Origin: Vicinamibacteria bacterium | Lineage (GTDB): Bacteria > Acidobacteriota > Vicinamibacteria > Marinacidobacterales > Marinacidobacteraceae | Assembly: GCA_963555995.3 (NCBI GenBank) | Contig: OY821641.1 | Coordinates: 1,760,001 to 1,824,000, forward strand | DNA: 64,000 nt | Direction of reading: 5' to 3' | Part shown: one piece after another, positions 1 to 64,000 of the stretch | Layout of the letters: each line of letters begins with the position of its first letter | Numbering within the stretch: position 1 is the first letter of the stretch | Translations under genes and position numbers: made by a program | The notes under the pieces: generated by a model | Database searches by the model: none | Seen by the model: only the letters and a program-made list of their open reading frames with translations | Told to the model about the DNA's origin: nothing

Positions 1-172
1 GGTACGCCGTCTCGATGTGCCGGATGACGTTGGAGTGCCGCTGCAGCAACCGCCTCAGGTCGTCCGAGGGCGGGAGTCCGCGCGCCGGCTGGACGCCGAG
101 GACCGTGACCGAGATCGCCGCCCCCACGAGGAGCGGCATCAACAGGGGGATGACCCGCGCCCGGAGCCTCAT
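1..172 (-). CDS. 5' part of an exported protein, possibly S41 family C-terminal processing peptidase (runs off window edge)
   Basis: Manual translation from ATG 172: MRLRARVIPLLMPLLVGAAISVTVLGVQPARG...LRRLLQRHSNVIRHIETAY; signal peptide followed by a helix resembling CtpA N-termini; only 57 codons visible. Confidence 0.4.
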   Translation of the reverse strand, partial: MRLRARVIPLLMPLLVGAAISVTVLGVQPARGLPPSDDLRRLLQRHSNVIRHIETAY

Positions 173-181
173 GGCGTGATC

Positions 182-250
182 CTAGCAGCCTGTGGGGAAA
201 CCCACGTGAGCGCCGAGACGGGCGAGGCGCCCCGGCTCAGCCGGGCCGCT
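182..250. mobile_element. Partial (internally deleted) copy of the ~181 bp CAGCCTGTGG MITE
   Basis: CTAGCAGCCTGTGGGGAAACCCACGTGAGCGCCGAGACGGGCGAGGCGCC matches the left end of the 52856-53403 units. Confidence 0.75.
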
Positions 251-297
251 TCGCGGATCAGGCCGGGTGCGCCGTGGGAGCGATTGGCGTTGCGACC

Positions 298-351
298 TGC
301 GCGGCGCGGAGCGCCGCGCGTGCCGGTCTGGAGACCGGCGTTCCAGGCCGG
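298..351. repeat. Solo REP-like palindromic unit
   Basis: GTGCCGGTCTGGAGACCGGCGTTCCAGGCCGG with internal palindrome; near-identical copies at 30925-30977 and, inverted, 59435-59480. Confidence 0.75.
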
Positions 352-360
352 ATGCGCGGC

Positions 361-1143
361 CTAGTCGTCCTTCGGCTTCTTGCCGCGCATCCGGTTCCCC
401 ACCCAGGCGATCCCGATGGAGAGGGTGTAGAGCAGGATCATGGGCCCGGCCAGCAGGATCTGGGTGGCCGGATCGGGTGGGGTCAGGAGGGCGGCGAAAA
501 CGAAGCAGAGCAGGATCGCGTACTTGAAGTAGCGGACGAGGAAACCGGGAGTGATCATCCCGAGCCGCGACAGCAGCAGCGCCAGCGTGGGGATCTGGAA
601 CATCACCGCGGTCACCAGCACCAACCGGGCGTAGAAGCTGAAGGTCTCCGAGACCCGGTAGCGGATCTCGATGTCCTCCCCGACGCCGCCGAAGGTGCTC
701 AGGAACTCGGCGCCGATGGGGAAGAGCACGTAGTGGCAGAACGCCGCCCCCGAAATGAAGAAGACGGAGCCCACGATGACGAACGGGACGGCGAGGTGGC
801 GCTCGTGGCGGTAGAGCCCGGGGGCGATGAACCCCCACGCCTGACCCAGCCAGACCGGCGTGGAGATGACGACCGCCACCAGGAAGCTCATCTTGATCCC
901 GAGCACGAAGTTCTCCTGCGGCGCGGTGGCGATGAGACTCCCGCCGTACGGCTCGATCACGTTCCGGAGCGGCTGCATCAGGAAGTTGAAGACCTCGTCG
1001 TAGAAGAAGAAGCAACCCACGAACGCCACCATGACCGCGATCGCCGCCCGGATGAGACGGCTGCGCAACTCGTCCAGGTGTTCGAGGAAGGTCATCCGGT
1101 CGGCCGGCCCGTTCGGGCCGTCCGTCCGTTCAGCGTCGCTCAC
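361..1143 (-). CDS. tatC: Twin-arginine translocase subunit TatC
   Basis: MTFLEHLDELRSRLI N-terminal motif, WGFIAPGLYRHE, FQIP, ALLTPPDP, multiple TM helices. Confidence 0.96.
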   Translation of the reverse strand: MSDAERTDGPNGPADRMTFLEHLDELRSRLIRAAIAVMVAFVGCFFFYDEVFNFLMQPLRNVIEPYGGSLIATAPQENFVLGIKMSFLVAVVISTPVWLGQAWGFIAPGLYRHERHLAVPFVIVGSVFFISGAAFCHYVLFPIGAEFLSTFGGVGEDIEIRYRVSETFSFYARLVLVTAVMFQIPTLALLLSRLGMITPGFLVRYFKYAILLCFVFAALLTPPDPATQILLAGPMILLYTLSIGIAWVGNRMRGKKPKDD

Positions 1144-1174
1144 GGATCGCCGTGGGGCAGCGGGAACCGCCCCG

Positions 1175-1654
1175 TCACTTGCCGGGATCCCCTCGGGATT
1201 CCGATTCCGCGGACCCGTCGTCGCCCGCCCCGCCGTTCCCGCCCGCGGGTTCCCCGGCGACCGCCGGCTCGGTTCCGGGAGCCGCGGTGGCGTCCGCCGC
1301 TTCGTCCGGGCCCGACGCCGCCGGAGGCGAGTCCGCCGCGGACTCCGTTGCCGGCGGGTCCTCCTTCGCGCGCGGCCCCGCGGCCGACGGACCGGACCCG
1401 CCCGCCGGATCGAGCCCCCGGCCCAGATCCGTCACGTCCTTCTTCAGCTCGGAAACCTCGCTCCGCGCCGCCCGGAACTCCTCCATCTGGACCTCGCGTT
1501 CCAGGGTGCTGCGGAGTTCGGTGCTGGTCCGCCGGAACTCGGCGAGGCTCTTGCCGAGCGTCTTGCCGATCTGGGGCAGCTTGCGGGGGCCGAACACGAT
1601 CAGGGCCACCACCAGGATGATCAGCATCTCCTGCATGCCGAGCGGACCGATCAT
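1175..1654 (-). CDS. tatA: Twin-arginine translocase TatA/TatB family subunit
   Basis: MIGPLGMQEMLIILVVALIVFGPRKLPQIGKTLGKSLAEFRR plus long acidic low-complexity tail; start re-called to ATG 1654 (1693 possible); TatA versus TatB not resolved. Confidence 0.88.
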   Translation of the reverse strand: MIGPLGMQEMLIILVVALIVFGPRKLPQIGKTLGKSLAEFRRTSTELRSTLEREVQMEEFRAARSEVSELKKDVTDLGRGLDPAGGSGPSAAGPRAKEDPPATESAADSPPAASGPDEAADATAAPGTEPAVAGEPAGGNGGAGDDGSAESESRGDPGK

Positions 1655-1771
1655 CAGCGGGAGCAGGGAGAGGGCGGGCAAGAGTCCGCACATTATGGTC
1701 TGCCCGGGCGGCGCCCGCGCCCCCGCCACCGCGCCTGCGGGCTCCTTTCCGAACGCCCGTTAGACTGAATC

Positions 1772-2611
1772 ATGCGCTCGCCGCCGCTTTCCCCGGAGGC
1801 CCGGCGTCGGGCCCCGGGGGCGATTCGGCGCATGTTCGAAGCCGTCGCGCCGCGCTACGACCGGATGAACCGGATCCTCAGCGTCGGACTCGACCAGGGC
1901 TGGAGGCGGGCCGCCCTCCGGGAACTGGACTGTGCTCCGGGTTCCCGGATCCTGGACCTGTGCTGCGGAACCGGGGACCTCGCCCTGCTGCTGCCGCGCA
2001 GCCTCCGTCCCGTGGGGTGCGACCTGACGCCCGCGATGCTGGAGATCGCGGAGGCCAAGGCGGCGCGCCGCCGGCGGGCGTTCCCCGGCGTCGCTGGAGA
2101 CGCGATGCGGCTGCCCTTCGCGAACGGCGTCTTCGATGCCGCGGTGGTCGGTTTCGGAATCCGGAATCTCCCGGACCTGGAGCGGGGGCTCGCCGAGATC
2201 CACCGGGTTCTTTCCCCCGGCGCCCGGCTCGTGATCCTGGAGTTCTCGCGGCCGGAGCGCCGGGTGGTGCGGCTCGGGCACGGGGCCTGGCTCCGGCTCG
2301 CGGTCCCCGGCCTCGCCCGTCTCGCTGCCGGGGGCGGGGAGCCCTACGACTACCTGCGGGATTCGATCCTGAGCTTTCCGGACGCCGGCGCGCTCGCCCG
2401 AACGCTCGGCGCGGCCGGGTTCCACGGCGTCTCCTGGCGGCACCTGGCCCTGGGGACGGTCGCCATCCACTCGGGCCGCCGTGACCTCGGGGTGGCGTCC
2501 CGCGACCCGGCGCCGGGAACCGGACGCGGGAACCGGCCTACCAGGGCACCGGCAGAAACCGGAGCGGCCCGATGCGGGGGATCTCGGTCGGCAGCGCGCT
2601 CAACTGCATGA
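1772..2611 (+). CDS. ubiE: UbiE/MenG quinone biosynthesis C-methyltransferase
   Basis: MFEAVAPRYDRMNRILSVGLDQGWRR, ILDLCCGTGD SAM motif, GDAMRLPF, GFGIRN, LVILEFS; TAGACT lies 5 nt before the ATG (possibly leaderless). Confidence 0.9.
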   Translation: MRSPPLSPEARRRAPGAIRRMFEAVAPRYDRMNRILSVGLDQGWRRAALRELDCAPGSRILDLCCGTGDLALLLPRSLRPVGCDLTPAMLEIAEAKAARRRRAFPGVAGDAMRLPFANGVFDAAVVGFGIRNLPDLERGLAEIHRVLSPGARLVILEFSRPERRVVRLGHGAWLRLAVPGLARLAAGGGEPYDYLRDSILSFPDAGALARTLGAAGFHGVSWRHLALGTVAIHSGRRDLGVASRDPAPGTGRGNRPTRAPAETGAARCGGSRSAARSTA

Positions 2612-3899
2612 GTTCCTCCCAGGCGCGGCGTTCGACGCCGGCCGCGGCCACCCGGAGACCGACCCGGCGCCGGTAGACCTGGGTGAGGTCCCCGGCTCCT
2701 TCTTCCCGAAGCGCGGCGCCGCTCCCGGCGAAGGCCCTCGTGGCCCGGCTCTCGGCGGCCCGGACCCGGACCGCAATGTCCACCGCGCGCACGATGTGAT
2801 CGCGCAGCCGCGCCGCCGACGCCATGTCACCGACAAAGCGGGGCGGAGCGTCGAGCAGGACGTCCCCGTTCTGCCCCGTGACGTAGCGGACCTGCAGGTC
2901 CTCCACGTAGCCGACCGGCTGCGGCGGCCCCTCATCCGTCCGGCGCATCAGGACCCGGCGGGGATCCGCGGCATCCGGGGCGGCCTCCCGTACCCAGTAG
3001 CGGATGCGGCTCACCGGCACCAGCCCGGGCTGTCCGAGCCCGAACAGTCCGGTTCCCTCCCGCGCCCGGACCTGCACCGGCGTTCCCACCGGCACGCCCC
3101 GTTCCCGCGCCCACCGCTCCAGCATCGCGCCCACCACCTGCTCGGTCAGGCGCGTGAGCGCACCACTGCCGATTCCGGGGACGGCCGCCTCGATCGCTCC
3201 CCCGAGCACGCTCTGCAGCGCGCGCTCCAGCAGGCCGCCGCCGCTTCCCGGCTCGAACGTATCGCCGTCCACGCTCGGACGGAAATGCCGGTGCCAGGGA
3301 GCGTCTCGGGGAGCGATCCGCACCACCGCGCCTTCACTCGCCCCGCGGACGGAGACAACCTCACCGAAGGCCCAGCGCGGCGTCATCTCGTCGTCGTTGA
3401 AGACCACCGCGAAGCGCCGCCCCGCGTCCCCCGCCCCGCGGTCGAAGCGGGACCCGGGATGCCCTAGCCTGACCTCGGCGCCGTCAAACGAAACCACCGG
3501 CTCGAACGACGCCTCGGCGAGGCGGTCCGGGGCCGTCAGGAAGTCGAGTCCGTCCGGGTTCCGGTCGCCGGCGCGGCCCAGGTCGTTGAAGACGGGAATC
3601 TCGGCCGGCAGACCGCCGCCCGCGCGCGCCAGGTCCGCCGCGATGCGATCGAGGATCGCGCGTCCGTCCTGTCGGAGTGTCGCGAGTTCCGGCTGCAGGT
3701 CCAGGGTCAGCCGGGCCTGGCGAAACAGCAGGCCGAAGCTCCCGGCCACCATCAGGGTGAGGCCCAGCGCCACCACGGCCTCCGTGATCGTGAAACCCGG
3801 GGCCGCGCCGCGTCCGCGCGGACGCCGGCGGGCGGCCGGCGCCGGGCCGCGCGCCGGCGGCCCGGCAGCGGACCCGAGCCGGAATGGCCGTCCCGTCAT
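2538..3899 (-). CDS. Large minor pilin, PilW-like
   Basis: Class III signal G|FTITEAVVALGLTLMV with E5; IAADLARAG and VEDLQVRY-type segments typical of PilW. Confidence 0.7.
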   Translation of the reverse strand: MTGRPFRLGSAAGPPARGPAPAARRRPRGRGAAPGFTITEAVVALGLTLMVAGSFGLLFRQARLTLDLQPELATLRQDGRAILDRIAADLARAGGGLPAEIPVFNDLGRAGDRNPDGLDFLTAPDRLAEASFEPVVSFDGAEVRLGHPGSRFDRGAGDAGRRFAVVFNDDEMTPRWAFGEVVSVRGASEGAVVRIAPRDAPWHRHFRPSVDGDTFEPGSGGGLLERALQSVLGGAIEAAVPGIGSGALTRLTEQVVGAMLERWARERGVPVGTPVQVRAREGTGLFGLGQPGLVPVSRIRYWVREAAPDAADPRRVLMRRTDEGPPQPVGYVEDLQVRYVTGQNGDVLLDAPPRFVGDMASAARLRDHIVRAVDIAVRVRAAESRATRAFAGSGAALREEGAGDLTQVYRRRVGLRVAAAGVERRAWEELMQLSALPTEIPRIGPLRFLPVPW

Positions 3900-3903
3900 G
3901 AGT

Positions 3904-6900
3904 TCAGCCCTCCGGGCGGGTCCAGAAGGGGGAGCGGCGGAAACCCTCGACGAAGAGGGTCACGTCCTCGAGGGCGCCGTCCCGCACCCGGAACTCGAAG
4001 TCCCCGATGATCGAATCCATCGCCTGACCACCGACCTTGCTGACGCTCAGGGCCAGGTTCCCCGAAGCGGAGAGGCTGATCCCCCGAACGCGTCCCGCGC
4101 CGAACTCGAGCACCGAGGCGTCCCCGGCGACCACTCCGACCGCCTCCGCTCCCGTCAGGCCGTTGAACGCGCGCAACCGGGCGACTCCATCGGTCGTGGT
4201 GGAGGTGTCGCAGGAGAGCGTTTCGGTCCGGGCCGTGTGCGTGGCGAGCACCACCTCGACGCCCGAGCCGTCCGCGAGCACCACGGGTTGTCCCTGCGGG
4301 GCCTCGCCGTCGGACAGCGTCTTCCTCCAGACCTCGTGGAAACGGGTCCCCTCGTCCCGGAGCAGGACGACCGCGGAGGGCGTATCCCGGACCCGGCGGT
4401 CACCCCCGGTCAGGACGAGCAGGTGCGGCTCCGTCCGTCCCGGGAACGGGAACACCACCGGTGGCGTCAGGATCGGATGCTCCCCGCCCAGCCGGTGGGC
4501 AACGCTCCACTGCCAGGCGCCGGGCTGCGCGAGCCCGAGGCGGTGTATCTGGCCGTGCAGATCGCCGAGATACACCCGGGTGACGAGGTCGGCGCCCCCC
4601 GGCGCCGACCATGCCGGCCGCCACGGCGACGCCGAGGTGACGGCGCTGTTCTTCGCGATGCGCGCGCCGGGTGCCCGCGCCAGCCGGTAGCGGCCCTGGA
4701 TCCGGCCGTCCTCGGGGGAGAGGGCGAGGAGCCACTCGCCGGACTCGCCGCCGGGACTCCCCTGCCCCGCCGGCAGGAACATCGTCCAGGCGCTTCCCCC
4801 GGCCGCGGGCGTCTCGACGAGGAGCGGCTCCGGCGTCTCACCGAGTTCCGGCAACGAGACGCCGGGACCGCCGGGACGAGGTCCGACGTTGAACAGCAGT
4901 CGCGGCAAGCCCGGGCCGCCGACCGAGGGGGCTGGGGCGCGATGCCCGCCGGCCCAGCCGTCTCCCACCTCCGACACGTCGAGCGCGGTCACGAACCGTC
5001 CCCCGAAGGAGCGGCCGAAGGCGAGCAGCGTTCGCCAGTCCTGGATCCCCGGCAGAAAGACATCGCGCACCACCGGTGAGCCGGCGAGCGCGAAGCGGTT
5101 CACGAGGCCGCGCCGGAGCCCGGCCGCACCCCGGACGCCAGCGAGCACGAGGTCCCGCAGGAAGACGCGCTCCCCGGTGTTTCCGGCGCCTGGGGCCGGT
5201 CCGAGAATGTCGTCCGGGATGTACGCGAAGACCTCCTTTCCGCTGTCGGCGGCGAAAGCGTGGAGCAACCCGCCGCTGGTCGGGAGATAGACCATCGTCC
5301 TCCGGTTCACGTGCCGGGAGAAGAAACGTTCGTAGCTCTCCCGTTCCCGGAGGATGCGATCCGGACGGTGGGGAGGATGCGTGACCACGGCCGGGGAGGC
5401 CAGCCCCTCGCGGAGCTTCCAGGTGCCCCGGCCCCCCGTGAAGTGGAGGTTCCCGTCGGGCCGGTAGATCGTCCCGGTGTCGGGATGCACCTCGAGCGCC
5501 TCGCCGCGGACCAGGCGCACCACGATGCGGGCCGCGTCCTCGGCGGTGCGGGCTCCGTCGCCGTCCACCTCGGCCAGGTAGCCCGCCCCGACGCCGAGGT
5601 CCTCCGGGGTCACCTCGCCGACCCGAAAAGCCCGGAGCTCGCGGCTCCCCGCCCGGTTGAAGAGGACCAGCCGATCCTCCGGGTCGCGCTCGGCGAGCTG
5701 CGCCCCCGCATCCCAGACGGACGTCGCCAGCAGACTCCCTCCGCCCACGGCGGACGTGGGAAACGCGCGCAGTCCACCGCGCAGCGCATGAAGCTCCGCG
5801 CTCGTCGAGAAGAGGATGTTGTCGGCGTAGGAAGCGCGCCGCCGGATCACCTCCTCCCGACCGTCGGGGTCGCTCGCGGGGGCCACCAGGGCGTCCGCGG
5901 GAAGGGTCGGATCGCTTCCGCGGAACGCCGGGCTCGGGGAACTCGCGACCAGTTCCTTGACGGTGGCCAGCCGCGGCGCCGCGAGCTTTACCGTCCCGGA
6001 GGGGAGGGTGATCTCGTCGAGGACCTGACGGAGGGCCCGCCGGAGGGTCTCGGGCCGGTCGGCGTAGATGGCGGAATGCCGGCCGCCCGAGGCCATCCAC
6101 GCCAGGTGGTTGGTGTAGCCGCGGATCTCTTCGTCCGCCATGGCGACGCCGACCACGTGGATGTCTCCCAGACCGGCGTCCGGGTCACCGCCGTTGAGCG
6201 CCCGATACGCCGCCCTCGCCTTGAGCCCCGCGTTCCAGCCGGCGAAAGCCCGCCCGGACGGCGCTACGCGAACCAGGACATCCGGATTCACCTGGCTCGT
6301 ACTGAGCCACACCCCGCTGGCGACACCGCGCCCCGGGGGCCCGGTGTTGAAGTCGAGCCAGGGGTGGTAGATGCACTCGCAGGTGTCGAGGCCGTCCGTG
6401 ATCAGGACGATCACGTTCTGCTGGCCCGGCTCCAGGTCCTGGGTGGCGTTCGTCGCGATGTGGCTCGCGAGCTGGTAGAGCGCGATCCCGTTCGGGGTGC
6501 GGTTGCTGTTCACTCCTCCCGGAAGTTGCCGGAGCAGGGCCGTGCGTCCCGCTTCCGCATCGCACCCGGAAGGGTCGCTGAGAATCCGGACGCCCCCGCA
6601 ACGCACCCCGGTCACCGGCACTCCGGGCGATCCGCTGGGAAGTCCGGCGCCCATCGTGGGGTCCTGGCAGATCGCCCGCCGGGAACTGCCGTCCTCCGAA
6701 GCCCGGAACTGCTGGAAGGCGGCGAGCCGCCAGTGCACGAGGGGTTCGCCCGACGCCGATTCCAGGTTCCGGACGATGGACCGGACCACGTCCTGGGCGG
6801 CCGCGAACCGGCTTCCGTTCCCCATGCCCCTCAACATGGACGTCGAGGTGTCGAACAGGATCCAGACCCGGGGACGCGTGGTGGTCCGCACGATCCCCAG

Positions 6901-7041
6901 CGGGTCGCGTCGTTCGTCGAGGGACTCCTGGACGCCGCGCGCGCCGGGGCGCGGCAGGACGCCCGCCGGCGCGGCGGCGGCGAGCAGCAGCGCCGGCGCC
7001 AGACACGCACCGGCGGGTAGCCAAGGGTTGCATCGCTTCAT
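3904..7041 (-). CDS. pilY1: PilY1/PilC-type pilus adhesin with N-terminal vWA domain
   Basis: Start re-called at ATG 7041 with AGGAG RBS and signal peptide; MIDAS DTSTS and IVLITDG; C-terminal GLLHAF..DSGKEVFAYIP, GSPVVRDV, YLGDLHGQIHR of the PilY1 beta-propeller. Confidence 0.82.
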   Translation of the reverse strand: MKRCNPWLPAGACLAPALLLAAAAPAGVLPRPGARGVQESLDERRDPLGIVRTTTRPRVWILFDTSTSMLRGMGNGSRFAAAQDVVRSIVRNLESASGEPLVHWRLAAFQQFRASEDGSSRRAICQDPTMGAGLPSGSPGVPVTGVRCGGVRILSDPSGCDAEAGRTALLRQLPGGVNSNRTPNGIALYQLASHIATNATQDLEPGQQNVIVLITDGLDTCECIYHPWLDFNTGPPGRGVASGVWLSTSQVNPDVLVRVAPSGRAFAGWNAGLKARAAYRALNGGDPDAGLGDIHVVGVAMADEEIRGYTNHLAWMASGGRHSAIYADRPETLRRALRQVLDEITLPSGTVKLAAPRLATVKELVASSPSPAFRGSDPTLPADALVAPASDPDGREEVIRRRASYADNILFSTSAELHALRGGLRAFPTSAVGGGSLLATSVWDAGAQLAERDPEDRLVLFNRAGSRELRAFRVGEVTPEDLGVGAGYLAEVDGDGARTAEDAARIVVRLVRGEALEVHPDTGTIYRPDGNLHFTGGRGTWKLREGLASPAVVTHPPHRPDRILRERESYERFFSRHVNRRTMVYLPTSGGLLHAFAADSGKEVFAYIPDDILGPAPGAGNTGERVFLRDLVLAGVRGAAGLRRGLVNRFALAGSPVVRDVFLPGIQDWRTLLAFGRSFGGRFVTALDVSEVGDGWAGGHRAPAPSVGGPGLPRLLFNVGPRPGGPGVSLPELGETPEPLLVETPAAGGSAWTMFLPAGQGSPGGESGEWLLALSPEDGRIQGRYRLARAPGARIAKNSAVTSASPWRPAWSAPGGADLVTRVYLGDLHGQIHRLGLAQPGAWQWSVAHRLGGEHPILTPPVVFPFPGRTEPHLLVLTGGDRRVRDTPSAVVLLRDEGTRFHEVWRKTLSDGEAPQGQPVVLADGSGVEVVLATHTARTETLSCDTSTTTDGVARLRAFNGLTGAEAVGVVAGDASVLEFGAGRVRGISLSASGNLALSVSKVGGQAMDSIIGDFEFRVRDGALEDVTLFVEGFRRSPFWTRPEG

Positions 7042-7076
7042 GGACCTTCTCCTCTCGGGAATCGCTTCCGTACCGC

Positions 7077-7874
7077 TCACCGCGAACCCCCGCGCGCAGC
7101 GGCCGGGAGGCGCCGTCTCACCCAGTTCCTCAGGCCGTCGCTGTAGCCGGGGGTTCCCGGTTCTTGGTGCGACGGACGCGGGGCGAGCCGCAGGGTCAGT
7201 TCGAGCCGGCTGACCGCGTGCGGGTCTTCCGGCCCGCGGGGCGGCGGATGGCGCGCTTCGGCGGTGAGCACCGCCCGGTCGTGCGGAGCCCCGGCGTCCC
7301 GGTCGCCCACCACCGGCCGGCGAATCCAGACGGTGACCCCCGCGACGTCGGGCGTCCCGTCGCCATCGAGGTCCGGCGCCCACCCGGCGCCCGGAGCCCG
7401 CGGGTCGAACAGCAGCGCGCGACCGTCGAGGGCTCGCAACACCCGGCCCACGTAGACGCGGGCGTTCCCGCCCGCCATCGGCTCGTCCCGGAACACCTCG
7501 TAGTCCCGGCAACCCGGCGTGTCCGGATTGCCGCAGGCGGCGCCGTCGGGCGGACGCGCGCTGCCCCACGGGTCTCCCGCGCCGGCCCGGATCGAGGGAC
7601 GGACCGGCGGGAGAGCCCTTTCGAGACTGTCGTGCTCCTCCACGTAACGGGCGAGGAGAGCCTTCGACACCTCGAGCCCCGCCTCCGCCTGGGCCGCCGC
7701 CCGCGCCGTCCACGCCTGGTTCCGCGCCACCGCGCCGTCGGATCCCACCGACATCAGCACCACCGCCCCGATCCCGGCGAGGGCCAGCACCAGCAGGAGC
7801 GCCAGGACGAGCGCCATCCCCCGCTCCCGCGGGCTCGTTCGGGACCCCGCCGGGAAGGCCGCTCCCCTATTCAC
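7077..7874 (-). CDS. PilX-like minor pilin
   Basis: ERG|MALVLALLLVLALAGIG (no E5, typical of PilX/GspK), ARNQ...AEAGLE; DLDGDGTPD Ca-binding-like motif; start re-called at GTG 7874 overlapping the upstream gene. Confidence 0.75.
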   Translation of the reverse strand: MNRGAAFPAGSRTSPRERGMALVLALLLVLALAGIGAVVLMSVGSDGAVARNQAWTARAAAQAEAGLEVSKALLARYVEEHDSLERALPPVRPSIRAGAGDPWGSARPPDGAACGNPDTPGCRDYEVFRDEPMAGGNARVYVGRVLRALDGRALLFDPRAPGAGWAPDLDGDGTPDVAGVTVWIRRPVVGDRDAGAPHDRAVLTAEARHPPPRGPEDPHAVSRLELTLRLAPRPSHQEPGTPGYSDGLRNWVRRRLPAAARGGSR

Positions 7875-8373
7875 GGTTCGCCACCCGCACCGAGTCCAGC
7901 CGCACCACGGAACCGCGTCCGCCGGAGACCGGCATGGCCACCACCTCGAAACGAAGACCGGCGAGCCGGTCTCCCCCTCGCGCCGCGAGTTCCCGGATCC
8001 GCCAGCGCACCTCGTAGCGCGCGGCGCGGCGGTCGGCCGGCTCCCCGTCCGCGCCGAAGAACGCGAAGTATCCGGGCGCGCCGGCGCCCTCGATTTCGAC
8101 GCTGCCCCCGGGAGCGACCGCCGCGTGATATCCGGGCCAGGGCCATCCCCGCCAGAAAGGGGCGGCCAGCAGTTCCTGCATCCGGGCTTCGGCGATCCGG
8201 GTCGCGAGCCCGGTGTCGGCGGCGGCCCGGCGGGCCTCGGACGCCTGGGCCAGCGCCCGCACGAGCCCACCGGCGGCGGCCACCAGCACCAGGACGGCGA
8301 AGAGGGTTTCGACGAGCGAGAAGCCTCCCTCTCCCCGCTCGCGCGCGCGTCGGTGTGCGGTCCTGCGATCCAT
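7867..8373 (-). CDS. PilV-like minor pilin
   Basis: EGG|FSLVETLFAVLVLVAA prepilin motif; ATRIAEARMQEL. Confidence 0.78.
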   Translation of the reverse strand: MDRRTAHRRARERGEGGFSLVETLFAVLVLVAAAGGLVRALAQASEARRAAADTGLATRIAEARMQELLAAPFWRGWPWPGYHAAVAPGGSVEIEGAGAPGYFAFFGADGEPADRRAARYEVRWRIRELAARGGDRLAGLRFEVVAMPVSGGRGSVVRLDSVRVANRE

Positions 8374-8394
8374 GTCCCTGCCCTACAGGAACAC

Positions 8395-8453
8395 AGACGT
8401 AAATCTCCGAAATTTTTCCCGTTTTGGAGCCAATTGTGGAAAAGTCGAAGCGA
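8395..8453 (-). promoter_or_regulatory. Conserved ~60 bp element upstream of the minor-pilin operon (putative ECF-type promoter/operator)
   Basis: AGACGTAAA..CCGAAA..TTCCCGTTT..GCC..TGTGGAAAAGTCGAAGCGA, shared with 40053-40112 upstream of pilM. Confidence 0.65.
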
Positions 8454-8487
8454 TCGTGCACCTTGCCGGGCCTGAAAACGGCGAAAA

Positions 8488-8656
8488 CGGCTTGGAGCGC
8501 CGGCTTCAGCCGGCACAGCCCGCCACAGGCGGGCGGCGGGACGGACCTCGTTCGCCGGGATGGCGCGGCTGCGCGCGCCAATGCATCCGGGGCAGCAACG
8601 AAGCGCCCGCGGCCTGACAGGCCGCTGTGCCGGCCGAAGTCGGCGTTCCAGGCCGG
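8488..8656. repeat. REPIN-like element (inverted REP pair)
   Basis: CGGCTTGGAGCGCCGGCTTCAGCCGGCAC ... GTGCCGGCCGAAGTCGGCGTTCCAGGCCG. Confidence 0.75.
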
Positions 8657-8716
8657 CGCGTCACGCGCATCGCAGCCCCATCCCCCTTCAGGGTGTGGGG
8701 GCGCCGCGCCCCCCGG

Positions 8717-9448
8717 TCAGCCGGCCGTCGAGACTACGAAGACGACGCCCGCGCCGAGGGCGAGCAGGGTCCCGAACGGCAACGGGGTGTCACGCCGGAT
8801 CCTGCCGAGGAACAGCAACGGGCCGGCCACCACCACTCCCAGCGCGGCCGCGAGGGCGACCGCCCCGAGCGCGGCCGACGGGCCCAGGAAGGCCCCGATC
8901 AGCAGCAGCAGCTTCACGTCGCCGAGGCCGACCGCCTCGACACCGCGGAAGCGCAGCCAGAGCACGCGAAGGGAGAAGAGCAGGGCGGCCGCAAGCAGAG
9001 CGCCGGCCGCCGAGGTCACCACATCCAGGTCGGAGCGCGGTCCGGCGAGGACGAGACCCAGCGCCGCTCCGGGAAGCGTCAGGGCGTCCGGCAGCACCAT
9101 CCGCTCCCAGTCCGTCACCGCCAGCGCGAGCAGCAGGCTCAGCAGGACCAGCCGGGAAGCGGTGAGCGCGGGATCGCTTCCCTCCGGCGCCCACACGAAC
9201 AGGAGACCCGTCAGCAATTCGACCAGCGGATAGCGGACCGGGATCCCCGCCCGGCAATCCCGGCAGCGGCCGCCGAGCCGGAGCCAGGAGACCACCGGCA
9301 GGTTGTCGCGCACGCGGATCGGCGCGGCGCACGCGGGGCATCGGGAACGCGGGAACAGCACCGATTCCCCGGCCGGGAGGCGATGGATCAGGACGTTCAG
9401 AAAGCTCCCGGCCGCGAGTCCGACCAGGAACAGCACGGCAGGGGTCAA
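8717..9448 (-). CDS. pilD: Prepilin peptidase (A24)
   Basis: GSFLNVLIHRLP, SRCPAC and GGRCRDC Zn motifs, RYPLVE, TDWE..LPD, GLGDVKL, LPFG. Confidence 0.95.
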   Translation of the reverse strand: MTPAVLFLVGLAAGSFLNVLIHRLPAGESVLFPRSRCPACAAPIRVRDNLPVVSWLRLGGRCRDCRAGIPVRYPLVELLTGLLFVWAPEGSDPALTASRLVLLSLLLALAVTDWERMVLPDALTLPGAALGLVLAGPRSDLDVVTSAAGALLAAALLFSLRVLWLRFRGVEAVGLGDVKLLLLIGAFLGPSAALGAVALAAALGVVVAGPLLFLGRIRRDTPLPFGTLLALGAGVVFVVSTAG

Positions 9449-10338
9449 CGTCCCGGATGACCGGCCAGCGGCGACTGCGGGGCGATTCGGGGAACGCCGG
9501 CCTCGTCAAACACGAACGGGACCCCCGCCGGATCGGCCGGCAGCCCCGGCAACATCCCGGCGGCGACCAGATCCTCCCAGCCGCGGGGAGGCTGTCCCGA
9601 GCGCCTTTCGTAAACGCGCACCATCGAACCGAGTTCATCCAGCCGGTCGAGCGCGTCGAGCTGCAGCAGGTGCGTGCGGGCGTTGGAGCGCGTGCGTCCG
9701 TCGCCGGCCCGCTCCAGCAGTACGCCCCAGAGATGCCGGGCCGCGGCGCGGGCGCCGACGCCGGTCAGCGACCGCGCCGCGAGCGCCATGACCCAGGGAG
9801 GCGCGTCGTCCCGGGCGCTCGCCGCCTCCAGCAGGCCGGCGCCCGTCGCCGGGTCCTCGAGATGCCAGGTGTGCAGCAGGCTGCGGACGAGCACGGCGTC
9901 GAAGTCGCCGGGGTAGCGCCGCACCCAGTCGGCGAGGATGGCGTCGGCCCGCTCCGGTTCCCCGGCGCCGAGCGGCGGCGGTTCCGCGAGGAGCAGGGGC
10001 CCGGTGAGCGCCGCCGGCCGGAGACCCGGGTCGAAGCGCAGCGCCTGCTCCACCAGCGCGCCCAGATCCGGGAACCCCGGCGAGCCTTCGAGCCGCCGGT
10101 TTCCGTAGTACTGGACCGCCAGCAGCCACGACGTGTCGGCCAGCACGCGCCGAACTCCCGTGGGGAGCGCCGCGATCCCGGCGGCGCTGAGGGAGGCGCC
10201 GGGAGGCGGCGCGGCGGCATCCGGCCGCGCCGCGGGGGCGATGCGGGCGGCCATCCCGAGGCACACGAGCGACAGGCCGGCGCTCGCGAGACGGCCGGCG
10301 CCGAGGCCGCGGAGGCCGGCCCGCCGAGGTTTCCGCAT
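9445..10338 (-). CDS. Pilus-associated membrane protein with TPR-like region
   Basis: Start re-called at ATG 10338; N-terminal TM, ADTSWLLAVQYYG, C-terminal DLVAAGML...DPAGVPF pilin-like tail; sits between ABC pair and pilD. Confidence 0.55.
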   Translation of the reverse strand: MRKPRRAGLRGLGAGRLASAGLSLVCLGMAARIAPAARPDAAAPPPGASLSAAGIAALPTGVRRVLADTSWLLAVQYYGNRRLEGSPGFPDLGALVEQALRFDPGLRPAALTGPLLLAEPPPLGAGEPERADAILADWVRRYPGDFDAVLVRSLLHTWHLEDPATGAGLLEAASARDDAPPWVMALAARSLTGVGARAAARHLWGVLLERAGDGRTRSNARTHLLQLDALDRLDELGSMVRVYERRSGQPPRGWEDLVAAGMLPGLPADPAGVPFVFDEAGVPRIAPQSPLAGHPGR

Positions 10339-10346
10339 CCGCCCGT

Positions 10347-11123
10347 TCAGGAAGCCGGCGCGGCGGGCTGGCGGGCCCGCCACGGGAACACGGCGACCGC
10401 GGCGGCCACCATGGCGGCCGCGTACAGGATCGCGTAGAGGGTCGGGCCCGCGAGCATCGGCCCCGCTTCGGAGAAGCTCTCGGGAACACCCGCGAGCGGC
10501 GCATCGAGCGCCCGGAGGTCCGGCAGGACGAACGTCGCGAGCCGCGCGACCGGCTCCAGCCAGGCGGGACCCGCCGCCGGGAAGCTGGCGGCCAGCCAGC
10601 CGGCGAGGGAAGCGAGCGCGGCGAGCACGATGGCCACGGGCGGACGGACCAGCGCGAGGAACAGCGTGGACACCGCGAGGATCACGAGGAGCCGCAGCCA
10701 GAGCAGCCAACCGGCGCCGAGCACCGCGGCCACCGCGCCGCCGGGAGCGACGAGGAGCCATGCCGCGAGCGTCGCGCCCACCACCGCCACGTAGAGGAAG
10801 AGACCCGCGGCGAGGCCCAGGAAACGGCCGCCGAGCAGGAGCCCGGCGGAGACCGGCCGCGCCAGCGCGAAGGCGCCGAGCACCCCCCGGCGGCCGGCGA
10901 GGCCCGCTCCGTGGCTGAGCGCCAGCCACCAGCCCAGCGCTTCGGCGAGCGCCCACGCGAGGTTGGACTCGAATCGCCCGCCCCGATCCAGCGACACGTC
11001 GCCCAGCAGCACCCCGGCGCCGAAGCACGAAAGCACCAGCGCGAGAGCGGCCAGCAGGCTCCGCTCGGCGAGAAACCCGCGTACGACGACGGCGGCGGTA
11101 GCGGTCAGGGGAGCGATCGGCAC
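10347..11123 (-). CDS. ABC-2 type permease (PilI-like)
   Basis: Very hydrophobic multi-TM protein, LARPVS...LLGGRFLG motif, VLPDL; next to ABC ATPase and pilA. Confidence 0.72.
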   Translation of the reverse strand: MPIAPLTATAAVVVRGFLAERSLLAALALVLSCFGAGVLLGDVSLDRGGRFESNLAWALAEALGWWLALSHGAGLAGRRGVLGAFALARPVSAGLLLGGRFLGLAAGLFLYVAVVGATLAAWLLVAPGGAVAAVLGAGWLLWLRLLVILAVSTLFLALVRPPVAIVLAALASLAGWLAASFPAAGPAWLEPVARLATFVLPDLRALDAPLAGVPESFSEAGPMLAGPTLYAILYAAAMVAAAVAVFPWRARQPAAPAS

Positions 11124-11148
11124 CGGGAGCTACGGCGTGATCGGGCCA

Positions 11149-11328
11149 GCAGCCTGTGGTGGAACTGACGTGAGCACCGAGACGTCCGCTGGGCCTCGCT
11201 GACAAGGCGTGCGAGGGAGGAATACCGAGTGTATTTCGACCGAAGCGCAACGACGAGCGAGCCGAAGGCGAGCGTTCAGCGGGGATTCAGCGGGCGTCGA
11301 ATGCCGCGTGAGTTTCAGCACCGGCTGC
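11149..11328. mobile_element. Diverged copy of the ~181 bp MITE
   Basis: GCAGCCTGTGG...GCTGACAAGGCG..GAGGGAGGAATACC..GTGTATT..GACCGAA...CACCGGCTGC; overlaps the last codons of the ABC ATPase. Confidence 0.8.
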
Positions 11329-12088
11329 TCACGCCGTTCAGCGCCGCCGCCAGCCAGCCGCCGCGGTCTCCGGCAGCGGATCGGCCCTTGCCAGCCGTCG
11401 CCACGAAGTCCTCCACCGGCCCGGACGCGGTGACGGCGCCCTCCGCGAGAACGATCAGCCGGTCGGCGACCGACTCGATGGTGGCGGCCTCGTGAAGGCT
11501 CAGGATGACGGCCGCTCCGTCCCCGGCCGCCGCGCGAATGGCCGCCAGGGACCGGACCCGGGCCTCCGGGTCGAGCCCGGTGAGCGGTTCGTCGAGGACG
11601 AGCGCCCGGGGTTCGCCGAGCAGCGCCTGCGCCAGGGATACCCGGCGCCGGACACCCCGCGAAGCGCGGGCGGCGGGAATCGCCAGCCACTCCAGGAGCC
11701 CGACCGCCTCCGCCGTCCGCTGCGCCTCGCGACGGGCGCCCGCGCCGCCATACCCGGCGAGCACGGCGGCGTAGCGCAGGACGTCCCGCACCTTCAGACC
11801 CGCCGGAAACTCGTCTTCCTCCGCCAGGTATCCCAGAGCGCGGCGCGCCCGGCTGCGGCTGGCCGGCGTCTCCCCGAGGAGCGCCTCGCCCCGGTCAGGG
11901 GGCAGGAGCCCGGCCAGCAGCCGCAACGTGGTGGACTTGCCCGAGCCGTTCTTCCCCGCCAGCGCCACCACCTCCCCCGGCGCCACCGCGAAGCTCACCT
12001 CCCGCAGGACGGTCCGGCGGCGAAGCGCCAGCCCGAAACGTCCGGGCGCCGGATACGAAGCGGTCAGCCGGCGAGCGCGGATTTCCAA
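11315..12088 (-). CDS. ABC transporter ATP-binding protein (PilH-like)
   Basis: Walker A GKNGSGKST, degenerate signature ASRGV, Walker B LVLDEP, H-loop. Confidence 0.88.
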   Translation of the reverse strand: MEIRARRLTASYPAPGRFGLALRRRTVLREVSFAVAPGEVVALAGKNGSGKSTTLRLLAGLLPPDRGEALLGETPASRSRARRALGYLAEEDEFPAGLKVRDVLRYAAVLAGYGGAGARREAQRTAEAVGLLEWLAIPAARASRGVRRRVSLAQALLGEPRALVLDEPLTGLDPEARVRSLAAIRAAAGDGAAVILSLHEAATIESVADRLIVLAEGAVTASGPVEDFVATAGKGRSAAGDRGGWLAAALNGVSSRC

Positions 12089-12106
12089 ACGGGCCCGGCC
12101 TGTCGG

Positions 12107-12763
<657 letters not shown>

Positions 12764-12822
12764 AAGGATACGTCCTCCTTGGGACAGGTGTGGAACGGGC
12801 CGGTTGCCGACTTCACGGTCGC

Positions 12823-13095
12823 TAACCGCCGTTGGTGGAACTGGCGTGAGCACCGAGACGCCCGCTGGGTCTCGCTGACAAGGCGCGCGAGGGAGGAATA
12901 CCGGGTGTATTCCGACCGAAACGCAACGCAGAGCGCCTCGTAGAGGCGCGGTTCAGGCGGGATGCATCGGCGTTCGCGTCGTGAGCGGGGCGTGAGCCCC
13001 GCGCAGACCCCGGAGCGAGAGGGATAGGGGACGGGTTCACCCGGCTCCTATCCCTCTTGGCTCGGGAATGCCGCGTGACTTTGTCCACAGGCTGT
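12823..13095. mobile_element. MITE copy carrying a ~90 bp structured insertion, between pilC and pilA
   Basis: Same core as 52856 units; right end CCACAGGCTGT abuts pilC stop; extra hairpins at 12985-13002 and 13018-13057. Confidence 0.78.
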
Positions 13096-14198
13096 CAAGC
13101 CAATCGGCCGACGAGCGTCCAGATCGGCAGGTACATGGCGATCACGATGGCTCCGATCACCAGGCCCAGGACAAGGATCAACAGCGGCTCGAGGAGCGGC
13201 AGGATCGTGGCCGTCGTCCGCCGCACCTCCTCCTCGTAGAACTCGGCGACCTTCTCGAGCGAGACGTCCAGCTCCCCGGTGCGTTCCCCCACGCCGACCA
13301 TCTGCACCACCATCGGCGGGAAGAGTCCGGTCTGCCGCAGCGGGCCGGCGAGCGACGAGCCCGCCTCCACGCTCGGGCGGACCTCCGCCATGACCCCCTC
13401 CAGGTGCCGGTTTCCCACCGCGCGGCGGGCGATCTCGAGCCCCTCCAGCACGGGCACGCCGGCCTCGGTGAGCACCGAGAGCGTCCTGCAGAAACGGGAG
13501 ATGCCGGCCTGGTGCAGCAGGCCGCCGAGGAGCGGCAGGCGGAGCGCCACCCGGTCGCAGAGGGCGCCCCCGGTCTCGGTCCGCCGGAAGCGCGCCAACC
13601 CCGCCGCGCCGCCGGCCAGGACGCTGGCTCCCGCGAGCGCCCACCCCCCGAACGAGCGGGACGCATCCACCACCACCCGCGTCAGGAGGGGCAACTCGGC
13701 ATCGAGGCCCTCGTAGAGCTCGCTGAACACGGGGACGACGCGCCACAGGATCACCGACACCACCAGCACCCCGATCGCACCGACCACCGCCGGATAGGCA
13801 AAGGCGCCGCGCACCTGCTCGGCCACCGCCGCCGCCTTCTCCAGCTCGGTGGCGAGGCGCAGCAGGCTCCGGTCGAGCCGCCCGCCGGTTTCGCCGATGG
13901 CGGTCATGGCCACCGCCAGCCGGCTGAAGACGCGCGGGTGGCGGCTCATGGCCCCCGCCAGCGAACTGCCCGACTCGACGTCCCGGGCAATCCGTTCCAC
14001 GGTCGTTCGCAGCTTCGGGTGCTCCTCCTGGCGGTAGAGCACCGCCAGGCTCTCGGCGAGCGGCAGCCCCGCTCCCACCATGACGCCCAGTTGGCGCACC
14101 AGGACGGCGACCTTCCGCCGGCCGATGCGGTGGGTCGCGAGCCGGGGGAAACGACGGCGCCGTCCCGGCCCCGGGGGGCTGTTTCTCACCCTCGCCAC
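13095..14198 (-). CDS. pilC: Type IV pilus platform protein PilC (T2SS F family)
   Basis: RQLGVMVGAGLPL, GETGGRLD, AFAYP, VGERTGELD, LLEPLLI, AMYLPI. Confidence 0.93.
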   Translation of the reverse strand: MARVRNSPPGPGRRRRFPRLATHRIGRRKVAVLVRQLGVMVGAGLPLAESLAVLYRQEEHPKLRTTVERIARDVESGSSLAGAMSRHPRVFSRLAVAMTAIGETGGRLDRSLLRLATELEKAAAVAEQVRGAFAYPAVVGAIGVLVVSVILWRVVPVFSELYEGLDAELPLLTRVVVDASRSFGGWALAGASVLAGGAAGLARFRRTETGGALCDRVALRLPLLGGLLHQAGISRFCRTLSVLTEAGVPVLEGLEIARRAVGNRHLEGVMAEVRPSVEAGSSLAGPLRQTGLFPPMVVQMVGVGERTGELDVSLEKVAEFYEEEVRRTTATILPLLEPLLILVLGLVIGAIVIAMYLPIWTLVGRLA

Positions 14199-14210
14199 CG
14201 GTCCCGGAGA

Positions 14211-15338
14211 TCAGGCCCGCCCGTTCGTGGCGGAACCGAGGGCGACCCGCAGCGCTGCCGGTTCGTTCGACGCGGCGAGCGCGTCGCCTCGGGTGACGAT
14301 TCCCTGGCGCCAGAGCGAGAGCAGCGCCTCGTTGAGCGACACCGAGGCGCCCCGCCCGGCGCCGGCGTCGAGCACCGCGAAGAGCTGGTGCAGCTTGTCT
14401 TCCCGGATCAGGTTCCGCGCGGCCGGGGTCGGAGCGAGCTGCTCGACGGCCACGACCCGTCCCCGCCCGTCGGCGCGGGGCACGAGGCGCTGGCAGTAGA
14501 TCGCCTCCAGCGACACCGAGAGCCGAATCCGGGACTGGCGATGCTGGGAAGCGGGAAACATCTCCACGATGCGGGTCAGCGCGTGCAGCGCCGAGCGGGC
14601 GTGGAGGGTCGCCAGCGCCAGGTGTCCGGTCTCGCTGACCCGGAGCGCCGCATCCACGGTGTCGCGGTCCCGAATCTCGCCGATCATCACCACGTCCGGG
14701 TCGGAACGCAGCACCGAACGAAGCGCGTCGTGAAAGGAAGCGGTATCGCTGCCGACCTGCCGCTGGGTGACGAGGGCGCGCCGGTTCCGATGGATGACCT
14801 CGACCGGGTCCTCGATGGTGACGACGTGCACCGCGCGGGTGCGGTTGATCCGGTCCACGATCGCCGCCATCGTGGTGGATTTGCCCGAGCCGACCGGACC
14901 GGCGGTGAGGATCAATCCGGAGGTCAGTCCCGCCAGCGCCGCCGCGCTTGCCGGGAGGCCGAGCGTATCGAGCGACGGCACCTCGCCGGGCACCACCCGG
15001 TAGACCGCCGCGAGCGCCCCGCGACACCGGAACACACTGCCGCGAAAGCGGGCGACGCCCGTCAGCGTGAACGCATAGTCCGCCTCCCCGCCCTGCTCGA
15101 GCAGCGTCCGCTGGCGATCCGGAACACCGGCGGACACGAGCGACTCCACGACGTCCGCGGGCAGCGGTTCCCCTGCCGCCTGGGTGAGCCGGCCGTCGAT
15201 CCGCAACCGGGGCGCGGCGCCCGGACTCAGGTGCAGGTCGCTTCCCCCGCGGCCGACCAGCTCCTTGAGGAGCCGTGCGAGTTCCTCCCGGGGATCCGGC
15301 GGGGGCTGGGGCGGCGAGGCAGGCGGTCCTTCGGGCAT
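14211..15338 (-). CDS. pilT: Type IV pilus retraction ATPase PilT
   Basis: SDLHL, Walker A GPVGSGKST, TIEDPVE, LRSDPDVVMIGEIRD, ETGHL..TLH, AARNLIRE; start re-called at ATG 15338. Confidence 0.9.
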   Translation of the reverse strand: MPEGPPASPPQPPPDPREELARLLKELVGRGGSDLHLSPGAAPRLRIDGRLTQAAGEPLPADVVESLVSAGVPDRQRTLLEQGGEADYAFTLTGVARFRGSVFRCRGALAAVYRVVPGEVPSLDTLGLPASAAALAGLTSGLILTAGPVGSGKSTTMAAIVDRINRTRAVHVVTIEDPVEVIHRNRRALVTQRQVGSDTASFHDALRSVLRSDPDVVMIGEIRDRDTVDAALRVSETGHLALATLHARSALHALTRIVEMFPASQHRQSRIRLSVSLEAIYCQRLVPRADGRGRVVAVEQLAPTPAARNLIREDKLHQLFAVLDAGAGRGASVSLNEALLSLWRQGIVTRGDALAASNEPAALRVALGSATNGRA

Positions 15339-15611
15339 TCCAAAAGGGTCAGACGAGATTTCCGCCCAATCCCGGTCAAAGTTGTTCGGAGTCGAAAAAA
15401 CACCCTTCGTTGGTCCGGAGGTTGCTTGCTCCCGCCGCCGCTCGATCCGGAGGGGGCTGCGGAAGGTCGGAGACCGGCTGGTACGCTTCGGACATGGCAT
15501 GGGAGCAGGGGCCGGGCGCGTTCCGTCCCCCGGACCGGGAGAGCCGGCGCCAGCGCCGTCTCCGCCCCTCCCGGTCCCCGTTCGATCTCGCCACGGAGGC
15601 ATCAAGCGGTC

Positions 15612-16148
15612 GTGTTCAACAATCCTTTTGGCTCATTTCACAACACCGTCGCCGAAGCAAAGGAAGAACGTGAACAACTCGACCGGCTGCTGACCGTTTC
15701 CACTCCGCGGGAACGGCTGCTCGTCGGGGCCATCGCTCTCCTGCTGCTGGGCTTCTCCGCCTGGCTCTTCCTGGGCGCCGTGTCCCGCAGCCTCGCGGTG
15801 GACGCCGTCGTGGTGGAGCCCGGCGGGACCCGGTCGCTGCAGGCGCTCGTCCGGATCGAACCCGGGATCGCGCCGCACATCAGGGCCGGGATGCCGGCGC
15901 GTATCGAACTGATCGTTGCCGACGGCGAAGCGGAGACACTGGCCGGAGAGATCACGACCATCTCCGCCGTTCCCCTGTCCGAGGGGCTGGGCGCGCTCGC
16001 CTCCGTCGCGGCCGTGTCCGCGTACCGCGTCCACATCGCGATCGAGGAGGGGCTCGCTCTCGCCCCCCGCGCGGGCCAGGAATGCCGGATCGTCATCGAA
16101 CTCGGCCGGCAGGCGCCCATCGCCCTGCTGCGAATGAGGCGCTTCTGA
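15612..16148 (+). CDS. NHLP/NHLM bacteriocin system secretion (adaptor-like) protein, short form
   Basis: 3' end of the 13068..16148 ORF from GTG 15612: EQLDRLLTVSTPR..TM..W.FLG, C-terminal IELGRQAPIALL; 178 aa, first gene of the export operon. Confidence 0.78.
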   Translation: MFNNPFGSFHNTVAEAKEEREQLDRLLTVSTPRERLLVGAIALLLLGFSAWLFLGAVSRSLAVDAVVVEPGGTRSLQALVRIEPGIAPHIRAGMPARIELIVADGEAETLAGEITTISAVPLSEGLGALASVAAVSAYRVHIAIEEGLALAPRAGQECRIVIELGRQAPIALLRMRRF

Positions 16149-16149
16149 C

Positions 16150-18360
16150 ATGCCGCCCCGCGCTCTGGGGGGAACCGGCGCCAAAGGCCCGCCGGACTCG
16201 CCAAAACAGCGCGTAGCCACGCCGATTCTGCTGCAGATGCACGCCTCGGAGTGCGGGGCCGCCTGCCTCGGGAGCGTCCTCGGCTACTTCGGCCGCTGGG
16301 TGCCGCTCACCGAACTGCGGGAGAAATGCGAGGTGAGCCGGGACGGGAGCAACGCCGCGAGCATCCTGCGCGCCGCCCGACACTACGGTCTCGAATGCGG
16401 TGGACTCAGCCTGCGCGGCGAGCAACTGAAACGGCTGGAGTTGCCGCTGATCCTGTTCTGGCAGTTCAGCCATTTCGTCGTCCTCGAGGGATTCGACGGC
16501 GGCAGCTTCTACCTCAACGACCCCTCCACGGGGCGACGCAAGCTCTCCGCCGACGAGTTCCATGGCGGCTACAGCGGCATCGCGCTTCGATTCAAGCGCG
16601 GCGACGGTTTCACCACCGGCGGCGAACCGCGCAGCCTGTTCCGGCAGTTGGGCGTGCTGCTCGCCGGATCCTGGAGCGTGCTCACCGGCCTGACTGCCTG
16701 CGCGCTCATGCTGACCCTGCTCGCGCTGGTCATTCCCGGAGTTCTCGGCGTTTTCGTGGACGACGTGCTGGAGAACCGGGGGCCCGTGGGCGGACTGGTG
16801 GCCGCCCTGCTGGGCGGCGGGATCCTGGTCTATGTCCTGTCCCTGCTCAAGCACCGCTTCCTGAAGCGGCTCGCCGTCCGGATTTCCGTGGCCGGCTACA
16901 GCCGGGGCGTGTCCCGGCTGCTGCGGTTGCCGGTTGCGTTCTTCGAGCACCGGTTGGTAGGCGACCTGACGGACCGGGTCTCGTCCATAGACCGGGTCGC
17001 GAAGAACCTGACGGACCAGTTCCTGGTGCTGCTCATTGACATGGCCATGAGCGCGGTGCTGCTCCTCGCCATGTTGGCCTACGACGGGTTGCTGACGCTG
17101 ATCGTGTTGGCCCTGGCGGTCCTCCACGGCGCGCTGGCCCACCTGCTCAACGGCGTCCAGGCCATTCGCACCCGAGCGATGCGGCGCGAACAGGGACTGC
17201 TGATCGGCGTCGGTATGCAGATGTTGGGTCATGCCGGCAACCTGCGCATGACGGGAGCGGACGACCGTTTCTTTGCGCGCTGGAGCGGTCAGCAGGCGCG
17301 TGAACTGCGCGCGCGACAACTCTGTGCGGAAGTGGGCGCCGTCCATGCCGCGCTTCCGGGGCTGGTCGCCGGACTGCGCAGTGCGGCGATCCTGGGCATC
17401 GGAGGGAGTCTGGTCCTCGACGGCGCCATGACCCTGGGGACGCTGGTCGGCTTCTATGTCCTGGCCGAGATGTTTCTGGCGCCCATCGGCCGCTTCCTGG
17501 AGTTCGCCGACGGGCGCCAGGCGCTCGAAACCGATCTGCAACGGCTGGACGACATCTCCAGGACCGAGGAAGATCCCGTCTTCCGCCGGCGAAGTCCGGA
17601 ATCGGAATCCATCCCCACGTTCCAGGGTCGGCTCCAACTGACCGGCCGGCTCGAACTGCGGGACATCACCTTCGGTTTCAACAGGGGCCGGCCACCCCTG
17701 ATCAAGAACTTCAACCTCGTGATCAAGCCCGGCCAGCGAGTCGCCGTGGTCGGTCCCAGTGGTTCCGGCAAATCAACCTTGGCGCGCCTGGTCTCGGGTA
17801 TCCATCAGCCCTGGTCGGGTGAAATCCTGTTCGATGGCCACCGGCGGGACGAGATTCCCGAGGAAGTGCTGCAGCAGTCCATTTCCATGGTGGATCAGGA
17901 GGTCGTGCTGTTTTCCGCGTCGCTGCGCGACAACATCACGCTGTGGAACCCGGCCGTTCCGGATGAAGCCGTCTTCGCGGCCACCCGGGATGCGCGGATC
18001 CATGACGAAATCCTGGTCAGGCCGCACGGGTTCGCGACCCTCGTTGAAGAAGGCGGCGCGAATTTCAGCGGCGGCCAGCGCCAACGACTGGAAATCGCGC
18101 GAGCGCTGGTGGGCCATCCGACGGTGCTCGTTCTGGACGAGGCGACCAGCGCCCTCGATGCGGCAACCGAGGAAGATGTGGACGATGCCCTGCGGCGACG
18201 GGGCGTCACCTGCCTGATCGTGGCCCACCGGCTGAGCACCGTGCGGGACTGCGACCAAATCATCGTGCTCGACAAGGGCGCCGAAGTGCAGCGCGGCACG
18301 CACGACGCCTTGATCGCCGATCTGGACGGCACGTATTCCAGGCTGGTCAGGACCGGCTGA
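16150..18360 (+). CDS. NHLP ABC transporter with C39 peptidase domain (PCAT)
   Basis: LQMHASECGAACL, HFVVLEG, YLNDP catalytic C/H/D; Walker A GPSGSGKST, FSGGQRQR, LVLDEATS. Confidence 0.95.
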   Translation: MPPRALGGTGAKGPPDSPKQRVATPILLQMHASECGAACLGSVLGYFGRWVPLTELREKCEVSRDGSNAASILRAARHYGLECGGLSLRGEQLKRLELPLILFWQFSHFVVLEGFDGGSFYLNDPSTGRRKLSADEFHGGYSGIALRFKRGDGFTTGGEPRSLFRQLGVLLAGSWSVLTGLTACALMLTLLALVIPGVLGVFVDDVLENRGPVGGLVAALLGGGILVYVLSLLKHRFLKRLAVRISVAGYSRGVSRLLRLPVAFFEHRLVGDLTDRVSSIDRVAKNLTDQFLVLLIDMAMSAVLLLAMLAYDGLLTLIVLALAVLHGALAHLLNGVQAIRTRAMRREQGLLIGVGMQMLGHAGNLRMTGADDRFFARWSGQQARELRARQLCAEVGAVHAALPGLVAGLRSAAILGIGGSLVLDGAMTLGTLVGFYVLAEMFLAPIGRFLEFADGRQALETDLQRLDDISRTEEDPVFRRRSPESESIPTFQGRLQLTGRLELRDITFGFNRGRPPLIKNFNLVIKPGQRVAVVGPSGSGKSTLARLVSGIHQPWSGEILFDGHRRDEIPEEVLQQSISMVDQEVVLFSASLRDNITLWNPAVPDEAVFAATRDARIHDEILVRPHGFATLVEEGGANFSGGQRQRLEIARALVGHPTVLVLDEATSALDAATEEDVDDALRRRGVTCLIVAHRLSTVRDCDQIIVLDKGAEVQRGTHDALIADLDGTYSRLVRTG

Positions 18361-21302
18361 TGCAGGACACGAGGCCGGCATACCCAACGCTGGCGGCACT
18401 CGCGGCTCGCGCGGGTACGTCCGTACCCTGCGCCGGCAACCTGCCGGTGAAACTCGACGACCCGGACGGCGTCTGGTTCATCGAACGGGGTTCGGTCCAT
18501 CTGTTCGTGGTCGAACTCGAGGACGGGGAGGAGTGCGCGGCGCCCCAACATCTGCTGCGTCGAGAAGCGGGCTGGCTGCTGCCGGGCGTCGCGCCGAGCG
18601 GAGGAGAAGATGACGAAGGCACGACGCTCAGCCTGATCGCCAAGGGGTTGCCGGGCACCCTGCTGAAGCGCCTGCCGGCGTCCCTGCTCTCGGAGCTGGA
18701 TCCGGCAGAACTGGCGGAACAGACGGACACCTGGTTGACCGCCGTCACCGACACGCTCGCCCGCTTCGCGGCCCGCCTGCCGCGGGCGACCGCGCTGGCC
18801 GAACCCGGCCGGACGCGGACCCTGGCGCCCGGCACGGTTTCCGTACGGCGGGGGGTGGTCTGGGTGTCCGGTCCGCCGCGCGGCGCCAGCCTGTTCATGG
18901 GGATCGTGGACCCGCTGGAATTCGCCGGGACGAGCGACCGGGAGGAAGCTCCGATGCCGTTGACGCGGACGAGCTGGCTCAGCCTGTTCGACGAGGCGAC
19001 CCTTGCCGGCGAATCCACCGCGTCCCTGGTGCGGCAAGGCATGCTGCTGCCCGCGCTCGCCGCCTTTCATGCGGTGGCGTTCTCCCTCGAACGCCACAAC
19101 CGGCGACTGGCCACGGTTGATGACGCGAATCTGGAACGCGCGCGGACGAGCAGTCGCCGCCGGGCCGCGAGGACGGCGCGGGAGCGGCTCTTCAACATCT
19201 ATGACCTTCCGACGGGCCGGGATGCCGGGGTCGAGGACAGGGCGCTGGCGGATGCCCTTCAGATCATCGGCCGCCGCGAAGGAATCGCGTTCCGGATTCC
19301 CGCGCGCTCAGCGCATTCGGATTCGCCGCTCAGCCTGTTGGACGTCCTCGATGCCTCCGGGGTCCGCGCCCGGCGCGTGCGCTTCAAGGCCGAGGGCGAC
19401 TGGTGGCACGGCGACAGCAACGCGCTGCTGGCGTTCCGAGCCGAGGACGGCCGGCCCGTAGCGCTCCTGCCGGGACTCTTCGGCCGCTACCGGGAAGTGG
19501 ATCCGGTCAGCAAGCGACGGGGCCGGATCAACGCGGACCGCGCCGCCGCGCTGGGCGAGGAAGCCTGGATGTTCTATCGGCCCTTCCCCTCGGGCAACGT
19601 CGAGCCGGCGGACCTGCTGCGAACGGCTCTCCATGGATCGGGCGTGGACCTCGCGCGGCTGGTGATCGCCGGGCTTCCCGGCGGTCTGATCAAGCTGGCG
19701 CCGGCGCTCGGGCTCGGATTCGTGGCGCACCAGGTCACGGCGGGCGGAACCGCCGGAGCGCTCTATGCCGTGGCCGCGACGGTGGCGGCGTTCGGCCTGC
19801 TCGGCGCGCTGCTCCACCTGCTGCAGAGCACGGCGATGATGCGGCTCGAGGGACGGTCGGCGTCGCGGGTGGAAGCCGCTTTCTGGGACCGCCTCATGCG
19901 GCTCTCGCCAAGCATCCTGCGGCGCCATCCGGCCGGCGACCTCGCCATGTCGGGAATGACGTTCCAGAACCTGCGCGACGGCCTGCGGGGGATCGTCGCC
20001 GACAGCCTGCTGTCGGTCCTTTTCCTGCTTCCGGTGCTCGGCGTCATCTTCTTCTACGACACCGGTCTCGGGGCCATTGCCCTCGGTTTCAGCCTGGTGT
20101 CGCTGCTGATCACCGCAGTCCTGGGCTGGCGCCAGATTGCGCCCTACGGGCGGATGGTCGCTACCGCCCGCCGCGTAGCCGGCCGGCTCTTCCAGATCGT
20201 GGGCGGGATCACCAAGCTGCGGGTGGAGAGCGCCGAAGGCTCGGCGTTCGCGGTCTGGGCGCAGGACTATCGCGAGCAGAAACGCGCGGAACTCGACCTG
20301 AGCGCGCTCGAAGGACACTCCCGAGCCTTCGGCGCCGCGCTTCCCTTTCTCGCCGGCGGGGTTCTGCTCTTCGCCGTGGTGGCGCTGGGCGACCGGAACG
20401 TCCCGGTCGGCGACTTCCTGGTCGTGTACACCGTCTTCATCGCTTTCCAGTCCGCGGTGGCCCAACTCGCCGAATCCTTCGGCGCCATCGCCGCCATGGC
20501 GCCGGCGTTCCGGCAGATGCGTCCCCTGCTCACCACGGTTCCCGAAACCGAGGGCGAGGGAGAGCCCGTTGACCACCTGGGGGGCGAGGTCCTCTTCGAC
20601 CGCGTTTCCTTCCGCTACGACCCGGACGGACCCCTGATTCTCGACGACGTCACCCTTCGCGCCCGTCCCGGCGAATTCGTCGCGATCACCGGTGAGTCCG
20701 GCGCGGGCAAGAGCACCCTGTTCCGGCTCGCGCTCGGCATTGACCGGCCCAGCGCCGGGGCCGTGTACTTCGACGGACGCGATCTGCGGCACCTGAACCT
20801 GAAGCAGGTGCGCCGGCAGATCGGCGCCGTACCGCAATCCGTCAAGCTCCATCCCCTCGACCTCTGGGACAACCTGGTCAGTCACCACGAAGGCGTGACG
20901 AACGAGGAAGTGTGGAAAGCGGTCCGGGTGGCCCAGGTCGAAGCCGAAATCAAGAGTATGCCCATGGGTCTGATGACCATGGTGGGCACCAGCGGGGCGG
21001 TCCTGTCGGGCGGCGAAAGCCAGCGCGTCACCATCGCTCGCTCGGTGATCGGCAGTCCGCGCATCATGCTGTTCGACGAGGCGACCAACTGGCTCGACAA
21101 CGAAAGCCAGGCAAAGGTCATGGAGAACCTCGCCGCCCTGACCTCCACGCGGCTCGTGATCGCCCACCGCCTGTCCACGCTGGAAGCGGCCGACCGCATC
21201 TACGTCCTGAAGGCCGGCAAGGTGGTCGAGAGCGGCTCCTTCACCGAACTCATGGAAGCCGAGGGAGCATTCCAGGAACTGATCAAGAGGCAGATCGCTT
21301 GA
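18360..21302 (+). CDS. Second NHLP ABC transporter subunit (cNMP-binding-like N-terminus, TM domain, ATPase)
   Basis: VWFIERGSVHLF, GVRARRVRF..DWW..D..ALLAF, GESGAGKST, LSGGESQR, FDEATNWLDNESQ; overlaps preceding stop. Confidence 0.92.
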   Translation: MQDTRPAYPTLAALAARAGTSVPCAGNLPVKLDDPDGVWFIERGSVHLFVVELEDGEECAAPQHLLRREAGWLLPGVAPSGGEDDEGTTLSLIAKGLPGTLLKRLPASLLSELDPAELAEQTDTWLTAVTDTLARFAARLPRATALAEPGRTRTLAPGTVSVRRGVVWVSGPPRGASLFMGIVDPLEFAGTSDREEAPMPLTRTSWLSLFDEATLAGESTASLVRQGMLLPALAAFHAVAFSLERHNRRLATVDDANLERARTSSRRRAARTARERLFNIYDLPTGRDAGVEDRALADALQIIGRREGIAFRIPARSAHSDSPLSLLDVLDASGVRARRVRFKAEGDWWHGDSNALLAFRAEDGRPVALLPGLFGRYREVDPVSKRRGRINADRAAALGEEAWMFYRPFPSGNVEPADLLRTALHGSGVDLARLVIAGLPGGLIKLAPALGLGFVAHQVTAGGTAGALYAVAATVAAFGLLGALLHLLQSTAMMRLEGRSASRVEAAFWDRLMRLSPSILRRHPAGDLAMSGMTFQNLRDGLRGIVADSLLSVLFLLPVLGVIFFYDTGLGAIALGFSLVSLLITAVLGWRQIAPYGRMVATARRVAGRLFQIVGGITKLRVESAEGSAFAVWAQDYREQKRAELDLSALEGHSRAFGAALPFLAGGVLLFAVVALGDRNVPVGDFLVVYTVFIAFQSAVAQLAESFGAIAAMAPAFRQMRPLLTTVPETEGEGEPVDHLGGEVLFDRVSFRYDPDGPLILDDVTLRARPGEFVAITGESGAGKSTLFRLALGIDRPSAGAVYFDGRDLRHLNLKQVRRQIGAVPQSVKLHPLDLWDNLVSHHEGVTNEEVWKAVRVAQVEAEIKSMPMGLMTMVGTSGAVLSGGESQRVTIARSVIGSPRIMLFDEATNWLDNESQAKVMENLAALTSTRLVIAHRLSTLEAADRIYVLKAGKVVESGSFTELMEAEGAFQELIKRQIA

Positions 21303-22606
21303 CGTCCATCAAGAAACCGACGGACGTCGCCGACTCTCTCCTCGCGAGAGCCGCCGAGGACAGCGACTTTCGCGGACGCCTGCTAGCGGAACCCAACGCG
21401 ACGGTGGAAACGGAACTCGGCGTGCGGCTTCCCGCCGGCCACGAGATTCACGTGCACGAGGAGTCCTATGCGGAGACCCACCTGGTGCTTCCGCCGCGCA
21501 GCAGACTCACCGCGGCCGAACGGCAGGAGGCGCAGACGGGCGCGGCGTCGCTCGCGTTTCTCAGGAAGACGCTCCACGACCCCGCGCCGCCGCTGCGTCC
21601 CCCGGCCCCCAGGCGGGCGTGGGCCCACCCGGGCGCGAGTCCCGCGGCCCTCGCGGAAGCGGCGCGGACGAGCATCCGCCGGGGTCTCGATTTCCTCGAG
21701 TCCACGACCGACGCGAACGGGGCGTTTCACTGCATCCGGTTCAACGTCGCCGATCCGGACATTCCACGGCATTTCGAACGGCCGCCCTTCGTTTCGGCCT
21801 TCTGCGCACTGGCCCTCGAACGCTGCGCCGACGCGCGGGCCCGGGCCATGTGCGCCGCCGCCCGGGCCTACCTGGCCGACACCATCGAACATCCCGGTTT
21901 GTGGCGGTACTACCGCCATCTCCCCCAGGACCTCGACAGCACGGCGCTCGCCTCCATGGTCACCGGGACCCACCCCTGGATCCTGCTGGGGAAGAACGTG
22001 CCGCCGATCCTGGCGAATCGCGACGAGGAAGGCCGTTTCCTGACCTGGGTGCTCGCGGCAGACGAACCGGACGTGGTGTCCACGTTCCGCATCGAAGCCG
22101 ACCCGGTGGTCAATGCGAACGTCATCGCCTACCTTGGCGACCATCCGGAAACCAGGGATGCGCGGCGCTGGCTGGAACGTCTCATCGCCGAAGGCAACGT
22201 CGAGGGCGCATCCAAGTGGTACCCCGACCGGGTCGCGACCTACTACGCGGCGGCGCGGGCGGCGGCGCGCGTCCGGCCGGCGCTGGACCCGCTGCGGCCG
22301 CACCTCGCGGACCGCATCCTGGAGCTCCGTGACGACCGGGGCGAGTTCGGCAACGTCCTGCAGACCGCCCAGGCGGTGTCGGCGCTCCACGACGTCGGTG
22401 GCCTGGAGCGCGTTGACGCGCATCGCCAGGTGGAAGCGCTGGTGGGTTCGCAACACGAGGACGGGAGTTGGCCGGAGCTGCTCGCGTTCGGTGACCAGAC
22501 GCTGAAGTGGGGCGCGGTAGGGCAGATCGGGCATGGGTCGGAAGCCGTGACCTCCGCGTTAAGCATCGAAGCGCTGGAGCGGCTCGTCGAAGTCCTGAAC
22601 GCTTGA
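21299..22606 (+). CDS. NHLP-leader domain fused to a class II terpene cyclase/prenyltransferase-beta-like (alpha/alpha barrel) domain
   Basis: Start re-called at TTG 21299 (TTGA overlap). N-terminal ~80 aa ARAAEDSDFRGRLLAEP..ELGV.LP....I.VHEE....HLVLPP aligns by eye with the precursor; then RRGLDFL, GLWRYY, DLDSTA, DPVVNANV, SQHEDGSWP (QW-like motif). Confidence 0.78.
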   Translation: MTSIKKPTDVADSLLARAAEDSDFRGRLLAEPNATVETELGVRLPAGHEIHVHEESYAETHLVLPPRSRLTAAERQEAQTGAASLAFLRKTLHDPAPPLRPPAPRRAWAHPGASPAALAEAARTSIRRGLDFLESTTDANGAFHCIRFNVADPDIPRHFERPPFVSAFCALALERCADARARAMCAAARAYLADTIEHPGLWRYYRHLPQDLDSTALASMVTGTHPWILLGKNVPPILANRDEEGRFLTWVLAADEPDVVSTFRIEADPVVNANVIAYLGDHPETRDARRWLERLIAEGNVEGASKWYPDRVATYYAAARAAARVRPALDPLRPHLADRILELRDDRGEFGNVLQTAQAVSALHDVGGLERVDAHRQVEALVGSQHEDGSWPELLAFGDQTLKWGAVGQIGHGSEAVTSALSIEALERLVEVLNA

Positions 22607-22612
22607 CCGCCT

Positions 22613-24922
22613 GTGGAAGACGTCACGCCCCGGCAAGGGATCCTCACCCGGACCACCCCCGCCGACCGGGGCCTCGTCAGGCTTCCGGCGCTGACGCCGC
22701 ATCTGGATTTCCGCGACATTGGCGAAGGGCGGACCCTGCTGGTCTCCGAATCGTTCAACACCCTGTTGCACGGTGAGCTGTTTGCCGCTCTCCTGCCGCT
22801 GCTCGACGGCCGCCGTTCGTGCGAGGAGATCGTCGCGGCCGTGGAGGGGACCCATGCCGCGGTGGATGTCCTCACCGCGCTGGCTTCGCTGTCCGCCAGG
22901 GGTTACGTCGTCTCGGGCGACCATGCGCTGGACCGGCGCCGGGCGGCCTACTGGTCGTCGCTCGGCGCGTCGCCGCGCTGGGTCGAGGCGCGGCTGGCGG
23001 AGTCGCGCCTCGCGGTCGAAGGCGACGACGGCCGGTTCACCCGGCGCCTCGAGGAGAACGGCGCCGCGCTCGGGCCCGGGGATCCCGACCTCACCGTGGT
23101 GGTCTGCGACGACTACCTCGAACCGCGCCTCGCCGAGGTGAATCGGCGCCGGCTCGAGGCGGGAGCGCCGTGGGCCGTGGTGCGGCCGCGCGGCATGGAG
23201 GCGCTGTTCGGGCCCGTCTTCCGGGCGGATCGTCGAGGGCCCTGCTGGGATTGTCTCGCCCATCGTCTCGGCGCTCATCGGGAAGTCCACCGTTTTCTCC
23301 GGAGCGTCGCGGGCGAGAAAGCCGCCTTCAGGCCCTTCGCCGCCCAGCCCGCCGTTCTCGAAGCGCTCTACGGGCTGATCGCGGCGGAGATCGTCAAGTG
23401 GATCGTGCTGCGCGACGCGGCGCCGATCCACGACCACGCGCTCACCGTGAACGTCGGCGCCTTCGGAACTTCGCGACACCCGGTGCGCCGCCGGCCGCAG
23501 TGCCGGGCCTGTGGTGATCCGGCGCTCCATCGCCCGGACCGGCCGCCGGTTCCGCTCGCTCTGCAACCGAGCCCCAAGACGCATCGCACGAGCGGCGGCG
23601 CGCGCTCCGTGGCGCCGGAAGTCACCCTGGCGAAGTACGGCCACCTCGTGAGCCCGATCAGCGGGGTGGTGACCTGGTTGCGGCGCACCACGGACGCGAG
23701 CGATTCCTGGCTGCACGTCCACTGGGCCGGCAGCAACCCGGCCATCACGAGCCGGAGCCTGAGTTCGCTCCGGCGCAGCCTGCGCAGCAAGAGCGCCGGC
23801 AAGGGCAGCACCGCGGAGCAATCCCGGGTGAGCGCGCTGTGCGAAGCCATCGAGCGCACTTCGGGCGCCCATGCCGGTGACGAGATCCGTACCCGCGGGC
23901 GGTTCACCGAGTTCGCCGGAGAAGACGAAGCGATCCATCCCAACGACGTGCAACTGTTCAGCGACCACCAGCTCGACAACGCGGCGGACATCAACGCGAA
24001 GGGCCATCCTTACAACATCGTGCCGCCGCTGTTCGACCCCGACGCCCGCATCGCCTGGACCCCGGTGTGGTCGCTGACGCAGCAGCGGCACCGCTTTCTG
24101 CCGACGTCCATGCTCTATTCCATGCCGGCCGAAGCGCGCGGGCCGCAAGACCTGATCGCCGATTCGAACGGCTGCGCCGCGGGCAACACGGTGGAAGAAG
24201 CGATCCTGCAGGGCTTTTTCGAACTGGTCGAGCGCGATGCGTTCGCCATCTGGTGGTACAACCGGCTGCGCGTACCGGCGGTTGACCTGTCCAGCTTCGA
24301 CGACGACTACCTCGCCTCGGCCCCGGACTACTACGCCCGTCGCGAGAGGGAGGTGTGGGTGCTCGACGTCACCTCGGATCTCGGCGTTCCCGCGTTCGTC
24401 GCGCTCTCGCGCCGGCCGTCCGCCCCCACCGAGGACATCATCTACGGCGCCGGCGCCCACGACGACCCGCGCATCGCGGCGCTGCGGGCGATCTGCGAAC
24501 TGAACCAGTGCCTCACCTGGCTGCCGGACCCCGGGAAGCGCGACGGCCGGCCCACGATTGATGACCCGCTGGCGCTTCGGTGGTGGAAGACCGGGCGGCT
24601 CGCGGACTGTCCCTGGTTGGCGCCGGCCGCCAGCCAGCCGCCCTCGACGGCCTCCCGGTATGCGGCGGTCCCGTCAACGGATACCCGCGAGGACGTGGAG
24701 CGGTGCCGCGCGCTCGTCGAAGCCAGGGGCATGGAGTTCCTGGTGCTGGACCAGACCCGGCCCGACATCGGAATGCCGGTGGTGCGGGTCATCGTGCCGG
24801 GGATGCGCCATTTCTGGGCGAGGTTCGCTCCCGGGCGCCTCTACGACGTGCCGGTCAGCATGGGCCGCCGGGAACATCCGCTTGCCGAAGCGGATCTGAA
24901 CTCCGTCCCGGTGATCGCGTGA
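22613..24922 (+). CDS. srpC: Fused TOMM cyclodehydratase (leader-binding/E1-like + YcaO), SrpC-like
   Basis: GPCWDCL and PQCRACG, HLVSPISGVV, SAGKG, ALCEAIERTS, SNGCAAGNTVEEAILQGFFELVERDA, VVRVIVPGMRHFW, C-terminal NSVPVIA; srp name recalled from literature, orthology untested. Confidence 0.92.
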   Translation: MEDVTPRQGILTRTTPADRGLVRLPALTPHLDFRDIGEGRTLLVSESFNTLLHGELFAALLPLLDGRRSCEEIVAAVEGTHAAVDVLTALASLSARGYVVSGDHALDRRRAAYWSSLGASPRWVEARLAESRLAVEGDDGRFTRRLEENGAALGPGDPDLTVVVCDDYLEPRLAEVNRRRLEAGAPWAVVRPRGMEALFGPVFRADRRGPCWDCLAHRLGAHREVHRFLRSVAGEKAAFRPFAAQPAVLEALYGLIAAEIVKWIVLRDAAPIHDHALTVNVGAFGTSRHPVRRRPQCRACGDPALHRPDRPPVPLALQPSPKTHRTSGGARSVAPEVTLAKYGHLVSPISGVVTWLRRTTDASDSWLHVHWAGSNPAITSRSLSSLRRSLRSKSAGKGSTAEQSRVSALCEAIERTSGAHAGDEIRTRGRFTEFAGEDEAIHPNDVQLFSDHQLDNAADINAKGHPYNIVPPLFDPDARIAWTPVWSLTQQRHRFLPTSMLYSMPAEARGPQDLIADSNGCAAGNTVEEAILQGFFELVERDAFAIWWYNRLRVPAVDLSSFDDDYLASAPDYYARREREVWVLDVTSDLGVPAFVALSRRPSAPTEDIIYGAGAHDDPRIAALRAICELNQCLTWLPDPGKRDGRPTIDDPLALRWWKTGRLADCPWLAPAASQPPSTASRYAAVPSTDTREDVERCRALVEARGMEFLVLDQTRPDIGMPVVRVIVPGMRHFWARFAPGRLYDVPVSMGRREHPLAEADLNSVPVIA

Positions 24923-24931
24923 GGAGGCGAC

Positions 24932-26044
24932 ATGCAACTTGACGCGGCGGTCGCGCTGACGGAGAACCGCCTTGCGGAGGAGGGCGGCGTCCTGAGTGAC
25001 CTGCTCCGGCACTTCCGAGACCGGGTCTCACCGGTTCTCATCGGCGATCCGGAGTGGGAACTCGTCCTCGAGCGCGCCGGAAGACTTCCGATCACGATGG
25101 GCGCGCTTCCCTTCGGCTTCGAACTGCCGCTGCACGCGCAGGCGCCAAGGGCGGACCTGGGGGTCTCGCTGGCGAGCGGGACCAGAACGGCGGCGTTCTT
25201 CCTGGAACGCGCCCGGGACCCGAAGGACGCGACCGCGAGAGCGATTGGCCGGCTGTTCCGCCGGATGGATGCCGAGGACTCGCCGCTACGCGAGATCGTC
25301 GGCCGCAAGCTGATGCTGGAGTACGACATCGGCCCCGGACGGGGCGACGACGACTCGCTTCCCGGCATGTTCCTGCGGCCCGGGGAACGCCCGATCCTCG
25401 GCGCCCGCGGTCAGGTGAACGATGTCCGGCTGGTGGTGGACGCGCTCGCCTCCTGCGTCGGTTGGGAACTGACCGGCGCCGAGCGGCGAAACGTCGAGCG
25501 GGTGTACCTGGCGCAGCCCGAAGACACCCGCATGGATTCGTTCGGGGTGTTTCCCTCCCGCTCGCGGACGATCCGCCTCGCGGTGATGGGGTTCCAGTCA
25601 CCGGCGGCGTTCGCTTCCTGGCTCGAAGCGATCGGGTGGCCGGGTCGGCTGTCGGCCGCCAATTCCGTGATCGAACGCTTCCGGGAACGCGCGCACGTCG
25701 TCCGAACCGGGGCGAACCTCGACGTGCGGGATGCGGGTGTCGGCCCGACCCTCGGCCTGACGCTCATCGTCAAGCAGCGGTACACGAAAGGTTCCCGGTA
25801 CTGGCTCGACGGCCTCACCGACTGGGAACCGTTCCTGGAGGCCCTTGGCCATGAAGAACTCGTGTTTTCGGACAAGCTGGCCGCGCTCGCCGGCTGGGTT
25901 TCGAAGCCGACGACCCTCTTCGCGAAGTCCGGGCGCTATGTCCTGCTACGCGGAATCCATCACATCAAACTGGTCGTCTCCGAGAACCAGCTTCGCCAGG
26001 CCAAAGCCTACGTGTTCCTGGTGCTTTCCGGCGGAATCCCCTAG
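24932..26044 (+). CDS. Hypothetical RiPP tailoring protein, candidate PT-barrel (ABBA-like) prenyltransferase
   Basis: GAGGAGG RBS, co-linear with YcaO; alternating helix/beta-hairpin pattern GFELPL..ADLGV, LMLEYD, SFGVFPSR..IRL, NLDV..GPTLGL, HHIKL..AKAYVF; CDS is secure, function is inference. Confidence 0.5.
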   Translation: MQLDAAVALTENRLAEEGGVLSDLLRHFRDRVSPVLIGDPEWELVLERAGRLPITMGALPFGFELPLHAQAPRADLGVSLASGTRTAAFFLERARDPKDATARAIGRLFRRMDAEDSPLREIVGRKLMLEYDIGPGRGDDDSLPGMFLRPGERPILGARGQVNDVRLVVDALASCVGWELTGAERRNVERVYLAQPEDTRMDSFGVFPSRSRTIRLAVMGFQSPAAFASWLEAIGWPGRLSAANSVIERFRERAHVVRTGANLDVRDAGVGPTLGLTLIVKQRYTKGSRYWLDGLTDWEPFLEALGHEELVFSDKLAALAGWVSKPTTLFAKSGRYVLLRGIHHIKLVVSENQLRQAKAYVFLVLSGGIP

Positions 26045-26131
26045 AAACGGTGCGAGCCTCGGAGCGCCGTCAGCGCGGGTTTGCTGTGAAAATGCAGTCC
26101 CGGCGAAACGTCAGCCAGCGCAATGGGGCCA

Positions 26132-26337
26132 CCGGCCTGGAACGCCGGCTTCAGCCGGCACCCGCTGCGCGACAGCACAGCGCACGGCGCGACGTTGACC
26201 TGCGGGGTGGTTCTTTTTCTGCGCCGACCTGAACGGACCGGACGTTCCGGTAATAGCGTTCCGTACGGCCGAACCGCTACGCATCGCGCGCGGGCCTCCG
26301 GCCGGCGGTGCCGGCTGAAGCCGGCGTTCCAAGCCGG
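26132..26337. repeat. REPIN-like element inside the RiPP island
   Basis: CCGGCCTGGAACGCCGGCTTCAGCCGGCAC ... GTGCCGGCTGAAGCCGGCGTTCCAAGCCGG, ~30 bp inverted termini. Confidence 0.8.
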
Positions 26338-26450
26338 GCACGCCAAGTGACCGAACGGCCTCACGCTCTCTGCGAGCCGTGGCCCGGATGCCAGCGCGAG
26401 GCTGGCGCTCCTACCCGGTGAGGAAGCCGGCTAGCTGCCGGTTGTCGAAC

Positions 26451-26702
26451 CTACCAGCAGCAGCAAAGGCCGGCCGAGATCGCTTCGAGCTGCTCCTCGG
26501 TGATGTTCGGGTCCGGCGGTAGCGCGAGATGCACCGTCTGCATGTCGCTCTCGTGGACCTGGATGCTCATCGAATCCGGAATCGTGATGCCGAGTTCCGC
26601 GCTGATCGCGCCCTTCGGATCTGCCAGAAGCTGACGCCGGAAATCCGCGTCGAGGGCGGACTTGTCGACAATCTGCTGCAACATTTCGTCGCCGTTTCTC
26701 AT
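26451..26702 (-). CDS. srpE: NHLP-leader (proteusin) RiPP precursor, core LCCCW, SrpE-like
   Basis: DADFRRQLLADPKGAI.ELG..IP....VHE....HLALPP...TEEQLEAISAG|LCCCW; AAGGAGG RBS; double-glycine-type AG cleavage site. Confidence 0.95.
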   Translation of the reverse strand: MRNGDEMLQQIVDKSALDADFRRQLLADPKGAISAELGITIPDSMSIQVHESDMQTVHLALPPDPNITEEQLEAISAGLCCCW

Positions 26703-26743
26703 GGTGTGTCCTCCTTGATGTCAGGCGCGGGCCAACCGCGCCA

Positions 26744-26771
26744 CGTATAACAGGATTGAATAGTAACACAA
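26744..26771 (-). promoter_or_regulatory. Putative sigma70-type promoter of the precursor gene
   Basis: AT-rich patch; minus strand TTGTGT-16 nt-TATACG with TGn extension, ~42 nt upstream of ATG. Confidence 0.4.
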
Positions 26772-27014
26772 CGCTGTGGGAACGTCTGGTGAACCGCAAC
26801 CGCGGGCCTTCGCTTCCCGTGCCCGGGCCGGCGGTGAGGGACCGTCCGGCCTCCCGCCGCGCCCGAGCCCGCCTCCGGCAAACGACCGCCCGGCGCCGCC
26901 TCCGTGACCCGAAGGGCGATGGTGCTAGTGTGGTGCCCCGGAAATGGCGCACGCAGCACATCCGGGCATCCCGCGCGAGGGTCCACTGGCCGAACCCCGG
27001 GGAAGGCGTCGAGG

Positions 27015-28289
27015 GTGATCCAACCGGGCAGCAACTCGCTGCGGAAGATCGCGGTCATCGGGCGAGGAACCGCAGGGTCGCTCGCGGCCGCCGCGGTGAC
27101 CCGTCTTCACCCTGACGGCGACCACGAGCTGCACCACATCCATGACTCGCGCATTCCGGTCATCGGAGTGGGTGAAGGCAGTTGGCCGAGCCTGGTCGGG
27201 CACCTGCAGCAACTGACGGCCCTGCCCCACGAAACGGTCCAGCAGCGCCTGCAGGGAACGCGCAAGTACGGCGTGGCCTTTGAGGGGTGGGGACGGCGCA
27301 ATCGGGACTTCACCCACTACTTCACGCCGCAACAGGTCTCCTACGCCTACCACCTGTCCGCCGACCTGCTGGCGGAGCTGCTGCACGAGAGCACGCGCGC
27401 GCGCCACGTCAACGCGAAAGTGCTCGGGATCACCCGGGTGGACGGCGGCGCCGAGGTCGAATTCGAGGATCGGGCCCCGGAGCGCTACGACCTGGTCTTC
27501 GATGCCCGCGGGTTTCCCCGTGACCTGGACCCCGACCGGCACATCCCAATTTCCTTCATCCCGACGGACACCGCCGTCATCCGCCGCTGTCCGGCGATCG
27601 TCGGGGACGGGCGGGACGGCCCGGTCCTCCAGCACACCTATACCCGCGCGGTGGCGCGCCCGCACGGCTGGATCTTCGTCATCCCGCTCGTGGCGCACAC
27701 GTCCTACGGGTACATCTTCAACCGCGACGTATCCGGCCTCGCCGAAGTCGAAGCGGACTTCGACGCGTTCCTCGAAGCCGATGGCGCGCCGGAGTTCGAG
27801 CAGCGCGCCGTCATCCCGTTTCCCAATTTCGTCCACCGGCAGATCTACGACGGCGCGGTGGCCCGCATCGGAAACCGGGCGGCCTTCATGGAACCGCTCG
27901 AAGCCACCGCGATCGTGTCCGCCCAGTTCCAGATCGGGATGGTCCTGCAGACCCGCCTGAACCGTCCGGTCGAGCATCTCGAGCGCGACGCGCCGGTGAT
28001 CAACCGGTTTCTCGTGAACGAGATGCTCGCCTACGGCCTGTTCGTCGGCTGGCACTACTCCTGCGGCTCCCGCTACGACAGCGGCTTCTGGCGCTACGCT
28101 CGCGACCAGGCCTGGCCGAGGCACCGCCAGACGGCGGACCCCGAGGCGGTGGGTTGCGCCGCGCTCCGCAAGTTCGACGCAATGATCGAGTTGCTGAACC
28201 GGCCCGTCATCGCCAGGGCCGACTGGGATCGGATGTGCGCGGTCCCTCTCACCAGCTACGCCCAGATGTCCCAGGGTCTGGGCTGCTGA
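27015..28289 (+). CDS. srpI: Flavin-dependent tryptophan-halogenase-like enzyme (peptidyl-Trp halogenase, SrpI-like)
   Basis: IAVIGRGTAG FAD motif, IGVGEG, TRKYGV (catalytic Lys position), GWIFVIP, AFMEPLEATAI; start re-called at GTG 27015; divergent from precursor. Confidence 0.88.
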   Translation: MIQPGSNSLRKIAVIGRGTAGSLAAAAVTRLHPDGDHELHHIHDSRIPVIGVGEGSWPSLVGHLQQLTALPHETVQQRLQGTRKYGVAFEGWGRRNRDFTHYFTPQQVSYAYHLSADLLAELLHESTRARHVNAKVLGITRVDGGAEVEFEDRAPERYDLVFDARGFPRDLDPDRHIPISFIPTDTAVIRRCPAIVGDGRDGPVLQHTYTRAVARPHGWIFVIPLVAHTSYGYIFNRDVSGLAEVEADFDAFLEADGAPEFEQRAVIPFPNFVHRQIYDGAVARIGNRAAFMEPLEATAIVSAQFQIGMVLQTRLNRPVEHLERDAPVINRFLVNEMLAYGLFVGWHYSCGSRYDSGFWRYARDQAWPRHRQTADPEAVGCAALRKFDAMIELLNRPVIARADWDRMCAVPLTSYAQMSQGLGC

Positions 28290-28404
28290 TCCTGGTCGCC
28301 GACGGCGGGCCGGGACGGCCGCCGGCCCGGCGCGGGTGCGCGGGGCGCGGCTCTGGTAGACTCACGTCCCGCATGGCGGGCATCCGGGACCGGGCGGCGA
28401 CAGC

Positions 28405-30069
28405 TTGAGCCTCCCCTCTCTCCCCGCCAAGACGCGCTTTCTCTTCGTCACCGGCGGAGTGATCTCTTCGCTCGGGAAGGGCATCGCGTCCGCCTCCATC
28501 GGGCGCCTGCTGAAATCGCAGGGATACTCGGTCACCTTCCTCAAGTTCGACCCGTATCTGAACGTGGACCCGGGCACCATGAGCCCGTACCAGCACGGCG
28601 AGGTCTTCGTGACGCACGACGGCGCCGAGACGGATCTCGACGTGGGGCACTACGAGCGCTTCACCGGCAACGCGTTCTCCGCGCTCTCGAACGTCACCAG
28701 CGGCCAGATCTACGAGACCGTGATCGAGCGGGAACGGCAGGGGGGATACCTGGGAGCGACGGTCCAAGTGATTCCCCACGTGACCGACGAGATCAAGCGC
28801 CGCCTGATCGCGGTGGCCGGCGATGCCGACGTGGTCATCGTCGAGATCGGCGGAACGGTCGGTGACATCGAGGGCCAGCCCTTCCTCGAGGCGGCGCGGC
28901 AGTTCCGGCTGGACGTGGGACCGGCGCGCGTCTGTTTCCTGCACCTGACGCTCGTCCCGATGATCGCCACCGCCGGCGAGTACAAGACCAAACCCACGCA
29001 GCACAGCGTCCGGGAGCTGCGCGCGATCGGAATCCAGCCCGACGTGCTGCTGTGCCGCGCCAAGGAGGGCCTCCCCGCCGAGGTCAAGGCCAAGATCGGA
29101 CTCCACACCTCGGTGGCTTCGGGCGCCGTCTTCACCGCGGTGGACGCGCGGTCCGTGTACGAGGTCCCCCTCAACCTGGCGGCCGAGGGCGTGGACCGCA
29201 GGATCCTCGAGCACTTCCAGCTTCCGTCCCGGGAACGGCAGCTCTCGGACTGGAAGGACCTGGTCCAGCGCCTGAGGGCCGGTTCCCGGGACGTCCGGAT
29301 CGGGGTGGTCGGCAAGTATGTCGAACTCGAGGACTCCTACAAGAGCCTCAGCGAGGCCCTCGTGCATGGCGGAGTCCCCCACGACGCGCGCGTCGAGATC
29401 CGCTGGGTGGAAGCCGAGAGCCTCCAGGACGGTGACCTCTCCCAGCTCGACGACTGCGACGGCATCCTGGTGCCCGGCGGATTCGGCTCGCGGGGGACCG
29501 AAGGGATGGCGCAGGCCGCCGGACGGGCGCGCACCGATCGCGTGCCGTTCCTCGGGATCTGCTACGGATTCCAGTGGGCGGTGGTGGAGTTCGCGCGCTC
29601 CGAGTGCGGACTCGTCGGGGCGAGCACCCAGGAACTCAACCCGGATGCGGAACACCAGGTCTTCCAGTTGCTGCGCAACCTCGAAGGCGTCGAACCGCTG
29701 GGTGGGACCATGCGGGTGGGGGCGGTGACCTGCATTCTCCGGGAGGGTTCGCTCGCCGCGCGCACCTACGGGAGGACCAGGATCAGCGAGCGCCATCGCC
29801 ACCGCTACGAGTTCGAGCGCGGCTACACCGAACTCGTGGAGTCCCGGGGCATGAAGTTCTCCGGTTTCACCGAGGACGGGTTCTACGAGATCGCCGAGAT
29901 TCCCGACCATCCCTGGTTCCTGGCCGTTCAGTTCCATCCGGAGTTCCAGTCGAACCCGCTCCGCCCGCACCCCCTCTTCAGCGACTTCATCGGAGCCGCC
30001 CTCGAAAAGCGGGAGGAGCGCGCTCGGACCGCGCTGCCGGCGTCGGCGGACGCCGTTTCCGCCGGCTGA
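28405..30069 (+). CDS. pyrG: CTP synthase
   Basis: FVTGGVISSLGKG, DPYLNVDPGTMSPYQHGE, KTKPTQHSV, GICYG, ERHRHRYE, QFHPEF. Confidence 0.98.
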   Translation: MSLPSLPAKTRFLFVTGGVISSLGKGIASASIGRLLKSQGYSVTFLKFDPYLNVDPGTMSPYQHGEVFVTHDGAETDLDVGHYERFTGNAFSALSNVTSGQIYETVIERERQGGYLGATVQVIPHVTDEIKRRLIAVAGDADVVIVEIGGTVGDIEGQPFLEAARQFRLDVGPARVCFLHLTLVPMIATAGEYKTKPTQHSVRELRAIGIQPDVLLCRAKEGLPAEVKAKIGLHTSVASGAVFTAVDARSVYEVPLNLAAEGVDRRILEHFQLPSRERQLSDWKDLVQRLRAGSRDVRIGVVGKYVELEDSYKSLSEALVHGGVPHDARVEIRWVEAESLQDGDLSQLDDCDGILVPGGFGSRGTEGMAQAAGRARTDRVPFLGICYGFQWAVVEFARSECGLVGASTQELNPDAEHQVFQLLRNLEGVEPLGGTMRVGAVTCILREGSLAARTYGRTRISERHRHRYEFERGYTELVESRGMKFSGFTEDGFYEIAEIPDHPWFLAVQFHPEFQSNPLRPHPLFSDFIGAALEKREERARTALPASADAVSAG

Positions 30070-30095
30070 TCCGGCGCCCGGCCTTTCGGTACCCC

Positions 30096-30698
30096 GTGCC
30101 CAGCGAGGATTCCGGCGGTCCCGCCGCGGTCCGGCGCCAGGACCCGCAGGCCACGGAGGGTGGGCGCGATCCGGTCTCCCGGCGGGCCGCCGCCATCGAG
30201 GCCATCCTGATGGACGTGGACGGGGTCCTGACCGACGGCACCTTCGAGCCGGGCGACGAGGACGCCGGAATCCCCGAGCGGAAGCGTTTCCACTCCCGGG
30301 ACGGCCTGGGCCTCGTGATGGCGAAGAAGAGCGGCCTGCGCCTCGGTTTCGTGACCGGCCGCCGCTCCGGAACCGTGAGGGGGCGCGCCGCGGAACTGGA
30401 GCTCGACTATCTCCGCGAAGGCTGCTTCGACAAGGGTCCGGCGTTCGACGAGGCCTGCGCCTCCTTCGGCCTGCTGCCGGAGCAGGTCGCCTTCGTGGGT
30501 GACGACGTGCAGGACCTGCCGGCGCTTCGCAAGGCCGGCTTCGCCGCCGCCCCCGCCGACGCCCATCCCGCCGTCCTCGACTGCGTCCACTTCGTCGCCG
30601 ACGCTCCGGGGGGGCGGGGCGCCGTCCGTCAGGTCATCGAGCGGATCCTGGAGGCTCGCGGGCTGCTCGACGCCGCGCTGTTTCGGTTCTGGGGCTAG
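30096..30698 (+). CDS. kdsC: KdsC-family HAD phosphatase (KDO-8-phosphate phosphatase)
   Basis: MDVDGVLTDG, KRFHSRDG, VTGRRS, FVGDDVQD, GGRGAVR; start uncertain (GTG 30096). Confidence 0.88.
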   Translation: MPSEDSGGPAAVRRQDPQATEGGRDPVSRRAAAIEAILMDVDGVLTDGTFEPGDEDAGIPERKRFHSRDGLGLVMAKKSGLRLGFVTGRRSGTVRGRAAELELDYLREGCFDKGPAFDEACASFGLLPEQVAFVGDDVQDLPALRKAGFAAAPADAHPAVLDCVHFVADAPGGRGAVRQVIERILEARGLLDAALFRFWG

Positions 30699-30881
30699 CA
30701 GCCTGTGGATAAAGTGACGTGAGCGCCGAGGCGGGCGAGGCGCCCGGCTGACAAGGCGCGTGAGGGAGGAATACCGGGTGTATTTCGACCGAAACGCAAC
30801 GCAGAGCGCCGCAAAAGCGGCGCGGTTCAGCCGGGATGCATCGCCCGCCGAACGCCGCGTGACTTTGTCCACAGGCTGCTA
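30696..30881. mobile_element. Complete ~182 bp MITE flanked by CTAG/TA at both ends
   Basis: CTAGCAGCCTGTGGATAAAGTGACG ... CGTGACTTTGTCCACAGGCTGCTAG; left TAG is the kdsC stop codon. Confidence 0.88.
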
Positions 30882-30924
30882 GCAGGCGTTACCGCGCCGT
30901 GAGGGGCGGAGTAGGGTTGCGCCG

Positions 30925-30977
30925 TGCGCGGCGCGGAGCGCCGCGGTGCCGGTCTGGAGACCGGCGTTCCAAGCCGG
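30925..30977. repeat. Solo REP-like unit
   Basis: Near-identical to 298-351. Confidence 0.75.
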
Positions 30978-31007
30978 CAGCGCCATACCCCCGGTCAGGG
31001 ACCGATC

Positions 31008-31619
31008 TCAGGGAACGGCGCGGGTGAGGAGCGACCGGGCCACGGCGGCGGCGGCTTCCTCCGTCTCCTTGAGGGTTCCCGACGCGTCCACGAGGTCGTC
31101 GGCGCGCCGGGCCTTCTCGAGGGGATCCATCTGGGCGGCAAGCCGGAGGCGCGCCTCCTCCGGGGTCATCCCGGAGCGCGCGGTGAGGCGCTCGAACTGC
31201 TGCTCGGGACGGCAGACCACGACGACCAGCCGGTCGTAGTTGGCGGCGCTGCCGGTCTCCACCATGAGGGCGGCCTCGACCCCGGCGACCCGTTCTCCCT
31301 CCGCCTCGCGTCCGTCCAGAAAGGCCGCGATCCGCTGCCAGATCCGCGGGTGCACGACCCCGTTCAGCCATTCGCGCTCCGCCGGATCGGCGAAGACCCG
31401 GGCCCCCAGGGTCTTCCGGTCGATGCCTCCGTCCCGGCCGACCACCTCGCTCCCGAAGTGACCGGCGACCTCCTCCACGAGGTCGCCGCCCGGGGCGAAG
31501 AACTCGTGGGTCAGGGCGTCGGCGTCGAGCATGGGAATCCCGGCGCGCTCGAACACCCGCCGCACCGTGGTCTTTCCCGAGGCGATCCCTCCGGTCAGGC
31601 CAATCCGAAGCATCATCAA
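31008..31619 (-). CDS. coaE: Dephospho-CoA kinase
   Basis: IGLTGGIASGKTT, DAD, IDRKTLG, LNGVVHP. Confidence 0.95.
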   Translation of the reverse strand: MMMLRIGLTGGIASGKTTVRRVFERAGIPMLDADALTHEFFAPGGDLVEEVAGHFGSEVVGRDGGIDRKTLGARVFADPAEREWLNGVVHPRIWQRIAAFLDGREAEGERVAGVEAALMVETGSAANYDRLVVVVCRPEQQFERLTARSGMTPEEARLRLAAQMDPLEKARRADDLVDASGTLKETEEAAAAVARSLLTRAVP

Positions 31620-31838
31620 GCCGTTGGGGAAGCAGCCCGCACCGACCCCCGAAGAACGTGCGCAGTTGGGTCACCGGGCTTTCCGCGCGCGGGCTGCTTC
31701 CCCCACGGCGTGATGCCGGAGATCGCGTTGCGATCCCCGCCATCGTTCTTCATGGGGAGGGGAAGCCCCTCCCCAAACCCCTCCCCCGCGGCGCCGCGCG
31801 CCGCGAACCGGCACCTGCGGTTCTCTCTCATGAGTCGG

Positions 31839-32771
31839 TCAACGATCCGGAGAGCGACGTGCGACCGCGAGGGCGACGGTGTTGGCGAGGAGCATCGCGA
31901 TGGTGAGCGGCCCGACGCCGCCCGGAACCGGGGTATACGCCGACGAACGTTCCCGCATCGCCACCGGGTGGACGTCGCCGACCAGCGTGTAGCCGTTCCG
32001 GCGGAACCGGGCCAGACGCTTCTCGTCGCCGCCGAAGAAATCGCGAACCTCCGCTTCGCTCTCGGCGCGGTTCATCCCCACGTCCACGACGACGGCGCCC
32101 TCGCGGATGGCGTCCGCTCGCACCATCGCCGGCCGGCCGATCGCGGTGCAGAGGATGTCGGCCTCGCGGCAGACGGCGGGGAGGTCGCGGGTCCGCGAGT
32201 GACAGAGCGTGACCGTGGCGTGCTGGTGGAGGAGCAGCAGCGCGAGCGGCTTGCCCACGATGTCGCTCCTCCCGACGACCACCGCGCGGGAGCCCTTCAC
32301 TTCGATTCCCTCGCGGCGGAACATCTCCATGATCCCCGCCGGGGTGCAGGGAACCGGCCCGGGAAGACCCGCCACCAGGCGGCCCACGTTCTCGGGATGA
32401 AAGCCGTCCACGTCCTTCGCCGGACGGATCCGGGCCAGAAACTCCGACGCCGCGAGCCCGTCCGGGAGCGGAAGCTGCAGCAGGATCGCATCCACCGCCT
32501 CGTCCCGGTTCAGCCGCTCCAGCAGGCCGCCCAGCTCGGGCGCCGTCGTGGTGGCCGGGAGGCGATGGGTCTCGGAGGCGATCCCCGCCTCCCGCGAGGC
32601 CTTGATCTTGCCCCGCACGTAGATCGCCGAAGCGGGGTCGTCGCCCACCAGCACGACCGCCAGTCCGGGCGGACGCCCCGCCGAGCGGGCGAACTCGCGC
32701 GCCGCCTCGGCGGCGTCGGCGCGAATCGCGGCGCCGATCTTCTTTCCGTCCAGGATCCTTCCGGCCATCAA
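31839..32771 (-). CDS. folD: Methylenetetrahydrofolate dehydrogenase/cyclohydrolase
   Basis: VGDDPASAIYV, QLPLP, KDVDGFHP, PCTPAG, VGRSDIVGKP, TPVPGGVGPLT. Confidence 0.97.
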   Translation of the reverse strand: MMAGRILDGKKIGAAIRADAAEAAREFARSAGRPPGLAVVLVGDDPASAIYVRGKIKASREAGIASETHRLPATTTAPELGGLLERLNRDEAVDAILLQLPLPDGLAASEFLARIRPAKDVDGFHPENVGRLVAGLPGPVPCTPAGIMEMFRREGIEVKGSRAVVVGRSDIVGKPLALLLLHQHATVTLCHSRTRDLPAVCREADILCTAIGRPAMVRADAIREGAVVVDVGMNRAESEAEVRDFFGGDEKRLARFRRNGYTLVGDVHPVAMRERSSAYTPVPGGVGPLTIAMLLANTVALAVARRSPDR

Positions 32772-32805
32772 TCTCTCCTCGGATGTTTGTTGTCGACGAA
32801 GTCTC

Positions 32806-33528
32806 TCAGCCGGCCTCCGGCCGGGATCCGGCCGCGGCCAGGAGCGCCCGCGCCCGGTCCCCGATCTCGCGGGGCGAGGTGGCGGACACGGCCGAGATCA
32901 CCGCCGCCGCATCGGCGCCGGCAGCGAGCACCGAACGGATGCGGTCCCGGCCGATTCCCCCGATCGCGATCAGCGGCCCCCGGTAGAGCGCGCGCGCCTC
33001 CCGGACGCCCGACAGCGAAACCACCGGCGCAGCGTCGGCCTTGGTCGGCGTGTCGAACACGGGTCCCACGGCAAGATAGTCGGCGGGTGCGCGCCTCGAG
33101 AGTTCCACCTCCGCCCGGGTGTGGGTCGAAAGGCCGATCACCGCCCGACGCCCGAGCAGGCGGCGGGCCGCCCCCACCGACAGGTCGTCCTGCCCGAGAT
33201 GGACCCCGTCGGCGCCGGCCAGCAGGGCGACGTCGGCCCGGTCGTTCACCACCACGCGGACGCCGCACCCCGCCGCGCCGCGGACCCCGGCAGACACCCA
33301 GGCCGCGAGGGCGCCTGCCGGAAGTCCCTTCCCCCGGAGCTGGACGATCCGGATTCCGGCGGTCCCGAGCGCGCGGAGCACCGGGCCGGGGTCCCGGCCG
33401 CCGAGTACGCCCGCGTCCAGGATGGGATAGACGGGGCTGGCCGCGAAGAAGGCCCGCGAACACCAGGAGGCCGCCGCACTCGCGTCCCGATCAGTCGAGA
33501 CGCCCGATGAACCCGGTGTCGAAGCCAC
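32806..33528 (-). CDS. thiE: Thiamine-phosphate synthase
   Basis: VQLRGK, VVNDRADVA, GVHLGQDD, GLSTH, GPVFDTPTK, AIGGI; start uncertain (GTG 33528 inside accC end, GAGGAG upstream). Confidence 0.9.
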   Translation of the reverse strand: MASTPGSSGVSTDRDASAAASWCSRAFFAASPVYPILDAGVLGGRDPGPVLRALGTAGIRIVQLRGKGLPAGALAAWVSAGVRGAAGCGVRVVVNDRADVALLAGADGVHLGQDDLSVGAARRLLGRRAVIGLSTHTRAEVELSRRAPADYLAVGPVFDTPTKADAAPVVSLSGVREARALYRGPLIAIGGIGRDRIRSVLAAGADAAAVISAVSATSPREIGDRARALLAAAGSRPEAG

Positions 33529-34825
33529 CCGCGAGAAACTCCTCGCTCTCCATGATGCGGCGGTGGAGGGGAAGGGTGGTGTGGATTCCCTCCACCTCCA
33601 TTTCGGCGAGCGCCCGCCGCATCCGCGCCACCGCGTGCACCCGGTCCTCACCGTGCACGATGAGCTTGGCGACCAGCGAGTCGTAGTAGGGGGGGATGAC
33701 CGCTCCCGCGTGCGCCGCCGTATCCAACCGCACCCCGGGTCCGCCGGGGCCGTGGAAGGCCGTGATGGTTCCCGGACTCGGGATGAACCGCTCCGGATCC
33801 TCGGCGTTGATCCGGCATTCGATCGCGGCGCCGGCGATCCGGACGGACTCCTGCGAGAACGAGAGCGGCTCCCCCGCGGCCACCCGGATCTGTTCGCGCA
33901 CGAGGTCCAGTCCGGTCACCATTTCCGTCACCGGGTGCTCCACCTGGATGCGCACGTTCATCTCGCTGAAGAAGAAGTGGCCGTCGGGGTCCATCAGGAA
34001 CTCGACGGTGCCGGCGTTGCGGTATCCCACCGCCTCGGCGGCCTTCACCGCCGCCGCTCCGAGCTTCGCCCGCGTCGCTTCGGTGAGGCCGGGCCCCGGC
34101 GCCTCTTCGACGAGCTTCTGGTGCCGGCGCTGCACCGAACAGTCCCGCTCGCCGAGATGGACCGTGCTGCCGTGCGCGTCCGCGAAGACCTGGACCTCCA
34201 CGTGGCGCACGCTCGGCAGATACCGCTCGATGTAGACCTCGGCATCCCCGAAGGCGGCCTGCGCCTCGGTCGCGGCCGAGTTCAGCGCCGGCGCCAGTTC
34301 CGACTCGCTGCCCACGATGCGCATGCCGCGTCCGCCGCCGCCGAAGGAAGCCTTCAGCAGGACCGGGTACCCGACCTCGCCCGCGACCCGGGTGGCTTCC
34401 TCCACGCCGGACACGCCGGACTCGGTCCCCGGGAGAATCGGCACCCCGGCCTCGCGCATGATCCGCCGCGCGAGCGCCTTGTCGCCCATGCTCCGAATGC
34501 TCTCCGGGGGCGGGCCGATGAAGGTCACCCGGCAGGCCTCGCAGACCTCGGCGAGCGCGTGGCTCTCGGCGAGGAATCCGTAACCGGGATGGATGGCGTC
34601 GGCGCCGGAGATCTCCGCCGCGGTCAGGATGCGCGGGACGTCGAGGTAGCTCTCCGCCGGGGCGGCCGGCCCGATGCAGACCCCTTCGTCGGCGAGCCGC
34701 ACCGGCAGGGCGTCGCGGTCCGCATCGGAATAGGCGATCACGGTCCGCAGGCCGAGGTCCCGGCAGGCCGCGATGATCCGCACCGCGATTTCGCCGCGGT
34801 TTGCGACCAGGACCTTGCCGAACAC
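33491..34825 (-). CDS. accC: Biotin carboxylase
   Basis: ANRGEIAVR, HPGYGFLAE, GGGGRGMR, ERDCSVQRRHQK, QVEHPVTE, YYDSL. Confidence 0.97.
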   Translation of the reverse strand: MFGKVLVANRGEIAVRIIAACRDLGLRTVIAYSDADRDALPVRLADEGVCIGPAAPAESYLDVPRILTAAEISGADAIHPGYGFLAESHALAEVCEACRVTFIGPPPESIRSMGDKALARRIMREAGVPILPGTESGVSGVEEATRVAGEVGYPVLLKASFGGGGRGMRIVGSESELAPALNSAATEAQAAFGDAEVYIERYLPSVRHVEVQVFADAHGSTVHLGERDCSVQRRHQKLVEEAPGPGLTEATRAKLGAAAVKAAEAVGYRNAGTVEFLMDPDGHFFFSEMNVRIQVEHPVTEMVTGLDLVREQIRVAAGEPLSFSQESVRIAGAAIECRINAEDPERFIPSPGTITAFHGPGGPGVRLDTAAHAGAVIPPYYDSLVAKLIVHGEDRVHAVARMRRALAEMEVEGIHTTLPLHRRIMESEEFLAGGFDTGFIGRLD

Positions 34826-34861
34826 GTCAGCAGCCTGTGAACCGGGTCACGCGGCGTTCGT

Positions 34862-35329
34862 TCAGATTGGCCGGATTTCGAAGAGCCGGTCCCCGAACTG
34901 CACCGCGGAGCCGTCCTCGGGGACGATCTCGACGACTTCCCCACTCTGCTCGGCCTCGATGTTGTTCATCAGCTTCATCGCCTCGATGATGCAGAGTACC
35001 TGTCCCTTGCGGACCCGGTCTCCCACACTGACGAACGCCTCCGCCTCGGGCCGCGGCCGGCGGTAGAACGTCCCCACCATCGGCGCGGTCACGGTCTCCA
35101 GTCCGGACGCCGCCGCATCCGCCGACCCATCGTCCTCCGGGGCCGCCGGCGCCGGGGCGGCGGCCGCCGCCGGGAGGGGAGCGGCCGCCGTTGCCGCCGG
35201 CCCCCGCGCGACGCGCAGACGCGCCCCTCCGACGCGGAGGTCCACCTCGTGGAACTCCGTTCCGGCGAGTTGGTCGAGCGCCTCCAGCAGGTCGGCGAGA
35301 GTGGGCTCTTTGGACGAGGATGCGGGCAC
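34862..35329 (-). CDS. accB: Biotin carboxyl carrier protein
   Basis: APMVGTFYR, IIEAMKLMN biotinylation motif. Confidence 0.96.
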   Translation of the reverse strand: MPASSSKEPTLADLLEALDQLAGTEFHEVDLRVGGARLRVARGPAATAAAPLPAAAAAPAPAAPEDDGSADAAASGLETVTAPMVGTFYRRPRPEAEAFVSVGDRVRKGQVLCIIEAMKLMNNIEAEQSGEVVEIVPEDGSAVQFGDRLFEIRPI

Positions 35330-35434
35330 GAACGGCAGCGGGGCTCGGCCCGCAACGGCCGGAACGGTACCACAACGCAGGGCACGTCCCGCCGCCGGGA
35401 CGGAGGGCTTCGCCGGTTCCCCAACCGGTCCGTT

Positions 35435-37240
35435 TCAGGGTGGAGACCGTCCCGCGCCATCCGGCGTCCGAGACCCCCCGACCGCGCGGATCCGCGGCGT
35501 CAGGAAGATGAGCAGCTCCTCGTCGCGGTGGTTCTGCTCGCGTGACCGGAACAGGTGTCCCAGGAGCGGAATCCGGTGCAGGCCCGGGACCCGGCCCCGG
35601 TCCTGCGACTGCTGGGTGGCGAAGACGCCCCCCAGCACCGTGGTGGCCCCGTCGTCCACCCGCACGCGGGTCGTCGCCTGCTGGGTCAGGATGCTCGGAA
35701 TCCCTCCCACCGCCTGACCGAAGTCCAGCGCGTCGTTGCTGACCGTCAGGTCGAGCAGGACCGTCCCCTCGGGGCTGACCTGCGGCGTCACCGTGAGTTC
35801 GAGCACGGCGTCCCGGAACTGCACCGTGACGGTGTTGTTGGCCACCACCTGGACCGGGAAGGTCACACCCTGCTTGATCGTCGCCGGCCGGGCGTTCTGG
35901 GCAACGATCCGGGGAGCCGACAGGATCCGCACCTCACCCCGCCGTTCGGCGGCGCTCAGCGCCAGGTCGAGATGGGCGGCCCCGTTCAGGGCGCCCAGCG
36001 CGAGCCCCAGCGCCCCGGTGGGAGCCCCGCTGATGGGGAGGTTGACGCCGTAGCCCCGGCGCTCGCCGTCCTGGTTCACCGGGGCCGACACGCCGCCGGC
36101 CGGCGCTCCCGTGGAGAACGACGAGCCCGCGCCCCCGATGACGTCCGCCCCGATGCGGACGGACTGCGGCAGCTTCTTCCCGGTGTGTTCGCGGACCAGT
36201 CCCCCGCCCCACTGGATTCCGAGCCGGCGGGTCAGCGTCCGCGTCGCCAGCACGATGCGCGCCTCGATCTCCACGCCGGGCACCGGAATGTCGAGCAGGT
36301 CGAGCACCGACTCGATCTCCTCGATCCGGCTCTCCACGTCGGCCACCAGGACGGTCCCCGTCCGCTGGTCGGCGATGAGCGAGCCGCGCGCGCTCAGGCG
36401 GCTTTCGAGCATCTCCCTCACCTCCTCCGGACGTACGTAGGCGAGGCTGCGGCTGAAGGTCATCAGGTCGCCGGCGAGTTCCCGCGCTTCCTGCTGGCGC
36501 CGCCGCTCTTCGAACTCGCCCGCCAGTTCGGCGGCCGGACCCACCCGCAGCACGCCGTCCTCGAGCACGTGCCCCAGGCGCTGGGAGCGGAGGACGAGTT
36601 CCAGCGCCTGTTCCCAGGGGATCTCGCTCAGCCGCAGCGAGACCCGACCGGCGACCCCGGGCTGGAGCACGAAGTCGAGCCCGCTCACTTCGCTCAGGAC
36701 GCGGAGCACGTCCCGGAGGTCCGCGTCCCGGAAATCGAGGCTGACCCGCGGCCCGGCCGCCTCCCCGGAGGGACCGGCGGCCCGCTCCGCGTCCTCCACG
36801 GGCGGCTCCGGCGGGGCCCGGCAGGCGATCTCGAGGCCGGCATCGAACAGCGAGGGAGTGCAGGCGACGCCCGGGGCGGCGAACACCGTGACGCCCTCCG
36901 ACTCGTCCGCGGAAACCCGCACCTCGAGGACCTCGGGGGTTCCGACCCCCCACGAACCCGCGACCGCCGAGAGATCCACCCCCGGCATCAGCACCTGGAA
37001 GCGGTCCGCGAGCGGTGCGCCCGCCGGCTCCCGCAGCCTCCCGTCCGTGATCAGCCGCAGCAGGGTCTCCCCGGGGCTCGGGGCGACCTCCAGTCCGGTC
37101 ACCGCCGGCCGGGCCGCGGTCACCCGGACCTGCGGCGGCTGGGACGCGGACGCGGCGGCCGGACGAGCCGGCGACCCGACGAGGACAACGAGGGCACCGC
37201 ACGCGAGCCGGAACCCTGCAAGATGTTTCACTGACTTCAT
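35435..37240 (-). CDS. pilQ: Type IV pilus secretin PilQ
   Basis: VSLDFRDADLRDVLR, PWEQAL, VEIEARIV, APRI, LTVTPQ, VPGLHRIPLLGHLFR, ELLIFLTPRI; start re-called at ATG 37240. Confidence 0.93.
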   Translation of the reverse strand: MKSVKHLAGFRLACGALVVLVGSPARPAAASASQPPQVRVTAARPAVTGLEVAPSPGETLLRLITDGRLREPAGAPLADRFQVLMPGVDLSAVAGSWGVGTPEVLEVRVSADESEGVTVFAAPGVACTPSLFDAGLEIACRAPPEPPVEDAERAAGPSGEAAGPRVSLDFRDADLRDVLRVLSEVSGLDFVLQPGVAGRVSLRLSEIPWEQALELVLRSQRLGHVLEDGVLRVGPAAELAGEFEERRRQQEARELAGDLMTFSRSLAYVRPEEVREMLESRLSARGSLIADQRTGTVLVADVESRIEEIESVLDLLDIPVPGVEIEARIVLATRTLTRRLGIQWGGGLVREHTGKKLPQSVRIGADVIGGAGSSFSTGAPAGGVSAPVNQDGERRGYGVNLPISGAPTGALGLALGALNGAAHLDLALSAAERRGEVRILSAPRIVAQNARPATIKQGVTFPVQVVANNTVTVQFRDAVLELTVTPQVSPEGTVLLDLTVSNDALDFGQAVGGIPSILTQQATTRVRVDDGATTVLGGVFATQQSQDRGRVPGLHRIPLLGHLFRSREQNHRDEELLIFLTPRIRAVGGSRTPDGAGRSPP

Positions 37241-37683
37241 CACTCCTCCTCGGGAGCCCCCAAGCGCTCGAGCGGCCGATGGACGGGGCGGTCCGGATCT
37301 CCCTCCAGCCAGAAGACGACGACGCCCGGCTCGATCTCCCCCAGGACCCCGTCCAGCAGGTGATCGCCCGGCGCCGCGACGAACCCCTCTCCGGCAGGGG
37401 ACTCGAGAATCGCCCAGCCGGAAGGATCGGGCCGGGAATCCGAGCCGGGCGGAATCCGAACCCTCACGATTCCCCGAACCACGGCTTCGGTCACCCCGAC
37501 GCCGGCAAGCCCCGGCGGCCGCGGGGTATCGGAGCCGGCCCCCGGGGGCCGGAACGGATCGCGCACCGGTTGCCGCTCGCCCCGCTGGAGCGGGGGGAGA
37601 AGCCGGCCGCCCGTCGCATCCGCCGGTCCCGGCCCGGCGAATCCCGCCGCCAGCAGGACCAGCGGCCACCAGTTCGCGCGCAT
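37240..37683 (-). CDS. pilP: PilP-like protein
   Basis: Signal peptide, RDPF motif, VRGIV, AILESP; position between pilO and pilQ. Confidence 0.72.
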   Translation of the reverse strand: MRANWWPLVLLAAGFAGPGPADATGGRLLPPLQRGERQPVRDPFRPPGAGSDTPRPPGLAGVGVTEAVVRGIVRVRIPPGSDSRPDPSGWAILESPAGEGFVAAPGDHLLDGVLGEIEPGVVVFWLEGDPDRPVHRPLERLGAPEEE

Positions 37684-38273
37684 CACTCCTCCGGACTCCC
37701 GGACGCCGGCTCCTCCAGATCGGGCGTCTCCGGGACGAGGTCCTCGACGGCCCGGACGGTGACCGCGACGAAACGGCACTGGAGAAGGTCGCCGGGCGTC
37801 CGTTCGAGCGTGACCTCTTCCATCAGCACCAGGTGCGGCGAGAGCGAGACCCGTTCGAAGAAGCGCAGGAAGTCCCCGAACGCGCCCTCCGCGACGACGG
37901 AAACGGCGCTCGCCTGGTACCCGTCCAGCCGGTACCCGGGCTCGGGCGCGAAGCGCAGGAACCGGACGCCCGCCGCCGCCGCGGTCGCACCGAGCGACTG
38001 CAGGACGGCCTCCGACTCACCCGAGGTGGCCAGGATGCCCCGAAGCGCCGCGACCCGCTCCTCGACCCGGGCCCGCTCCCCGGCCAGTTCCGCAGCCTCC
38101 CCGGCGTCCGGGCCCGCGGGCGCCGGCGCGTGCAACCGCGCCACCTCCTCCTCGACCCGCTCGGCCTCCAGGACCATCCCCGGCCGTACCCCCAGGCGGA
38201 AGACGGCGTAGGCCAAGACGGCCGCGGCCAGGAACGACCCGGCCCCCGCCCATCGGAACGCGGAGCCTCTCAA
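37683..38273 (-). CDS. pilO: PilO
   Basis: TM + coiled coil + GVRFLRFAP, EGAFGDFLRFFERV; start re-called at TTG 38273 (TTGA overlap). Confidence 0.8.
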   Translation of the reverse strand: MRGSAFRWAGAGSFLAAAVLAYAVFRLGVRPGMVLEAERVEEEVARLHAPAPAGPDAGEAAELAGERARVEERVAALRGILATSGESEAVLQSLGATAAAAGVRFLRFAPEPGYRLDGYQASAVSVVAEGAFGDFLRFFERVSLSPHLVLMEEVTLERTPGDLLQCRFVAVTVRAVEDLVPETPDLEEPASGSPEE

Positions 38274-38890
38274 CGGGACCTCTCTCCCGTCCGGGACAGC
38301 GCTTCGACGCGCTCGAAGGGCTCCGGTTCCCTCGACGCGTAGCGAAGCGACCCGGCGAACGCGAAGCGCTGTTCCGCCGCGTCCGCCGCCTCGCCGGCCT
38401 GCTCGACCCAGAGCAGTTCCAGCCCGTTCATCCGCTCCGTTTCCAGGAGGGCCTCCAGGGTCCGGCCGACAACCGCCGCGGAACTCGCCCGTCCGGTCAC
38501 CCGGAGCTCGGCACCGTCGCGGCGGACCGCTTCGAGAACGACGGCGTCCGGGACCGCGTCCGCCAGCGCCCGGAGCAGTTCCGGGAGCAGGAACCGCTCC
38601 TCGTCCCAGCGGGCGAGGCGGGCCTCCTCGATCCGCAGCCGGCGAAGCCGCTCGCGATCCGCAACGAGACGCTCCTCCAGGCCCCGGCGCTCGGCGGCCA
38701 CGACCCGCAGGCGGTCCCGCTCGGTGCGCGCGCCTTCGAGACGCGTGGTGAGGGAACGGACGTCGAGCCCGATGACCGCCAGCGTGAGGCCGGCGAGGAA
38801 CACGCTCGCCAGCAGCCGGACCCGTCCGGGGAACGCGGCGCTCCCGGTCCTCCTCCGGGACCGCCGGTCGTCCGCGGGCAGGAGATTCAT
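38270..38890 (-). CDS. pilN: PilN
   Basis: MNLLP motif, TM, coiled coil, LADAVPDAVVL; ATGA overlap with pilM. Confidence 0.85.
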   Translation of the reverse strand: MNLLPADDRRSRRRTGSAAFPGRVRLLASVFLAGLTLAVIGLDVRSLTTRLEGARTERDRLRVVAAERRGLEERLVADRERLRRLRIEEARLARWDEERFLLPELLRALADAVPDAVVLEAVRRDGAELRVTGRASSAAVVGRTLEALLETERMNGLELLWVEQAGEAADAAEQRFAFAGSLRYASREPEPFERVEALSRTGERSR

Positions 38891-40044
38891 GCGCGGAGGC
38901 GGGTCCCCGGCCCCTGCTGATCGAGAATCGCCTGGTAGGCGAGCCCGGCGGCCACCGAGTAGGCCGGTCCGTAGCCCGACGGAGCGAGCCGCGCGAGCGG
39001 ATCGAGCACCACCGGGTCCCCGGCGGCGAAGTCGCCAAGACCCGCTCGAACCGCGGGAGCGTGGGCTCCGCCACCGCTCAGGAACACCCGGACCCCGTGG
39101 CGCAACCCGGCCTCGCGCCGAGCTTCGCGCGCCGCCGCCGCGATCCCGTCCTGAAGCACCGCCGCACCCGCGGCCGGGCTCCCCGGCGACCCGATCCCCC
39201 GGTCGCTCCCGGAAGCGGCCGGCCCGGCTCCCGCTGCCGCCTCCGCCGGCGAACCGCCCGCCGCCGGCGCCCCCGCGCCGGGCGCGGGAACGCTCGCCAG
39301 CAGATCGGCCGGAGCGCCCGCCGGGGCGGGAGGACCGGGCCCGAGGCCGGGGCCGGCCAGCGGCGCATCGCCGAAGACGTGGATTCCGGAACGGGAGGCG
39401 CCGATCTCCACGACCGCCAGCGCGCCGGCCTCCCGGTCCGCGCCCGCGAGACGGCCCGCCAACCCGACCGCCGCATGGAGCGCGTACGGCTCGAGTTCGA
39501 TCCGGGTCGCCTCCCTCCCGGCGGCCGCCGCGGCCCGGCAGTGATCGAGGACGATCTCCCGCGGCGCGGCGCCGAAGACGACCGCCCGGAGCCCCCTGCC
39601 GTCCGAGTCGCCCGACGCCGCCTCCGGGTCGGCGGAGGGTGCGTCCTCGTAGTCGAACTCGAGGGATTCCAGATGGAAGGGGATGTGGCGGGCCGCTTCC
39701 CGGGCGACCGCCTCGCGCAGGTCGCCCGGCGCCGTCCCCCGCGCCACCGCCTCGGGCGGCAGGGAGAACCGCTTGACGAGGACCGAACTGCCCCCGATGG
39801 CGAGCCCCAGCAGCCGGCGCCGCACCCGGAGCCGGGTGAGCAGCCGCCCGAGCGCGGAGCCGACGGCGTCCGGGTCGCGCACCGCACCGTCCCAGAGGGT
39901 CCCCGGCGGGAGCGGCTCGAGCCCCGCCCCCAGCAGCGTCAGCTCCCCGCCGTCGGCGGCGAGGGCCACCGCCTTGACCCCGCAGTGCCCGAGGTCCACT
40001 CCGACCCCCTGAAGCGGGCGTCTCCAGTGGACGAGTCGGCGCAC
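38887..40044 (-). CDS. pilM: PilM (actin-like)
   Basis: VGVDLG..GVKAV, EAARHIPF...FDY, VVEIGAS, FLSGGGA, VAAGLA. Confidence 0.88.
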   Translation of the reverse strand: MRRLVHWRRPLQGVGVDLGHCGVKAVALAADGGELTLLGAGLEPLPPGTLWDGAVRDPDAVGSALGRLLTRLRVRRRLLGLAIGGSSVLVKRFSLPPEAVARGTAPGDLREAVAREAARHIPFHLESLEFDYEDAPSADPEAASGDSDGRGLRAVVFGAAPREIVLDHCRAAAAAGREATRIELEPYALHAAVGLAGRLAGADREAGALAVVEIGASRSGIHVFGDAPLAGPGLGPGPPAPAGAPADLLASVPAPGAGAPAAGGSPAEAAAGAGPAASGSDRGIGSPGSPAAGAAVLQDGIAAAAREARREAGLRHGVRVFLSGGGAHAPAVRAGLGDFAAGDPVVLDPLARLAPSGYGPAYSVAAGLAYQAILDQQGPGTRLRA

Positions 40045-40052
40045 ACTTCCCT

Positions 40053-40112
40053 AGACGTAAAAAGCACCGAAAAATTCCCGTTTCGGGCCGAAATGTGGAA
40101 AAGTCGAAGCGA
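40053..40112 (-). promoter_or_regulatory. Conserved ~60 bp element upstream of pilM (putative ECF-type promoter/operator)
   Basis: Minus strand GGAAT-16 nt-CGTCTA; homologous to 8395-8453. Confidence 0.65.
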
Positions 40113-40151
40113 AGCGGCACCAAAAGCCGGGTCGGAACGCTCCGGACCCGC

Positions 40152-41360
40152 CTATTTCGGCGGAGGAGGGTCCGACTCGGCCGCTTCCGCCGGGGGCGGC
40201 AGGAGGCCGCAGCGCACCGGCCAGTCCGCGGACGGGATGACCGGACGCAGCGGCCTGGCGCCGGGGGGCCGGGGCTCGACCGCGGCGGCCGGTTCCCAGA
40301 ACGCGCCGGCCGCAGCGTCGGGACAGTCGGCCCGCCCGTGCCCGAAGTAGTCGTCGCGTCCCGCGTCCACCACCACCTCGTCGTGTCCGCTCCACTCGGG
40401 TCCCGCGTACATGAGGTCCCCGGCGCTGGTCCCGACGTGCGCGCTCGTCTCCAGCCGATCGGGAGCGCACTCCGGCACGGCCCCGAAGACGTGCAGCAGC
40501 TCGTGCACCAGCACCGCTTCGTAGGTGGAGGCCGTCTCCCGATCCTCGCCCACCGCCCGCGGGCTGCATCCCTCCGGGTGCACGAAGGCGACGGCGACCC
40601 GGCCCTCCGCGCTGGCGCTGCCGCAGAGGTCCCCCGAAGGTCCGGCGTAGTACACCGCGTACGCCTTCTCGGGGGAGGTTCCGGGCCCGTCCCGGATGGC
40701 GCCCCCGAGGTCCTCGACCAGCGCGGCGCCCCGCTCCTCTCCCTCCCGGGCCGTGAAGGGCAGGCGCAGGAAGGTCACGTCGAGCCCGCCCCCGGCGGTG
40801 TCGAGCCTGAGGCGCTGCCCGGTCTCGGCCGCCAGCCAGTGCTGGATGGCCGCGAGCGACCGTTCGATGTCGCCGTGGCGATCCAGGTTCCCGTCCTCCG
40901 CGTCGCTCGGGAGCGCATAGACGACGTGGATCTGCGGACCGGCGAGGTCGTCCGGCTGGTCCCGGTCGTGGCGGGGGTTCGGCGCCAGCACCTCGAGGTC
41001 CAGCGCGTCGCCGAACTCCTCGAACGAGGCCGAGACGGTGGCGCGGCCCACGGCGGCGCCGGTCAGCGTCCCGTCTTCCCCGACCTCCACGACCGACGGG
41101 TCCGAGGAGGTCCAGACGGCTTCCACGAGGGCCGTGGCGCCGTCGTCGTAGCGGCCGTAGGCGAGCGCCGGCCCGGTCACCTGACCGACCCGCAGATCGT
41201 TCCGCGCCAGGGTGACCTCGAGGCCCCTCAACTCCTTCAGGGAAACCCGGGGCGTTCCCGGGGTGACCGGAGTCCGGTTGTTCTCCCCCCCGCCGCACGC
41301 GAGACCCGCCAGCAACAGCGACGCCGCCCACCGGGTCGCCGCCGTCCGCGCCGGAGTCAC
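40152..41360 (-). CDS. Lipoprotein with Ig-like domain and zincin metallopeptidase motif
   Basis: Lipobox LAGLAC, WTSSDPSVVEV..DG.LTG...G.ATV (Big_2-like), HELLH; GTG 41360 overlaps tag stop. Confidence 0.7.
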   Translation of the reverse strand: MTPARTAATRWAASLLLAGLACGGGENNRTPVTPGTPRVSLKELRGLEVTLARNDLRVGQVTGPALAYGRYDDGATALVEAVWTSSDPSVVEVGEDGTLTGAAVGRATVSASFEEFGDALDLEVLAPNPRHDRDQPDDLAGPQIHVVYALPSDAEDGNLDRHGDIERSLAAIQHWLAAETGQRLRLDTAGGGLDVTFLRLPFTAREGEERGAALVEDLGGAIRDGPGTSPEKAYAVYYAGPSGDLCGSASAEGRVAVAFVHPEGCSPRAVGEDRETASTYEAVLVHELLHVFGAVPECAPDRLETSAHVGTSAGDLMYAGPEWSGHDEVVVDAGRDDYFGHGRADCPDAAAGAFWEPAAAVEPRPPGARPLRPVIPSADWPVRCGLLPPPAEAAESDPPPPK

Positions 41361-41941
41361 CGGTCCGGGCCGCCCAGCTCCCGGTGCCGGAAGCAGGACA
41401 CCAGATGGTCGTTCACGAGGCCGGTCGCCTGCATGTGGGCGTAGAGGATGGTCTCGCCCACGAAGCGGAAGCCGCGGGCCTTCAGGTCCCGCGCCAGCGC
41501 CGCCGACGCTTCCGAGGCCGCCGGGACCTCGTCGTCGCGCCGCCACCGGTTCACCAGCGGCGCCCCGCCCACGAAGCTCCAGATGTAGTCGCTGAAGCTC
41601 CCGAACTCCCGCTGCACTTCGAGGAACCGCCGCGCGTTGTTGACCGCGGCCTCCACCTTCGCGCGGTTCCGGATGATGGCCGGGTCCGCGAGCAGGCGCT
41701 CGATCCGCAGTTGCCGGAAGCGGGCGACCCTGTCGGGGTCGAAGCCGGCGAACGCCTTCCGATATCCCGCGCGCCGCTTCAGGATGGTGGCCCAGCTCAG
41801 GCCCGCCTGGGCGGATTCCAGCACCAGGAACTCGAACTGGGTCCGGTCGTCGCGGACCGGAACGCCCCACTCCTCGTCGTGATAGCGGACGTACTCCGGG
41901 AAGGTCCCCTCGGCCCACCCGCAGCGCCGCCGCCCGCTCAC
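41357..41941 (-). CDS. tag: DNA-3-methyladenine glycosylase I
   Basis: RCGW, YHDEEWGVP, LESAQAGLSW, IIRNRAK, GFRFVG, NDHLVSC. Confidence 0.96.
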   Translation of the reverse strand: MSGRRRCGWAEGTFPEYVRYHDEEWGVPVRDDRTQFEFLVLESAQAGLSWATILKRRAGYRKAFAGFDPDRVARFRQLRIERLLADPAIIRNRAKVEAAVNNARRFLEVQREFGSFSDYIWSFVGGAPLVNRWRRDDEVPAASEASAALARDLKARGFRFVGETILYAHMQATGLVNDHLVSCFRHRELGGPDR

Positions 41942-42531
41942 GGCGCTTCGGCCGCGTCGTCCTTCCCCTGCTCGTAGCGGAGAATCGCGGGCTCCTGCTC
42001 CAGCAGGAAATCCAGCGGGCCCCGCCCGGTGAGCAGGCACCGGCGTGCGAAGGGGGGCAGCTCGAACCGGGCCGAACCCCCGTCCGGGAGCGACACCGTC
42101 CCGGCTTCCACGTCAATCACGATCTCGGCCCCGGGACGGGAGACGAGCTGCCGGTGGGCCGACGGCTCGATCTCCACCGGGACGAGGCCGTTCCGGACCG
42201 CATTCCCCTTGAAGATGTCCGCGATCGAAGGACTCACGACGGCGGCGAAGCCGTGGTCGGCAAGCGCCCAGGGGGCGTGCTCGCGCGACGAGCCGCAGCC
42301 GAAGTTGGCGCCGGCGACCAGGATGCGGGCCCCTTCCGCCTCCGGGCGGTTGAGCGGGAACTCGGGGCGCAGCGCCCCCGCCCGGTCGCGGCGCCAGTCG
42401 GCGAACAGCGAGGCGCCCAGTCCGTCCGTGCGGGTGCCGGTCAGGAAGCGGGCCGGAATGATCTGGTCGGTGTCCACGTTGTCGGCGGGGAGCACGACCG
42501 TGCGGGAGGCGATGCGGGCCACGGGATGCAT
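41938..42531 (-). CDS. leuD: 3-isopropylmalate dehydratase small subunit
   Basis: NVDTDQIIPARFL, NFGCGSSREHAPWAL. Confidence 0.96.
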   Translation of the reverse strand: MHPVARIASRTVVLPADNVDTDQIIPARFLTGTRTDGLGASLFADWRRDRAGALRPEFPLNRPEAEGARILVAGANFGCGSSREHAPWALADHGFAAVVSPSIADIFKGNAVRNGLVPVEIEPSAHRQLVSRPGAEIVIDVEAGTVSLPDGGSARFELPPFARRCLLTGRGPLDFLLEQEPAILRYEQGKDDAAEAP

Positions 42532-42538
42532 GGGTCGT

Positions 42539-43945
42539 TCAATCCTGGAGGAAAGGCCGGGGATCGGCGACCGCTCCGGCGAGCGCGGAGGCGGCGGCGG
42601 TCACCGGCGAGGCCAACACGGTGCGGCCTCCGGGTCCCTGCCGGCCCTCGAAGTTGCGGTTCGAGGTCGAGACCGCGAGTTCCTTCGGCGACAGCCGGTC
42701 CCCGTTCATGGCGATGCACATCGAGCAGCCCGGCGCCCGCCACTCGGCCCCGGCGCTCCGGAACACCTCGTCGAGGCCCTCCGCCTCCGCCTGGCGGCGC
42801 ACCTTCGCCGACCCCGGGACCACCAGCAGTTGGGTGGCGGGATTCGTCCGGCGGCCGGCCAGCACCCGCGCCGCGGCCCGCAGGTCGGAGATCCGGGCGT
42901 TGGTGCAGCTCCCGATGAAGACCACGTCGGCGGGCCGGCCGAGGAGGGGCCGCCCCGCCTCGATCCCCATGTAGTCGAGCGCCGCCCGCTCTTCGGCGTC
43001 GGCGGGCGCCGGGACCGCCTCCGAGATCCCGCACGACATCCCGGGGTTCGTCCCCCAGGTGACCATGGGTTCGAGCGACCCGGCATCGAAGGACAGCAGC
43101 CGGTCGAAGGCGGCGCCCTCGTCGGTGGGCAACCGGCGCCAGCGGGCGACGAGGCCGGCGAAGGCGTCCCCGGACGGGACGTGTTCCCTCCCTTCAAGGT
43201 ATGCGAAGGTCGTCTCGTCGGGGGCGATCAGACCGGCGCGCGCTCCGGCCTCGATGGACATGTTGCAAAGCGTCATGCGCGCTTCCATGTCGAGCGCCCG
43301 AACCGCCCCGCCCCGGTATTCGATGACGTGTCCCCGGCCCGCCGCGACGCCGAACCGGCGGATCACCCCGAGGATCAGGTCCTTGGCCGAGACGCCCGCT
43401 CCCAGCCGTCCCGAGATCTCGATGCCGAGGGTGCGGGGGCGCTCCTGCAGCAGGCACTGGGTGGCGAGCACCTGGGCGACCTCGGTCGTCCCGATCCCGA
43501 ACGCCCAGGCGCCGAAGGCGCCGTGGGTGCTCGTGTGGCTGTCCCCGCAGACGATGGTGCGTCCGGGCTGGGTGAGGCCGAGTTCCGGGCCGATGACGTG
43601 GACGATGCCCTGCCCGGGATCGCCCATCCGGAAGAGCGGGACGCCGTGCTCCTCGCAGTTCCGCTCGAGGGTCTGGACCTGGTTCCGGGTGGCCCGGTTC
43701 AGGAACGCGGGCCGGCCCTCCACGAAGCGCGTCGGAATCGAATGGTCCACGGTCGCCCAGGTCCGGTCCGGACGGCGGACCCGCAGTCCCCGTTTCCGGA
43801 GCAGGGCGAAGGCTTGGGGCGAGGTCACCTCGTGGATCAGGTGGGTGTCCACGTAGATGACCGCGGGATGGTCCGGGCCGGCCGGGACCGCCTCGTGGGC
43901 GTCCCAGATCTTGTCGAAGAGCGTGCGCGGCTGCTCCGGCGTCAC
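42539..43945 (-). CDS. leuC: 3-isopropylmalate dehydratase large subunit
   Basis: [60 protein letters not shown]; start GTG 43945. Confidence 0.97.
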
Positions 43946-44478
43946 GTCGCTTCTCCCTTTTCCCGGACGCGCCGGGTGCGCGCCCGGTTCTCCGCGTCCT
44001 TGAGCCGCCAGCGGCGCTCCGCCTCCGAGGAGACCGCCACCAGGACCAGGCCGTTCAACAGTCCCATGCGGGGCACCGCTTCCCAGCCGCCGCCAGGGTC
44101 GAGTTCGCCGAGACGTTCGGCGAGCCGGCCCGGATCGCGCTCGCAACGGACGGCTTCGAGCGCCTCGTCCGAGAAACCGGACAGCGGCGAGCCGCCGTCG
44201 CCAAGCCCCAGGAGGCGGCTCCCCGCCCTCCCGAGGGCCTGCCGCTCGGCGTCCGAGAGCGTCGGCTCCCCGAGACGCCGGGCGCGCGCCTCGGCCCGTT
44301 CGGCGACGAGTTCACGGGCGGCCTTCCGGTAGGCCGCGAAGGAATGCCGCTTCGCGACGAGGGGCCCCAGCAGCGCCGGCAGCTCCCCGGGATCGTCCAG
44401 TCGGGCGAGTCGCGACAGGACCTTGAGCGGCCGTTTCTCGAGCGAGCCGCGGGGACCCGGGCGCTTTTTCGGGGGCAA
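43942..44478 (-). CDS. Hypothetical protein
   Basis: 178 aa helical ORF filling the leuA-leuC gap, stop overlaps leuC start (GTGA). Confidence 0.55.
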
Positions 44479-44553
44479 GGGGCGCGGAGCCTATACGACA
44501 GTGCGACGGGAGGCGTCTCCCGTCCGCCGATCCGGGAAGCGCCCGCTGCCGTC

Positions 44554-45759
<1,206 letters not shown>

Positions 45760-45805
45760 GTTGGGTTTTCCCGAGGAGGGCCGGAGTCGCGGCGCTCCCG
45801 GCCCG

Positions 45806-45844
45806 AAAGAAGAACGACCCCGGCGACCATGGAGGTCGCCGGGG
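45806..45844 (-). terminator. Intrinsic-terminator-like hairpin upstream of leuA
   Basis: CCCCGGCGACC-tccat-GGTCGCCGGGG 11 bp stem followed by TCGTTCTTCTTT on the minus strand. Confidence 0.6.
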
Positions 45845-45860
45845 CGATACCGCGATGTCA

Positions 45861-45889
45861 ACCGTAGACCCCGGAGGGGGCCATGTCAA
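45861..45889 (-). promoter_or_regulatory. Putative sigma70 promoter for the leu operon
   Basis: Minus strand TTGACA-17 nt-TACGGT. Confidence 0.55.
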
Positions 45890-45956
45890 AGCGCTGGCGG
45901 CGCTTTGCGGTCGAGCCCGGCTCCGGGCGCCTTCCGGCCCCGGACGCCGGTCCGCC

Positions 45957-47054
45957 TCAGGAGCCGAACAGCATCCCCCAGTCCATCACTACCGGCTCCG
46001 GAGTGAAGCAGAGGGCGAAGGTGGCGGCGCCCGCGGCGGCCAGCAACCGGCGGCTCCGCCCGAGCGGGGCGTCGTCGTCGAGGGTCGGGGGATGCGGCCG
46101 CCGGGCGCCGAGCAGGAGGCAGAGCAGGCCCCACACGAGCCAGGTCGGGGACCACAGGGCGAGCGGGAACATGAGCAGGTGGACCGTCTTCGAGAGCCGC
46201 GCCGCGCGCCCCCGGAACACCGCGTAGAGCGCGTGCCCGCCGTCGAGCTGGCCCATCGGCAGCAGGTTGATCGCGGTGACGAGCAGGCCGAACCAGGCGG
46301 CGAGTCCCATGGGGCTCAGATACAGGACCTGCCCGTCGGGAACCGCCGGACCGAACGCCGACGCGAACCACTGGAAGAGGATCGGTTCCCCGAACTGGAT
46401 CCCGCCCGCCGCCAGCGGCCCGGGACGCGAGGAGGCGACGCCCGCCGCCAGGAGCGGCAGGCAGACGAGGAAACCGGCGATGGGTCCGGCAAGCCCTACG
46501 TCCATCAGCGCCCGGCGGTTCGGGAACGGCGACCGGATCCGGATGAAGGCGCCGAGCGTCCCCACGATCGTGAACGGCATGGGCAGGAAGTAGGGGAGGC
46601 TGGCGTCCACCCGGTAGTGGCGCGCCGTGAGGTAGTGCCCGAACTCGTGGCACAGGAGGATCGCCAGCAGCGAGAACGAATACGGGATTCCGTAGCGGAT
46701 CCAGAGCAGCGTCCACTCGATGCCGGAACGCGCATCCTCGGGCGCCCGGAAGAGTTCCGGCGCTTCGGCGGCGATGCCGAGCGCGCCGCCCACCCAGAGG
46801 GTGGTGCCGACCGTGGCGAGGAAGAGCGCCGCCGGCAGCAGGAATCGCGGGGGTCCCGGCGCCGCTTCCGGGGAGCGCCGGTCTTCAGACCGGCACAGCG
46901 GGCCGAAGGCCCGCGGATGTCGTGTCGCTGCTTGCAGTGATGAACCGAGAGCAGAGCGCCACCGCGCCGGCCCGCGTCGTGCCGTGCGCTGCGCTCTCGC
47001 GCAGCGCGTGCCGGTCTGAAGACCGGCGCTCCCAGCCGTTTCGGCGCCGTTCAT
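45957..47054 (-). CDS. Site-2 protease (peptidase M50)
   Basis: HEFGH, LPYFLP, GTLGAFIR, AGPIAG, NLLPMGQLDGGH; ATG 47054 overlaps namZ stop, start uncertain. Confidence 0.9.
   Translation of the reverse strand: MNGAETAGSAGLQTGTRCARAQRTARRGPARWRSALGSSLQAATRHPRAFGPLCRSEDRRSPEAAPGPPRFLLPAALFLATVGTTLWVGGALGIAAEAPELFRAPEDARSGIEWTLLWIRYGIPYSFSLLAILLCHEFGHYLTARHYRVDASLPYFLPMPFTIVGTLGAFIRIRSPFPNRRALMDVGLAGPIAGFLVCLPLLAAGVASSRPGPLAAGGIQFGEPILFQWFASAFGPAVPDGQVLYLSPMGLAAWFGLLVTAINLLPMGQLDGGHALYAVFRGRAARLSKTVHLLMFPLALWSPTWLVWGLLCLLLGARRPHPPTLDDDAPLGRSRRLLAAAGAATFALCFTPEPVVMDWGMLFGS
46871..47033. repeat. REPIN-like element with perfect 26 bp inverted termini
   Basis: GGGAGCGCCGGTCTTCAGACCGGCAC ... GTGCCGGTCTGAAGACCGGCGCTCCC; spacer homologous to 61076-61245. 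Confidence 0.85.
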
Positions 47055-48340
47055 CGCTCCGGATAGAGGAGGTGGGGGCTTCGTTCCTCGAGGAACGCGG
47101 CCACCGCGGCGGCTTCGGCATCCATCAGGTCGTCCACCGGGACCCCGGCATCCATTCCCCGGCGAACGCGGTCGGTCCCGAGCAGCAGGTCCAGCCAGTA
47201 GCGCTCTCCGCCCGCGCGCCAGCCGAAATCGCCGGGATGCGCGCGACGGACCGCCTCGATCGCCCGGAGACCGCTGCGCACCGGCCGGAAGGCCGGAAGG
47301 TCGGTGATCTCGACCCGCAGCCCGTTGCTCGCCTCGTCGCTGAAGCGCGGGTTCGGCGCCGCCGGCCCCGGCCGGGGAGTGAAACGCGCTTCCGCGAATC
47401 GCACTCCGGGAAGCGCCGCGCCTCCCCCGAGCTCCCTGATCCAGGCGGCGGCGTCCACCCACGGCGCTCCCACCACCTCGAAGGGGGTGTCCGTCCCCCT
47501 GCCCTCCGAGAGCATCACGCCCTCGAACAGGCCGAACCCCGGATACACGAGGGCGCTTTCGAGCGTCGGGATGTTCGGCGACGGCGGGCGCCACGGGAGC
47601 CCCGTCTCTTCCCAGCGGGTACCGCGGGTGAGACCCTTCACCGGAACCACCCGGACCCCTGCCCCCTCGCGCGCCGCGAACAGCCGCGCCAGTTCTCCGA
47701 CGGTCATCCCGTGGAGGAGGGGGAGCCGGTCCGTCCCCACGAAGGAGCGGAACTCCGGGTCGAGCATCGGCCCCTCCACCCGGTCGCCGCCGTTCGGGTT
47801 GGGGCGGTCCAGCACCCAGAACCCGATTCCGGCCCGGTGCGCGGCGACGAGCGCGTTCCGCAGCGTGGAGATGTAGGTGTAGTAGCGGACCCCGATGTCC
47901 TGGATGTCGAAGACGAGCGCGTCGAGGCCGGCGAGCGAGGTCCCGTCGGGGCTGCGCCGCTCCCCGTAGAGGCTGACCACCGGCAGCCCGGTTTCCGGAT
48001 CCCGGCCCGACGCGACCTCCTCGCCGGCGGCGGCCGACCCGGAGACCCCGTGCTCCGGACCGAAGAGCAGGGCGACCTCCACCCCGGCCCCGATCAGGGC
48101 CGCCGCCGCCGACTGCCCGGCGACGGTGCGGCCGGTGTGGTTCGTGACCAGTCCCACCCGCATCCCCCGGAGGTCTCCCGGCCCCTCGGCGACGATCCGG
48201 TCGAGGCCGGGCAGCACCGCGGACGGGAGCGGATCGTCCCCCGCCGGGCCGCAGGACAAGAGCACCGCGCACCCCAGCAGAACCGCCCGGGCGCGGGATG
48301 CGCCGCTCAAGTTCGCCCGACGGTCAGACGAGCCGGTCAA
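47051..48340 (-). CDS. namZ: DUF1343 exo-beta-N-acetylmuramidase NamZ family lipoprotein
   Basis: VGLVTNHTG, LFGPEHG, FDIQDIGVRYYTY, LDRPNP, HGMTVGELA, PSPNIP, EGRGT; lipobox LLSC. Confidence 0.9.
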   Translation of the reverse strand: MTGSSDRRANLSGASRARAVLLGCAVLLSCGPAGDDPLPSAVLPGLDRIVAEGPGDLRGMRVGLVTNHTGRTVAGQSAAAALIGAGVEVALLFGPEHGVSGSAAAGEEVASGRDPETGLPVVSLYGERRSPDGTSLAGLDALVFDIQDIGVRYYTYISTLRNALVAAHRAGIGFWVLDRPNPNGGDRVEGPMLDPEFRSFVGTDRLPLLHGMTVGELARLFAAREGAGVRVVPVKGLTRGTRWEETGLPWRPPSPNIPTLESALVYPGFGLFEGVMLSEGRGTDTPFEVVGAPWVDAAAWIRELGGGAALPGVRFAEARFTPRPGPAAPNPRFSDEASNGLRVEITDLPAFRPVRSGLRAIEAVRRAHPGDFGWRAGGERYWLDLLLGTDRVRRGMDAGVPVDDLMDAEAAAVAAFLEERSPHLLYPER

Positions 48341-49406
48341 CCCAGCCGTAGGGATCGGGACGCCGCCCCAGCCGGATGCCGGTCAGCCGCTCGCGCAGTT
48401 CGTCCTGGACCGGCGTGTCCTCCGGGAGGCGGATCTCGACGCCCCCGCCGGTAAGCCGCGCCACCGGGGTCACTACCGCCGCGGTCCCCACCCCGAAACA
48501 CTCGCGGAGGCTGCCGCTCTCCGACGCCTCGGCGACCTCCTCGATGGAGACGGGCCGCTCGTCCACCCCGGTCCCCATCTGGTCGCACAGCAGGCGGATC
48601 GCGCTGTCGCGGGTCACCCCCGGCAGGATCGTCCCTCCGAGGGGCGGCGTCACCACCCGGTCGCCGATGACGAACATCATGTTCATCGTGCCGCACTCCT
48701 CGATGAACCGGTGTTCCTTCGAGTCGAGCCACAGCACGTTGTCGCAGCCGTGCTCCGAGGCTTCCTTCATCCCGTAGTAGCTGGCCGAATAGTTCCCCGC
48801 CGCCTTCGCCTCCCCGATGCCCCCTTCCGCGGCGCGGATCCACCTCCGGGTCACGTAGAGGCTCACCGACCCCTCGTAGTAGGCCCCGACCGGAGCGGTC
48901 ATGATGTGGAAGCGGTACTCCCGCGAGGGGCTCACCCCGATGTAGGGATCGGCGGCGAACAGGAAGGGGCGGATGTAGAGCGAGCCGAACTCGTTGGGCG
49001 GGATCCACCCCCGGTCGAGCCGGACGAGTTCCCGGATCCCGCCCAGGAAGATGTCCTCCGGAACCTCGGCCATCACCATCCGGCGGGCCGACCGGTTCAT
49101 CCGCCGCCAGTTCTCCTCGGGCCGGAAGAGCACCGGGACGCCGTCGTCGGTGAGGTGGGCCTTCATTCCCTCGAAGATCGCCTGCGCGTAGTGCAGGACC
49201 GCCGTCGCGGGGTGCAGCGCGATGTCCCCGAACGGCACGATCTCGGGGTCGTCCCAAACCCCGTCGAGACAGCGCGCCGACAGCATGTGGTCGCTGTACA
49301 CCCGGCCGAAGGCGACGTTCGCGAGATCCACCTCCGGCAGCCGGGACTCCGCGACCCGCTCGATCGCGATGGACGTGGTGGCGGCGGCAACGGGCGGCGG
49401 GCTCAT
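48324..49406 (-). CDS. ilvE: Branched-chain amino acid aminotransferase
   Basis: FG..YSDHM, LHYAQAIFEGMKA, SLYIRPF, AKAAGNY, EECGTMN, ILPGVTRDS, GTAAVVTP. Confidence 0.96.
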   Translation of the reverse strand: MSPPPVAAATTSIAIERVAESRLPEVDLANVAFGRVYSDHMLSARCLDGVWDDPEIVPFGDIALHPATAVLHYAQAIFEGMKAHLTDDGVPVLFRPEENWRRMNRSARRMVMAEVPEDIFLGGIRELVRLDRGWIPPNEFGSLYIRPFLFAADPYIGVSPSREYRFHIMTAPVGAYYEGSVSLYVTRRWIRAAEGGIGEAKAAGNYSASYYGMKEASEHGCDNVLWLDSKEHRFIEECGTMNMMFVIGDRVVTPPLGGTILPGVTRDSAIRLLCDQMGTGVDERPVSIEEVAEASESGSLRECFGVGTAAVVTPVARLTGGGVEIRLPEDTPVQDELRERLTGIRLGRRPDPYGWVDRLV

Positions 49407-49450
49407 CGGCGCCGGATGCTAGCAGCCTGTGGGAGTTCGTCGAACCCGGA

Positions 49451-49783
49451 TCACCGCGCCAGCCGCGCGCTGACCAGCCGGTTCAGGCTCACCCCCTCCT
49501 CGGCCGCCCTGATTGCGAGATCGCGGTGGGTTTCGGGTGGTACCCGCACCACGAACCTGCCACTGTAGGTCCGGTCCGCCATGGGCTCGGGCGGCGATTC
49601 CCCGCGCGCCCGCATGTCCTCGAGCACCTCGCTGACCAGCGCCCGGATGCCCGAGAGGGCTTCACCCGGAGTCCGGGCCAACCAGCTTAGCGACGGGAAC
49701 TCCGCGCAGCGTCCAACGTGCTCGCCGTCCTCCGCCGACCACGTGATGCGGTACGTGTAGTGATCAGAATCTCGGCGTGCCAT
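49451..49783 (-). CDS. hicB: HicB-family antitoxin (orphan)
   Basis: YTYRITWSAEDGEHVGRCAEFPSLSW...YSGRFVVRVPPETHRDLAIRAAEEGVSLN (RHH); start ATG 49783. Confidence 0.88.
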   Translation of the reverse strand: MARRDSDHYTYRITWSAEDGEHVGRCAEFPSLSWLARTPGEALSGIRALVSEVLEDMRARGESPPEPMADRTYSGRFVVRVPPETHRDLAIRAAEEGVSLNRLVSARLAR

Positions 49784-49846
49784 CAGCACGATAGTATCAC
49801 TATTGGTATCGGCAGACAGAATCGTTGCGCACTTTCGGAAACGGCC

Positions 49847-50043
49847 GGAGCGCCGGCCTCCGGCCGGCATCGCCGACCGCAGGGAGGCGAAACGCACGCC
49901 GCCACCGACCCACATGGAGTGATCCCACCCGGGCACGGCCCCGTGCCGCCGGAACGAGCCGAACGTGCCGCCGTTCACGGGGAGGAACGCCGTCAGCGCG
50001 GATTTCGCGCTCCCGCGCGATGCCAGCCGGAGGCTGGCGCTCC
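49847..50043. repeat. REPIN-like inverted REP pair (variant subfamily)
   Basis: GGAGCGCCGGCCTCCGGCCGGCATC ... GATGCCAGCCGGAGGCTGGCGCTCC; related solo copy near 26387-26411. Confidence 0.65.
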
Positions 50044-50063
50044 GACGCGAACCGGCGGACGGT

Positions 50064-51407
50064 TCAGGCAGATCTTCCCGCTCGGGCCGTCCGGCGGCGC
50101 CGCACCATGACGACCGCCCACCCGGCGATCCCGGCCAGTGCGAGGGGCCACAGCAGCCACGACCAGGACGGCGGCGCCCCGCCGGAGATCGCCCAGGCGC
50201 GGGAGAGTTCGGAGACGCGCGACTCGAGCAGGTGCCAGGCGGCGTGGCCGGCGATCACCGAGAGCAGCGCGCTCACCGCGAACCGGGACCGGTCGGTCCC
50301 CGAGAGCAGGTGCAGCAGCGGGATCACGGCGAGCACCACCGCCGCCTGCCCGGCCTCCACTCCCACGTTGAACGAGAAGAGCGCGAGCGGCAGGTGGTCC
50401 CCCGCGAACGCGAGGGACTCGCCGAGGGCGAACGCGAAGCCGAAGCCGTGGAAGAGCCCGAAGACGAACGCGAGCACGGTCCGGCGCACCACGCTCGCCG
50501 AAATCAGGTTCTCGATCGCCGTGTAGAGGATCGAGAGCGCCACCACGCCCTCGACGAGGGGAACGAACCACAGCGCCTCGGGGGCATGGCCGAGGGCCGC
50601 CGCCACCAGGGTCACCGAATGGGCGACCGTGAACCCGGTCACCATGATGAGGAGGTGCTTGATGCGGGACAGCCGCCCGAAGGGCGCGATGAGGCAGATC
50701 AGGAACAGCAGGTGGTCCCAGCCGGTGAGGATGTGCTCGACTCCCGACCGCCCGAAGGCGAAGAACGCCTGCCAGGGGGAGGGGTCGAGCGCCACCCGGC
50801 CCTCCCGGACGCTGATGTGGTAGAGGTTGCTCTTCCACGCCTCCCCGCCCTCTTCCCGGCGTTCGTAGAGCACGTCGAGCGCCACCCGGTCGCCGAAGCC
50901 CGGCGCCACGTTGCACTCGATGGCGACGCTCCCCTCGGCGGGCGCCGGATAGGTCAGGTAGAAGTCGAGGAACCCCTGGTTCCAGAAGACCTGGGTGTCC
51001 GCCGGCAGCGGATCCGAGAGCACCTTGTCCCGCGCCGACTCGAAGTCGGTGAAGGAGCGGTCCCACGGCAGCGCGACCCGGAAGGCCCGGAGGGTGGCGG
51101 GAAGCGCCGCACCGTCGGGATGGAAGAGCGGCGCCTCGGAAGCGAAGACCTCCCCCGCCCGGCGCAGGACGGGCTCCGCCCGCTCGAAGTCGAGGTACCC
51201 GGCGCCCCACTTGGGGACGTTCAGCGAGAGCAGCAGGAGCAGCGGCACCCGCGCGACGAGGTGCAGCTCGCCGTCGGTCTCCCGGACGAACACCGGGATC
51301 CGGATCTCGTCGGGGATGTCGTGGGACGCCGCCGGAGGGGGCGCCGCGACCAGGGCAACGAAGGCGAGGAGCAGCAGGGAGGCCACGCTCCGGGTGCGCT
51401 TCGCCAT
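50064..51407 (-). CDS. HupE/UreJ-family membrane protein with exported N-terminal domain
   Basis: Signal peptide ending A-S-H-D, HILTGWDHLLFL, FTVAHSVTL, FGLFHGFGFA, FNVGVEAGQ. Confidence 0.85.
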   Translation of the reverse strand: MAKRTRSVASLLLLAFVALVAAPPPAASHDIPDEIRIPVFVRETDGELHLVARVPLLLLLSLNVPKWGAGYLDFERAEPVLRRAGEVFASEAPLFHPDGAALPATLRAFRVALPWDRSFTDFESARDKVLSDPLPADTQVFWNQGFLDFYLTYPAPAEGSVAIECNVAPGFGDRVALDVLYERREEGGEAWKSNLYHISVREGRVALDPSPWQAFFAFGRSGVEHILTGWDHLLFLICLIAPFGRLSRIKHLLIMVTGFTVAHSVTLVAAALGHAPEALWFVPLVEGVVALSILYTAIENLISASVVRRTVLAFVFGLFHGFGFAFALGESLAFAGDHLPLALFSFNVGVEAGQAAVVLAVIPLLHLLSGTDRSRFAVSALLSVIAGHAAWHLLESRVSELSRAWAISGGAPPSWSWLLWPLALAGIAGWAVVMVRRRRTARAGRSA

Positions 51408-51529
51408 GCTCGGGTCAGCCCCTCCCCTCAGTCTGAAACCGACCGAGACCCGGCGCCCGCGGGGCGCGCCGGGAGTCTCGGAATCCGATGCGGGTGCGTA
51501 CGGTCAGTGGCGCGTGTCGGCGTCCGAAG

Positions 51530-52690
51530 TCAGTGGACGTGGCCCGTGTGGTCCACCACGAACTTCTGCGCCCGGCGTCCCTGGTTCACCTCGGCGGTGT
51601 AGAAGTTGCCGTCCGAGTCCACGACGACGTTGTGGACCCAGTGGAACTGGCCCGCGTTCCGGCCGCGGCGGCCGAAGTAGGCCTCGATCTCCAGTTCGGC
51701 GCGGTGGATGATGTGGATGCGCTGGTTCTGGCCGTCGGCGTTGTAGAGGTCCACCTGTCCCTCGTCCGGCGAGAGTTCGAGGTCCCAGGTCGAGCCGTTG
51801 CCGAGGCTGTTCCCCTCCACGATCATCTCGTCCACGTAGGTTCCGTCCTTCTCGAACACCTGGATGCGGTTGTTCACCCGGTCGGCCACGTACACCATGC
51901 CGTCCCGCGCGATCCGCACCGCGTGGACCGGCGTCCGGAACTGCTGGATGGGCTCTTCGCCCGGGACGAACCCTCCCGTGTCCTCGTCGGACGGTTCGTT
52001 GCCATAGGCGCCCCAGTGGCGCCGGTACTCGCCGGTCTCGGCGTCGAAGACGATGATCCGCTTGTTGAGGTACCCGTCGGCGATGTAGAGCTCGTTGGTC
52101 TCGGGGTCCACCTCCATGTCCGCGGGGCGGCCGAGGAACTCGGTGCTGTTGCTGCCCTCGGTGCGGCCCGCCTGCCCGATCTGCATCACGAAGGTGCCGT
52201 CCCCGCTGAACTTGAGGACCTGGTGGTCGTCGGGTCCGTTCCCGGCGAGCCAGACGTAGCCGAGGTGGTCCACGAAGATGCCGTGCTCGCTCGCCGGCCA
52301 CTCGTAGCCCTCGCCCGGATAGCCGGTCTGGTCGCCCCAACTGTCGAGCAGGTTCCCGTCGGCGTCGAACTTGAGCACCGGGGGCGCCGGGATGCAGCAC
52401 GCGGAGAGCGGCGGGTCCTGCACCAGGCCCGCCTCGTCGGCGTTCAGGCTGCGGGGACGCTGCACCAGCCAGATGTGGTCGTTCCCGTCCACCGCGATCC
52501 CGGAGACCTCACCCATCAGCCAGTCGTCGGGAAGCATCGGCCAGTGCGGATCCACCTCGGGCATTTCCGCGTGCTCGGCGTGCGGATCGTGCAGCGGCGC
52601 ACCGCTCGTCCGTTCGCCCGGGGCCTGGCAGCCGACGGCGAAAGCGATCCCCAGCGCCATCAAGAGAAGAGCCGGATTCTTGGTGTTCAT
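51530..52690 (-). CDS. NHL-repeat beta-propeller lipoprotein (paralog 1)
   Basis: Lipobox FAVGC; repeats GIAVD, EHGIFVD, YIADGY.NKRI, YVADRVNNRIQVF, HNVVVDSDGNFYTAEV; start ATG 52690. Confidence 0.85.
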   Translation of the reverse strand: MNTKNPALLLMALGIAFAVGCQAPGERTSGAPLHDPHAEHAEMPEVDPHWPMLPDDWLMGEVSGIAVDGNDHIWLVQRPRSLNADEAGLVQDPPLSACCIPAPPVLKFDADGNLLDSWGDQTGYPGEGYEWPASEHGIFVDHLGYVWLAGNGPDDHQVLKFSGDGTFVMQIGQAGRTEGSNSTEFLGRPADMEVDPETNELYIADGYLNKRIIVFDAETGEYRRHWGAYGNEPSDEDTGGFVPGEEPIQQFRTPVHAVRIARDGMVYVADRVNNRIQVFEKDGTYVDEMIVEGNSLGNGSTWDLELSPDEGQVDLYNADGQNQRIHIIHRAELEIEAYFGRRGRNAGQFHWVHNVVVDSDGNFYTAEVNQGRRAQKFVVDHTGHVH

Positions 52691-52853
52691 GTCGTTCTCC
52701 CGGAGTCGCAGCCCCGACGGATAGCAGTTGCCGGCGCCAGCAGGCGCCGAACCGAATGAGTGTACGGGAACCCCCGTCCGCGGCAAAACCGCGCGCCGCC
52801 GCAGCCGCGCACGACCGGGATCGTTCCGGCCCCGAGATTCTCGCGGTGGTTGT

Positions 52854-53404
52854 TAACAGCCTGTGGTGAAACCCACGTGAGCGCCGAGACGGGTGAGGCG
52901 CCCGGCTGACAAGGCGCGTGAGGGAGGAATACCGGGTGTATTCCGACCGAAACGCAACGCAGAGCGCCTCGGAGAGGCGCGGTTCAGCCGGGATGCATCG
53001 CCCGTCGAACGCCGCGTGGGTTTTGCCACAGGCTGTTAGCAGCCTGTGGTGAAACCCACGTGAGCGCCGAGACGGGTGAGGCGCCCGGCTGACAAGGCGC
53101 GTGAGGGAGGAATACCGGGTGTATTCCGACCGAAACGCAACGCAGAGCGCCTCGGAGAGGCGCGGTTCAGCCGGGATGCATCGCCCGTCGAACGCCGCGT
53201 GGGTTTTGCCACAGGCTGTTAGCAGCCTGTGGTGAAACCCACGTGAGCGCCGAGACGGGTGAGGCGCCCGGCTGACAAGGCGCGTGAGGGAGGAATACCG
53301 GGTGTATTCCGACCGAAACGCAACGCAGAGCGCCTCGGAGAGGCGCGGTTCAGCCGGGATGCATCGCCCGTCGAACGCCGCGTGGGTTTTGCCACAGGCT
53401 GTTA
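52854..53404. mobile_element. Three head-to-tail copies of a 181 bp MITE separated by TA (183 bp period)
   Basis: CAGC at 52857, 53040, 53223; each unit CAGCCTGTGGTGAAACCCACG ... CGTGGGTTTTGCCACAGGCTG; copies appear identical apart from the first base. Confidence 0.9.
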
Positions 53405-54550
53405 ACGGCTCGCCACGAACTTCTGGGCGCGGCGGCCGGTGTTCACCTCGGCGGTGTAGAAGTTGCCCATGGAGTCCACCACCACGTTGTGGACCCAGTG
53501 GAAATGCCCGGAATGGCGCCCGCGGCGTCCAAAGAAGGACTCGACCTCCAGCGCGGCCCGGTTGATGATGTGGATCCGCTGGTTCGTGCCGTCGGCGTTG
53601 TAGAGGTCGGTCTGTCCGTCGTCGGGTGACAGCTCCAGGTCCCAGGTGGAGCCGGCGCCGAGGGTGTTGCCCTCCACGATCATCTCGTCCACGTAGGTCC
53701 CGTCCTTTTCGAACACCTGGATGCGGTTGTTCACCCGGTCGGCCACGTACACCATGCCGTCGGTCGCGATCCGCACCGCGTGGACCGGGGTGCGGAACTG
53801 CCGGATCGGCTCGATGCCGGGCTCGAAGGCGCCGGTGTCCTCGTCCGAGGGTTCGTTGCCGTAGGCGCCCCAGTGACGGCGGTACTCCCCGGTCTCGGCG
53901 TCGAAGACGATGATCCGCTTGTTCAGGTATCCGTCGGCGACGTAGAGCTCGTTCGTTGCGGGGTCCACCTCGATGTCGGCGGGCTGTCCGAGGAACTCGG
54001 TGCTGTTGCTGCCCTCGGTGCGCCCCGCCTGCCCGATCTGCATCACGAAGGTCCCGTCGCCGCTGAACTTGAGCACCTGGTGGTCGTCCGGGCCGTTCCC
54101 CGCGAACCACACGTAGCCCAGGTGGTCCACGAAGATGCCGTGCTCGGTGGCGGGCCACTCGTAGCCCTCGCCCTGGTAGCCGTTCTCGTCGCCCCAACTG
54201 TCGAGCAGGTTCCCGGCGGGGTCGAACTTGAGCACCGGCGGCGCGGCGTTGCAGCACGCCGAGACCGGCGGGTCCTGGGCGAGACCGGTCTCGTCGGCGT
54301 TCAGGCTGCGGGGGCGATGGACGAGCCAGATGTTGTCGTCGAGGTCCACCGCGATCCCGCCGACCTCCCCCATCAGCCAGTCGTCGGGAAGCCGCGGCCA
54401 CGACGGGTCCGCCACCGGCGCCCCGCCGCGCCCGCCCTGCGGATCGGAAGCGGTCGCGGTCCCCCCCGTCGTCTCTCCCGGCGGCCCGCAGCCGGCCGCG
54501 AGCGCCAGCGCCAGCAGCGTCACCAAAGGAGCCAGTGTCCTGATCTTCAT
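53402..54550 (-). CDS. NHL-repeat beta-propeller lipoprotein (paralog 2)
   Basis: Lipobox LAAGC; long blocks identical to paralog 1; start ATG 54550 with GAGGAAG RBS. Confidence 0.85.
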   Translation of the reverse strand: MKIRTLAPLVTLLALALAAGCGPPGETTGGTATASDPQGGRGGAPVADPSWPRLPDDWLMGEVGGIAVDLDDNIWLVHRPRSLNADETGLAQDPPVSACCNAAPPVLKFDPAGNLLDSWGDENGYQGEGYEWPATEHGIFVDHLGYVWFAGNGPDDHQVLKFSGDGTFVMQIGQAGRTEGSNSTEFLGQPADIEVDPATNELYVADGYLNKRIIVFDAETGEYRRHWGAYGNEPSDEDTGAFEPGIEPIRQFRTPVHAVRIATDGMVYVADRVNNRIQVFEKDGTYVDEMIVEGNTLGAGSTWDLELSPDDGQTDLYNADGTNQRIHIINRAALEVESFFGRRGRHSGHFHWVHNVVVDSMGNFYTAEVNTGRRAQKFVASR

Positions 54551-54644
54551 CGCTTCCTCCCCGGGACCGCCGCCCCGGCCGATCGCAGCTTCCGGCGCCA
54601 CCATGGCGCCGAACGGGATGAGTCTATGGGAAAGGTCCGATGCG

Positions 54645-57566
54645 TCAGCGACCGTCGGCCAGCGCCGCGATCACCGCGTCGTGGAACGCCGGACGGAGCC
54701 GGAAGATCCCGTCGTTCTCGCGCGTCGGATAGACGCGGTTGGTGAGCAGCACGGCGAAGAGCTCGCGTTCCGGATCCACCCAGATCGAGGTGCCGGTGAA
54801 CCCGGTGTGCCCGAAGGACGAGGCGGAGAAGTGATCGCCCGCCGACGAGGGGCCGCCGGACGACGTCCGGGACGGGGTGTCCCAGCCGAGCGCCCGGCTG
54901 CTGTCCGGCGCGAGCCCCGCGCGCCGCGTGAACCGGGCGATGGTGCCCGCGCGGAGCAGGCGCTCGCCCTTCATCGTCCCCCCGTTCAGCAGCATCTGCA
55001 GGAAGACGCCGAGATCGCCGGTGGTGCTGAAGAGCCCCGCGTGCGCCGCCACCTCCCCCAGGACCACGGTGTTCTCGTCGTGCACCTGTCCCCGCACCAC
55101 CCGGCCGCGCCACGGGTTGTCCTCGGTCGGCGCGATGCGGTCCAGCCATTCCGGCGGCGGGCGGTAGCGGGTCGTCGTCATGCCCAGCGGTTCGAACAGC
55201 CGCTCCCGGACCAGCACGTCCAGCGGCTTCCCGGAGACCCGCTCGATGATCTCCCCGAGCAGCAGGATGCCGTTGTCCGAATACACGGTGTCGGTCCGTG
55301 GTTCGTAGTCGGACGTCGCGCCCATGATCCGGTCGAAGACCAGCCGTCGCGCCTCGGCGAGCGGGAGGCCGCGCGCTTCGGGGTCGAACTCCAGGTAGAA
55401 CTGGATCCAGGCCGGAAGCCCCGAGCAGTGGGCGAGCAGGTCGGTGACGGTGACGCCGGCCCTCCGGAGGCGCTCCTCCTCCGAAGGCGCCTGGTCGAGG
55501 AACTCCGGGAGGTAGGCGCTCACCGGCAGCGAGATGTCGAGGGCGTCCTCCTCCACCAGCATCATCACCAGGGTGGTGGTGCCGACGACCTTGGTCAGCG
55601 AAGCGAGGTCGTAGATCGTCTCGGGCGTCACCGCGGGCGCGTCCTCGTCGTAGGTCAGGCGGCCGAAGCCCTCCTGCAGCACGACGCCGCCCCGGCGCAC
55701 CACCAGCGCGCTGGCGCCCGGCGTCACTCCCTCGGCGATGGCGCGCTCGATGACCGCGCGGATGTTCTGGATGCCCTGCGGGCTCATGCCTGCCTCCCCC
55801 GGTTCCACCGGGCGGAGCCGCTGCCGCTCCGCTTCCTTCCTGATGCCCGCGCCGGCCGCCGCTTCCTCCAGCGGAATCGGCAGCGCCCCGTCCACCGCGG
55901 CCTCGCCGAAGAGCGCCGCCGCGGCCGCCTCCTGGTTCTCCCGCGCGCCGTCCCAGGCGAGCAGGATCGCCGCCTCGGGCGGCGCGTTCCGGACGCCGTG
56001 CGGGTTGCCGAAAGAAACCACCGCCAGCTTCTCCGCGAAGGGCGTCACCGCGCGCAGCAGTTCCTCGGGCATTTCGAGTCCGTTCTTCCGGAAATCGGCG
56101 ATCACTACCACGTCCGCCCGATCGGCGTCGCGCGCGAACCGCGCGACCGGCAGGGCGCCGTGGCGCGTCGCCGCGATCCTGGACCGCAGCGCGCCCCGCC
56201 GGCGGAGCGCTCCCCGGAAGAAGCGGCGGTCCGGCTCGTAGGGACCTTCCTGATGGACCTCCACCAGGAGGAGGCCCGGGGTCCGGTCGGACGGTCCCGA
56301 CCGCTTCCCGGTGATGCGCGTGGACCAGGGAAGGAGGCCCTCCGGATCGCGCACGAGCGTCAACCCGCGGGCGAAGAGCGACCCGGCCCACGCGCGGGCG
56401 GCCGGATCGCCGAACGCCTCCTCCAGCCGCTCCGGCGGCCGGCGGTCCCCGAAGAGACCGAGCCGGGCCTTCGCGGCGAGCACCCGGAGGACCGCGTCGT
56501 CGAGCCGCGCCTCGTCGAGCCGGCCCGCGCGCACCGCCCGCACGAGCGCCGCGTGCGCCACCACGGGGTCGCGGGGCACCAGGATCACGTCCACCCCGGC
56601 CCCGAGCGCGAGCGCCGCCACCTCACCGTCGAAGCGCCCGGCGCGCGCGCCCTCCATCTCCAGGGCGTCGCTCACCACCAGTCCGGCGAACCCCATCTCC
56701 GACCGGAGCACCCCGCCGAGGATCTCCGGCGAAAGCACCGCGGGCCGGTCGTCCCGGCCGTCGAGCGCCGGCACCGCGAGGTGGCCGGGCATGACCGCGG
56801 AAACCTCCGCCTCCACCGCCGCCCGGAAGGGAGCGAGGTCCACGGCGTCGAGGTGCTCCCGGTCCGCGGGCACGAGCGCGAGTCCGTGGTGGGAGTCCGT
56901 GCCGGTCCCGCCGTGCCCCGGAAAGTGCTTCGCCGTGGCGAGCGCCCCGCCCGCTTCGACGCCGCGCAGGAACGCGACCCCGAGCTCCGCGACGAGACCG
57001 GGATCGGCGCCGAAGGAGCGCGTCCCGATCACCGCGCTCGAGGCGCTCCGGAGGACATCCAGCACCGGGGCCAGCACCAGGTGGACCCCCACCGCCCGCG
57101 CCTCCCGCGCCACGATGCGGCCCTGGCGCTCCAGCGCGGCGGGGTCGGGGGCCGCGCCCGACTGCATCGCCGGCGGGAAGCGCACCCCGCCGGCGGTCCG
57201 CATCGGCGTCCCCCACTCGTAGTCGGCGGCCACCAGCACGGGGACCGGAGCCGCGCTCTGGAGCGCCGACGTCATGCGCCGCGTCCCGTCGGGCGTCCCG
57301 GCGAAGACGACCACCCCGCCGAGCCGGCCCGCCTCCGCCATCGCCAGCAGCTCCCGGCGCTCGGGATCCGCCGCATTCCGGAAGTCGGCAGGCGCCCGCG
57401 GCATCAGCACCTGGCCCACCTTCTCTTCGAGACTCAGGCCCCGGAGCACCCGCCGCGCCGTCTCGGCAGGTTCTTCCGCGCCCGCCGCCGCCACGCTTCC
57501 GAGCACGAGCCAGCTCGCCAGCGCCCGGCGGCGGGCGCTCCGCCGCGCCGTCGCCACCCCTCTCAC
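54645..57566 (-). CDS. GH3 beta-N-acetylglucosaminidase fused to a beta-lactamase-family serine hydrolase
   Basis: SLEEKVGQ, IGTRSFG, KHFPGHG..TDSH, VVSDALEM; C-terminal YDLASLTKV (SxxK), YSD, AHAGLFS, FGHTGFTG; start GTG 57566. Confidence 0.9.
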   Translation of the reverse strand: MRGVATARRSARRRALASWLVLGSVAAAGAEEPAETARRVLRGLSLEEKVGQVLMPRAPADFRNAADPERRELLAMAEAGRLGGVVVFAGTPDGTRRMTSALQSAAPVPVLVAADYEWGTPMRTAGGVRFPPAMQSGAAPDPAALERQGRIVAREARAVGVHLVLAPVLDVLRSASSAVIGTRSFGADPGLVAELGVAFLRGVEAGGALATAKHFPGHGGTGTDSHHGLALVPADREHLDAVDLAPFRAAVEAEVSAVMPGHLAVPALDGRDDRPAVLSPEILGGVLRSEMGFAGLVVSDALEMEGARAGRFDGEVAALALGAGVDVILVPRDPVVAHAALVRAVRAGRLDEARLDDAVLRVLAAKARLGLFGDRRPPERLEEAFGDPAARAWAGSLFARGLTLVRDPEGLLPWSTRITGKRSGPSDRTPGLLLVEVHQEGPYEPDRRFFRGALRRRGALRSRIAATRHGALPVARFARDADRADVVVIADFRKNGLEMPEELLRAVTPFAEKLAVVSFGNPHGVRNAPPEAAILLAWDGARENQEAAAAALFGEAAVDGALPIPLEEAAAGAGIRKEAERQRLRPVEPGEAGMSPQGIQNIRAVIERAIAEGVTPGASALVVRRGGVVLQEGFGRLTYDEDAPAVTPETIYDLASLTKVVGTTTLVMMLVEEDALDISLPVSAYLPEFLDQAPSEEERLRRAGVTVTDLLAHCSGLPAWIQFYLEFDPEARGLPLAEARRLVFDRIMGATSDYEPRTDTVYSDNGILLLGEIIERVSGKPLDVLVRERLFEPLGMTTTRYRPPPEWLDRIAPTEDNPWRGRVVRGQVHDENTVVLGEVAAHAGLFSTTGDLGVFLQMLLNGGTMKGERLLRAGTIARFTRRAGLAPDSSRALGWDTPSRTSSGGPSSAGDHFSASSFGHTGFTGTSIWVDPERELFAVLLTNRVYPTRENDGIFRLRPAFHDAVIAALADGR

Positions 57567-58861
57567 GGCTTGCGGAGCAGCACGACGCGGTTGGTGTTCG
57601 TGCCGCGCGTGCGGTTGTCCACCCCCCAGCAGTGCGCGGTCTTGGTGAACCGCTGGTCGTTCACCAGCACCAGCAGCGGTTCGAGCCCCGCTTCCCGCGC
57701 CGCCGGAACCACCAGCGTCTCCAGCAGCAGCCGCCCACCCCGCACCTCGCCCACCTCGAACGCGACGAACCCCGACGGGACGAGGATGCGGCCGAGTTCC
57801 CGGAAGACCCGGGTCATGGCGGCCTGCCAGTCCGGCGCGCGCTTCCAGTGCCACAGCGCCACCTTAGCCGCATCCACCCCGTTGAACCAGCAGCGCAGCC
57901 AGTTGTCGGCGCGGTAGTCCACCACGTCGAGGAACGGCGGCGAGGTCACCACCAGCCGGACGCTCGCGTCCGCGAGCCGCGGCGTCCGGTCGGCGGAGGC
58001 GGTCAGCAGCACGGGATCGGCCTCCGCCAGGCGGCGCGCGTCCTCCGGGCCGAACCGGGCGAGCAGCGAGCGGGACTTCCGCAGGATCAGCGCCTTCACG
58101 TCCCGCTCGGGGGGCGTCTGGTTCCGTCGCTCGTTGATCCGCACCTGCGACCGGACCGACGCCGCCTGGTTGGGAGGCAGCGTGTACACCGAGAAGAACC
58201 CCGGCGAGTGCCCGGTGAGCCGGTTGGTCGCCACCATCCCGATCCAGCGGTCCACCCGGTCCGCCGTCCCCCGGGCGGCCCGGTCGAGGAGTTCCCGGCG
58301 GAGGTTCACGACGCGACGGAGGGTGGCCGGGTGGTAGAAGGCGAGCAGGTCGCCGGGGGTCTCGCACGGCCGTTCGAGGTCCAGCGAATCCAGCCGCCCG
58401 GCGACCGCGGCGAGGTCCGGCGGGTCGAAGCGCGGCCCGAGGAGCGTGGCGCTCAGCGGGTTCAGGTCCGAGCCGGCGGCGCGGCGGCCGCGCAGCGCGG
58501 CTTCGAGCGGCGTCGTGCCCCGGCCCATGAACGGGTCGTACACCCGGTCCCCCGGCCGCGTCAGCCGCTCGATGAAGAACCGGGGAAGCTGCGGCTTGAA
58601 GCAGGCGCGGTAGGAGATCTCGTGGAGCGAGTGCGCGGCCCGCTGCTTCGCCGTCCAGAACTCGTTCACAAACACCGGAAGGGAGGTCGCCGGGTCGGGG
58701 AACGGAACGATCCGCGTCCGCTTTCCGAACCGGTCGAACGCCTCCAGCTCCGCCCCGAACGCCGCCACCGAAAGCGGCCCGGCGGCCTCCGGCGCCGGGA
58801 CGAGCCGTCCCGAGGCCGCGGGCGGGAGTTCGGAACGGGCCGTCTCTACCGTTTGCGCCAA
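57563..58861 (-). CDS. Orphan amino (N4-C/N6-A) DNA methyltransferase
   Basis: VYDPFMGRGTT (motif I) precedes VVTSPPF (motif IV variant). Confidence 0.85.
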   Translation of the reverse strand: MAQTVETARSELPPAASGRLVPAPEAAGPLSVAAFGAELEAFDRFGKRTRIVPFPDPATSLPVFVNEFWTAKQRAAHSLHEISYRACFKPQLPRFFIERLTRPGDRVYDPFMGRGTTPLEAALRGRRAAGSDLNPLSATLLGPRFDPPDLAAVAGRLDSLDLERPCETPGDLLAFYHPATLRRVVNLRRELLDRAARGTADRVDRWIGMVATNRLTGHSPGFFSVYTLPPNQAASVRSQVRINERRNQTPPERDVKALILRKSRSLLARFGPEDARRLAEADPVLLTASADRTPRLADASVRLVVTSPPFLDVVDYRADNWLRCWFNGVDAAKVALWHWKRAPDWQAAMTRVFRELGRILVPSGFVAFEVGEVRGGRLLLETLVVPAAREAGLEPLLVLVNDQRFTKTAHCWGVDNRTRGTNTNRVVLLRKP

Positions 58862-58972
58862 GTCCAGAGTCCGACGCGGACGCCGCGCCCGCCGGACCGC
58901 GATGCTACCAACCCGAACGTCGCGCCCGACCGGGGCGCCGGCCCCCGCCCGGCGTGGGACGACGCGGCCGAT

Positions 58973-59248
58973 TCAGGGATCGCTTCCGGACGGTTCGGCC
59001 GGCGTCTCCTCGATCGGCAGCAGCCGGAGCACGCCCTCGATGCGGGAAACCCGCCGGTCCAGATCGTCGAGGCGCGTCTCGATGCGATCCATGCGCGCCT
59101 CGATGCGATCCATACGGGCGTTCAGCCGCTCCTCGAGCCGATCCAGGCGCGCGTTCAGGTGCGCGAAACCAAAACCGGCAATGCCCAGCATCAGGGCGGC
59201 CTGCGCCACCCCGAGCGAGACGAACGGAATCCACTCTTTCTTCTTCAC
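58973..59248 (-). CDS. Small membrane-anchored coiled-coil protein
   Basis: GGAGG RBS before GTG 59248; TM helix then heptads RLDRLEE/RMDRIEA/RMDRIET encoded by 21 bp repeats; RVSRIEG. Confidence 0.7.
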   Translation of the reverse strand: MKKKEWIPFVSLGVAQAALMLGIAGFGFAHLNARLDRLEERLNARMDRIEARMDRIETRLDDLDRRVSRIEGVLRLLPIEETPAEPSGSDP

Positions 59249-59434
59249 GTTCCCTCCGGGCGTCTCCCGCCCATCGGACCCGTCCGGTCTATCGGAGAAC
59301 GTACCGGCGGGGCTCGTCGAACAATCGGGATTCAAGGTCTCCCGCTGGGAACGGCCCACGCGGCGCACGGCTCACTGCCTCCAACGCAGAGCCTAGCAGC
59401 CTCAACGTAACGTCAACCTGCGCAAATGACGGAA

Positions 59435-59480
59435 CGGCTTGGAACGCCGGTCTCCAGACCGGCACCGCGGCGCTCCGCGC
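59435..59480. repeat. Solo REP-like unit (inverted)
   Basis: Reverse complement of 30925-30977. Confidence 0.72.
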
Positions 59481-59540
59481 CCGACGCAACCCCACCCGCA
59501 ACAAGGGAGTTCCCGCCCCGCCGAATAGACTCCGAGAGCC

Positions 59541-59702
59541 ATGAGCGGGACCCCCGAGATCTGGCTTGCCACCGTCTCCATCGTCGTTGCGATCGCGCTT
59601 TCGACCGCGTTCCTCCACCGGGAGTTTGCGTCCCTCCGCGAACGGCTGGCGAGGCTGGAGGGAGCCATCGAAGGCTTCTTCGCGGGGAAGGCGGCGCCGT
59701 AG
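59541..59702 (+). CDS. 53 aa membrane protein, not in the ORF track
   Basis: Manual translation MSGTPEIWLATVSIVVAIALSTAFLHREFASLRERLARLEGAIEGFFAGKAAP. Confidence 0.65.
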   Translation: MSGTPEIWLATVSIVVAIALSTAFLHREFASLRERLARLEGAIEGFFAGKAAP

Positions 59703-59742
59703 TCCCACCGCGCCGGGTGCGCCCGTGAGCACGGATCGCGAA

Positions 59743-60627
59743 ATGCCGAGCCGGTCCAAGGGCGGCCTTCCGCCCACACAGCGGCCCGACGACCCGCCCG
59801 GGATGGCGGCCATCCGGCGCTTCTTCGGGCACCCGGTCTTCCAGGGGATCTGGGCGTGGCTGCGCGCGATCGGACGCGGCATCCGGGCCGTGTGGAAGTG
59901 GCTCGACCGGAACGCCGGCCCCATCGCGCGCGGCATCGAGAAGGCGGGTGACGTGGCCGCCCGCGCGTCGCGGGCCACGGTGCACGTCGGGCAGGCGGCG
60001 GTGGAGATCGGGGGGAAGGTCAACGATTGGGGCCGGCAGCGCGGCGCCGCCGGGGGTGCGAAGCTGCGGCGGGCCGGCGCGCGGATACGCGACTTCGGCC
60101 GCCACGCCGCCCGGATCGGACAACGGGCCGAAGACACCGCCGAGACCGTGGAGGACCTGGGCGGGGAGCTCGCCGGGCTCACCGAGGGAGACGGCGGCGC
60201 GAAGCCCGCCGCGACGGCGACTCCGCTCCCCTCGCCGCGACCCGCACCCTCCGCCACCTCCCGCGTGCGGCCCCCGGAGCCTCCGGCGCCCAGCCCCGCG
60301 CCCCCGCCTGCCGCCCCGGCGGAACCGCCCCCGGACACGGCAGCGCCGCAACCGGGTGAAGCCGACGGAGCACTCCCCGAAGCGTTCCACGAGCGCATCC
60401 GCGCTCTCGGCAAGCGCCGCCGATCCAAGCCGCTCCGGCAACTCATCGCGGACATCTGCGCGTTTCGGAAATGGACCACCGTGGGCGAACTCGCGGGATG
60501 GCTCGGGATGGACGCCAGCAACCTCCAGAAGCGCCATCTCCGGCCGTTGTTGAAGGCGGGCCGGCTGCGGCTTCGTCATCCCGATAACCCACGCCATCCA
60601 GAGCAGGCGTACCGGACCGTCGCCTGA
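59743..60627 (+). CDS. Hypothetical protein with amphipathic N-terminus, Pro-rich linker and C-terminal winged helix
   Basis: TVGELAGWLGMDASNLQKRHLRPLLKAGRLRLRHPDNPRHPEQAY resembles the wHTH at the C-terminus of Fic/RecG-like proteins; start uncertain. Confidence 0.65.
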   Translation: MPSRSKGGLPPTQRPDDPPGMAAIRRFFGHPVFQGIWAWLRAIGRGIRAVWKWLDRNAGPIARGIEKAGDVAARASRATVHVGQAAVEIGGKVNDWGRQRGAAGGAKLRRAGARIRDFGRHAARIGQRAEDTAETVEDLGGELAGLTEGDGGAKPAATATPLPSPRPAPSATSRVRPPEPPAPSPAPPPAAPAEPPPDTAAPQPGEADGALPEAFHERIRALGKRRRSKPLRQLIADICAFRKWTTVGELAGWLGMDASNLQKRHLRPLLKAGRLRLRHPDNPRHPEQAYRTVA

Positions 60628-60666
60628 TCCGGGGTTTCCGGCCGGGGTTGACGGCAACGCCGCGGG

Positions 60667-61026
60667 AGCAATGGTCAAACCCGCCGAGCAATGGTCAAAG
60701 CAATGGTCAATTCGCCGGGAGCAATGGTCAATTCGCCGAAACAGGCCGGAAAGCAATGGTCAAACCGCGAATTCGGGGGCTTTTCCGGGAATTCGGACGC
60801 TTCGGCGGTTCTCTGCCGGATTCGGTTCCTACCGGCTGGAACCGGCTGAATTCGGCTGGTATTCGGTAGTCCCGGTCCTTTCTAGCGGCGGATTCCGGTC
60901 CGGGGACCGGGTTCGCGGAACAGCAGGAATCGGCTCCGGCGAGCTCTGGTCAGATACCGGCTGACGCGCGGCAGCAATGGTCAAACCCGACGGAGCTCTG
61001 GTCAATGTGCGGCGAGCTCTGGTCAA
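60667..61026 (+). repeat. Iterated 12-mer AGC(AA/TC)TGGTCAA direct repeats
   Basis: AGCAATGGTCAA at 60667, 60687, 60699, 60720, 60752, 60973; AGCTCTGGTCAA at 60994, 61015; variant at 60942. Confidence 0.85.
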
Positions 61027-61075
61027 TTCACCGGAACGCAGCCCCACCGGTACGCCCACCGTCGTGATGGCGCCG

Positions 61076-61323
61076 CCGGCTTGGAGCGCCGGCTTCAGCC
61101 GGCACCGCGGGCCGCAGGTCCGCGGATGTCGTGTCGCTGTTTGCGGTGATGGGCCGGAAACCGCGCGCTGTCGCGCGGGGCAGCGTCGTGCAGTCCGCTG
61201 CGCTGCGCGCAGCGGGTGCCGGCTGAAGCCGGCGTTCCAAGCCGGTGCGCCATGCGGCTACTCAGCCATTTGCGGTTTCGCTGCGCTGCGCGCAGCGGTG
61301 CCGGTCTGAAGACCGGCGGTCCC
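61076..61323. repeat. REPIN-like element plus an extra REP unit
   Basis: Inverted pair 61076-61245 and third unit GTGCCGGTCTGAAGACCGGCGGTCCC at 61298-61323. Confidence 0.8.
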
Positions 61324-61376
61324 GGGTACCCGAGTGACGGGAAATGGCGTGGGGCGCTCGTATGATCCGGCGCTGC

Positions 61377-64000
61377 ATGGGGAACTCGACCGCGCCGCCG
61401 TCCCGGAGCGTCCGCGTCCGTCGGTTCCGTGACTGGCGGGGGCTGCGCTCCCACCTCGCCGAGGAGGCGCGGCGGGACGCGGGGGGGCTGCTCCTGCTCA
61501 CCGCGACCGACGGCGCGCGCGCCGCGCTCGAGGACGCCGTCCGGCGGCGGCTGCTCGCGGGTCGCGGGGACGCGGCGCGGCTTCCGGCGGTGCGCACCCC
61601 GGCGCTCGCGGTGGCCGACCTCCTCCAGCGCAGCGACCCGCCGGGAACGCTCGCCACCCCGCTGGCGCGCTCGCTGATGATGGAGAACGCGCTGCTCGCG
61701 CACCAGCACGCGGACGGCGCGCCGCGGGGGAATCCGCTGCGGCTCGCCGGACCGCTGCTCGGGTTCCTCGACGAGCAGGCGCGCGACCGCAGGGTGGAAC
61801 CGGGCCGCCCGGCGTTCGGGGCGCTGCTCCGGCGCGCGGCGCGGACCTTCGGCGAACACCGGGAGGCGGACGCCGGCGCCGAACGCCTGTCCCGGCTCAC
61901 CGGCTGGCTGGAAGCGGTCCACGCGAGCTACCTCGAGCAGTTGCGGGCCTCCGGCGCGCTGGACCTCGACCGGGCGCGCCGCCGCCTCCTCGACGCGCCC
62001 CCGGAGTCGCCGTGGTCGGAGGTCCGGGCGGTCGGCGACCAGGCCACCGGGCTCGCCGACAACCACCTCTTCGGGAGCCTGCTCCCGGCCGGGCGGCTCC
62101 ACTTCCTCCTCCTCGAGGACGACCCGACCCCGGAGCTTCCCGACGGATGGACCGCCGCCGAGGAAACCGCCGCGCCGGCGGCGACAGCCGGGTCACCGAC
62201 GCTGTTCGTACCCGCCGCGCCCGAACCCGACGAGCCGTTCCTGTTCCGCCGCACCGACCGCGCCGGGGAAGCCCAGGCCGCGGTGGCGCTGCTGCGGCGC
62301 TACCACCAGCGGTCGGGGCTGGGCTTCGCCGGCTTCGACCGCTGCGCCGTCGCCGCCCGGAACCCGGCCGCCGTCGTGGAGGCGCTCGCCGCGCGCCTGA
62401 CCGAGGCGGGCGTCCCCTTCCAGACGCGGGTCCGCCCCTCGCTCGCCGAGGAGCCGTGGCCCGCCGGCCTCGACGACGCCCTCGCCTTCGCGGAGCGCCC
62501 CGGCCGCCTCTCGACCGGCATGGCGCTGCTGCGGAGCCCGTTCTTCCGGGACGACCGGCTCCCGCTGCCGCCGGGCCGGCTCGCGGACCTCGCGGAGTCC
62601 CGCCTCGCCGAGGCGGACATCCCGAACACCCACGACCCCGACGGCCTCGAAGCGCTGGCGGGAACGGTGCGGCGGCTCGCGGACGACCGCCTCGCCGAGG
62701 CCCGCCGGAAGGCGGCGGACGGCGCCGACGAGGGGGGCGCCCGCCGCGAGGAACGGGCGGGCCGGGAACTCGGGCTGGCGGCCGATGCGGTGGCGCGCTT
62801 CGCCGCCTACGCCCGCGCGCTCGCCCCGATCCGGGACGGCGCCACGCCTTTCCGGACCGCGGTGCGGGCGTTTGCCGCGTTCGTCACCGACCACTTCGCG
62901 GAGGCCCCGGACGACCGGGCGCTCGAAGCGCTCCGCCAGGCGGCGGACCCGGCGCTCCCGGACACCCCGGTCGGGGACCCGGCGCGCTTCCGCGACCGGG
63001 TCCGCCGACAGCTCCGCCGCCAGGAGGCGACCCGCTACCCGGGCCGCTCCGGGGTCCACCTCATCGCCGCCGAGGACGCCCCGTTCGGCGACTACGACTG
63101 CCTGCTGCTGCTCGGCGTCGGCGACGCCGACTGGCCCGGCCCCCGCCCCGGCAACATCTTCTTCCCGACCCGCGTCCTGGAACCCGCCACCCGGCGGCGC
63201 TTCGCGGACGCCCGCGGCCGCGAGGCGCGCCTCCTCGGTTCCTTCGCCGGACTGGCGGGCGAGGCGGCCGGATTCACCCGCGCCGAACTGGAGGACGGGT
63301 TCCCGGCGGGGGCGTCACCCCTCGCCTCCGTCCTCGGCTCGAAGCTGGAAACGGTCCCGGAACCGGTCCCGGTCGCGCTTGCGGAGGACTCCGCCGCCAG
63401 CGCGGCCGCCCCCCTGCCCGCGCGCCTCGCCCGCGCCGCGCCGGGCGCGGTGGATCTCGCGGCCCGCCCCCTGTCCCCGTCGGCGCTCGTCCTCTACGCC
63501 CGGAACCCCGCGCAGTACTTCCTCGAACGGGTGCTGCGCCTCCAGCGGGAAGAAGCGCTCACCGACACCGGGTCGCGGACCGCGCGCGGCAGCCGGCTGC
63601 ACCGGCTGATGGAGGAAGCGGTCCCGGCCTTCGCCCGCGAGCACGGCCCGCTCGCGGAAGACAACCTCGACGCCGCCCTCGCCTTCTTCCGCGACCGCTG
63701 GCGGACGCCCAACGACCCGGCGCTGACTCCGGAGGTGCGCGCGGCGGAGGAGCTCTGGCTCTTCGGCGGCGACTCGCATCCGGGGGCGCTCGAATGGTTC
63801 CTCCGCGAGGAAGCCAGCCGGGGTCCGAGCACCCCCATCCACCACGAGACGATGCTGGAGGGAACGGTGGAGCCCGCCAACGACCACCGGCCCCCGCTCC
63901 GCGTCCGGGGGTACGTGGACCGGGTGGACGAGGGGCCGGACGGCGGGCTCCGGGTCATGGAATACAAGTCGGGCTCCTCCGCCGGCCGCGACGAGGCCTT
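61377..64000 (+). CDS. AddB/RexB-like protein with C-terminal PD-(D/E)xK nuclease (truncated by window end)
   Basis: Manual reading in frame from ATG 61377 (or 61362): LSPSALVLYARNPAQYFLERVLRL, RGSRLHRLME, RGYVDRVD...VMEYKSG; missing from ORF track because no stop is in the window. Confidence 0.8.
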   Translation, partial: MGNSTAPPSRSVRVRRFRDWRGLRSHLAEEARRDAGGLLLLTATDGARAALEDAVRRRLLAGRGDAARLPAVRTPALAVADLLQRSDPPGTLATPLARSLMMENALLAHQHADGAPRGNPLRLAGPLLGFLDEQARDRRVEPGRPAFGALLRRAARTFGEHREADAGAERLSRLTGWLEAVHASYLEQLRASGALDLDRARRRLLDAPPESPWSEVRAVGDQATGLADNHLFGSLLPAGRLHFLLLEDDPTPELPDGWTAAEETAAPAATAGSPTLFVPAAPEPDEPFLFRRTDRAGEAQAAVALLRRYHQRSGLGFAGFDRCAVAARNPAAVVEALAARLTEAGVPFQTRVRPSLAEEPWPAGLDDALAFAERPGRLSTGMALLRSPFFRDDRLPLPPGRLADLAESRLAEADIPNTHDPDGLEALAGTVRRLADDRLAEARRKAADGADEGGARREERAGRELGLAADAVARFAAYARALAPIRDGATPFRTAVRAFAAFVTDHFAEAPDDRALEALRQAADPALPDTPVGDPARFRDRVRRQLRRQEATRYPGRSGVHLIAAEDAPFGDYDCLLLLGVGDADWPGPRPGNIFFPTRVLEPATRRRFADARGREARLLGSFAGLAGEAAGFTRAELEDGFPAGASPLASVLGSKLETVPEPVPVALAEDSAASAAAPLPARLARAAPGAVDLAARPLSPSALVLYARNPAQYFLERVLRLQREEALTDTGSRTARGSRLHRLMEEAVPAFAREHGPLAEDNLDAALAFFRDRWRTPNDPALTPEVRAAEELWLFGGDSHPGALEWFLREEASRGPSTPIHHETMLEGTVEPANDHRPPLRVRGYVDRVDEGPDGGLRVMEYKSGSSAGRDEA

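Follow-up and report, generated by a model that had tools for sequence, protein, structure and literature searches.

The window analysed here, a whole stretch of 64,000 nucleotides from the genome of a Vicinamibacteria bacterium (GCA_963555995.3, contig OY821641.1, positions 1,760,001 to 1,824,000), holds eight genes that form a copy of the published srp proteusin cluster of sponge-associated bacteria. All eight had been named in an earlier sequence-only reading of this DNA and were found again as intact open reading frames with unaltered coordinates. The first six (15612-26044, + strand) follow each other with overlaps of 1 and 4 nt and gaps of 1, 6 and 9 nt, a tight coupling that makes a single operon likely. 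It opens with a HlyD-like export adaptor of 178 aa with a GTG start (15612..16148, +), called short because the TIGR03794 match (E = 8.7e-4) covers residues 21-78 only; 63 of the 80 related loci have it. A C39 peptidase-containing ABC exporter, or PCAT, comes next (16150..18360, +; PF03412, E = 1e-31; PF00664; PF00005; TIGR03796, E = 7e-247, its 821 bits lying slightly below the cut-off of 853). Its translation contains the stretches ECGAAC, HFVV and NDP, and it is predicted to cut after Ala-Gly and to export the core. With a second NHLP-system ABC exporter subunit (18360..21302, +; TIGR03797, E = 1.8e-202, 674 bits for a cut-off of 709) the export genes are complete, and the operon continues with genes for a 435-aa protein (21299..22606, +), a YcaO enzyme (22613..24922, +) and a 370-aa protein (24932..26044, +).

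The two remaining genes stand outside the operon, since the precursor gene lies on the opposite strand and converges with it, and the halogenase gene diverges from the precursor gene. The idea of one shared operon thus holds for the cyclase-like and 370-aa genes but has to be given up for precursor and halogenase. Between the convergent 3' ends lies a REP-like inverted repeat (26132..26337, unstranded) with 31-nt arms that are 97% complementary; it is a dispersed element of the genome rather than a part of the cluster, with other copies at 8488-8656 and 61076-61245.

The precursor is an SrpE-type NHLP protein of 83 aa (26451..26702, - strand; TIGR03793, E = 1.6e-18) whose leader carries NITEEQL at residues 66-72 and whose Ala-Gly cleavage site is followed by the core LCCCW and the stop codon. 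Published SrpE reads NLTEEQL at 66-72, as given in PMC10858898, and therefore has Leu at the first position of the L(X)4L leader motif (67-72, here I67-L72), where Ile is usual among the 35 precursors that we aligned. The C-terminal Trp is invariant across SrpE-type cores. The fused leader-binding/YcaO cyclodehydratase is SrpC-like (PF02624, E = 8e-97; PF21084; TIGR03604 and TIGR03882, both above cut-off), and the SrpI-type flavin-dependent Trp halogenase of 424 aa (27015..28289, +; PF04820, E = 2.6e-44) has the GxGxxG motif, K84 and the loop PQQVS at 105-109, its closest PDB match being 5uao (E = 2e-24), which is MibH according to PMC10858898. The halogenase most likely starts at the GTG at 27015 and not at 26904, the start of the longest reading frame, because homologues align from there and the SrpI numbering is reproduced: counted from 27015, its residues equal K84 and P105/Q106/Q107/V108/S109 of SrpI (PMC10858898), residue for residue. 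With LCCCW after Ala-Gly, the YcaO enzyme and these halogenase residues, the proposed membership in srp stands. The chemistry named with it, Cys-to-thiazoline conversion and Trp 6-bromination, is published for the orthologues SrpC, which forms thiazolines, and SrpI, which brominates indole C6 in a leader-dependent manner (PMC10286304, as far as its available text goes). Many relatives also have AlkB-type, MMPL, LolA-like and Rieske genes, which are absent from this copy.

Profile searches gave no Pfam or NCBIfam match for the 370-aa protein, and none of the Pfam prenyltransferase families matches any of the 98 members of its family. Its structure model (pLDDT 94.9, pTM 0.93) has the alpha-beta-beta-alpha PT barrel of the ABBA aromatic prenyltransferases. 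Among the 39 Foldseek matches listed all are prenyltransferases (best E = 2e-5), as are ranks 1-19 in VIA (Z 16.4-10.3, the next match falling to 5.7), headed by MpnD 4yla (Z 16.4, rmsd 4.5, 295 aligned residues); in both searches indole prenyltransferases predominate among the nearest folds. The Atlas gives the same picture, with Trp_DMAT at 0.91 and DUF5838 and PTase_Orf2 at 0.89. As regards the fold, the earlier guess that this protein is a prenyltransferase is borne out, at an identity to solved prenyltransferases of only 7-16% and an rmsd of 4-5 A. Conserved in the family are E64, D75, E130, D132, R210, R215, H344, K346, K358 and Y360, of which E64, R215, H344, K346, K358 and Y360, on predicted barrel strands, are candidates for diphosphate or acceptor binding. 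Three distant cyanobacterial relatives are borne on plasmids; all three adjoin RiPP precursor genes, two of them beside a precursor with Trp at or near its C-terminus.

The 435-aa protein joins an N-terminal NHLP-like domain (residues 9-81; TIGR03793 over residues 9-71, E = 5e-12), absent from the sequence-only reading, to a domain resembling single-domain class II terpene cyclases (PF13243, E = 4e-4) with D211-x-D213, Y308 and a QW motif at 385-391. In profile searches it matched best drimenol synthase 9mhs (E = 5e-6) and also matched 8paj (E = 1.7e-4), and MstE was not among its 16 PDB matches (E up to 10); in the Atlas it lies with the SQHop_cyclase_C and AstC-like_C clusters (0.91-0.94). 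By sequence profiles and language model the protein thus resembles class II terpene cyclases. The earlier call to this effect gains from an intact acid motif, with D211 and D213 in 81 of 81 sequences, and from Y308, kept in 80 of 81. A YY pair and F397 show no variation between phyla, and conservation is higher in the catalytic domain (0.85) than in the leader-like domain (0.75). In the profile alignment D211, D213 and Y308 fall on D331, D333 and Y427 of AsDMS (9mhs, 9m7d), each reported as essential in PMC12365925. As described there, AsDMS shares with our protein the single class II beta domain, the D-x-D motif, the activating Tyr and an equivalent of F509, but is an HAD-TCbeta enzyme, whereas the 435-aa protein has the NHLP-like N-terminus in place of the HAD phosphatase domain. 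Several diphosphate ligands of AsDMS are replaced, both binding tyrosines by Trp (Y373 by W250, Y426 by W307), R425 by K306 and, after re-registration by eye, R380 by E266, which fits a head group other than diphosphate; F518 corresponds to His.

The related loci are metagenome-assembled genomes from many phyla, and recurrence in dozens of genomes places the arrangement far beyond chance. We compared 80 loci anchored on the cyclase and, separately, loci anchored on the precursor. The prenyltransferase gene accompanies the cyclase in 73/80 loci and in all 52 with full flanks, and 60 of the 61 SrpE-type precursors found there end in LCCCW. Starting from LCCCW precursors, the prenyltransferase occurs in 18 of 25 loci and in 14/14 of those showing the YcaO gene. 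Lack of co-occurrence with such precursors had been set beforehand as grounds for refutation; in the eight LCCCW loci with full 10-kb flanks both genes are present every time. The sequence-only reading had treated the two genes as extra, but these full-flank loci (52/52 and 8/8) make them conserved core genes of srp. Prenyltransferase, cyclase or YcaO were found neither in L093 and L094, two LCCCW loci whose downstream flanks extend 5 kb and 1.7 kb, nor in L104/L105, which have full flanks and an LCCWW core. In conservation the two genes equal the YcaO gene, mean pairwise identity being 72% and 73% for them and 74% for YcaO. In the window, as in all 73 loci holding both, prenyltransferase and cyclase are encoded separately; a partial database protein, P0372, has a cyclase C-terminus joined to a prenyltransferase.

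With folds, motifs and linkage taken from this analysis, thiazolines and bromination from the papers on srp orthologues, and the remaining steps inferred, we consider it probable, at about 60%, that LCCCW is converted to three thiazolines and a 6-bromo-Trp whose indole is then prenylated and the chain cyclised, giving a small peptide-meroterpenoid. The YcaO enzyme would turn the core Cys residues into three thiazolines and the halogenase would brominate indole C6. The prenyltransferase would draw on the host's pool for a C10 or C15 chain and place it on a free indole position, perhaps C5, the site used by MppC; of synthases, one of IspA type and one for long chains are encoded in the genome and none in the cluster. 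D213, activated by Y308, would protonate the attached chain at its distal alkene and so fold it into a terpene of one or two rings, resembling drimane if the chain is C15, while the fused leader-like domain would serve the cyclase as a permanent docking module and not as a substrate. PCAT would then cleave at Ala-Gly and export the product, and an AlkB-type oxygenase encoded elsewhere in the genome may oxidise the lipid part. Since 60 of the 80 related loci carry an AlkB-type gene, the formula first predicted for this hybrid is probably incomplete.

Counting against the pathway are the lone precursors of L093, L094 and L104/L105 and the single core Trp, which, already brominated by SrpI, must also accept the prenyl chain. 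The chain could instead be attached and cyclised off the Trp ring, at the N-terminal amine freed of the leader or another heteroatom, as in linear cyanobactins. ABBA peptide prenyltransferases are described as taking many residues (PMC12715784), and a distant family member in Nostoc sp. UHCC 0926 lies beside four detected precursors with no Trp in their cores. The predominance of indole prenyltransferases among the closest folds and the invariant C-terminal Trp nevertheless make this distinctly unlikely; for the amine, the leader is expected to come off together with export by the PCAT, which would leave a cytoplasmic enzyme little time. Likewise unlikely is a prenylated peptide whose chain remains linear or undergoes hydration only, with the 435-aa protein acting as a scaffold, a leader decoy or a hydratase. 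Its leader-like domain, the modest E-value of 5e-6, the missing MstE match and the His in place of AsDMS F518 would suit such a role, but a pure scaffold is not expected to retain the acid pair, the activating Tyr, the YY pair and F397 across phyla, or a catalytic domain better conserved than the leader-like one.

Still less probable is a role apart from the precursor, in which both enzymes turn free Trp, indole or prenyl diphosphate into a small-molecule meroterpenoid, or a first cyclisation of free FPP by the cyclase. In favour, the best structural matches of the prenyltransferase take free Trp or small indoles as substrates, free FPP is the substrate of the best cyclase match, R264 and K306 may replace AsDMS R378 and R425, and near one prenyltransferase relative (L115) neither precursor nor cyclase was detected. 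Against this stand the translational coupling to the YcaO and exporter genes, the fused NHLP-like domain, the near-perfect linkage to LCCCW and the loss of both diphosphate-binding tyrosines; moreover, drimenyl diphosphate is not allylic and hence a poor donor for ABBA enzymes. Very improbable, finally, is an inactive, repurposed barrel, with a product limited to the brominated tri-thiazoline and other tailoring. The identity to characterised enzymes is low and a fold by itself shows no function, but 87-97 of the 98 family members, at identities down to about 25%, retain R215, H344, K346, K358, Y360, E64 and D132, and the partner cyclase would require a prenylated substrate.

The srp clusters are reportedly those of Nguyen et al. 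(JACS 2021), and the NctPC and ChrPC maturases are said to be those of Hubrich et al. (Chem 2024). In the available text of four srp sources (PMC10286304, PMC10858898, PMC9426513, bioRxiv 10.1101/2023.06.09.544420), srp shares with the window an NHLP precursor ending in LCCCW, a YcaO enzyme, a leader-dependent halogenase and an occurrence in many phyla; the work presented there covers only SrpE, SrpC and SrpI and assigns no srp gene to a prenyltransferase or a terpene cyclase and describes no final product of the cluster, and the 2021 srp paper may already annotate both genes. The RiPP prenyltransferase-cyclases acting on Trp that the earlier reading had mentioned do exist: NctPC and ChrPC place cyclised isoprenoids on peptide Trp, as summarised in a review (PMC13290415). 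From that summary, NctPC and the window both pair an ABBA prenyltransferase with a monodomain class II cyclase, in the window for what would be a peptide Trp. NctPC and ChrPC are, however, single fusion proteins (NctPC using C20), whereas the window has two genes, a cyclase with an NHLP-like domain and a substrate that would be a thiazoline-containing brominated pentapeptide. The mpp lanthipeptide cluster of Moorena producens, whose product is described as cryptic, likewise brings together a brominase, an ABBA prenyltransferase and the annotated terpene synthase MppD, along with an oxygenase (PMC11791876). MppC, likened to our protein by description, is leader-dependent and geranylates Trp at C5 (PMC12715784); no activity of MppD was found in the literature searched. 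By these accounts mpp differs in having lanthionine instead of thiazolines, a Nif11 leader, and bromination at Trp80 with prenylation at Trp82. With NctPC/ChrPC and mpp as precedents, the product class cannot be called undescribed.

In sponge microbiomes, srp clusters are described as ubiquitous and strongly transcribed, and their ecological role is called elusive (bioRxiv 10.1101/2023.06.09.544420, available text). We tentatively propose that the product of srp, in sponge symbionts from many phyla, is a tri-thiazoline pentapeptide whose 6-bromoindole also bears a cyclised terpene, probably of the drimane type, made by way of a new leader-associated ABBA family and a cyclase docked by a fused, uncleavable leader, a combination that may be unpublished. 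If prenyltransferase and cyclase act as suggested, the brominated tri-thiazoline would be an intermediate, and the target in sponge extracts would be lipophilic, heavier by 136, 204 or 272 Da and perhaps oxidised. The five-year-old srp question would then become testable by adding two genes to the existing E. coli system, and peptide engineering would gain a pair for prenylation and cyclisation at a C-terminal Trp, together with an unusual tailoring enzyme that bears a copy of its own substrate's leader.

The eight genes named in the sequence-only reading were all found as intact open reading frames in the window. Six of them form a forward-strand block (15612-26044) coding for a short HlyD-like adaptor, a C39 PCAT, a second ABC subunit, the 435-aa cyclase-like protein (21299-22606), a YcaO protein and the 370-aa protein (24932-26044), with neighbours overlapping or at most 9 nt apart. 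The 83-aa precursor, with the C-terminal end AG-LCCCW, lies on the reverse strand (26451-26702), and the halogenase diverges from it on the forward strand, most likely starting at 27015. A start at 26904 was discarded, as numbering from 27015 puts K84 and PQQVS (105-109) where SrpI has them. In the accessible sections of PMC10858898, SrpE has the core LCCCW and the leader stretch NLTEEQL at 66-72; in SrpI the catalytic residue is K84 and the loop reads P105/Q106/Q107/V108/S109. At 66-72 the precursor of the window reads NITEEQL. The core and the halogenase residues match the published ones, and by its sequence the cluster belongs to the srp family, as first proposed.

The putative prenyltransferase and cyclase genes had been regarded as extra to such a cluster, a view that comparison with other genomes does not sustain. 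A cyclase-anchored search of GTDB genomes, from which the best 80 of 152 matches were kept, recovered loci from Pseudomonadota, Acidobacteriota, Gemmatimonadota, Nitrospirota, Nitrospinota, Latescibacterota, Binatota and others. Among these best 80, the prenyltransferase lies no more than 10 kb from the cyclase in 73, including 52/52 with full flanks; at the same distance are found YcaO in 69 (48 with full flanks), the precursor in 61 (48), an AlkB-type fusion in 60 (41) and the halogenase in 53 (42). Gene order differs between lineages, and the gene set persists. This recurrence rules out the two genes as a local addition. Sixty of the 61 SrpE-type precursors at these loci have the ending LCCCW and the remaining one LSCCW, and six loci hold a second precursor. 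Second NHLP precursors with the cores WCCCGN, WCCCGQ or MCCCGI adjoin the main cluster at the related loci L037 (18567-18857), L040, L055, L056, L057, L058 and L100.

The co-occurrence of both genes with LCCCW precursors in other genomes, on which the sequence-only reading depended, was also recovered from the precursor side. A precursor-anchored search of metagenomes gave 29 loci (25 LCCCW, three LCCWW and one without precursor). The 25 LCCCW loci, many on short contigs, show the prenyltransferase in 18 and the cyclase in 12, and those with full flanks show both in 8/8; wherever a precursor-anchored locus shows YcaO, the prenyltransferase is present (14/14). All these figures are counts, not statistics, because the set includes near-duplicate loci and related genomes are not independent of one another. 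Against the linkage stand orphan precursors at L093 and L094 (LCCCW) and at L104/L105 (LCCWW with full flanks; the two may come from one organism). These four and L106 carry SrpE-like precursors without YcaO, prenyltransferase or cyclase nearby, and in some a Rieske oxygenase gene comes next. The precursor occurred in one of 301 sampled genomes of the window's phylum, namely the window's own, and a sampled search for the prenyltransferase profile matched 1/401 genomes of another phylum; the two samplings brought little new gene context. The patchy spread of the precursor within the phylum fits horizontal transfer within a habitat.

The 370-aa protein gave no useful match to Pfam, NCBIfam or PDB by sequence or profile; its relatives number 918 among 7996 candidates scored, and 456 cluster representatives reach E 0.001 or lower. 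In the Atlas it scores 0.89-0.91 against the Trp_DMAT, DUF5838 and PTase_Orf2 clusters, and its recognition value is below what known families typically reach. A single-sequence fold (pLDDT 36.7) was discarded in favour of an alignment-based model from 98 sequences (pLDDT 94.9), which has repeated alpha-beta-beta-alpha units. With this model, all 39 matches listed by Foldseek are prenyltransferases (best E 2e-5, TM about 0.5), as are ranks 1-19 of a wide VIA search, with Z falling from 16.4 for the top match MpnD (rmsd 4.5, 295 aligned) to 10.3, and to 5.7 at rank 20. Among related database proteins, P0424 (691 aa) was rejected as a prenyltransferase-cyclase fusion, its N-terminus being FAD-binding. 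In P0372 (NCBI MGI9311175.1, partial), the last 73 residues of a class II cyclase domain continue in frame into a prenyltransferase of the family; this may be a natural fusion or a gene-calling artefact.

The 435-aa protein combines two parts. Residues 9-71 match the NHLP leader, and where the precursor has its cleavage site the family always has G81 and A78, with Arg at -7 in 78/81 sequences and Thr at -2 in 64/81. With Arg and Thr at these positions the L(X)4L motif is lost, and the leader-like domain is probably not cleaved. In the Atlas, the remainder falls with squalene-hopene-cyclase C-terminal and AstC-like clusters. PF13243 was found in 26 of 27 aligned members, the window protein scoring under the curated cut-off, and the 27-sequence profile matched drimenol synthase 9mhs (AsDMS, E 5e-6) and a 365-aa cyclase, 8paj (E 1.7e-4), in the PDB; MstE was absent from these matches. 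A Nostoc sp. C052 plasmid encodes, among glycosyltransferases, a 'tetratricopeptide repeat protein' of 1218 aa (L081:8027-11683) in which a class II cyclase-like domain is complete and carries the acid motif (profile E 2e-36).

For srp orthologues, the part of PMC10286304 available to us attributes thiazoline formation to SrpC and bromination of indole C6 to SrpI, the latter only with the leader attached. Thiazolines are expected here too, because no azoline oxidase occurs among the recurrent genes of related loci. After these two steps on the leader-bound core, the 370-aa protein would transfer a prenyl chain onto the Trp indole, the 435-aa protein would cyclise it by protonation through D213, and the peptide would be cut at Ala-Gly and exported. 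Prenyl transfer to the indole, D213-initiated cyclisation, cleavage and export are together given a probability of roughly 0.6, and that the peptide carries some isoprenoid is very probable.

Several other readings were weighed. That the 370-aa protein is an inactive barrel appears highly improbable; E64, D75, E130, D132, R210, R215, H344, K346, K358 and Y360, which, going by ABBA enzymes in general, are candidates for the donor and acceptor sites, are kept in 86-97 of 98 sequences. Its identity to solved enzymes is 7-16%, so that donor and acceptor are not readable from the structural match. The absence of true cyclisation is unlikely. The catalytic residues of AsDMS, D331, D333 and Y427 in the portion of PMC12365925 available, whose numbering is reproduced by an offset of 10 in the 9mhs alignment, correspond to D211, D213 and Y308 of the 435-aa protein, and F509 to F397; D211 and D213 are present in 81/81 cyclase sequences and Y308 and F397 in 80/81, where a truncated gene accounts for the missing one. 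That the two enzymes make a separate small molecule, or that free FPP is cyclised, is distinctly improbable. The diphosphate ligands of AsDMS are replaced (Y373 by W250, Y426 by W307, R425 by K306), F518 becomes H412, and, with the D-x-x-V-x-x-N motif re-registered by eye, R380 becomes E266 and R378 is kept as R264. Thus the acid machinery is intact and the head-group site is altered, a combination to be expected of an enzyme acting on a prenylated aromatic.

Prenylation at another atom than proposed is rather unlikely, and draws some favour from one of the distant relatives of the prenyltransferase. On three cyanobacterial plasmids, such relatives adjoin RiPP precursors in 3/3 cases: in Pseudanabaena a Nif11 precursor ending PPIKW with LanM nearby, in Acaryochloris, where the gene is broken, a Nif11 precursor ending RYWH, and in Nostoc UHCC 0926 two precursors each of the Nif11 and the NHLP type, none showing Trp in its core. 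Because of these neighbours and the Trp-free Nostoc cores, the family is, by gene context, tied to RiPPs, and Trp is not its sole possible acceptor. No precursor or cyclase was detected within about 10 kb of a fourth relative (L115). The Nostoc cluster (L116:897-10552) is unannotated and holds, by inspection of translations, LanM-like and radical-SAM-like ORFs. In the lanthipeptide cluster of the Pseudanabaena galeata plasmid (L082:2757-13577), the prenyltransferase-family domain shares a polypeptide with a 2OG-Fe(II) oxygenase, and the next gene matches the cyclase profile weakly (E 0.001 among 7 proteins).

A cluster-encoded prenyl diphosphate synthase was rejected as donor source, since the gene families recurring across the 80 loci, which were what the screen covered, include none. 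The window's genome has two PF00348 genes, one of long-chain type and the other with a Tyr that precedes the first aspartate-rich motif by five residues, a feature that by the usual rule denotes a C15 product; we take this second gene to be IspA-like. With this gene pair, a C10 or C15 chain seems somewhat more likely than C20.

The window cluster lacks the AlkB-type desaturase/hydroxylase with its fused GlnE-like domain, a di-iron membrane oxygenase seen for instance at L064:11388-13784. The genome does encode two copies, both with histidine boxes (50% and 47%), away from the cluster (contig C1, 1218150-1220636 and 1377479-1379989); in a quick tree they join cluster-linked copies, one of the two entries being long; the five other genomes examined with AlkB-less clusters also have a copy elsewhere (5/5). 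This oxygenase may act in trans, and the product formula first proposed, whose thiazolines and 6-bromination are published for orthologues, may therefore lack an oxidation. Among the 80 cyclase loci, an MMPL/SSD transporter occurs in 29 and a LolA-like protein in 18, both within 10 kb of the cyclase, and a 409-aa protein in 15, none with a copy in the window's genome by tblastn; these partners are consistent with export of a lipophilic product.

The proposed chemistry would be like that of NctPC/ChrPC in the part of PMC13290415 available, whose defining single-protein fusion is absent from the window cluster. In the mpp cluster, as described in the accessible parts of PMC11791876 and PMC12715784, a brominase and an annotated terpene synthase already occur together with a leader-dependent ABBA prenyltransferase that acts at indole C5. 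Among the open-access papers listed, a set outside which the founding 2021 srp study falls, none attributes a prenyltransferase or a cyclase to srp, and none describes a leader-fused cyclase or a thiazoline-bromoindole-terpene product; these three elements may be new.

The cluster block has a GC content of 0.67-0.71, slightly below most flanking 2-kb windows (0.70-0.77), and lies between a putative PilT-like gene and a putative CTP synthase-like gene, judged by their translations. No sigma-70-like promoter was found, and the three terminator-like sites are fewer than in shuffled sequence. A dispersed repeat of about 196 nt is present in six copies (11141-11336, 12817-13012, 30690-30885 and 52848-53409), three of them in tandem with 183-nt spacing, and intergenic REP-like palindromic elements in inverted pairs lie at 8488-8656, 26132-26337, 30930-30976, 59435-59481 and 61076-61326.

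Follow-up and report, generated by a model that had tools for sequence, protein, structure and literature searches.

The gene at 24932-26044 of the window (the whole 64,000-nucleotide stretch of DNA that was analysed, C1:1760001-1824000) encodes P0001, a stand-alone protein with a predicted barrel fold that likely transfers a polyprenyl group, most likely farnesyl, to the tryptophan of an LCCCW peptide core, after which a neighbouring cyclase would close the rings. The probability of this reading is put at roughly two in three. The gene lies in a 12.7-kb block (window 15600-28300) with a GC content of 68.7%, compared with ~73% in the flanks, that contains the following features:

15612..16148, + strand, short HlyD-like protein (TIGR03794, E 8e-4, weak); conserved in related loci; start uncertain
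16150..18360, + strand, C39 peptidase/ABC exporter of NHLP type (PF03412; TIGR03796 at 821 bits, just below the cut-off of 853)
18360..21302, + strand, second NHLP-type ABC exporter (TIGR03797 at 675 bits, just below the cut-off of 709)
21299..22606, + strand, P0272, 435 aa, NHLP-leader-like N-terminus and predicted monodomain class II terpene cyclase
22613..24922, + strand, E1-like/YcaO cyclodehydratase (SrpC-like), 769 aa (PF02624, E 8e-97; TIGR03604 and TIGR03882 over cut-off)
24922..24927, + strand, Shine-Dalgarno sequence AGGAGG, 4 nt 5' of the ATG; overlaps the YcaO stop codon (24920-24922)
24932..26044, + strand, P0001, predicted ABBA (PT-barrel) peptide prenyltransferase, 370 aa, ATG start
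26451..26702, - strand, P0271, NHLP precursor (SrpE-like), 83 aa, core LCCCW; convergent with the prenyltransferase gene
26904..28289, + strand, flavin-dependent Trp halogenase (SrpI-like; PF04820, E 2.6e-44); true start may be 27015

An NHLP precursor ending in LCCCW, a YcaO and a flavin halogenase occur together here and, judged from sequence, the cluster is the srp cluster of sponge symbionts. The available text of the srp literature (PMC10286304, PMC10858898, PMC12537861, PMC9426513) describes srp in sponge microbiomes, with SrpE as an NHLP precursor with the core LCCCW, SrpC as a YcaO and SrpI as a halogenase, and reports only thiazolines and bromination; no srp prenyltransferase or cyclase was found in that text or in the available part of bioRxiv 2023.06.09.544420. 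A literature search, whose scope excluded the founding srp and NctPC papers, supplements and figures (any of which may carry the label), likewise found no prenyltransferase assigned to srp. The cluster is flanked by type IV pilus-like genes and a CTP synthase, and its lower GC content fits horizontal gain.

The reading frame itself is well supported. An earlier note on this DNA had proposed a 370-residue frame with its own ribosome-binding site, and the AGGAGG 4 nt before the ATG and a coding-type GC content by codon position (0.72/0.47/0.84) agree with this. Homologs numbered 918 among 7,996 scored candidates, and the family comprises 456 representatives at 50% identity. The gene, which is single-copy in its genome, is under purifying selection (median dN/dS 0.22, range 0.13-0.34, from 79 related and non-independent pairs against the window gene, with the broken gene at L029 left out). 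A chance open reading frame or pseudogene was rejected on the basis of the many homologs, the coding-type GC and the purifying selection. A genome scan yielded 369 relatives among 396 pattern matches, and the best 80 of the 369, from records titled Acidobacteria, Alpha- and Gammaproteobacteria, Gemmatimonadota and others, were used for locus counts; one of these 80 close copies is broken (L029). Decayed pieces were seen at several loci: the gene is broken at L029:4642-5754 and L102:7751-8810, a family member stands with a mere YcaO remnant at L075:9282-11119, and the precursor is frameshifted at L011:11246-11519.

The protein had been called unannotated, and it was indeed without a match in Pfam or NCBIfam profile searches; PDB sequence searches, run with P0001 itself and with two profiles, retrieved no ABBA enzyme up to E 10. 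The 98-member alignment did not match the Pfam ABBA families, and assignment to the cyanobactin F-family (PF19156), DMATS (PF11991) or NphB-type (PF11468) enzymes was rejected, with 0 of 98 members matching at E up to 0.1. The PF19156 and PF11991 profiles found nothing in the genome, which is uninformative as the controls were likewise blank, and PF11991 matched in 0 of 301 genomes around G301. In the genomes around G301 a 56-row profile matched, besides G301's own gene, nothing but cyclases.

The fold was sought by structure prediction. ABBA enzymes are described in the available text of PMC7973389 as having ten antiparallel strands in a helix-wrapped barrel composed of five alpha-beta-beta-alpha units, and the predicted P0001 model (98 sequences; pLDDT 94.9, pTM 0.93) is likewise a ten-stranded barrel of five units, with hairpins at residues 61-66/75-81, 126-131/145-148, 200-207/211-221, 258-266/269-279 and 334-350/353-366 and helices before each. 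Every strand motif quoted in the earlier note was found and falls on the strands of these five hairpins (GFELPL at residue 62, ADL at 74, LEYD at 129, SR at 209/211, IRL at 214, LDV at 263, LGL at 274, HIK at 344 and KAY at 358). With this model as the Foldseek query, all 43 rows listed were ABBA prenyltransferases (best E 1.1e-5), and in a structure search against 48,161 chains the 19 with a Z of 8 or more were all ABBA enzymes, the next row having a Z of 5.9. The closest was MpnD (Z 16.5, rmsd 4.4 over 302 residues), and PatF, PagF and DciF scored 11.4, 11.1 and 10.4, respectively. The matches span the whole chain yet are loose (rmsd 4.2-4.9, TM 0.4-0.5, identity 6-15%), as is expected for a distant branch. 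The named Atlas clusters (Trp_DMAT, DUF5838 and PTase_Orf2; recognition 1343) are a weak pointer in the same direction. The PT-barrel on which the original proposal depended was thus returned by the model, by Foldseek and by the 48,161-chain search, and P0001 is almost certainly a barrel protein, as far as a predicted model can tell. The five helix-hairpin repeats that had been proposed were borne out as a structural repeat in the model, but not in the sequence: profile comparison of the ten unit pairs gave probabilities of at most 4.8%, compared with at most 2.5% for reversed controls. As no sequence similarity rose above these controls, the five units are a repeat of topology only.

The barrel carries a conserved set of polar residues. 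Glu64, Asp75, Lys346 and Tyr360 are invariant in 56 of 56 distant relatives (22% mean column identity), Glu130, Asp132, Arg210, Arg215, Asp264, His344 and Lys358 are kept in at least 90% of the same 56, and all of these positions are invariant in 80/80 close sequences (the best 80 of 369). Conserved polar positions and hydrophobic columns take turns along the strands, a pattern that fits polar side chains pointing into the barrel lumen. In ABBA enzymes, basic residues and Tyr bind the phosphate and Asp62 of NphB binds Mg2+ (PMC7973389, available text); the roles suggested below for the P0001 residues were assigned by strand position only, as there was no residue-level structural alignment. ABBA enzymes that act on indoles use a Glu as base, and the superfamily lacks the (N/D)DxxD motif. 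In P0001 the (N/D)DxxD motif is absent. It is very likely that P0001 is an active prenyltransferase.

The family also occurs fused to cyclases. Five of the 301 genomes from the window's phylum have the P0001 family, and in two of the five a P0001-like domain is fused N-terminally to a class II cyclase. A search with the fused domain found 28 longer proteins, 23 of which carry PF13243. The P0001 family profile scores all 28 at E 1e-36 to 1e-4, and reversed copies reach no more than 3.9 bits. The fused cyclase matches MstE at E 2e-97. The P0001 family and the fused domain were matched by profile-profile comparison with a probability of 99.7% over 322 columns. No longer homologs, of 743-2120 aa, were picked up when the 98-member alignment was used as the query; this blank is meaningless, since the fusions, found another way, are mostly 660-790 aa. 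In a quick, unrooted tree of 54 rows, which gives no order of events, P0001 belongs to a group of 20 rows (support 100), at a long distance from the group that holds the fused, cyanobacterial and Azospirillum proteins. The idea that the srp pair is a recently cut NctPC-like fusion was rejected, since P0001 and the cyclase are each only remotely related to their fused counterparts, which indicates that the srp pair is a separate branch.

Further family members were found in other settings. Fusions of the prenyltransferase to an MstE-like cyclase lie at L096:6826-14196 (- strand; G002) and L095 (G106), in a lasso cluster that has B1, B2, the cyclase and, in addition, a PRMT-like methyltransferase; its candidate precursor contains Tyr, Phe and His and lacks Trp. 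Four plasmid records, from Nostoc, Pseudanabaena, Azospirillum and Acaryochloris, hold additional relatives; those of Nostoc and Pseudanabaena adjoin LanM and Nif11/NHLP precursors, and that of Acaryochloris is a broken copy. In the Pseudanabaena LanM cluster (L101:7986-9779, + strand) the fusion partner of the domain is annotated as a 2OG-Fe(II) oxygenase and the precursor ends in Trp. The Nostoc plasmid (L100:1425-11080) has LanM, a PoyD-type epimerase, a family member and four precursors without a core Trp, three of them with Tyr, and the Azospirillum plasmid (L103:635-9080, a record without annotation) has seven NHLP precursors near the family member, six of which end in Trp. Genome G110 encodes four paralogs (L091-L094), each near NHLP precursors with a core Trp. 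Their neighbours are an FAD oxidase, CoA-transferases or a stand-alone cyclase, the last being 37% identical to the cyclase of the window.

The cyclase partner of P0001 is P0272, whose start codon overlaps the upstream stop. Its model (pLDDT 79.9) is predicted to have the beta-domain fold of class II cyclases and it has a DxDD-type motif, Asp211-Leu-Asp213-Ser214, that is DLDS in 69/69 copies and aligns with the DADx of the fused cyclases, which in turn aligns with the DADT of MstE. Foldseek matched P0272 to drimenol synthase, monodomain cyclases and MstE at E 2.5e-10 to 1.8e-8. The P0272 profile finds drimenol synthases (E 1.5e-5), not MstE, and the srp cyclase is distant from the fused cyclases (profile-profile probability 86.5%). 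The N-terminus of P0272 (21299-21600) matches TIGR03793 at E 5e-12, just below cut-off, and has many invariant residues in 40 copies. This NHLP-like domain may mimic a leader and dock on other enzymes, and its presence suggests that the cyclase works in complex with the peptide machinery.

Locus comparisons tie the genes of the cluster together. A cyclase-like gene, the partner anticipated in the earlier note, was found in 55 of the 56 well-covered loci, which are those among the best 80 that have 9 kb or more to either side of the gene; genes lying further off may escape the 10-kb flanks. Counts for the other components of these 56 loci were 54 for the second exporter, 53 for the YcaO, 51 for the first exporter, 44 for the precursor and 33 for the halogenase. 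That note had placed the gene directly after the YcaO, which is correct for this cluster and for 66 of the 80 related loci (best 80 of 369) but not for another 12, in which the cyclase immediately precedes it. The stand-alone architecture was as proposed, P0001 being a single-copy gene of its own and the cyclase separate. In 49 of the same 80 srp loci (best 80 of 369) a desaturase-like protein is encoded between the cyclase and the YcaO, although not in the window cluster; at L013:5244-7640 (+ strand) its 798 aa comprise a fatty-acid-desaturase domain and a part that weakly resembles GlnE. An MMPL transporter is found in 25 of these 80 (e.g. L013:11790-14132, - strand). The recurrence of the desaturase-like protein and the MMPL transporter fits a lipophilic product. 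LolA-like and DUF1302 genes accompany many srp loci too (L069:11708-12706; L064:12552-13781) and, with the MMPL gene, would suit the export of a lipid-like product. L069 (14914-21078) and, likewise, L080 have a second paralog (47% identity) and a second precursor with the core WCCCG(N/Q), together with an MMPL gene and two methyltransferases. At L064:14890-15144 (+ strand) a second precursor has the Trp-free core MCCCGI and lies beside a housekeeping-type ubiA; there is no second barrel gene at L064.

The context is that of a RiPP pathway, with a long-leader precursor, a core Trp and a class II cyclase. The LCCCW end is present in 58 of 62 precursor-like open reading frames. At nine distant loci a precursor could be named (none was named at L095 or L097-L099), and seven of these have a core Trp (L069, L091-L094, L101 and L103); the named cores of L096 and L100 lack it, so the P0001 family is not strictly Trp-specific. 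According to the available srp literature, SrpI brominates C6 of the indole, needs a near-terminal Trp and does not brominate free Trp. As there is one core Trp, the brominase and the prenyltransferase would share the same residue, and the prenylation site would have to be compatible with SrpI-like C6 bromination, which leaves C5, C7, C2, C3 or N1. P0001 probably acts on the core Trp.

A class II cyclase substrate needs a chain of at least C10. The earlier note had held that no polyprenyl synthase lies in the window and that the donor would come from primary metabolism. The two matches in the genome are at C1:2084762 and C1:2345694, outside the window, and a farnesyl diphosphate synthase is over cut-off elsewhere in the genome, which also encodes a long-chain synthase; no GGPP synthase was over cut-off in the genome (partial sequences scored). 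With polyprenyl synthases only elsewhere in the genome, the donor would be supplied from outside the window. Since the cyclase requires C10 or longer, farnesyl is the favoured chain, its odds against all others being about even.

By analogy with MppC, P0001 would bind the leader-attached precursor, probably after thiazoline formation by the YcaO. Departure of the diphosphate would be helped by Lys346, Lys358, Tyr360, Arg210 and Arg215, as in other ABBA enzymes, with Mg2+ probably held by Asp75/Glu130/Asp132, and the allylic cation would then alkylate the indole of the sole Trp, with Glu64 as a putative base. The class II cyclase would subsequently protonate the terminal alkene, and ring closure would follow. 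Bromination, cleavage of the leader by the C39 exporter and export would all come after cyclisation.

Other explanations for the barrel protein were weighed against this pathway. P0001 could be an active prenyltransferase with an acceptor other than the core indole, such as the freed N-terminus of the core, its C-terminal carboxylate or a small molecule (bromo-Trp or indole). The best structural matches are the small-molecule indole prenyltransferases MpnD, CymD and DMATS, MstE acts on a prenylated benzoate (per structure entry titles), and in linear cyanobactins the N-terminus is prenylated after leader removal; the Trp-free cores at two of nine distant loci and the competing claim of the brominase on the sole Trp also point this way. 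However, nearly all relatives with a readable context are in RiPP clusters (proteusin, lanthipeptide or lasso), most named cores carry Trp, often at the C-terminus, and MppC, in the available account, refuses free Trp (PMC12715784), as does SrpI, so that another acceptor is considered unlikely.

The order of the two steps might also be reversed, with the cyclase acting on free prenyl diphosphate and the barrel enzyme transferring the cyclised terpene to the peptide. The top Foldseek matches of the cyclase are drimenol synthases, whose substrate is free FPP, and these are the enzymes reached by its profile (E 1.5e-5), MstE not being among them. MstE and the monodomain cyclases match nearly as well by structure, however (E 1e-9 to 2e-8), drimenyl diphosphate is non-allylic and hence a poor donor, and a copalyl-type donor needs GGPP, for which no synthase was at cut-off among the partial sequences scored. 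The NHLP-like domain of the cyclase, which suggests a complex with the peptide machinery, and the available description of NctPC, which transfers first and cyclises second (PMC13290415), count against it as well, and the reversed order is unlikely. The least probable explanation is a barrel without transferase activity, serving as a scaffold or leader-binding partner, or with other chemistry. The identity to solved prenyltransferases is 6-15% and no family profile matches; PatF, which has the barrel, is not known to transfer prenyl groups. Against this are the Glu, Asp, Arg, Lys, His and Tyr residues that stay invariant on the strands at identities of 20-25%, the intact partner cyclase, which requires a prenylated substrate, and the fusions with NctPC architecture, in view of which an inactive barrel is very unlikely.

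If P0001 is a prenyltransferase, the mature srp product would be a lipidated, probably polycyclic peptide-terpene hybrid with predictable masses, so that a product search becomes a direct co-expression or metabolomics test. The srp precursor is, in the available part of bioRxiv 2023.06.09.544420, among the most highly transcribed biosynthetic genes of high-microbial-abundance sponges. A fuller proposal, put forward tentatively at a little under even odds, is that the product of srp, one of the RiPP loci most widespread in sponge microbiomes, is a brominated tris-thiazoline peptide with a cyclised sesquiterpene on its single Trp, by way of a leader-binding ABBA clade and an NHLP-docking cyclase; the published thiazoline/bromo-Trp peptide would then be an intermediate. 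A P0001 family profile would cover a family missed by Pfam (456 representatives at 50% identity), and NctPC/MppC-type chemistry would extend to YcaO pathways. The surprise is limited, since there are precedents for this class of enzyme, for a partner cyclase and for the split layout.

Among known systems, the cluster resembles published srp (Nguyen et al., JACS 2021, as far as available) in its LCCCW precursor, YcaO, flavin halogenase and spread over many phyla. P0001 is predicted to have a barrel in common with the cyanobactin F-family (PagF, PatF, DciF) and the DMATS/NphB-type enzymes (Z 10-16.5), without a PF19156, PF11991 or PF11468 match. Its membership in the NctPC/MppC family is probable, the comparison having been made with published descriptions of those enzymes.

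MppC of the Moorena producens mpp cluster is described as a stand-alone ABBA enzyme that catalyses leader-dependent geranylation of Trp at C5, acting after ring formation (PMC12715784), and the prenyltransferase mppC and the terpene synthase mppD are reported as separate genes (PMC11791876); the split architecture proposed in the earlier note is therefore not new. In both clusters a long-leader precursor is accompanied by an SrpI-like halogenase and by a terpene synthase gene of its own. They differ in that mpp encodes a lanthipeptide whose leader is Nif11-like and whose two Trp residues are one brominated and one geranylated, whereas srp has one Trp for both, and an insertion that precedes strand 9 in the cyanobacterial and fused relatives is missing in P0001. 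NctPC is an ABBA prenyltransferase fused to an MstE-like cyclase, with a Trp acceptor and low similarity to cyanobactin enzymes (PMC13290415; Hubrich et al., Chem 2024; available text). P0001 shares homology with the N-terminal domain of fusions that are built as NctPC is described to be, and with genes in cyanobacterial LanM clusters. Compared with the available account of NctPC, however, the srp enzymes are encoded by separate genes, with P0001 in a distinct clade on a long branch, the cyclase is of another lineage and carries an NHLP-like domain, the context is that of a YcaO and a brominase, and the donor is probably not GGPP.
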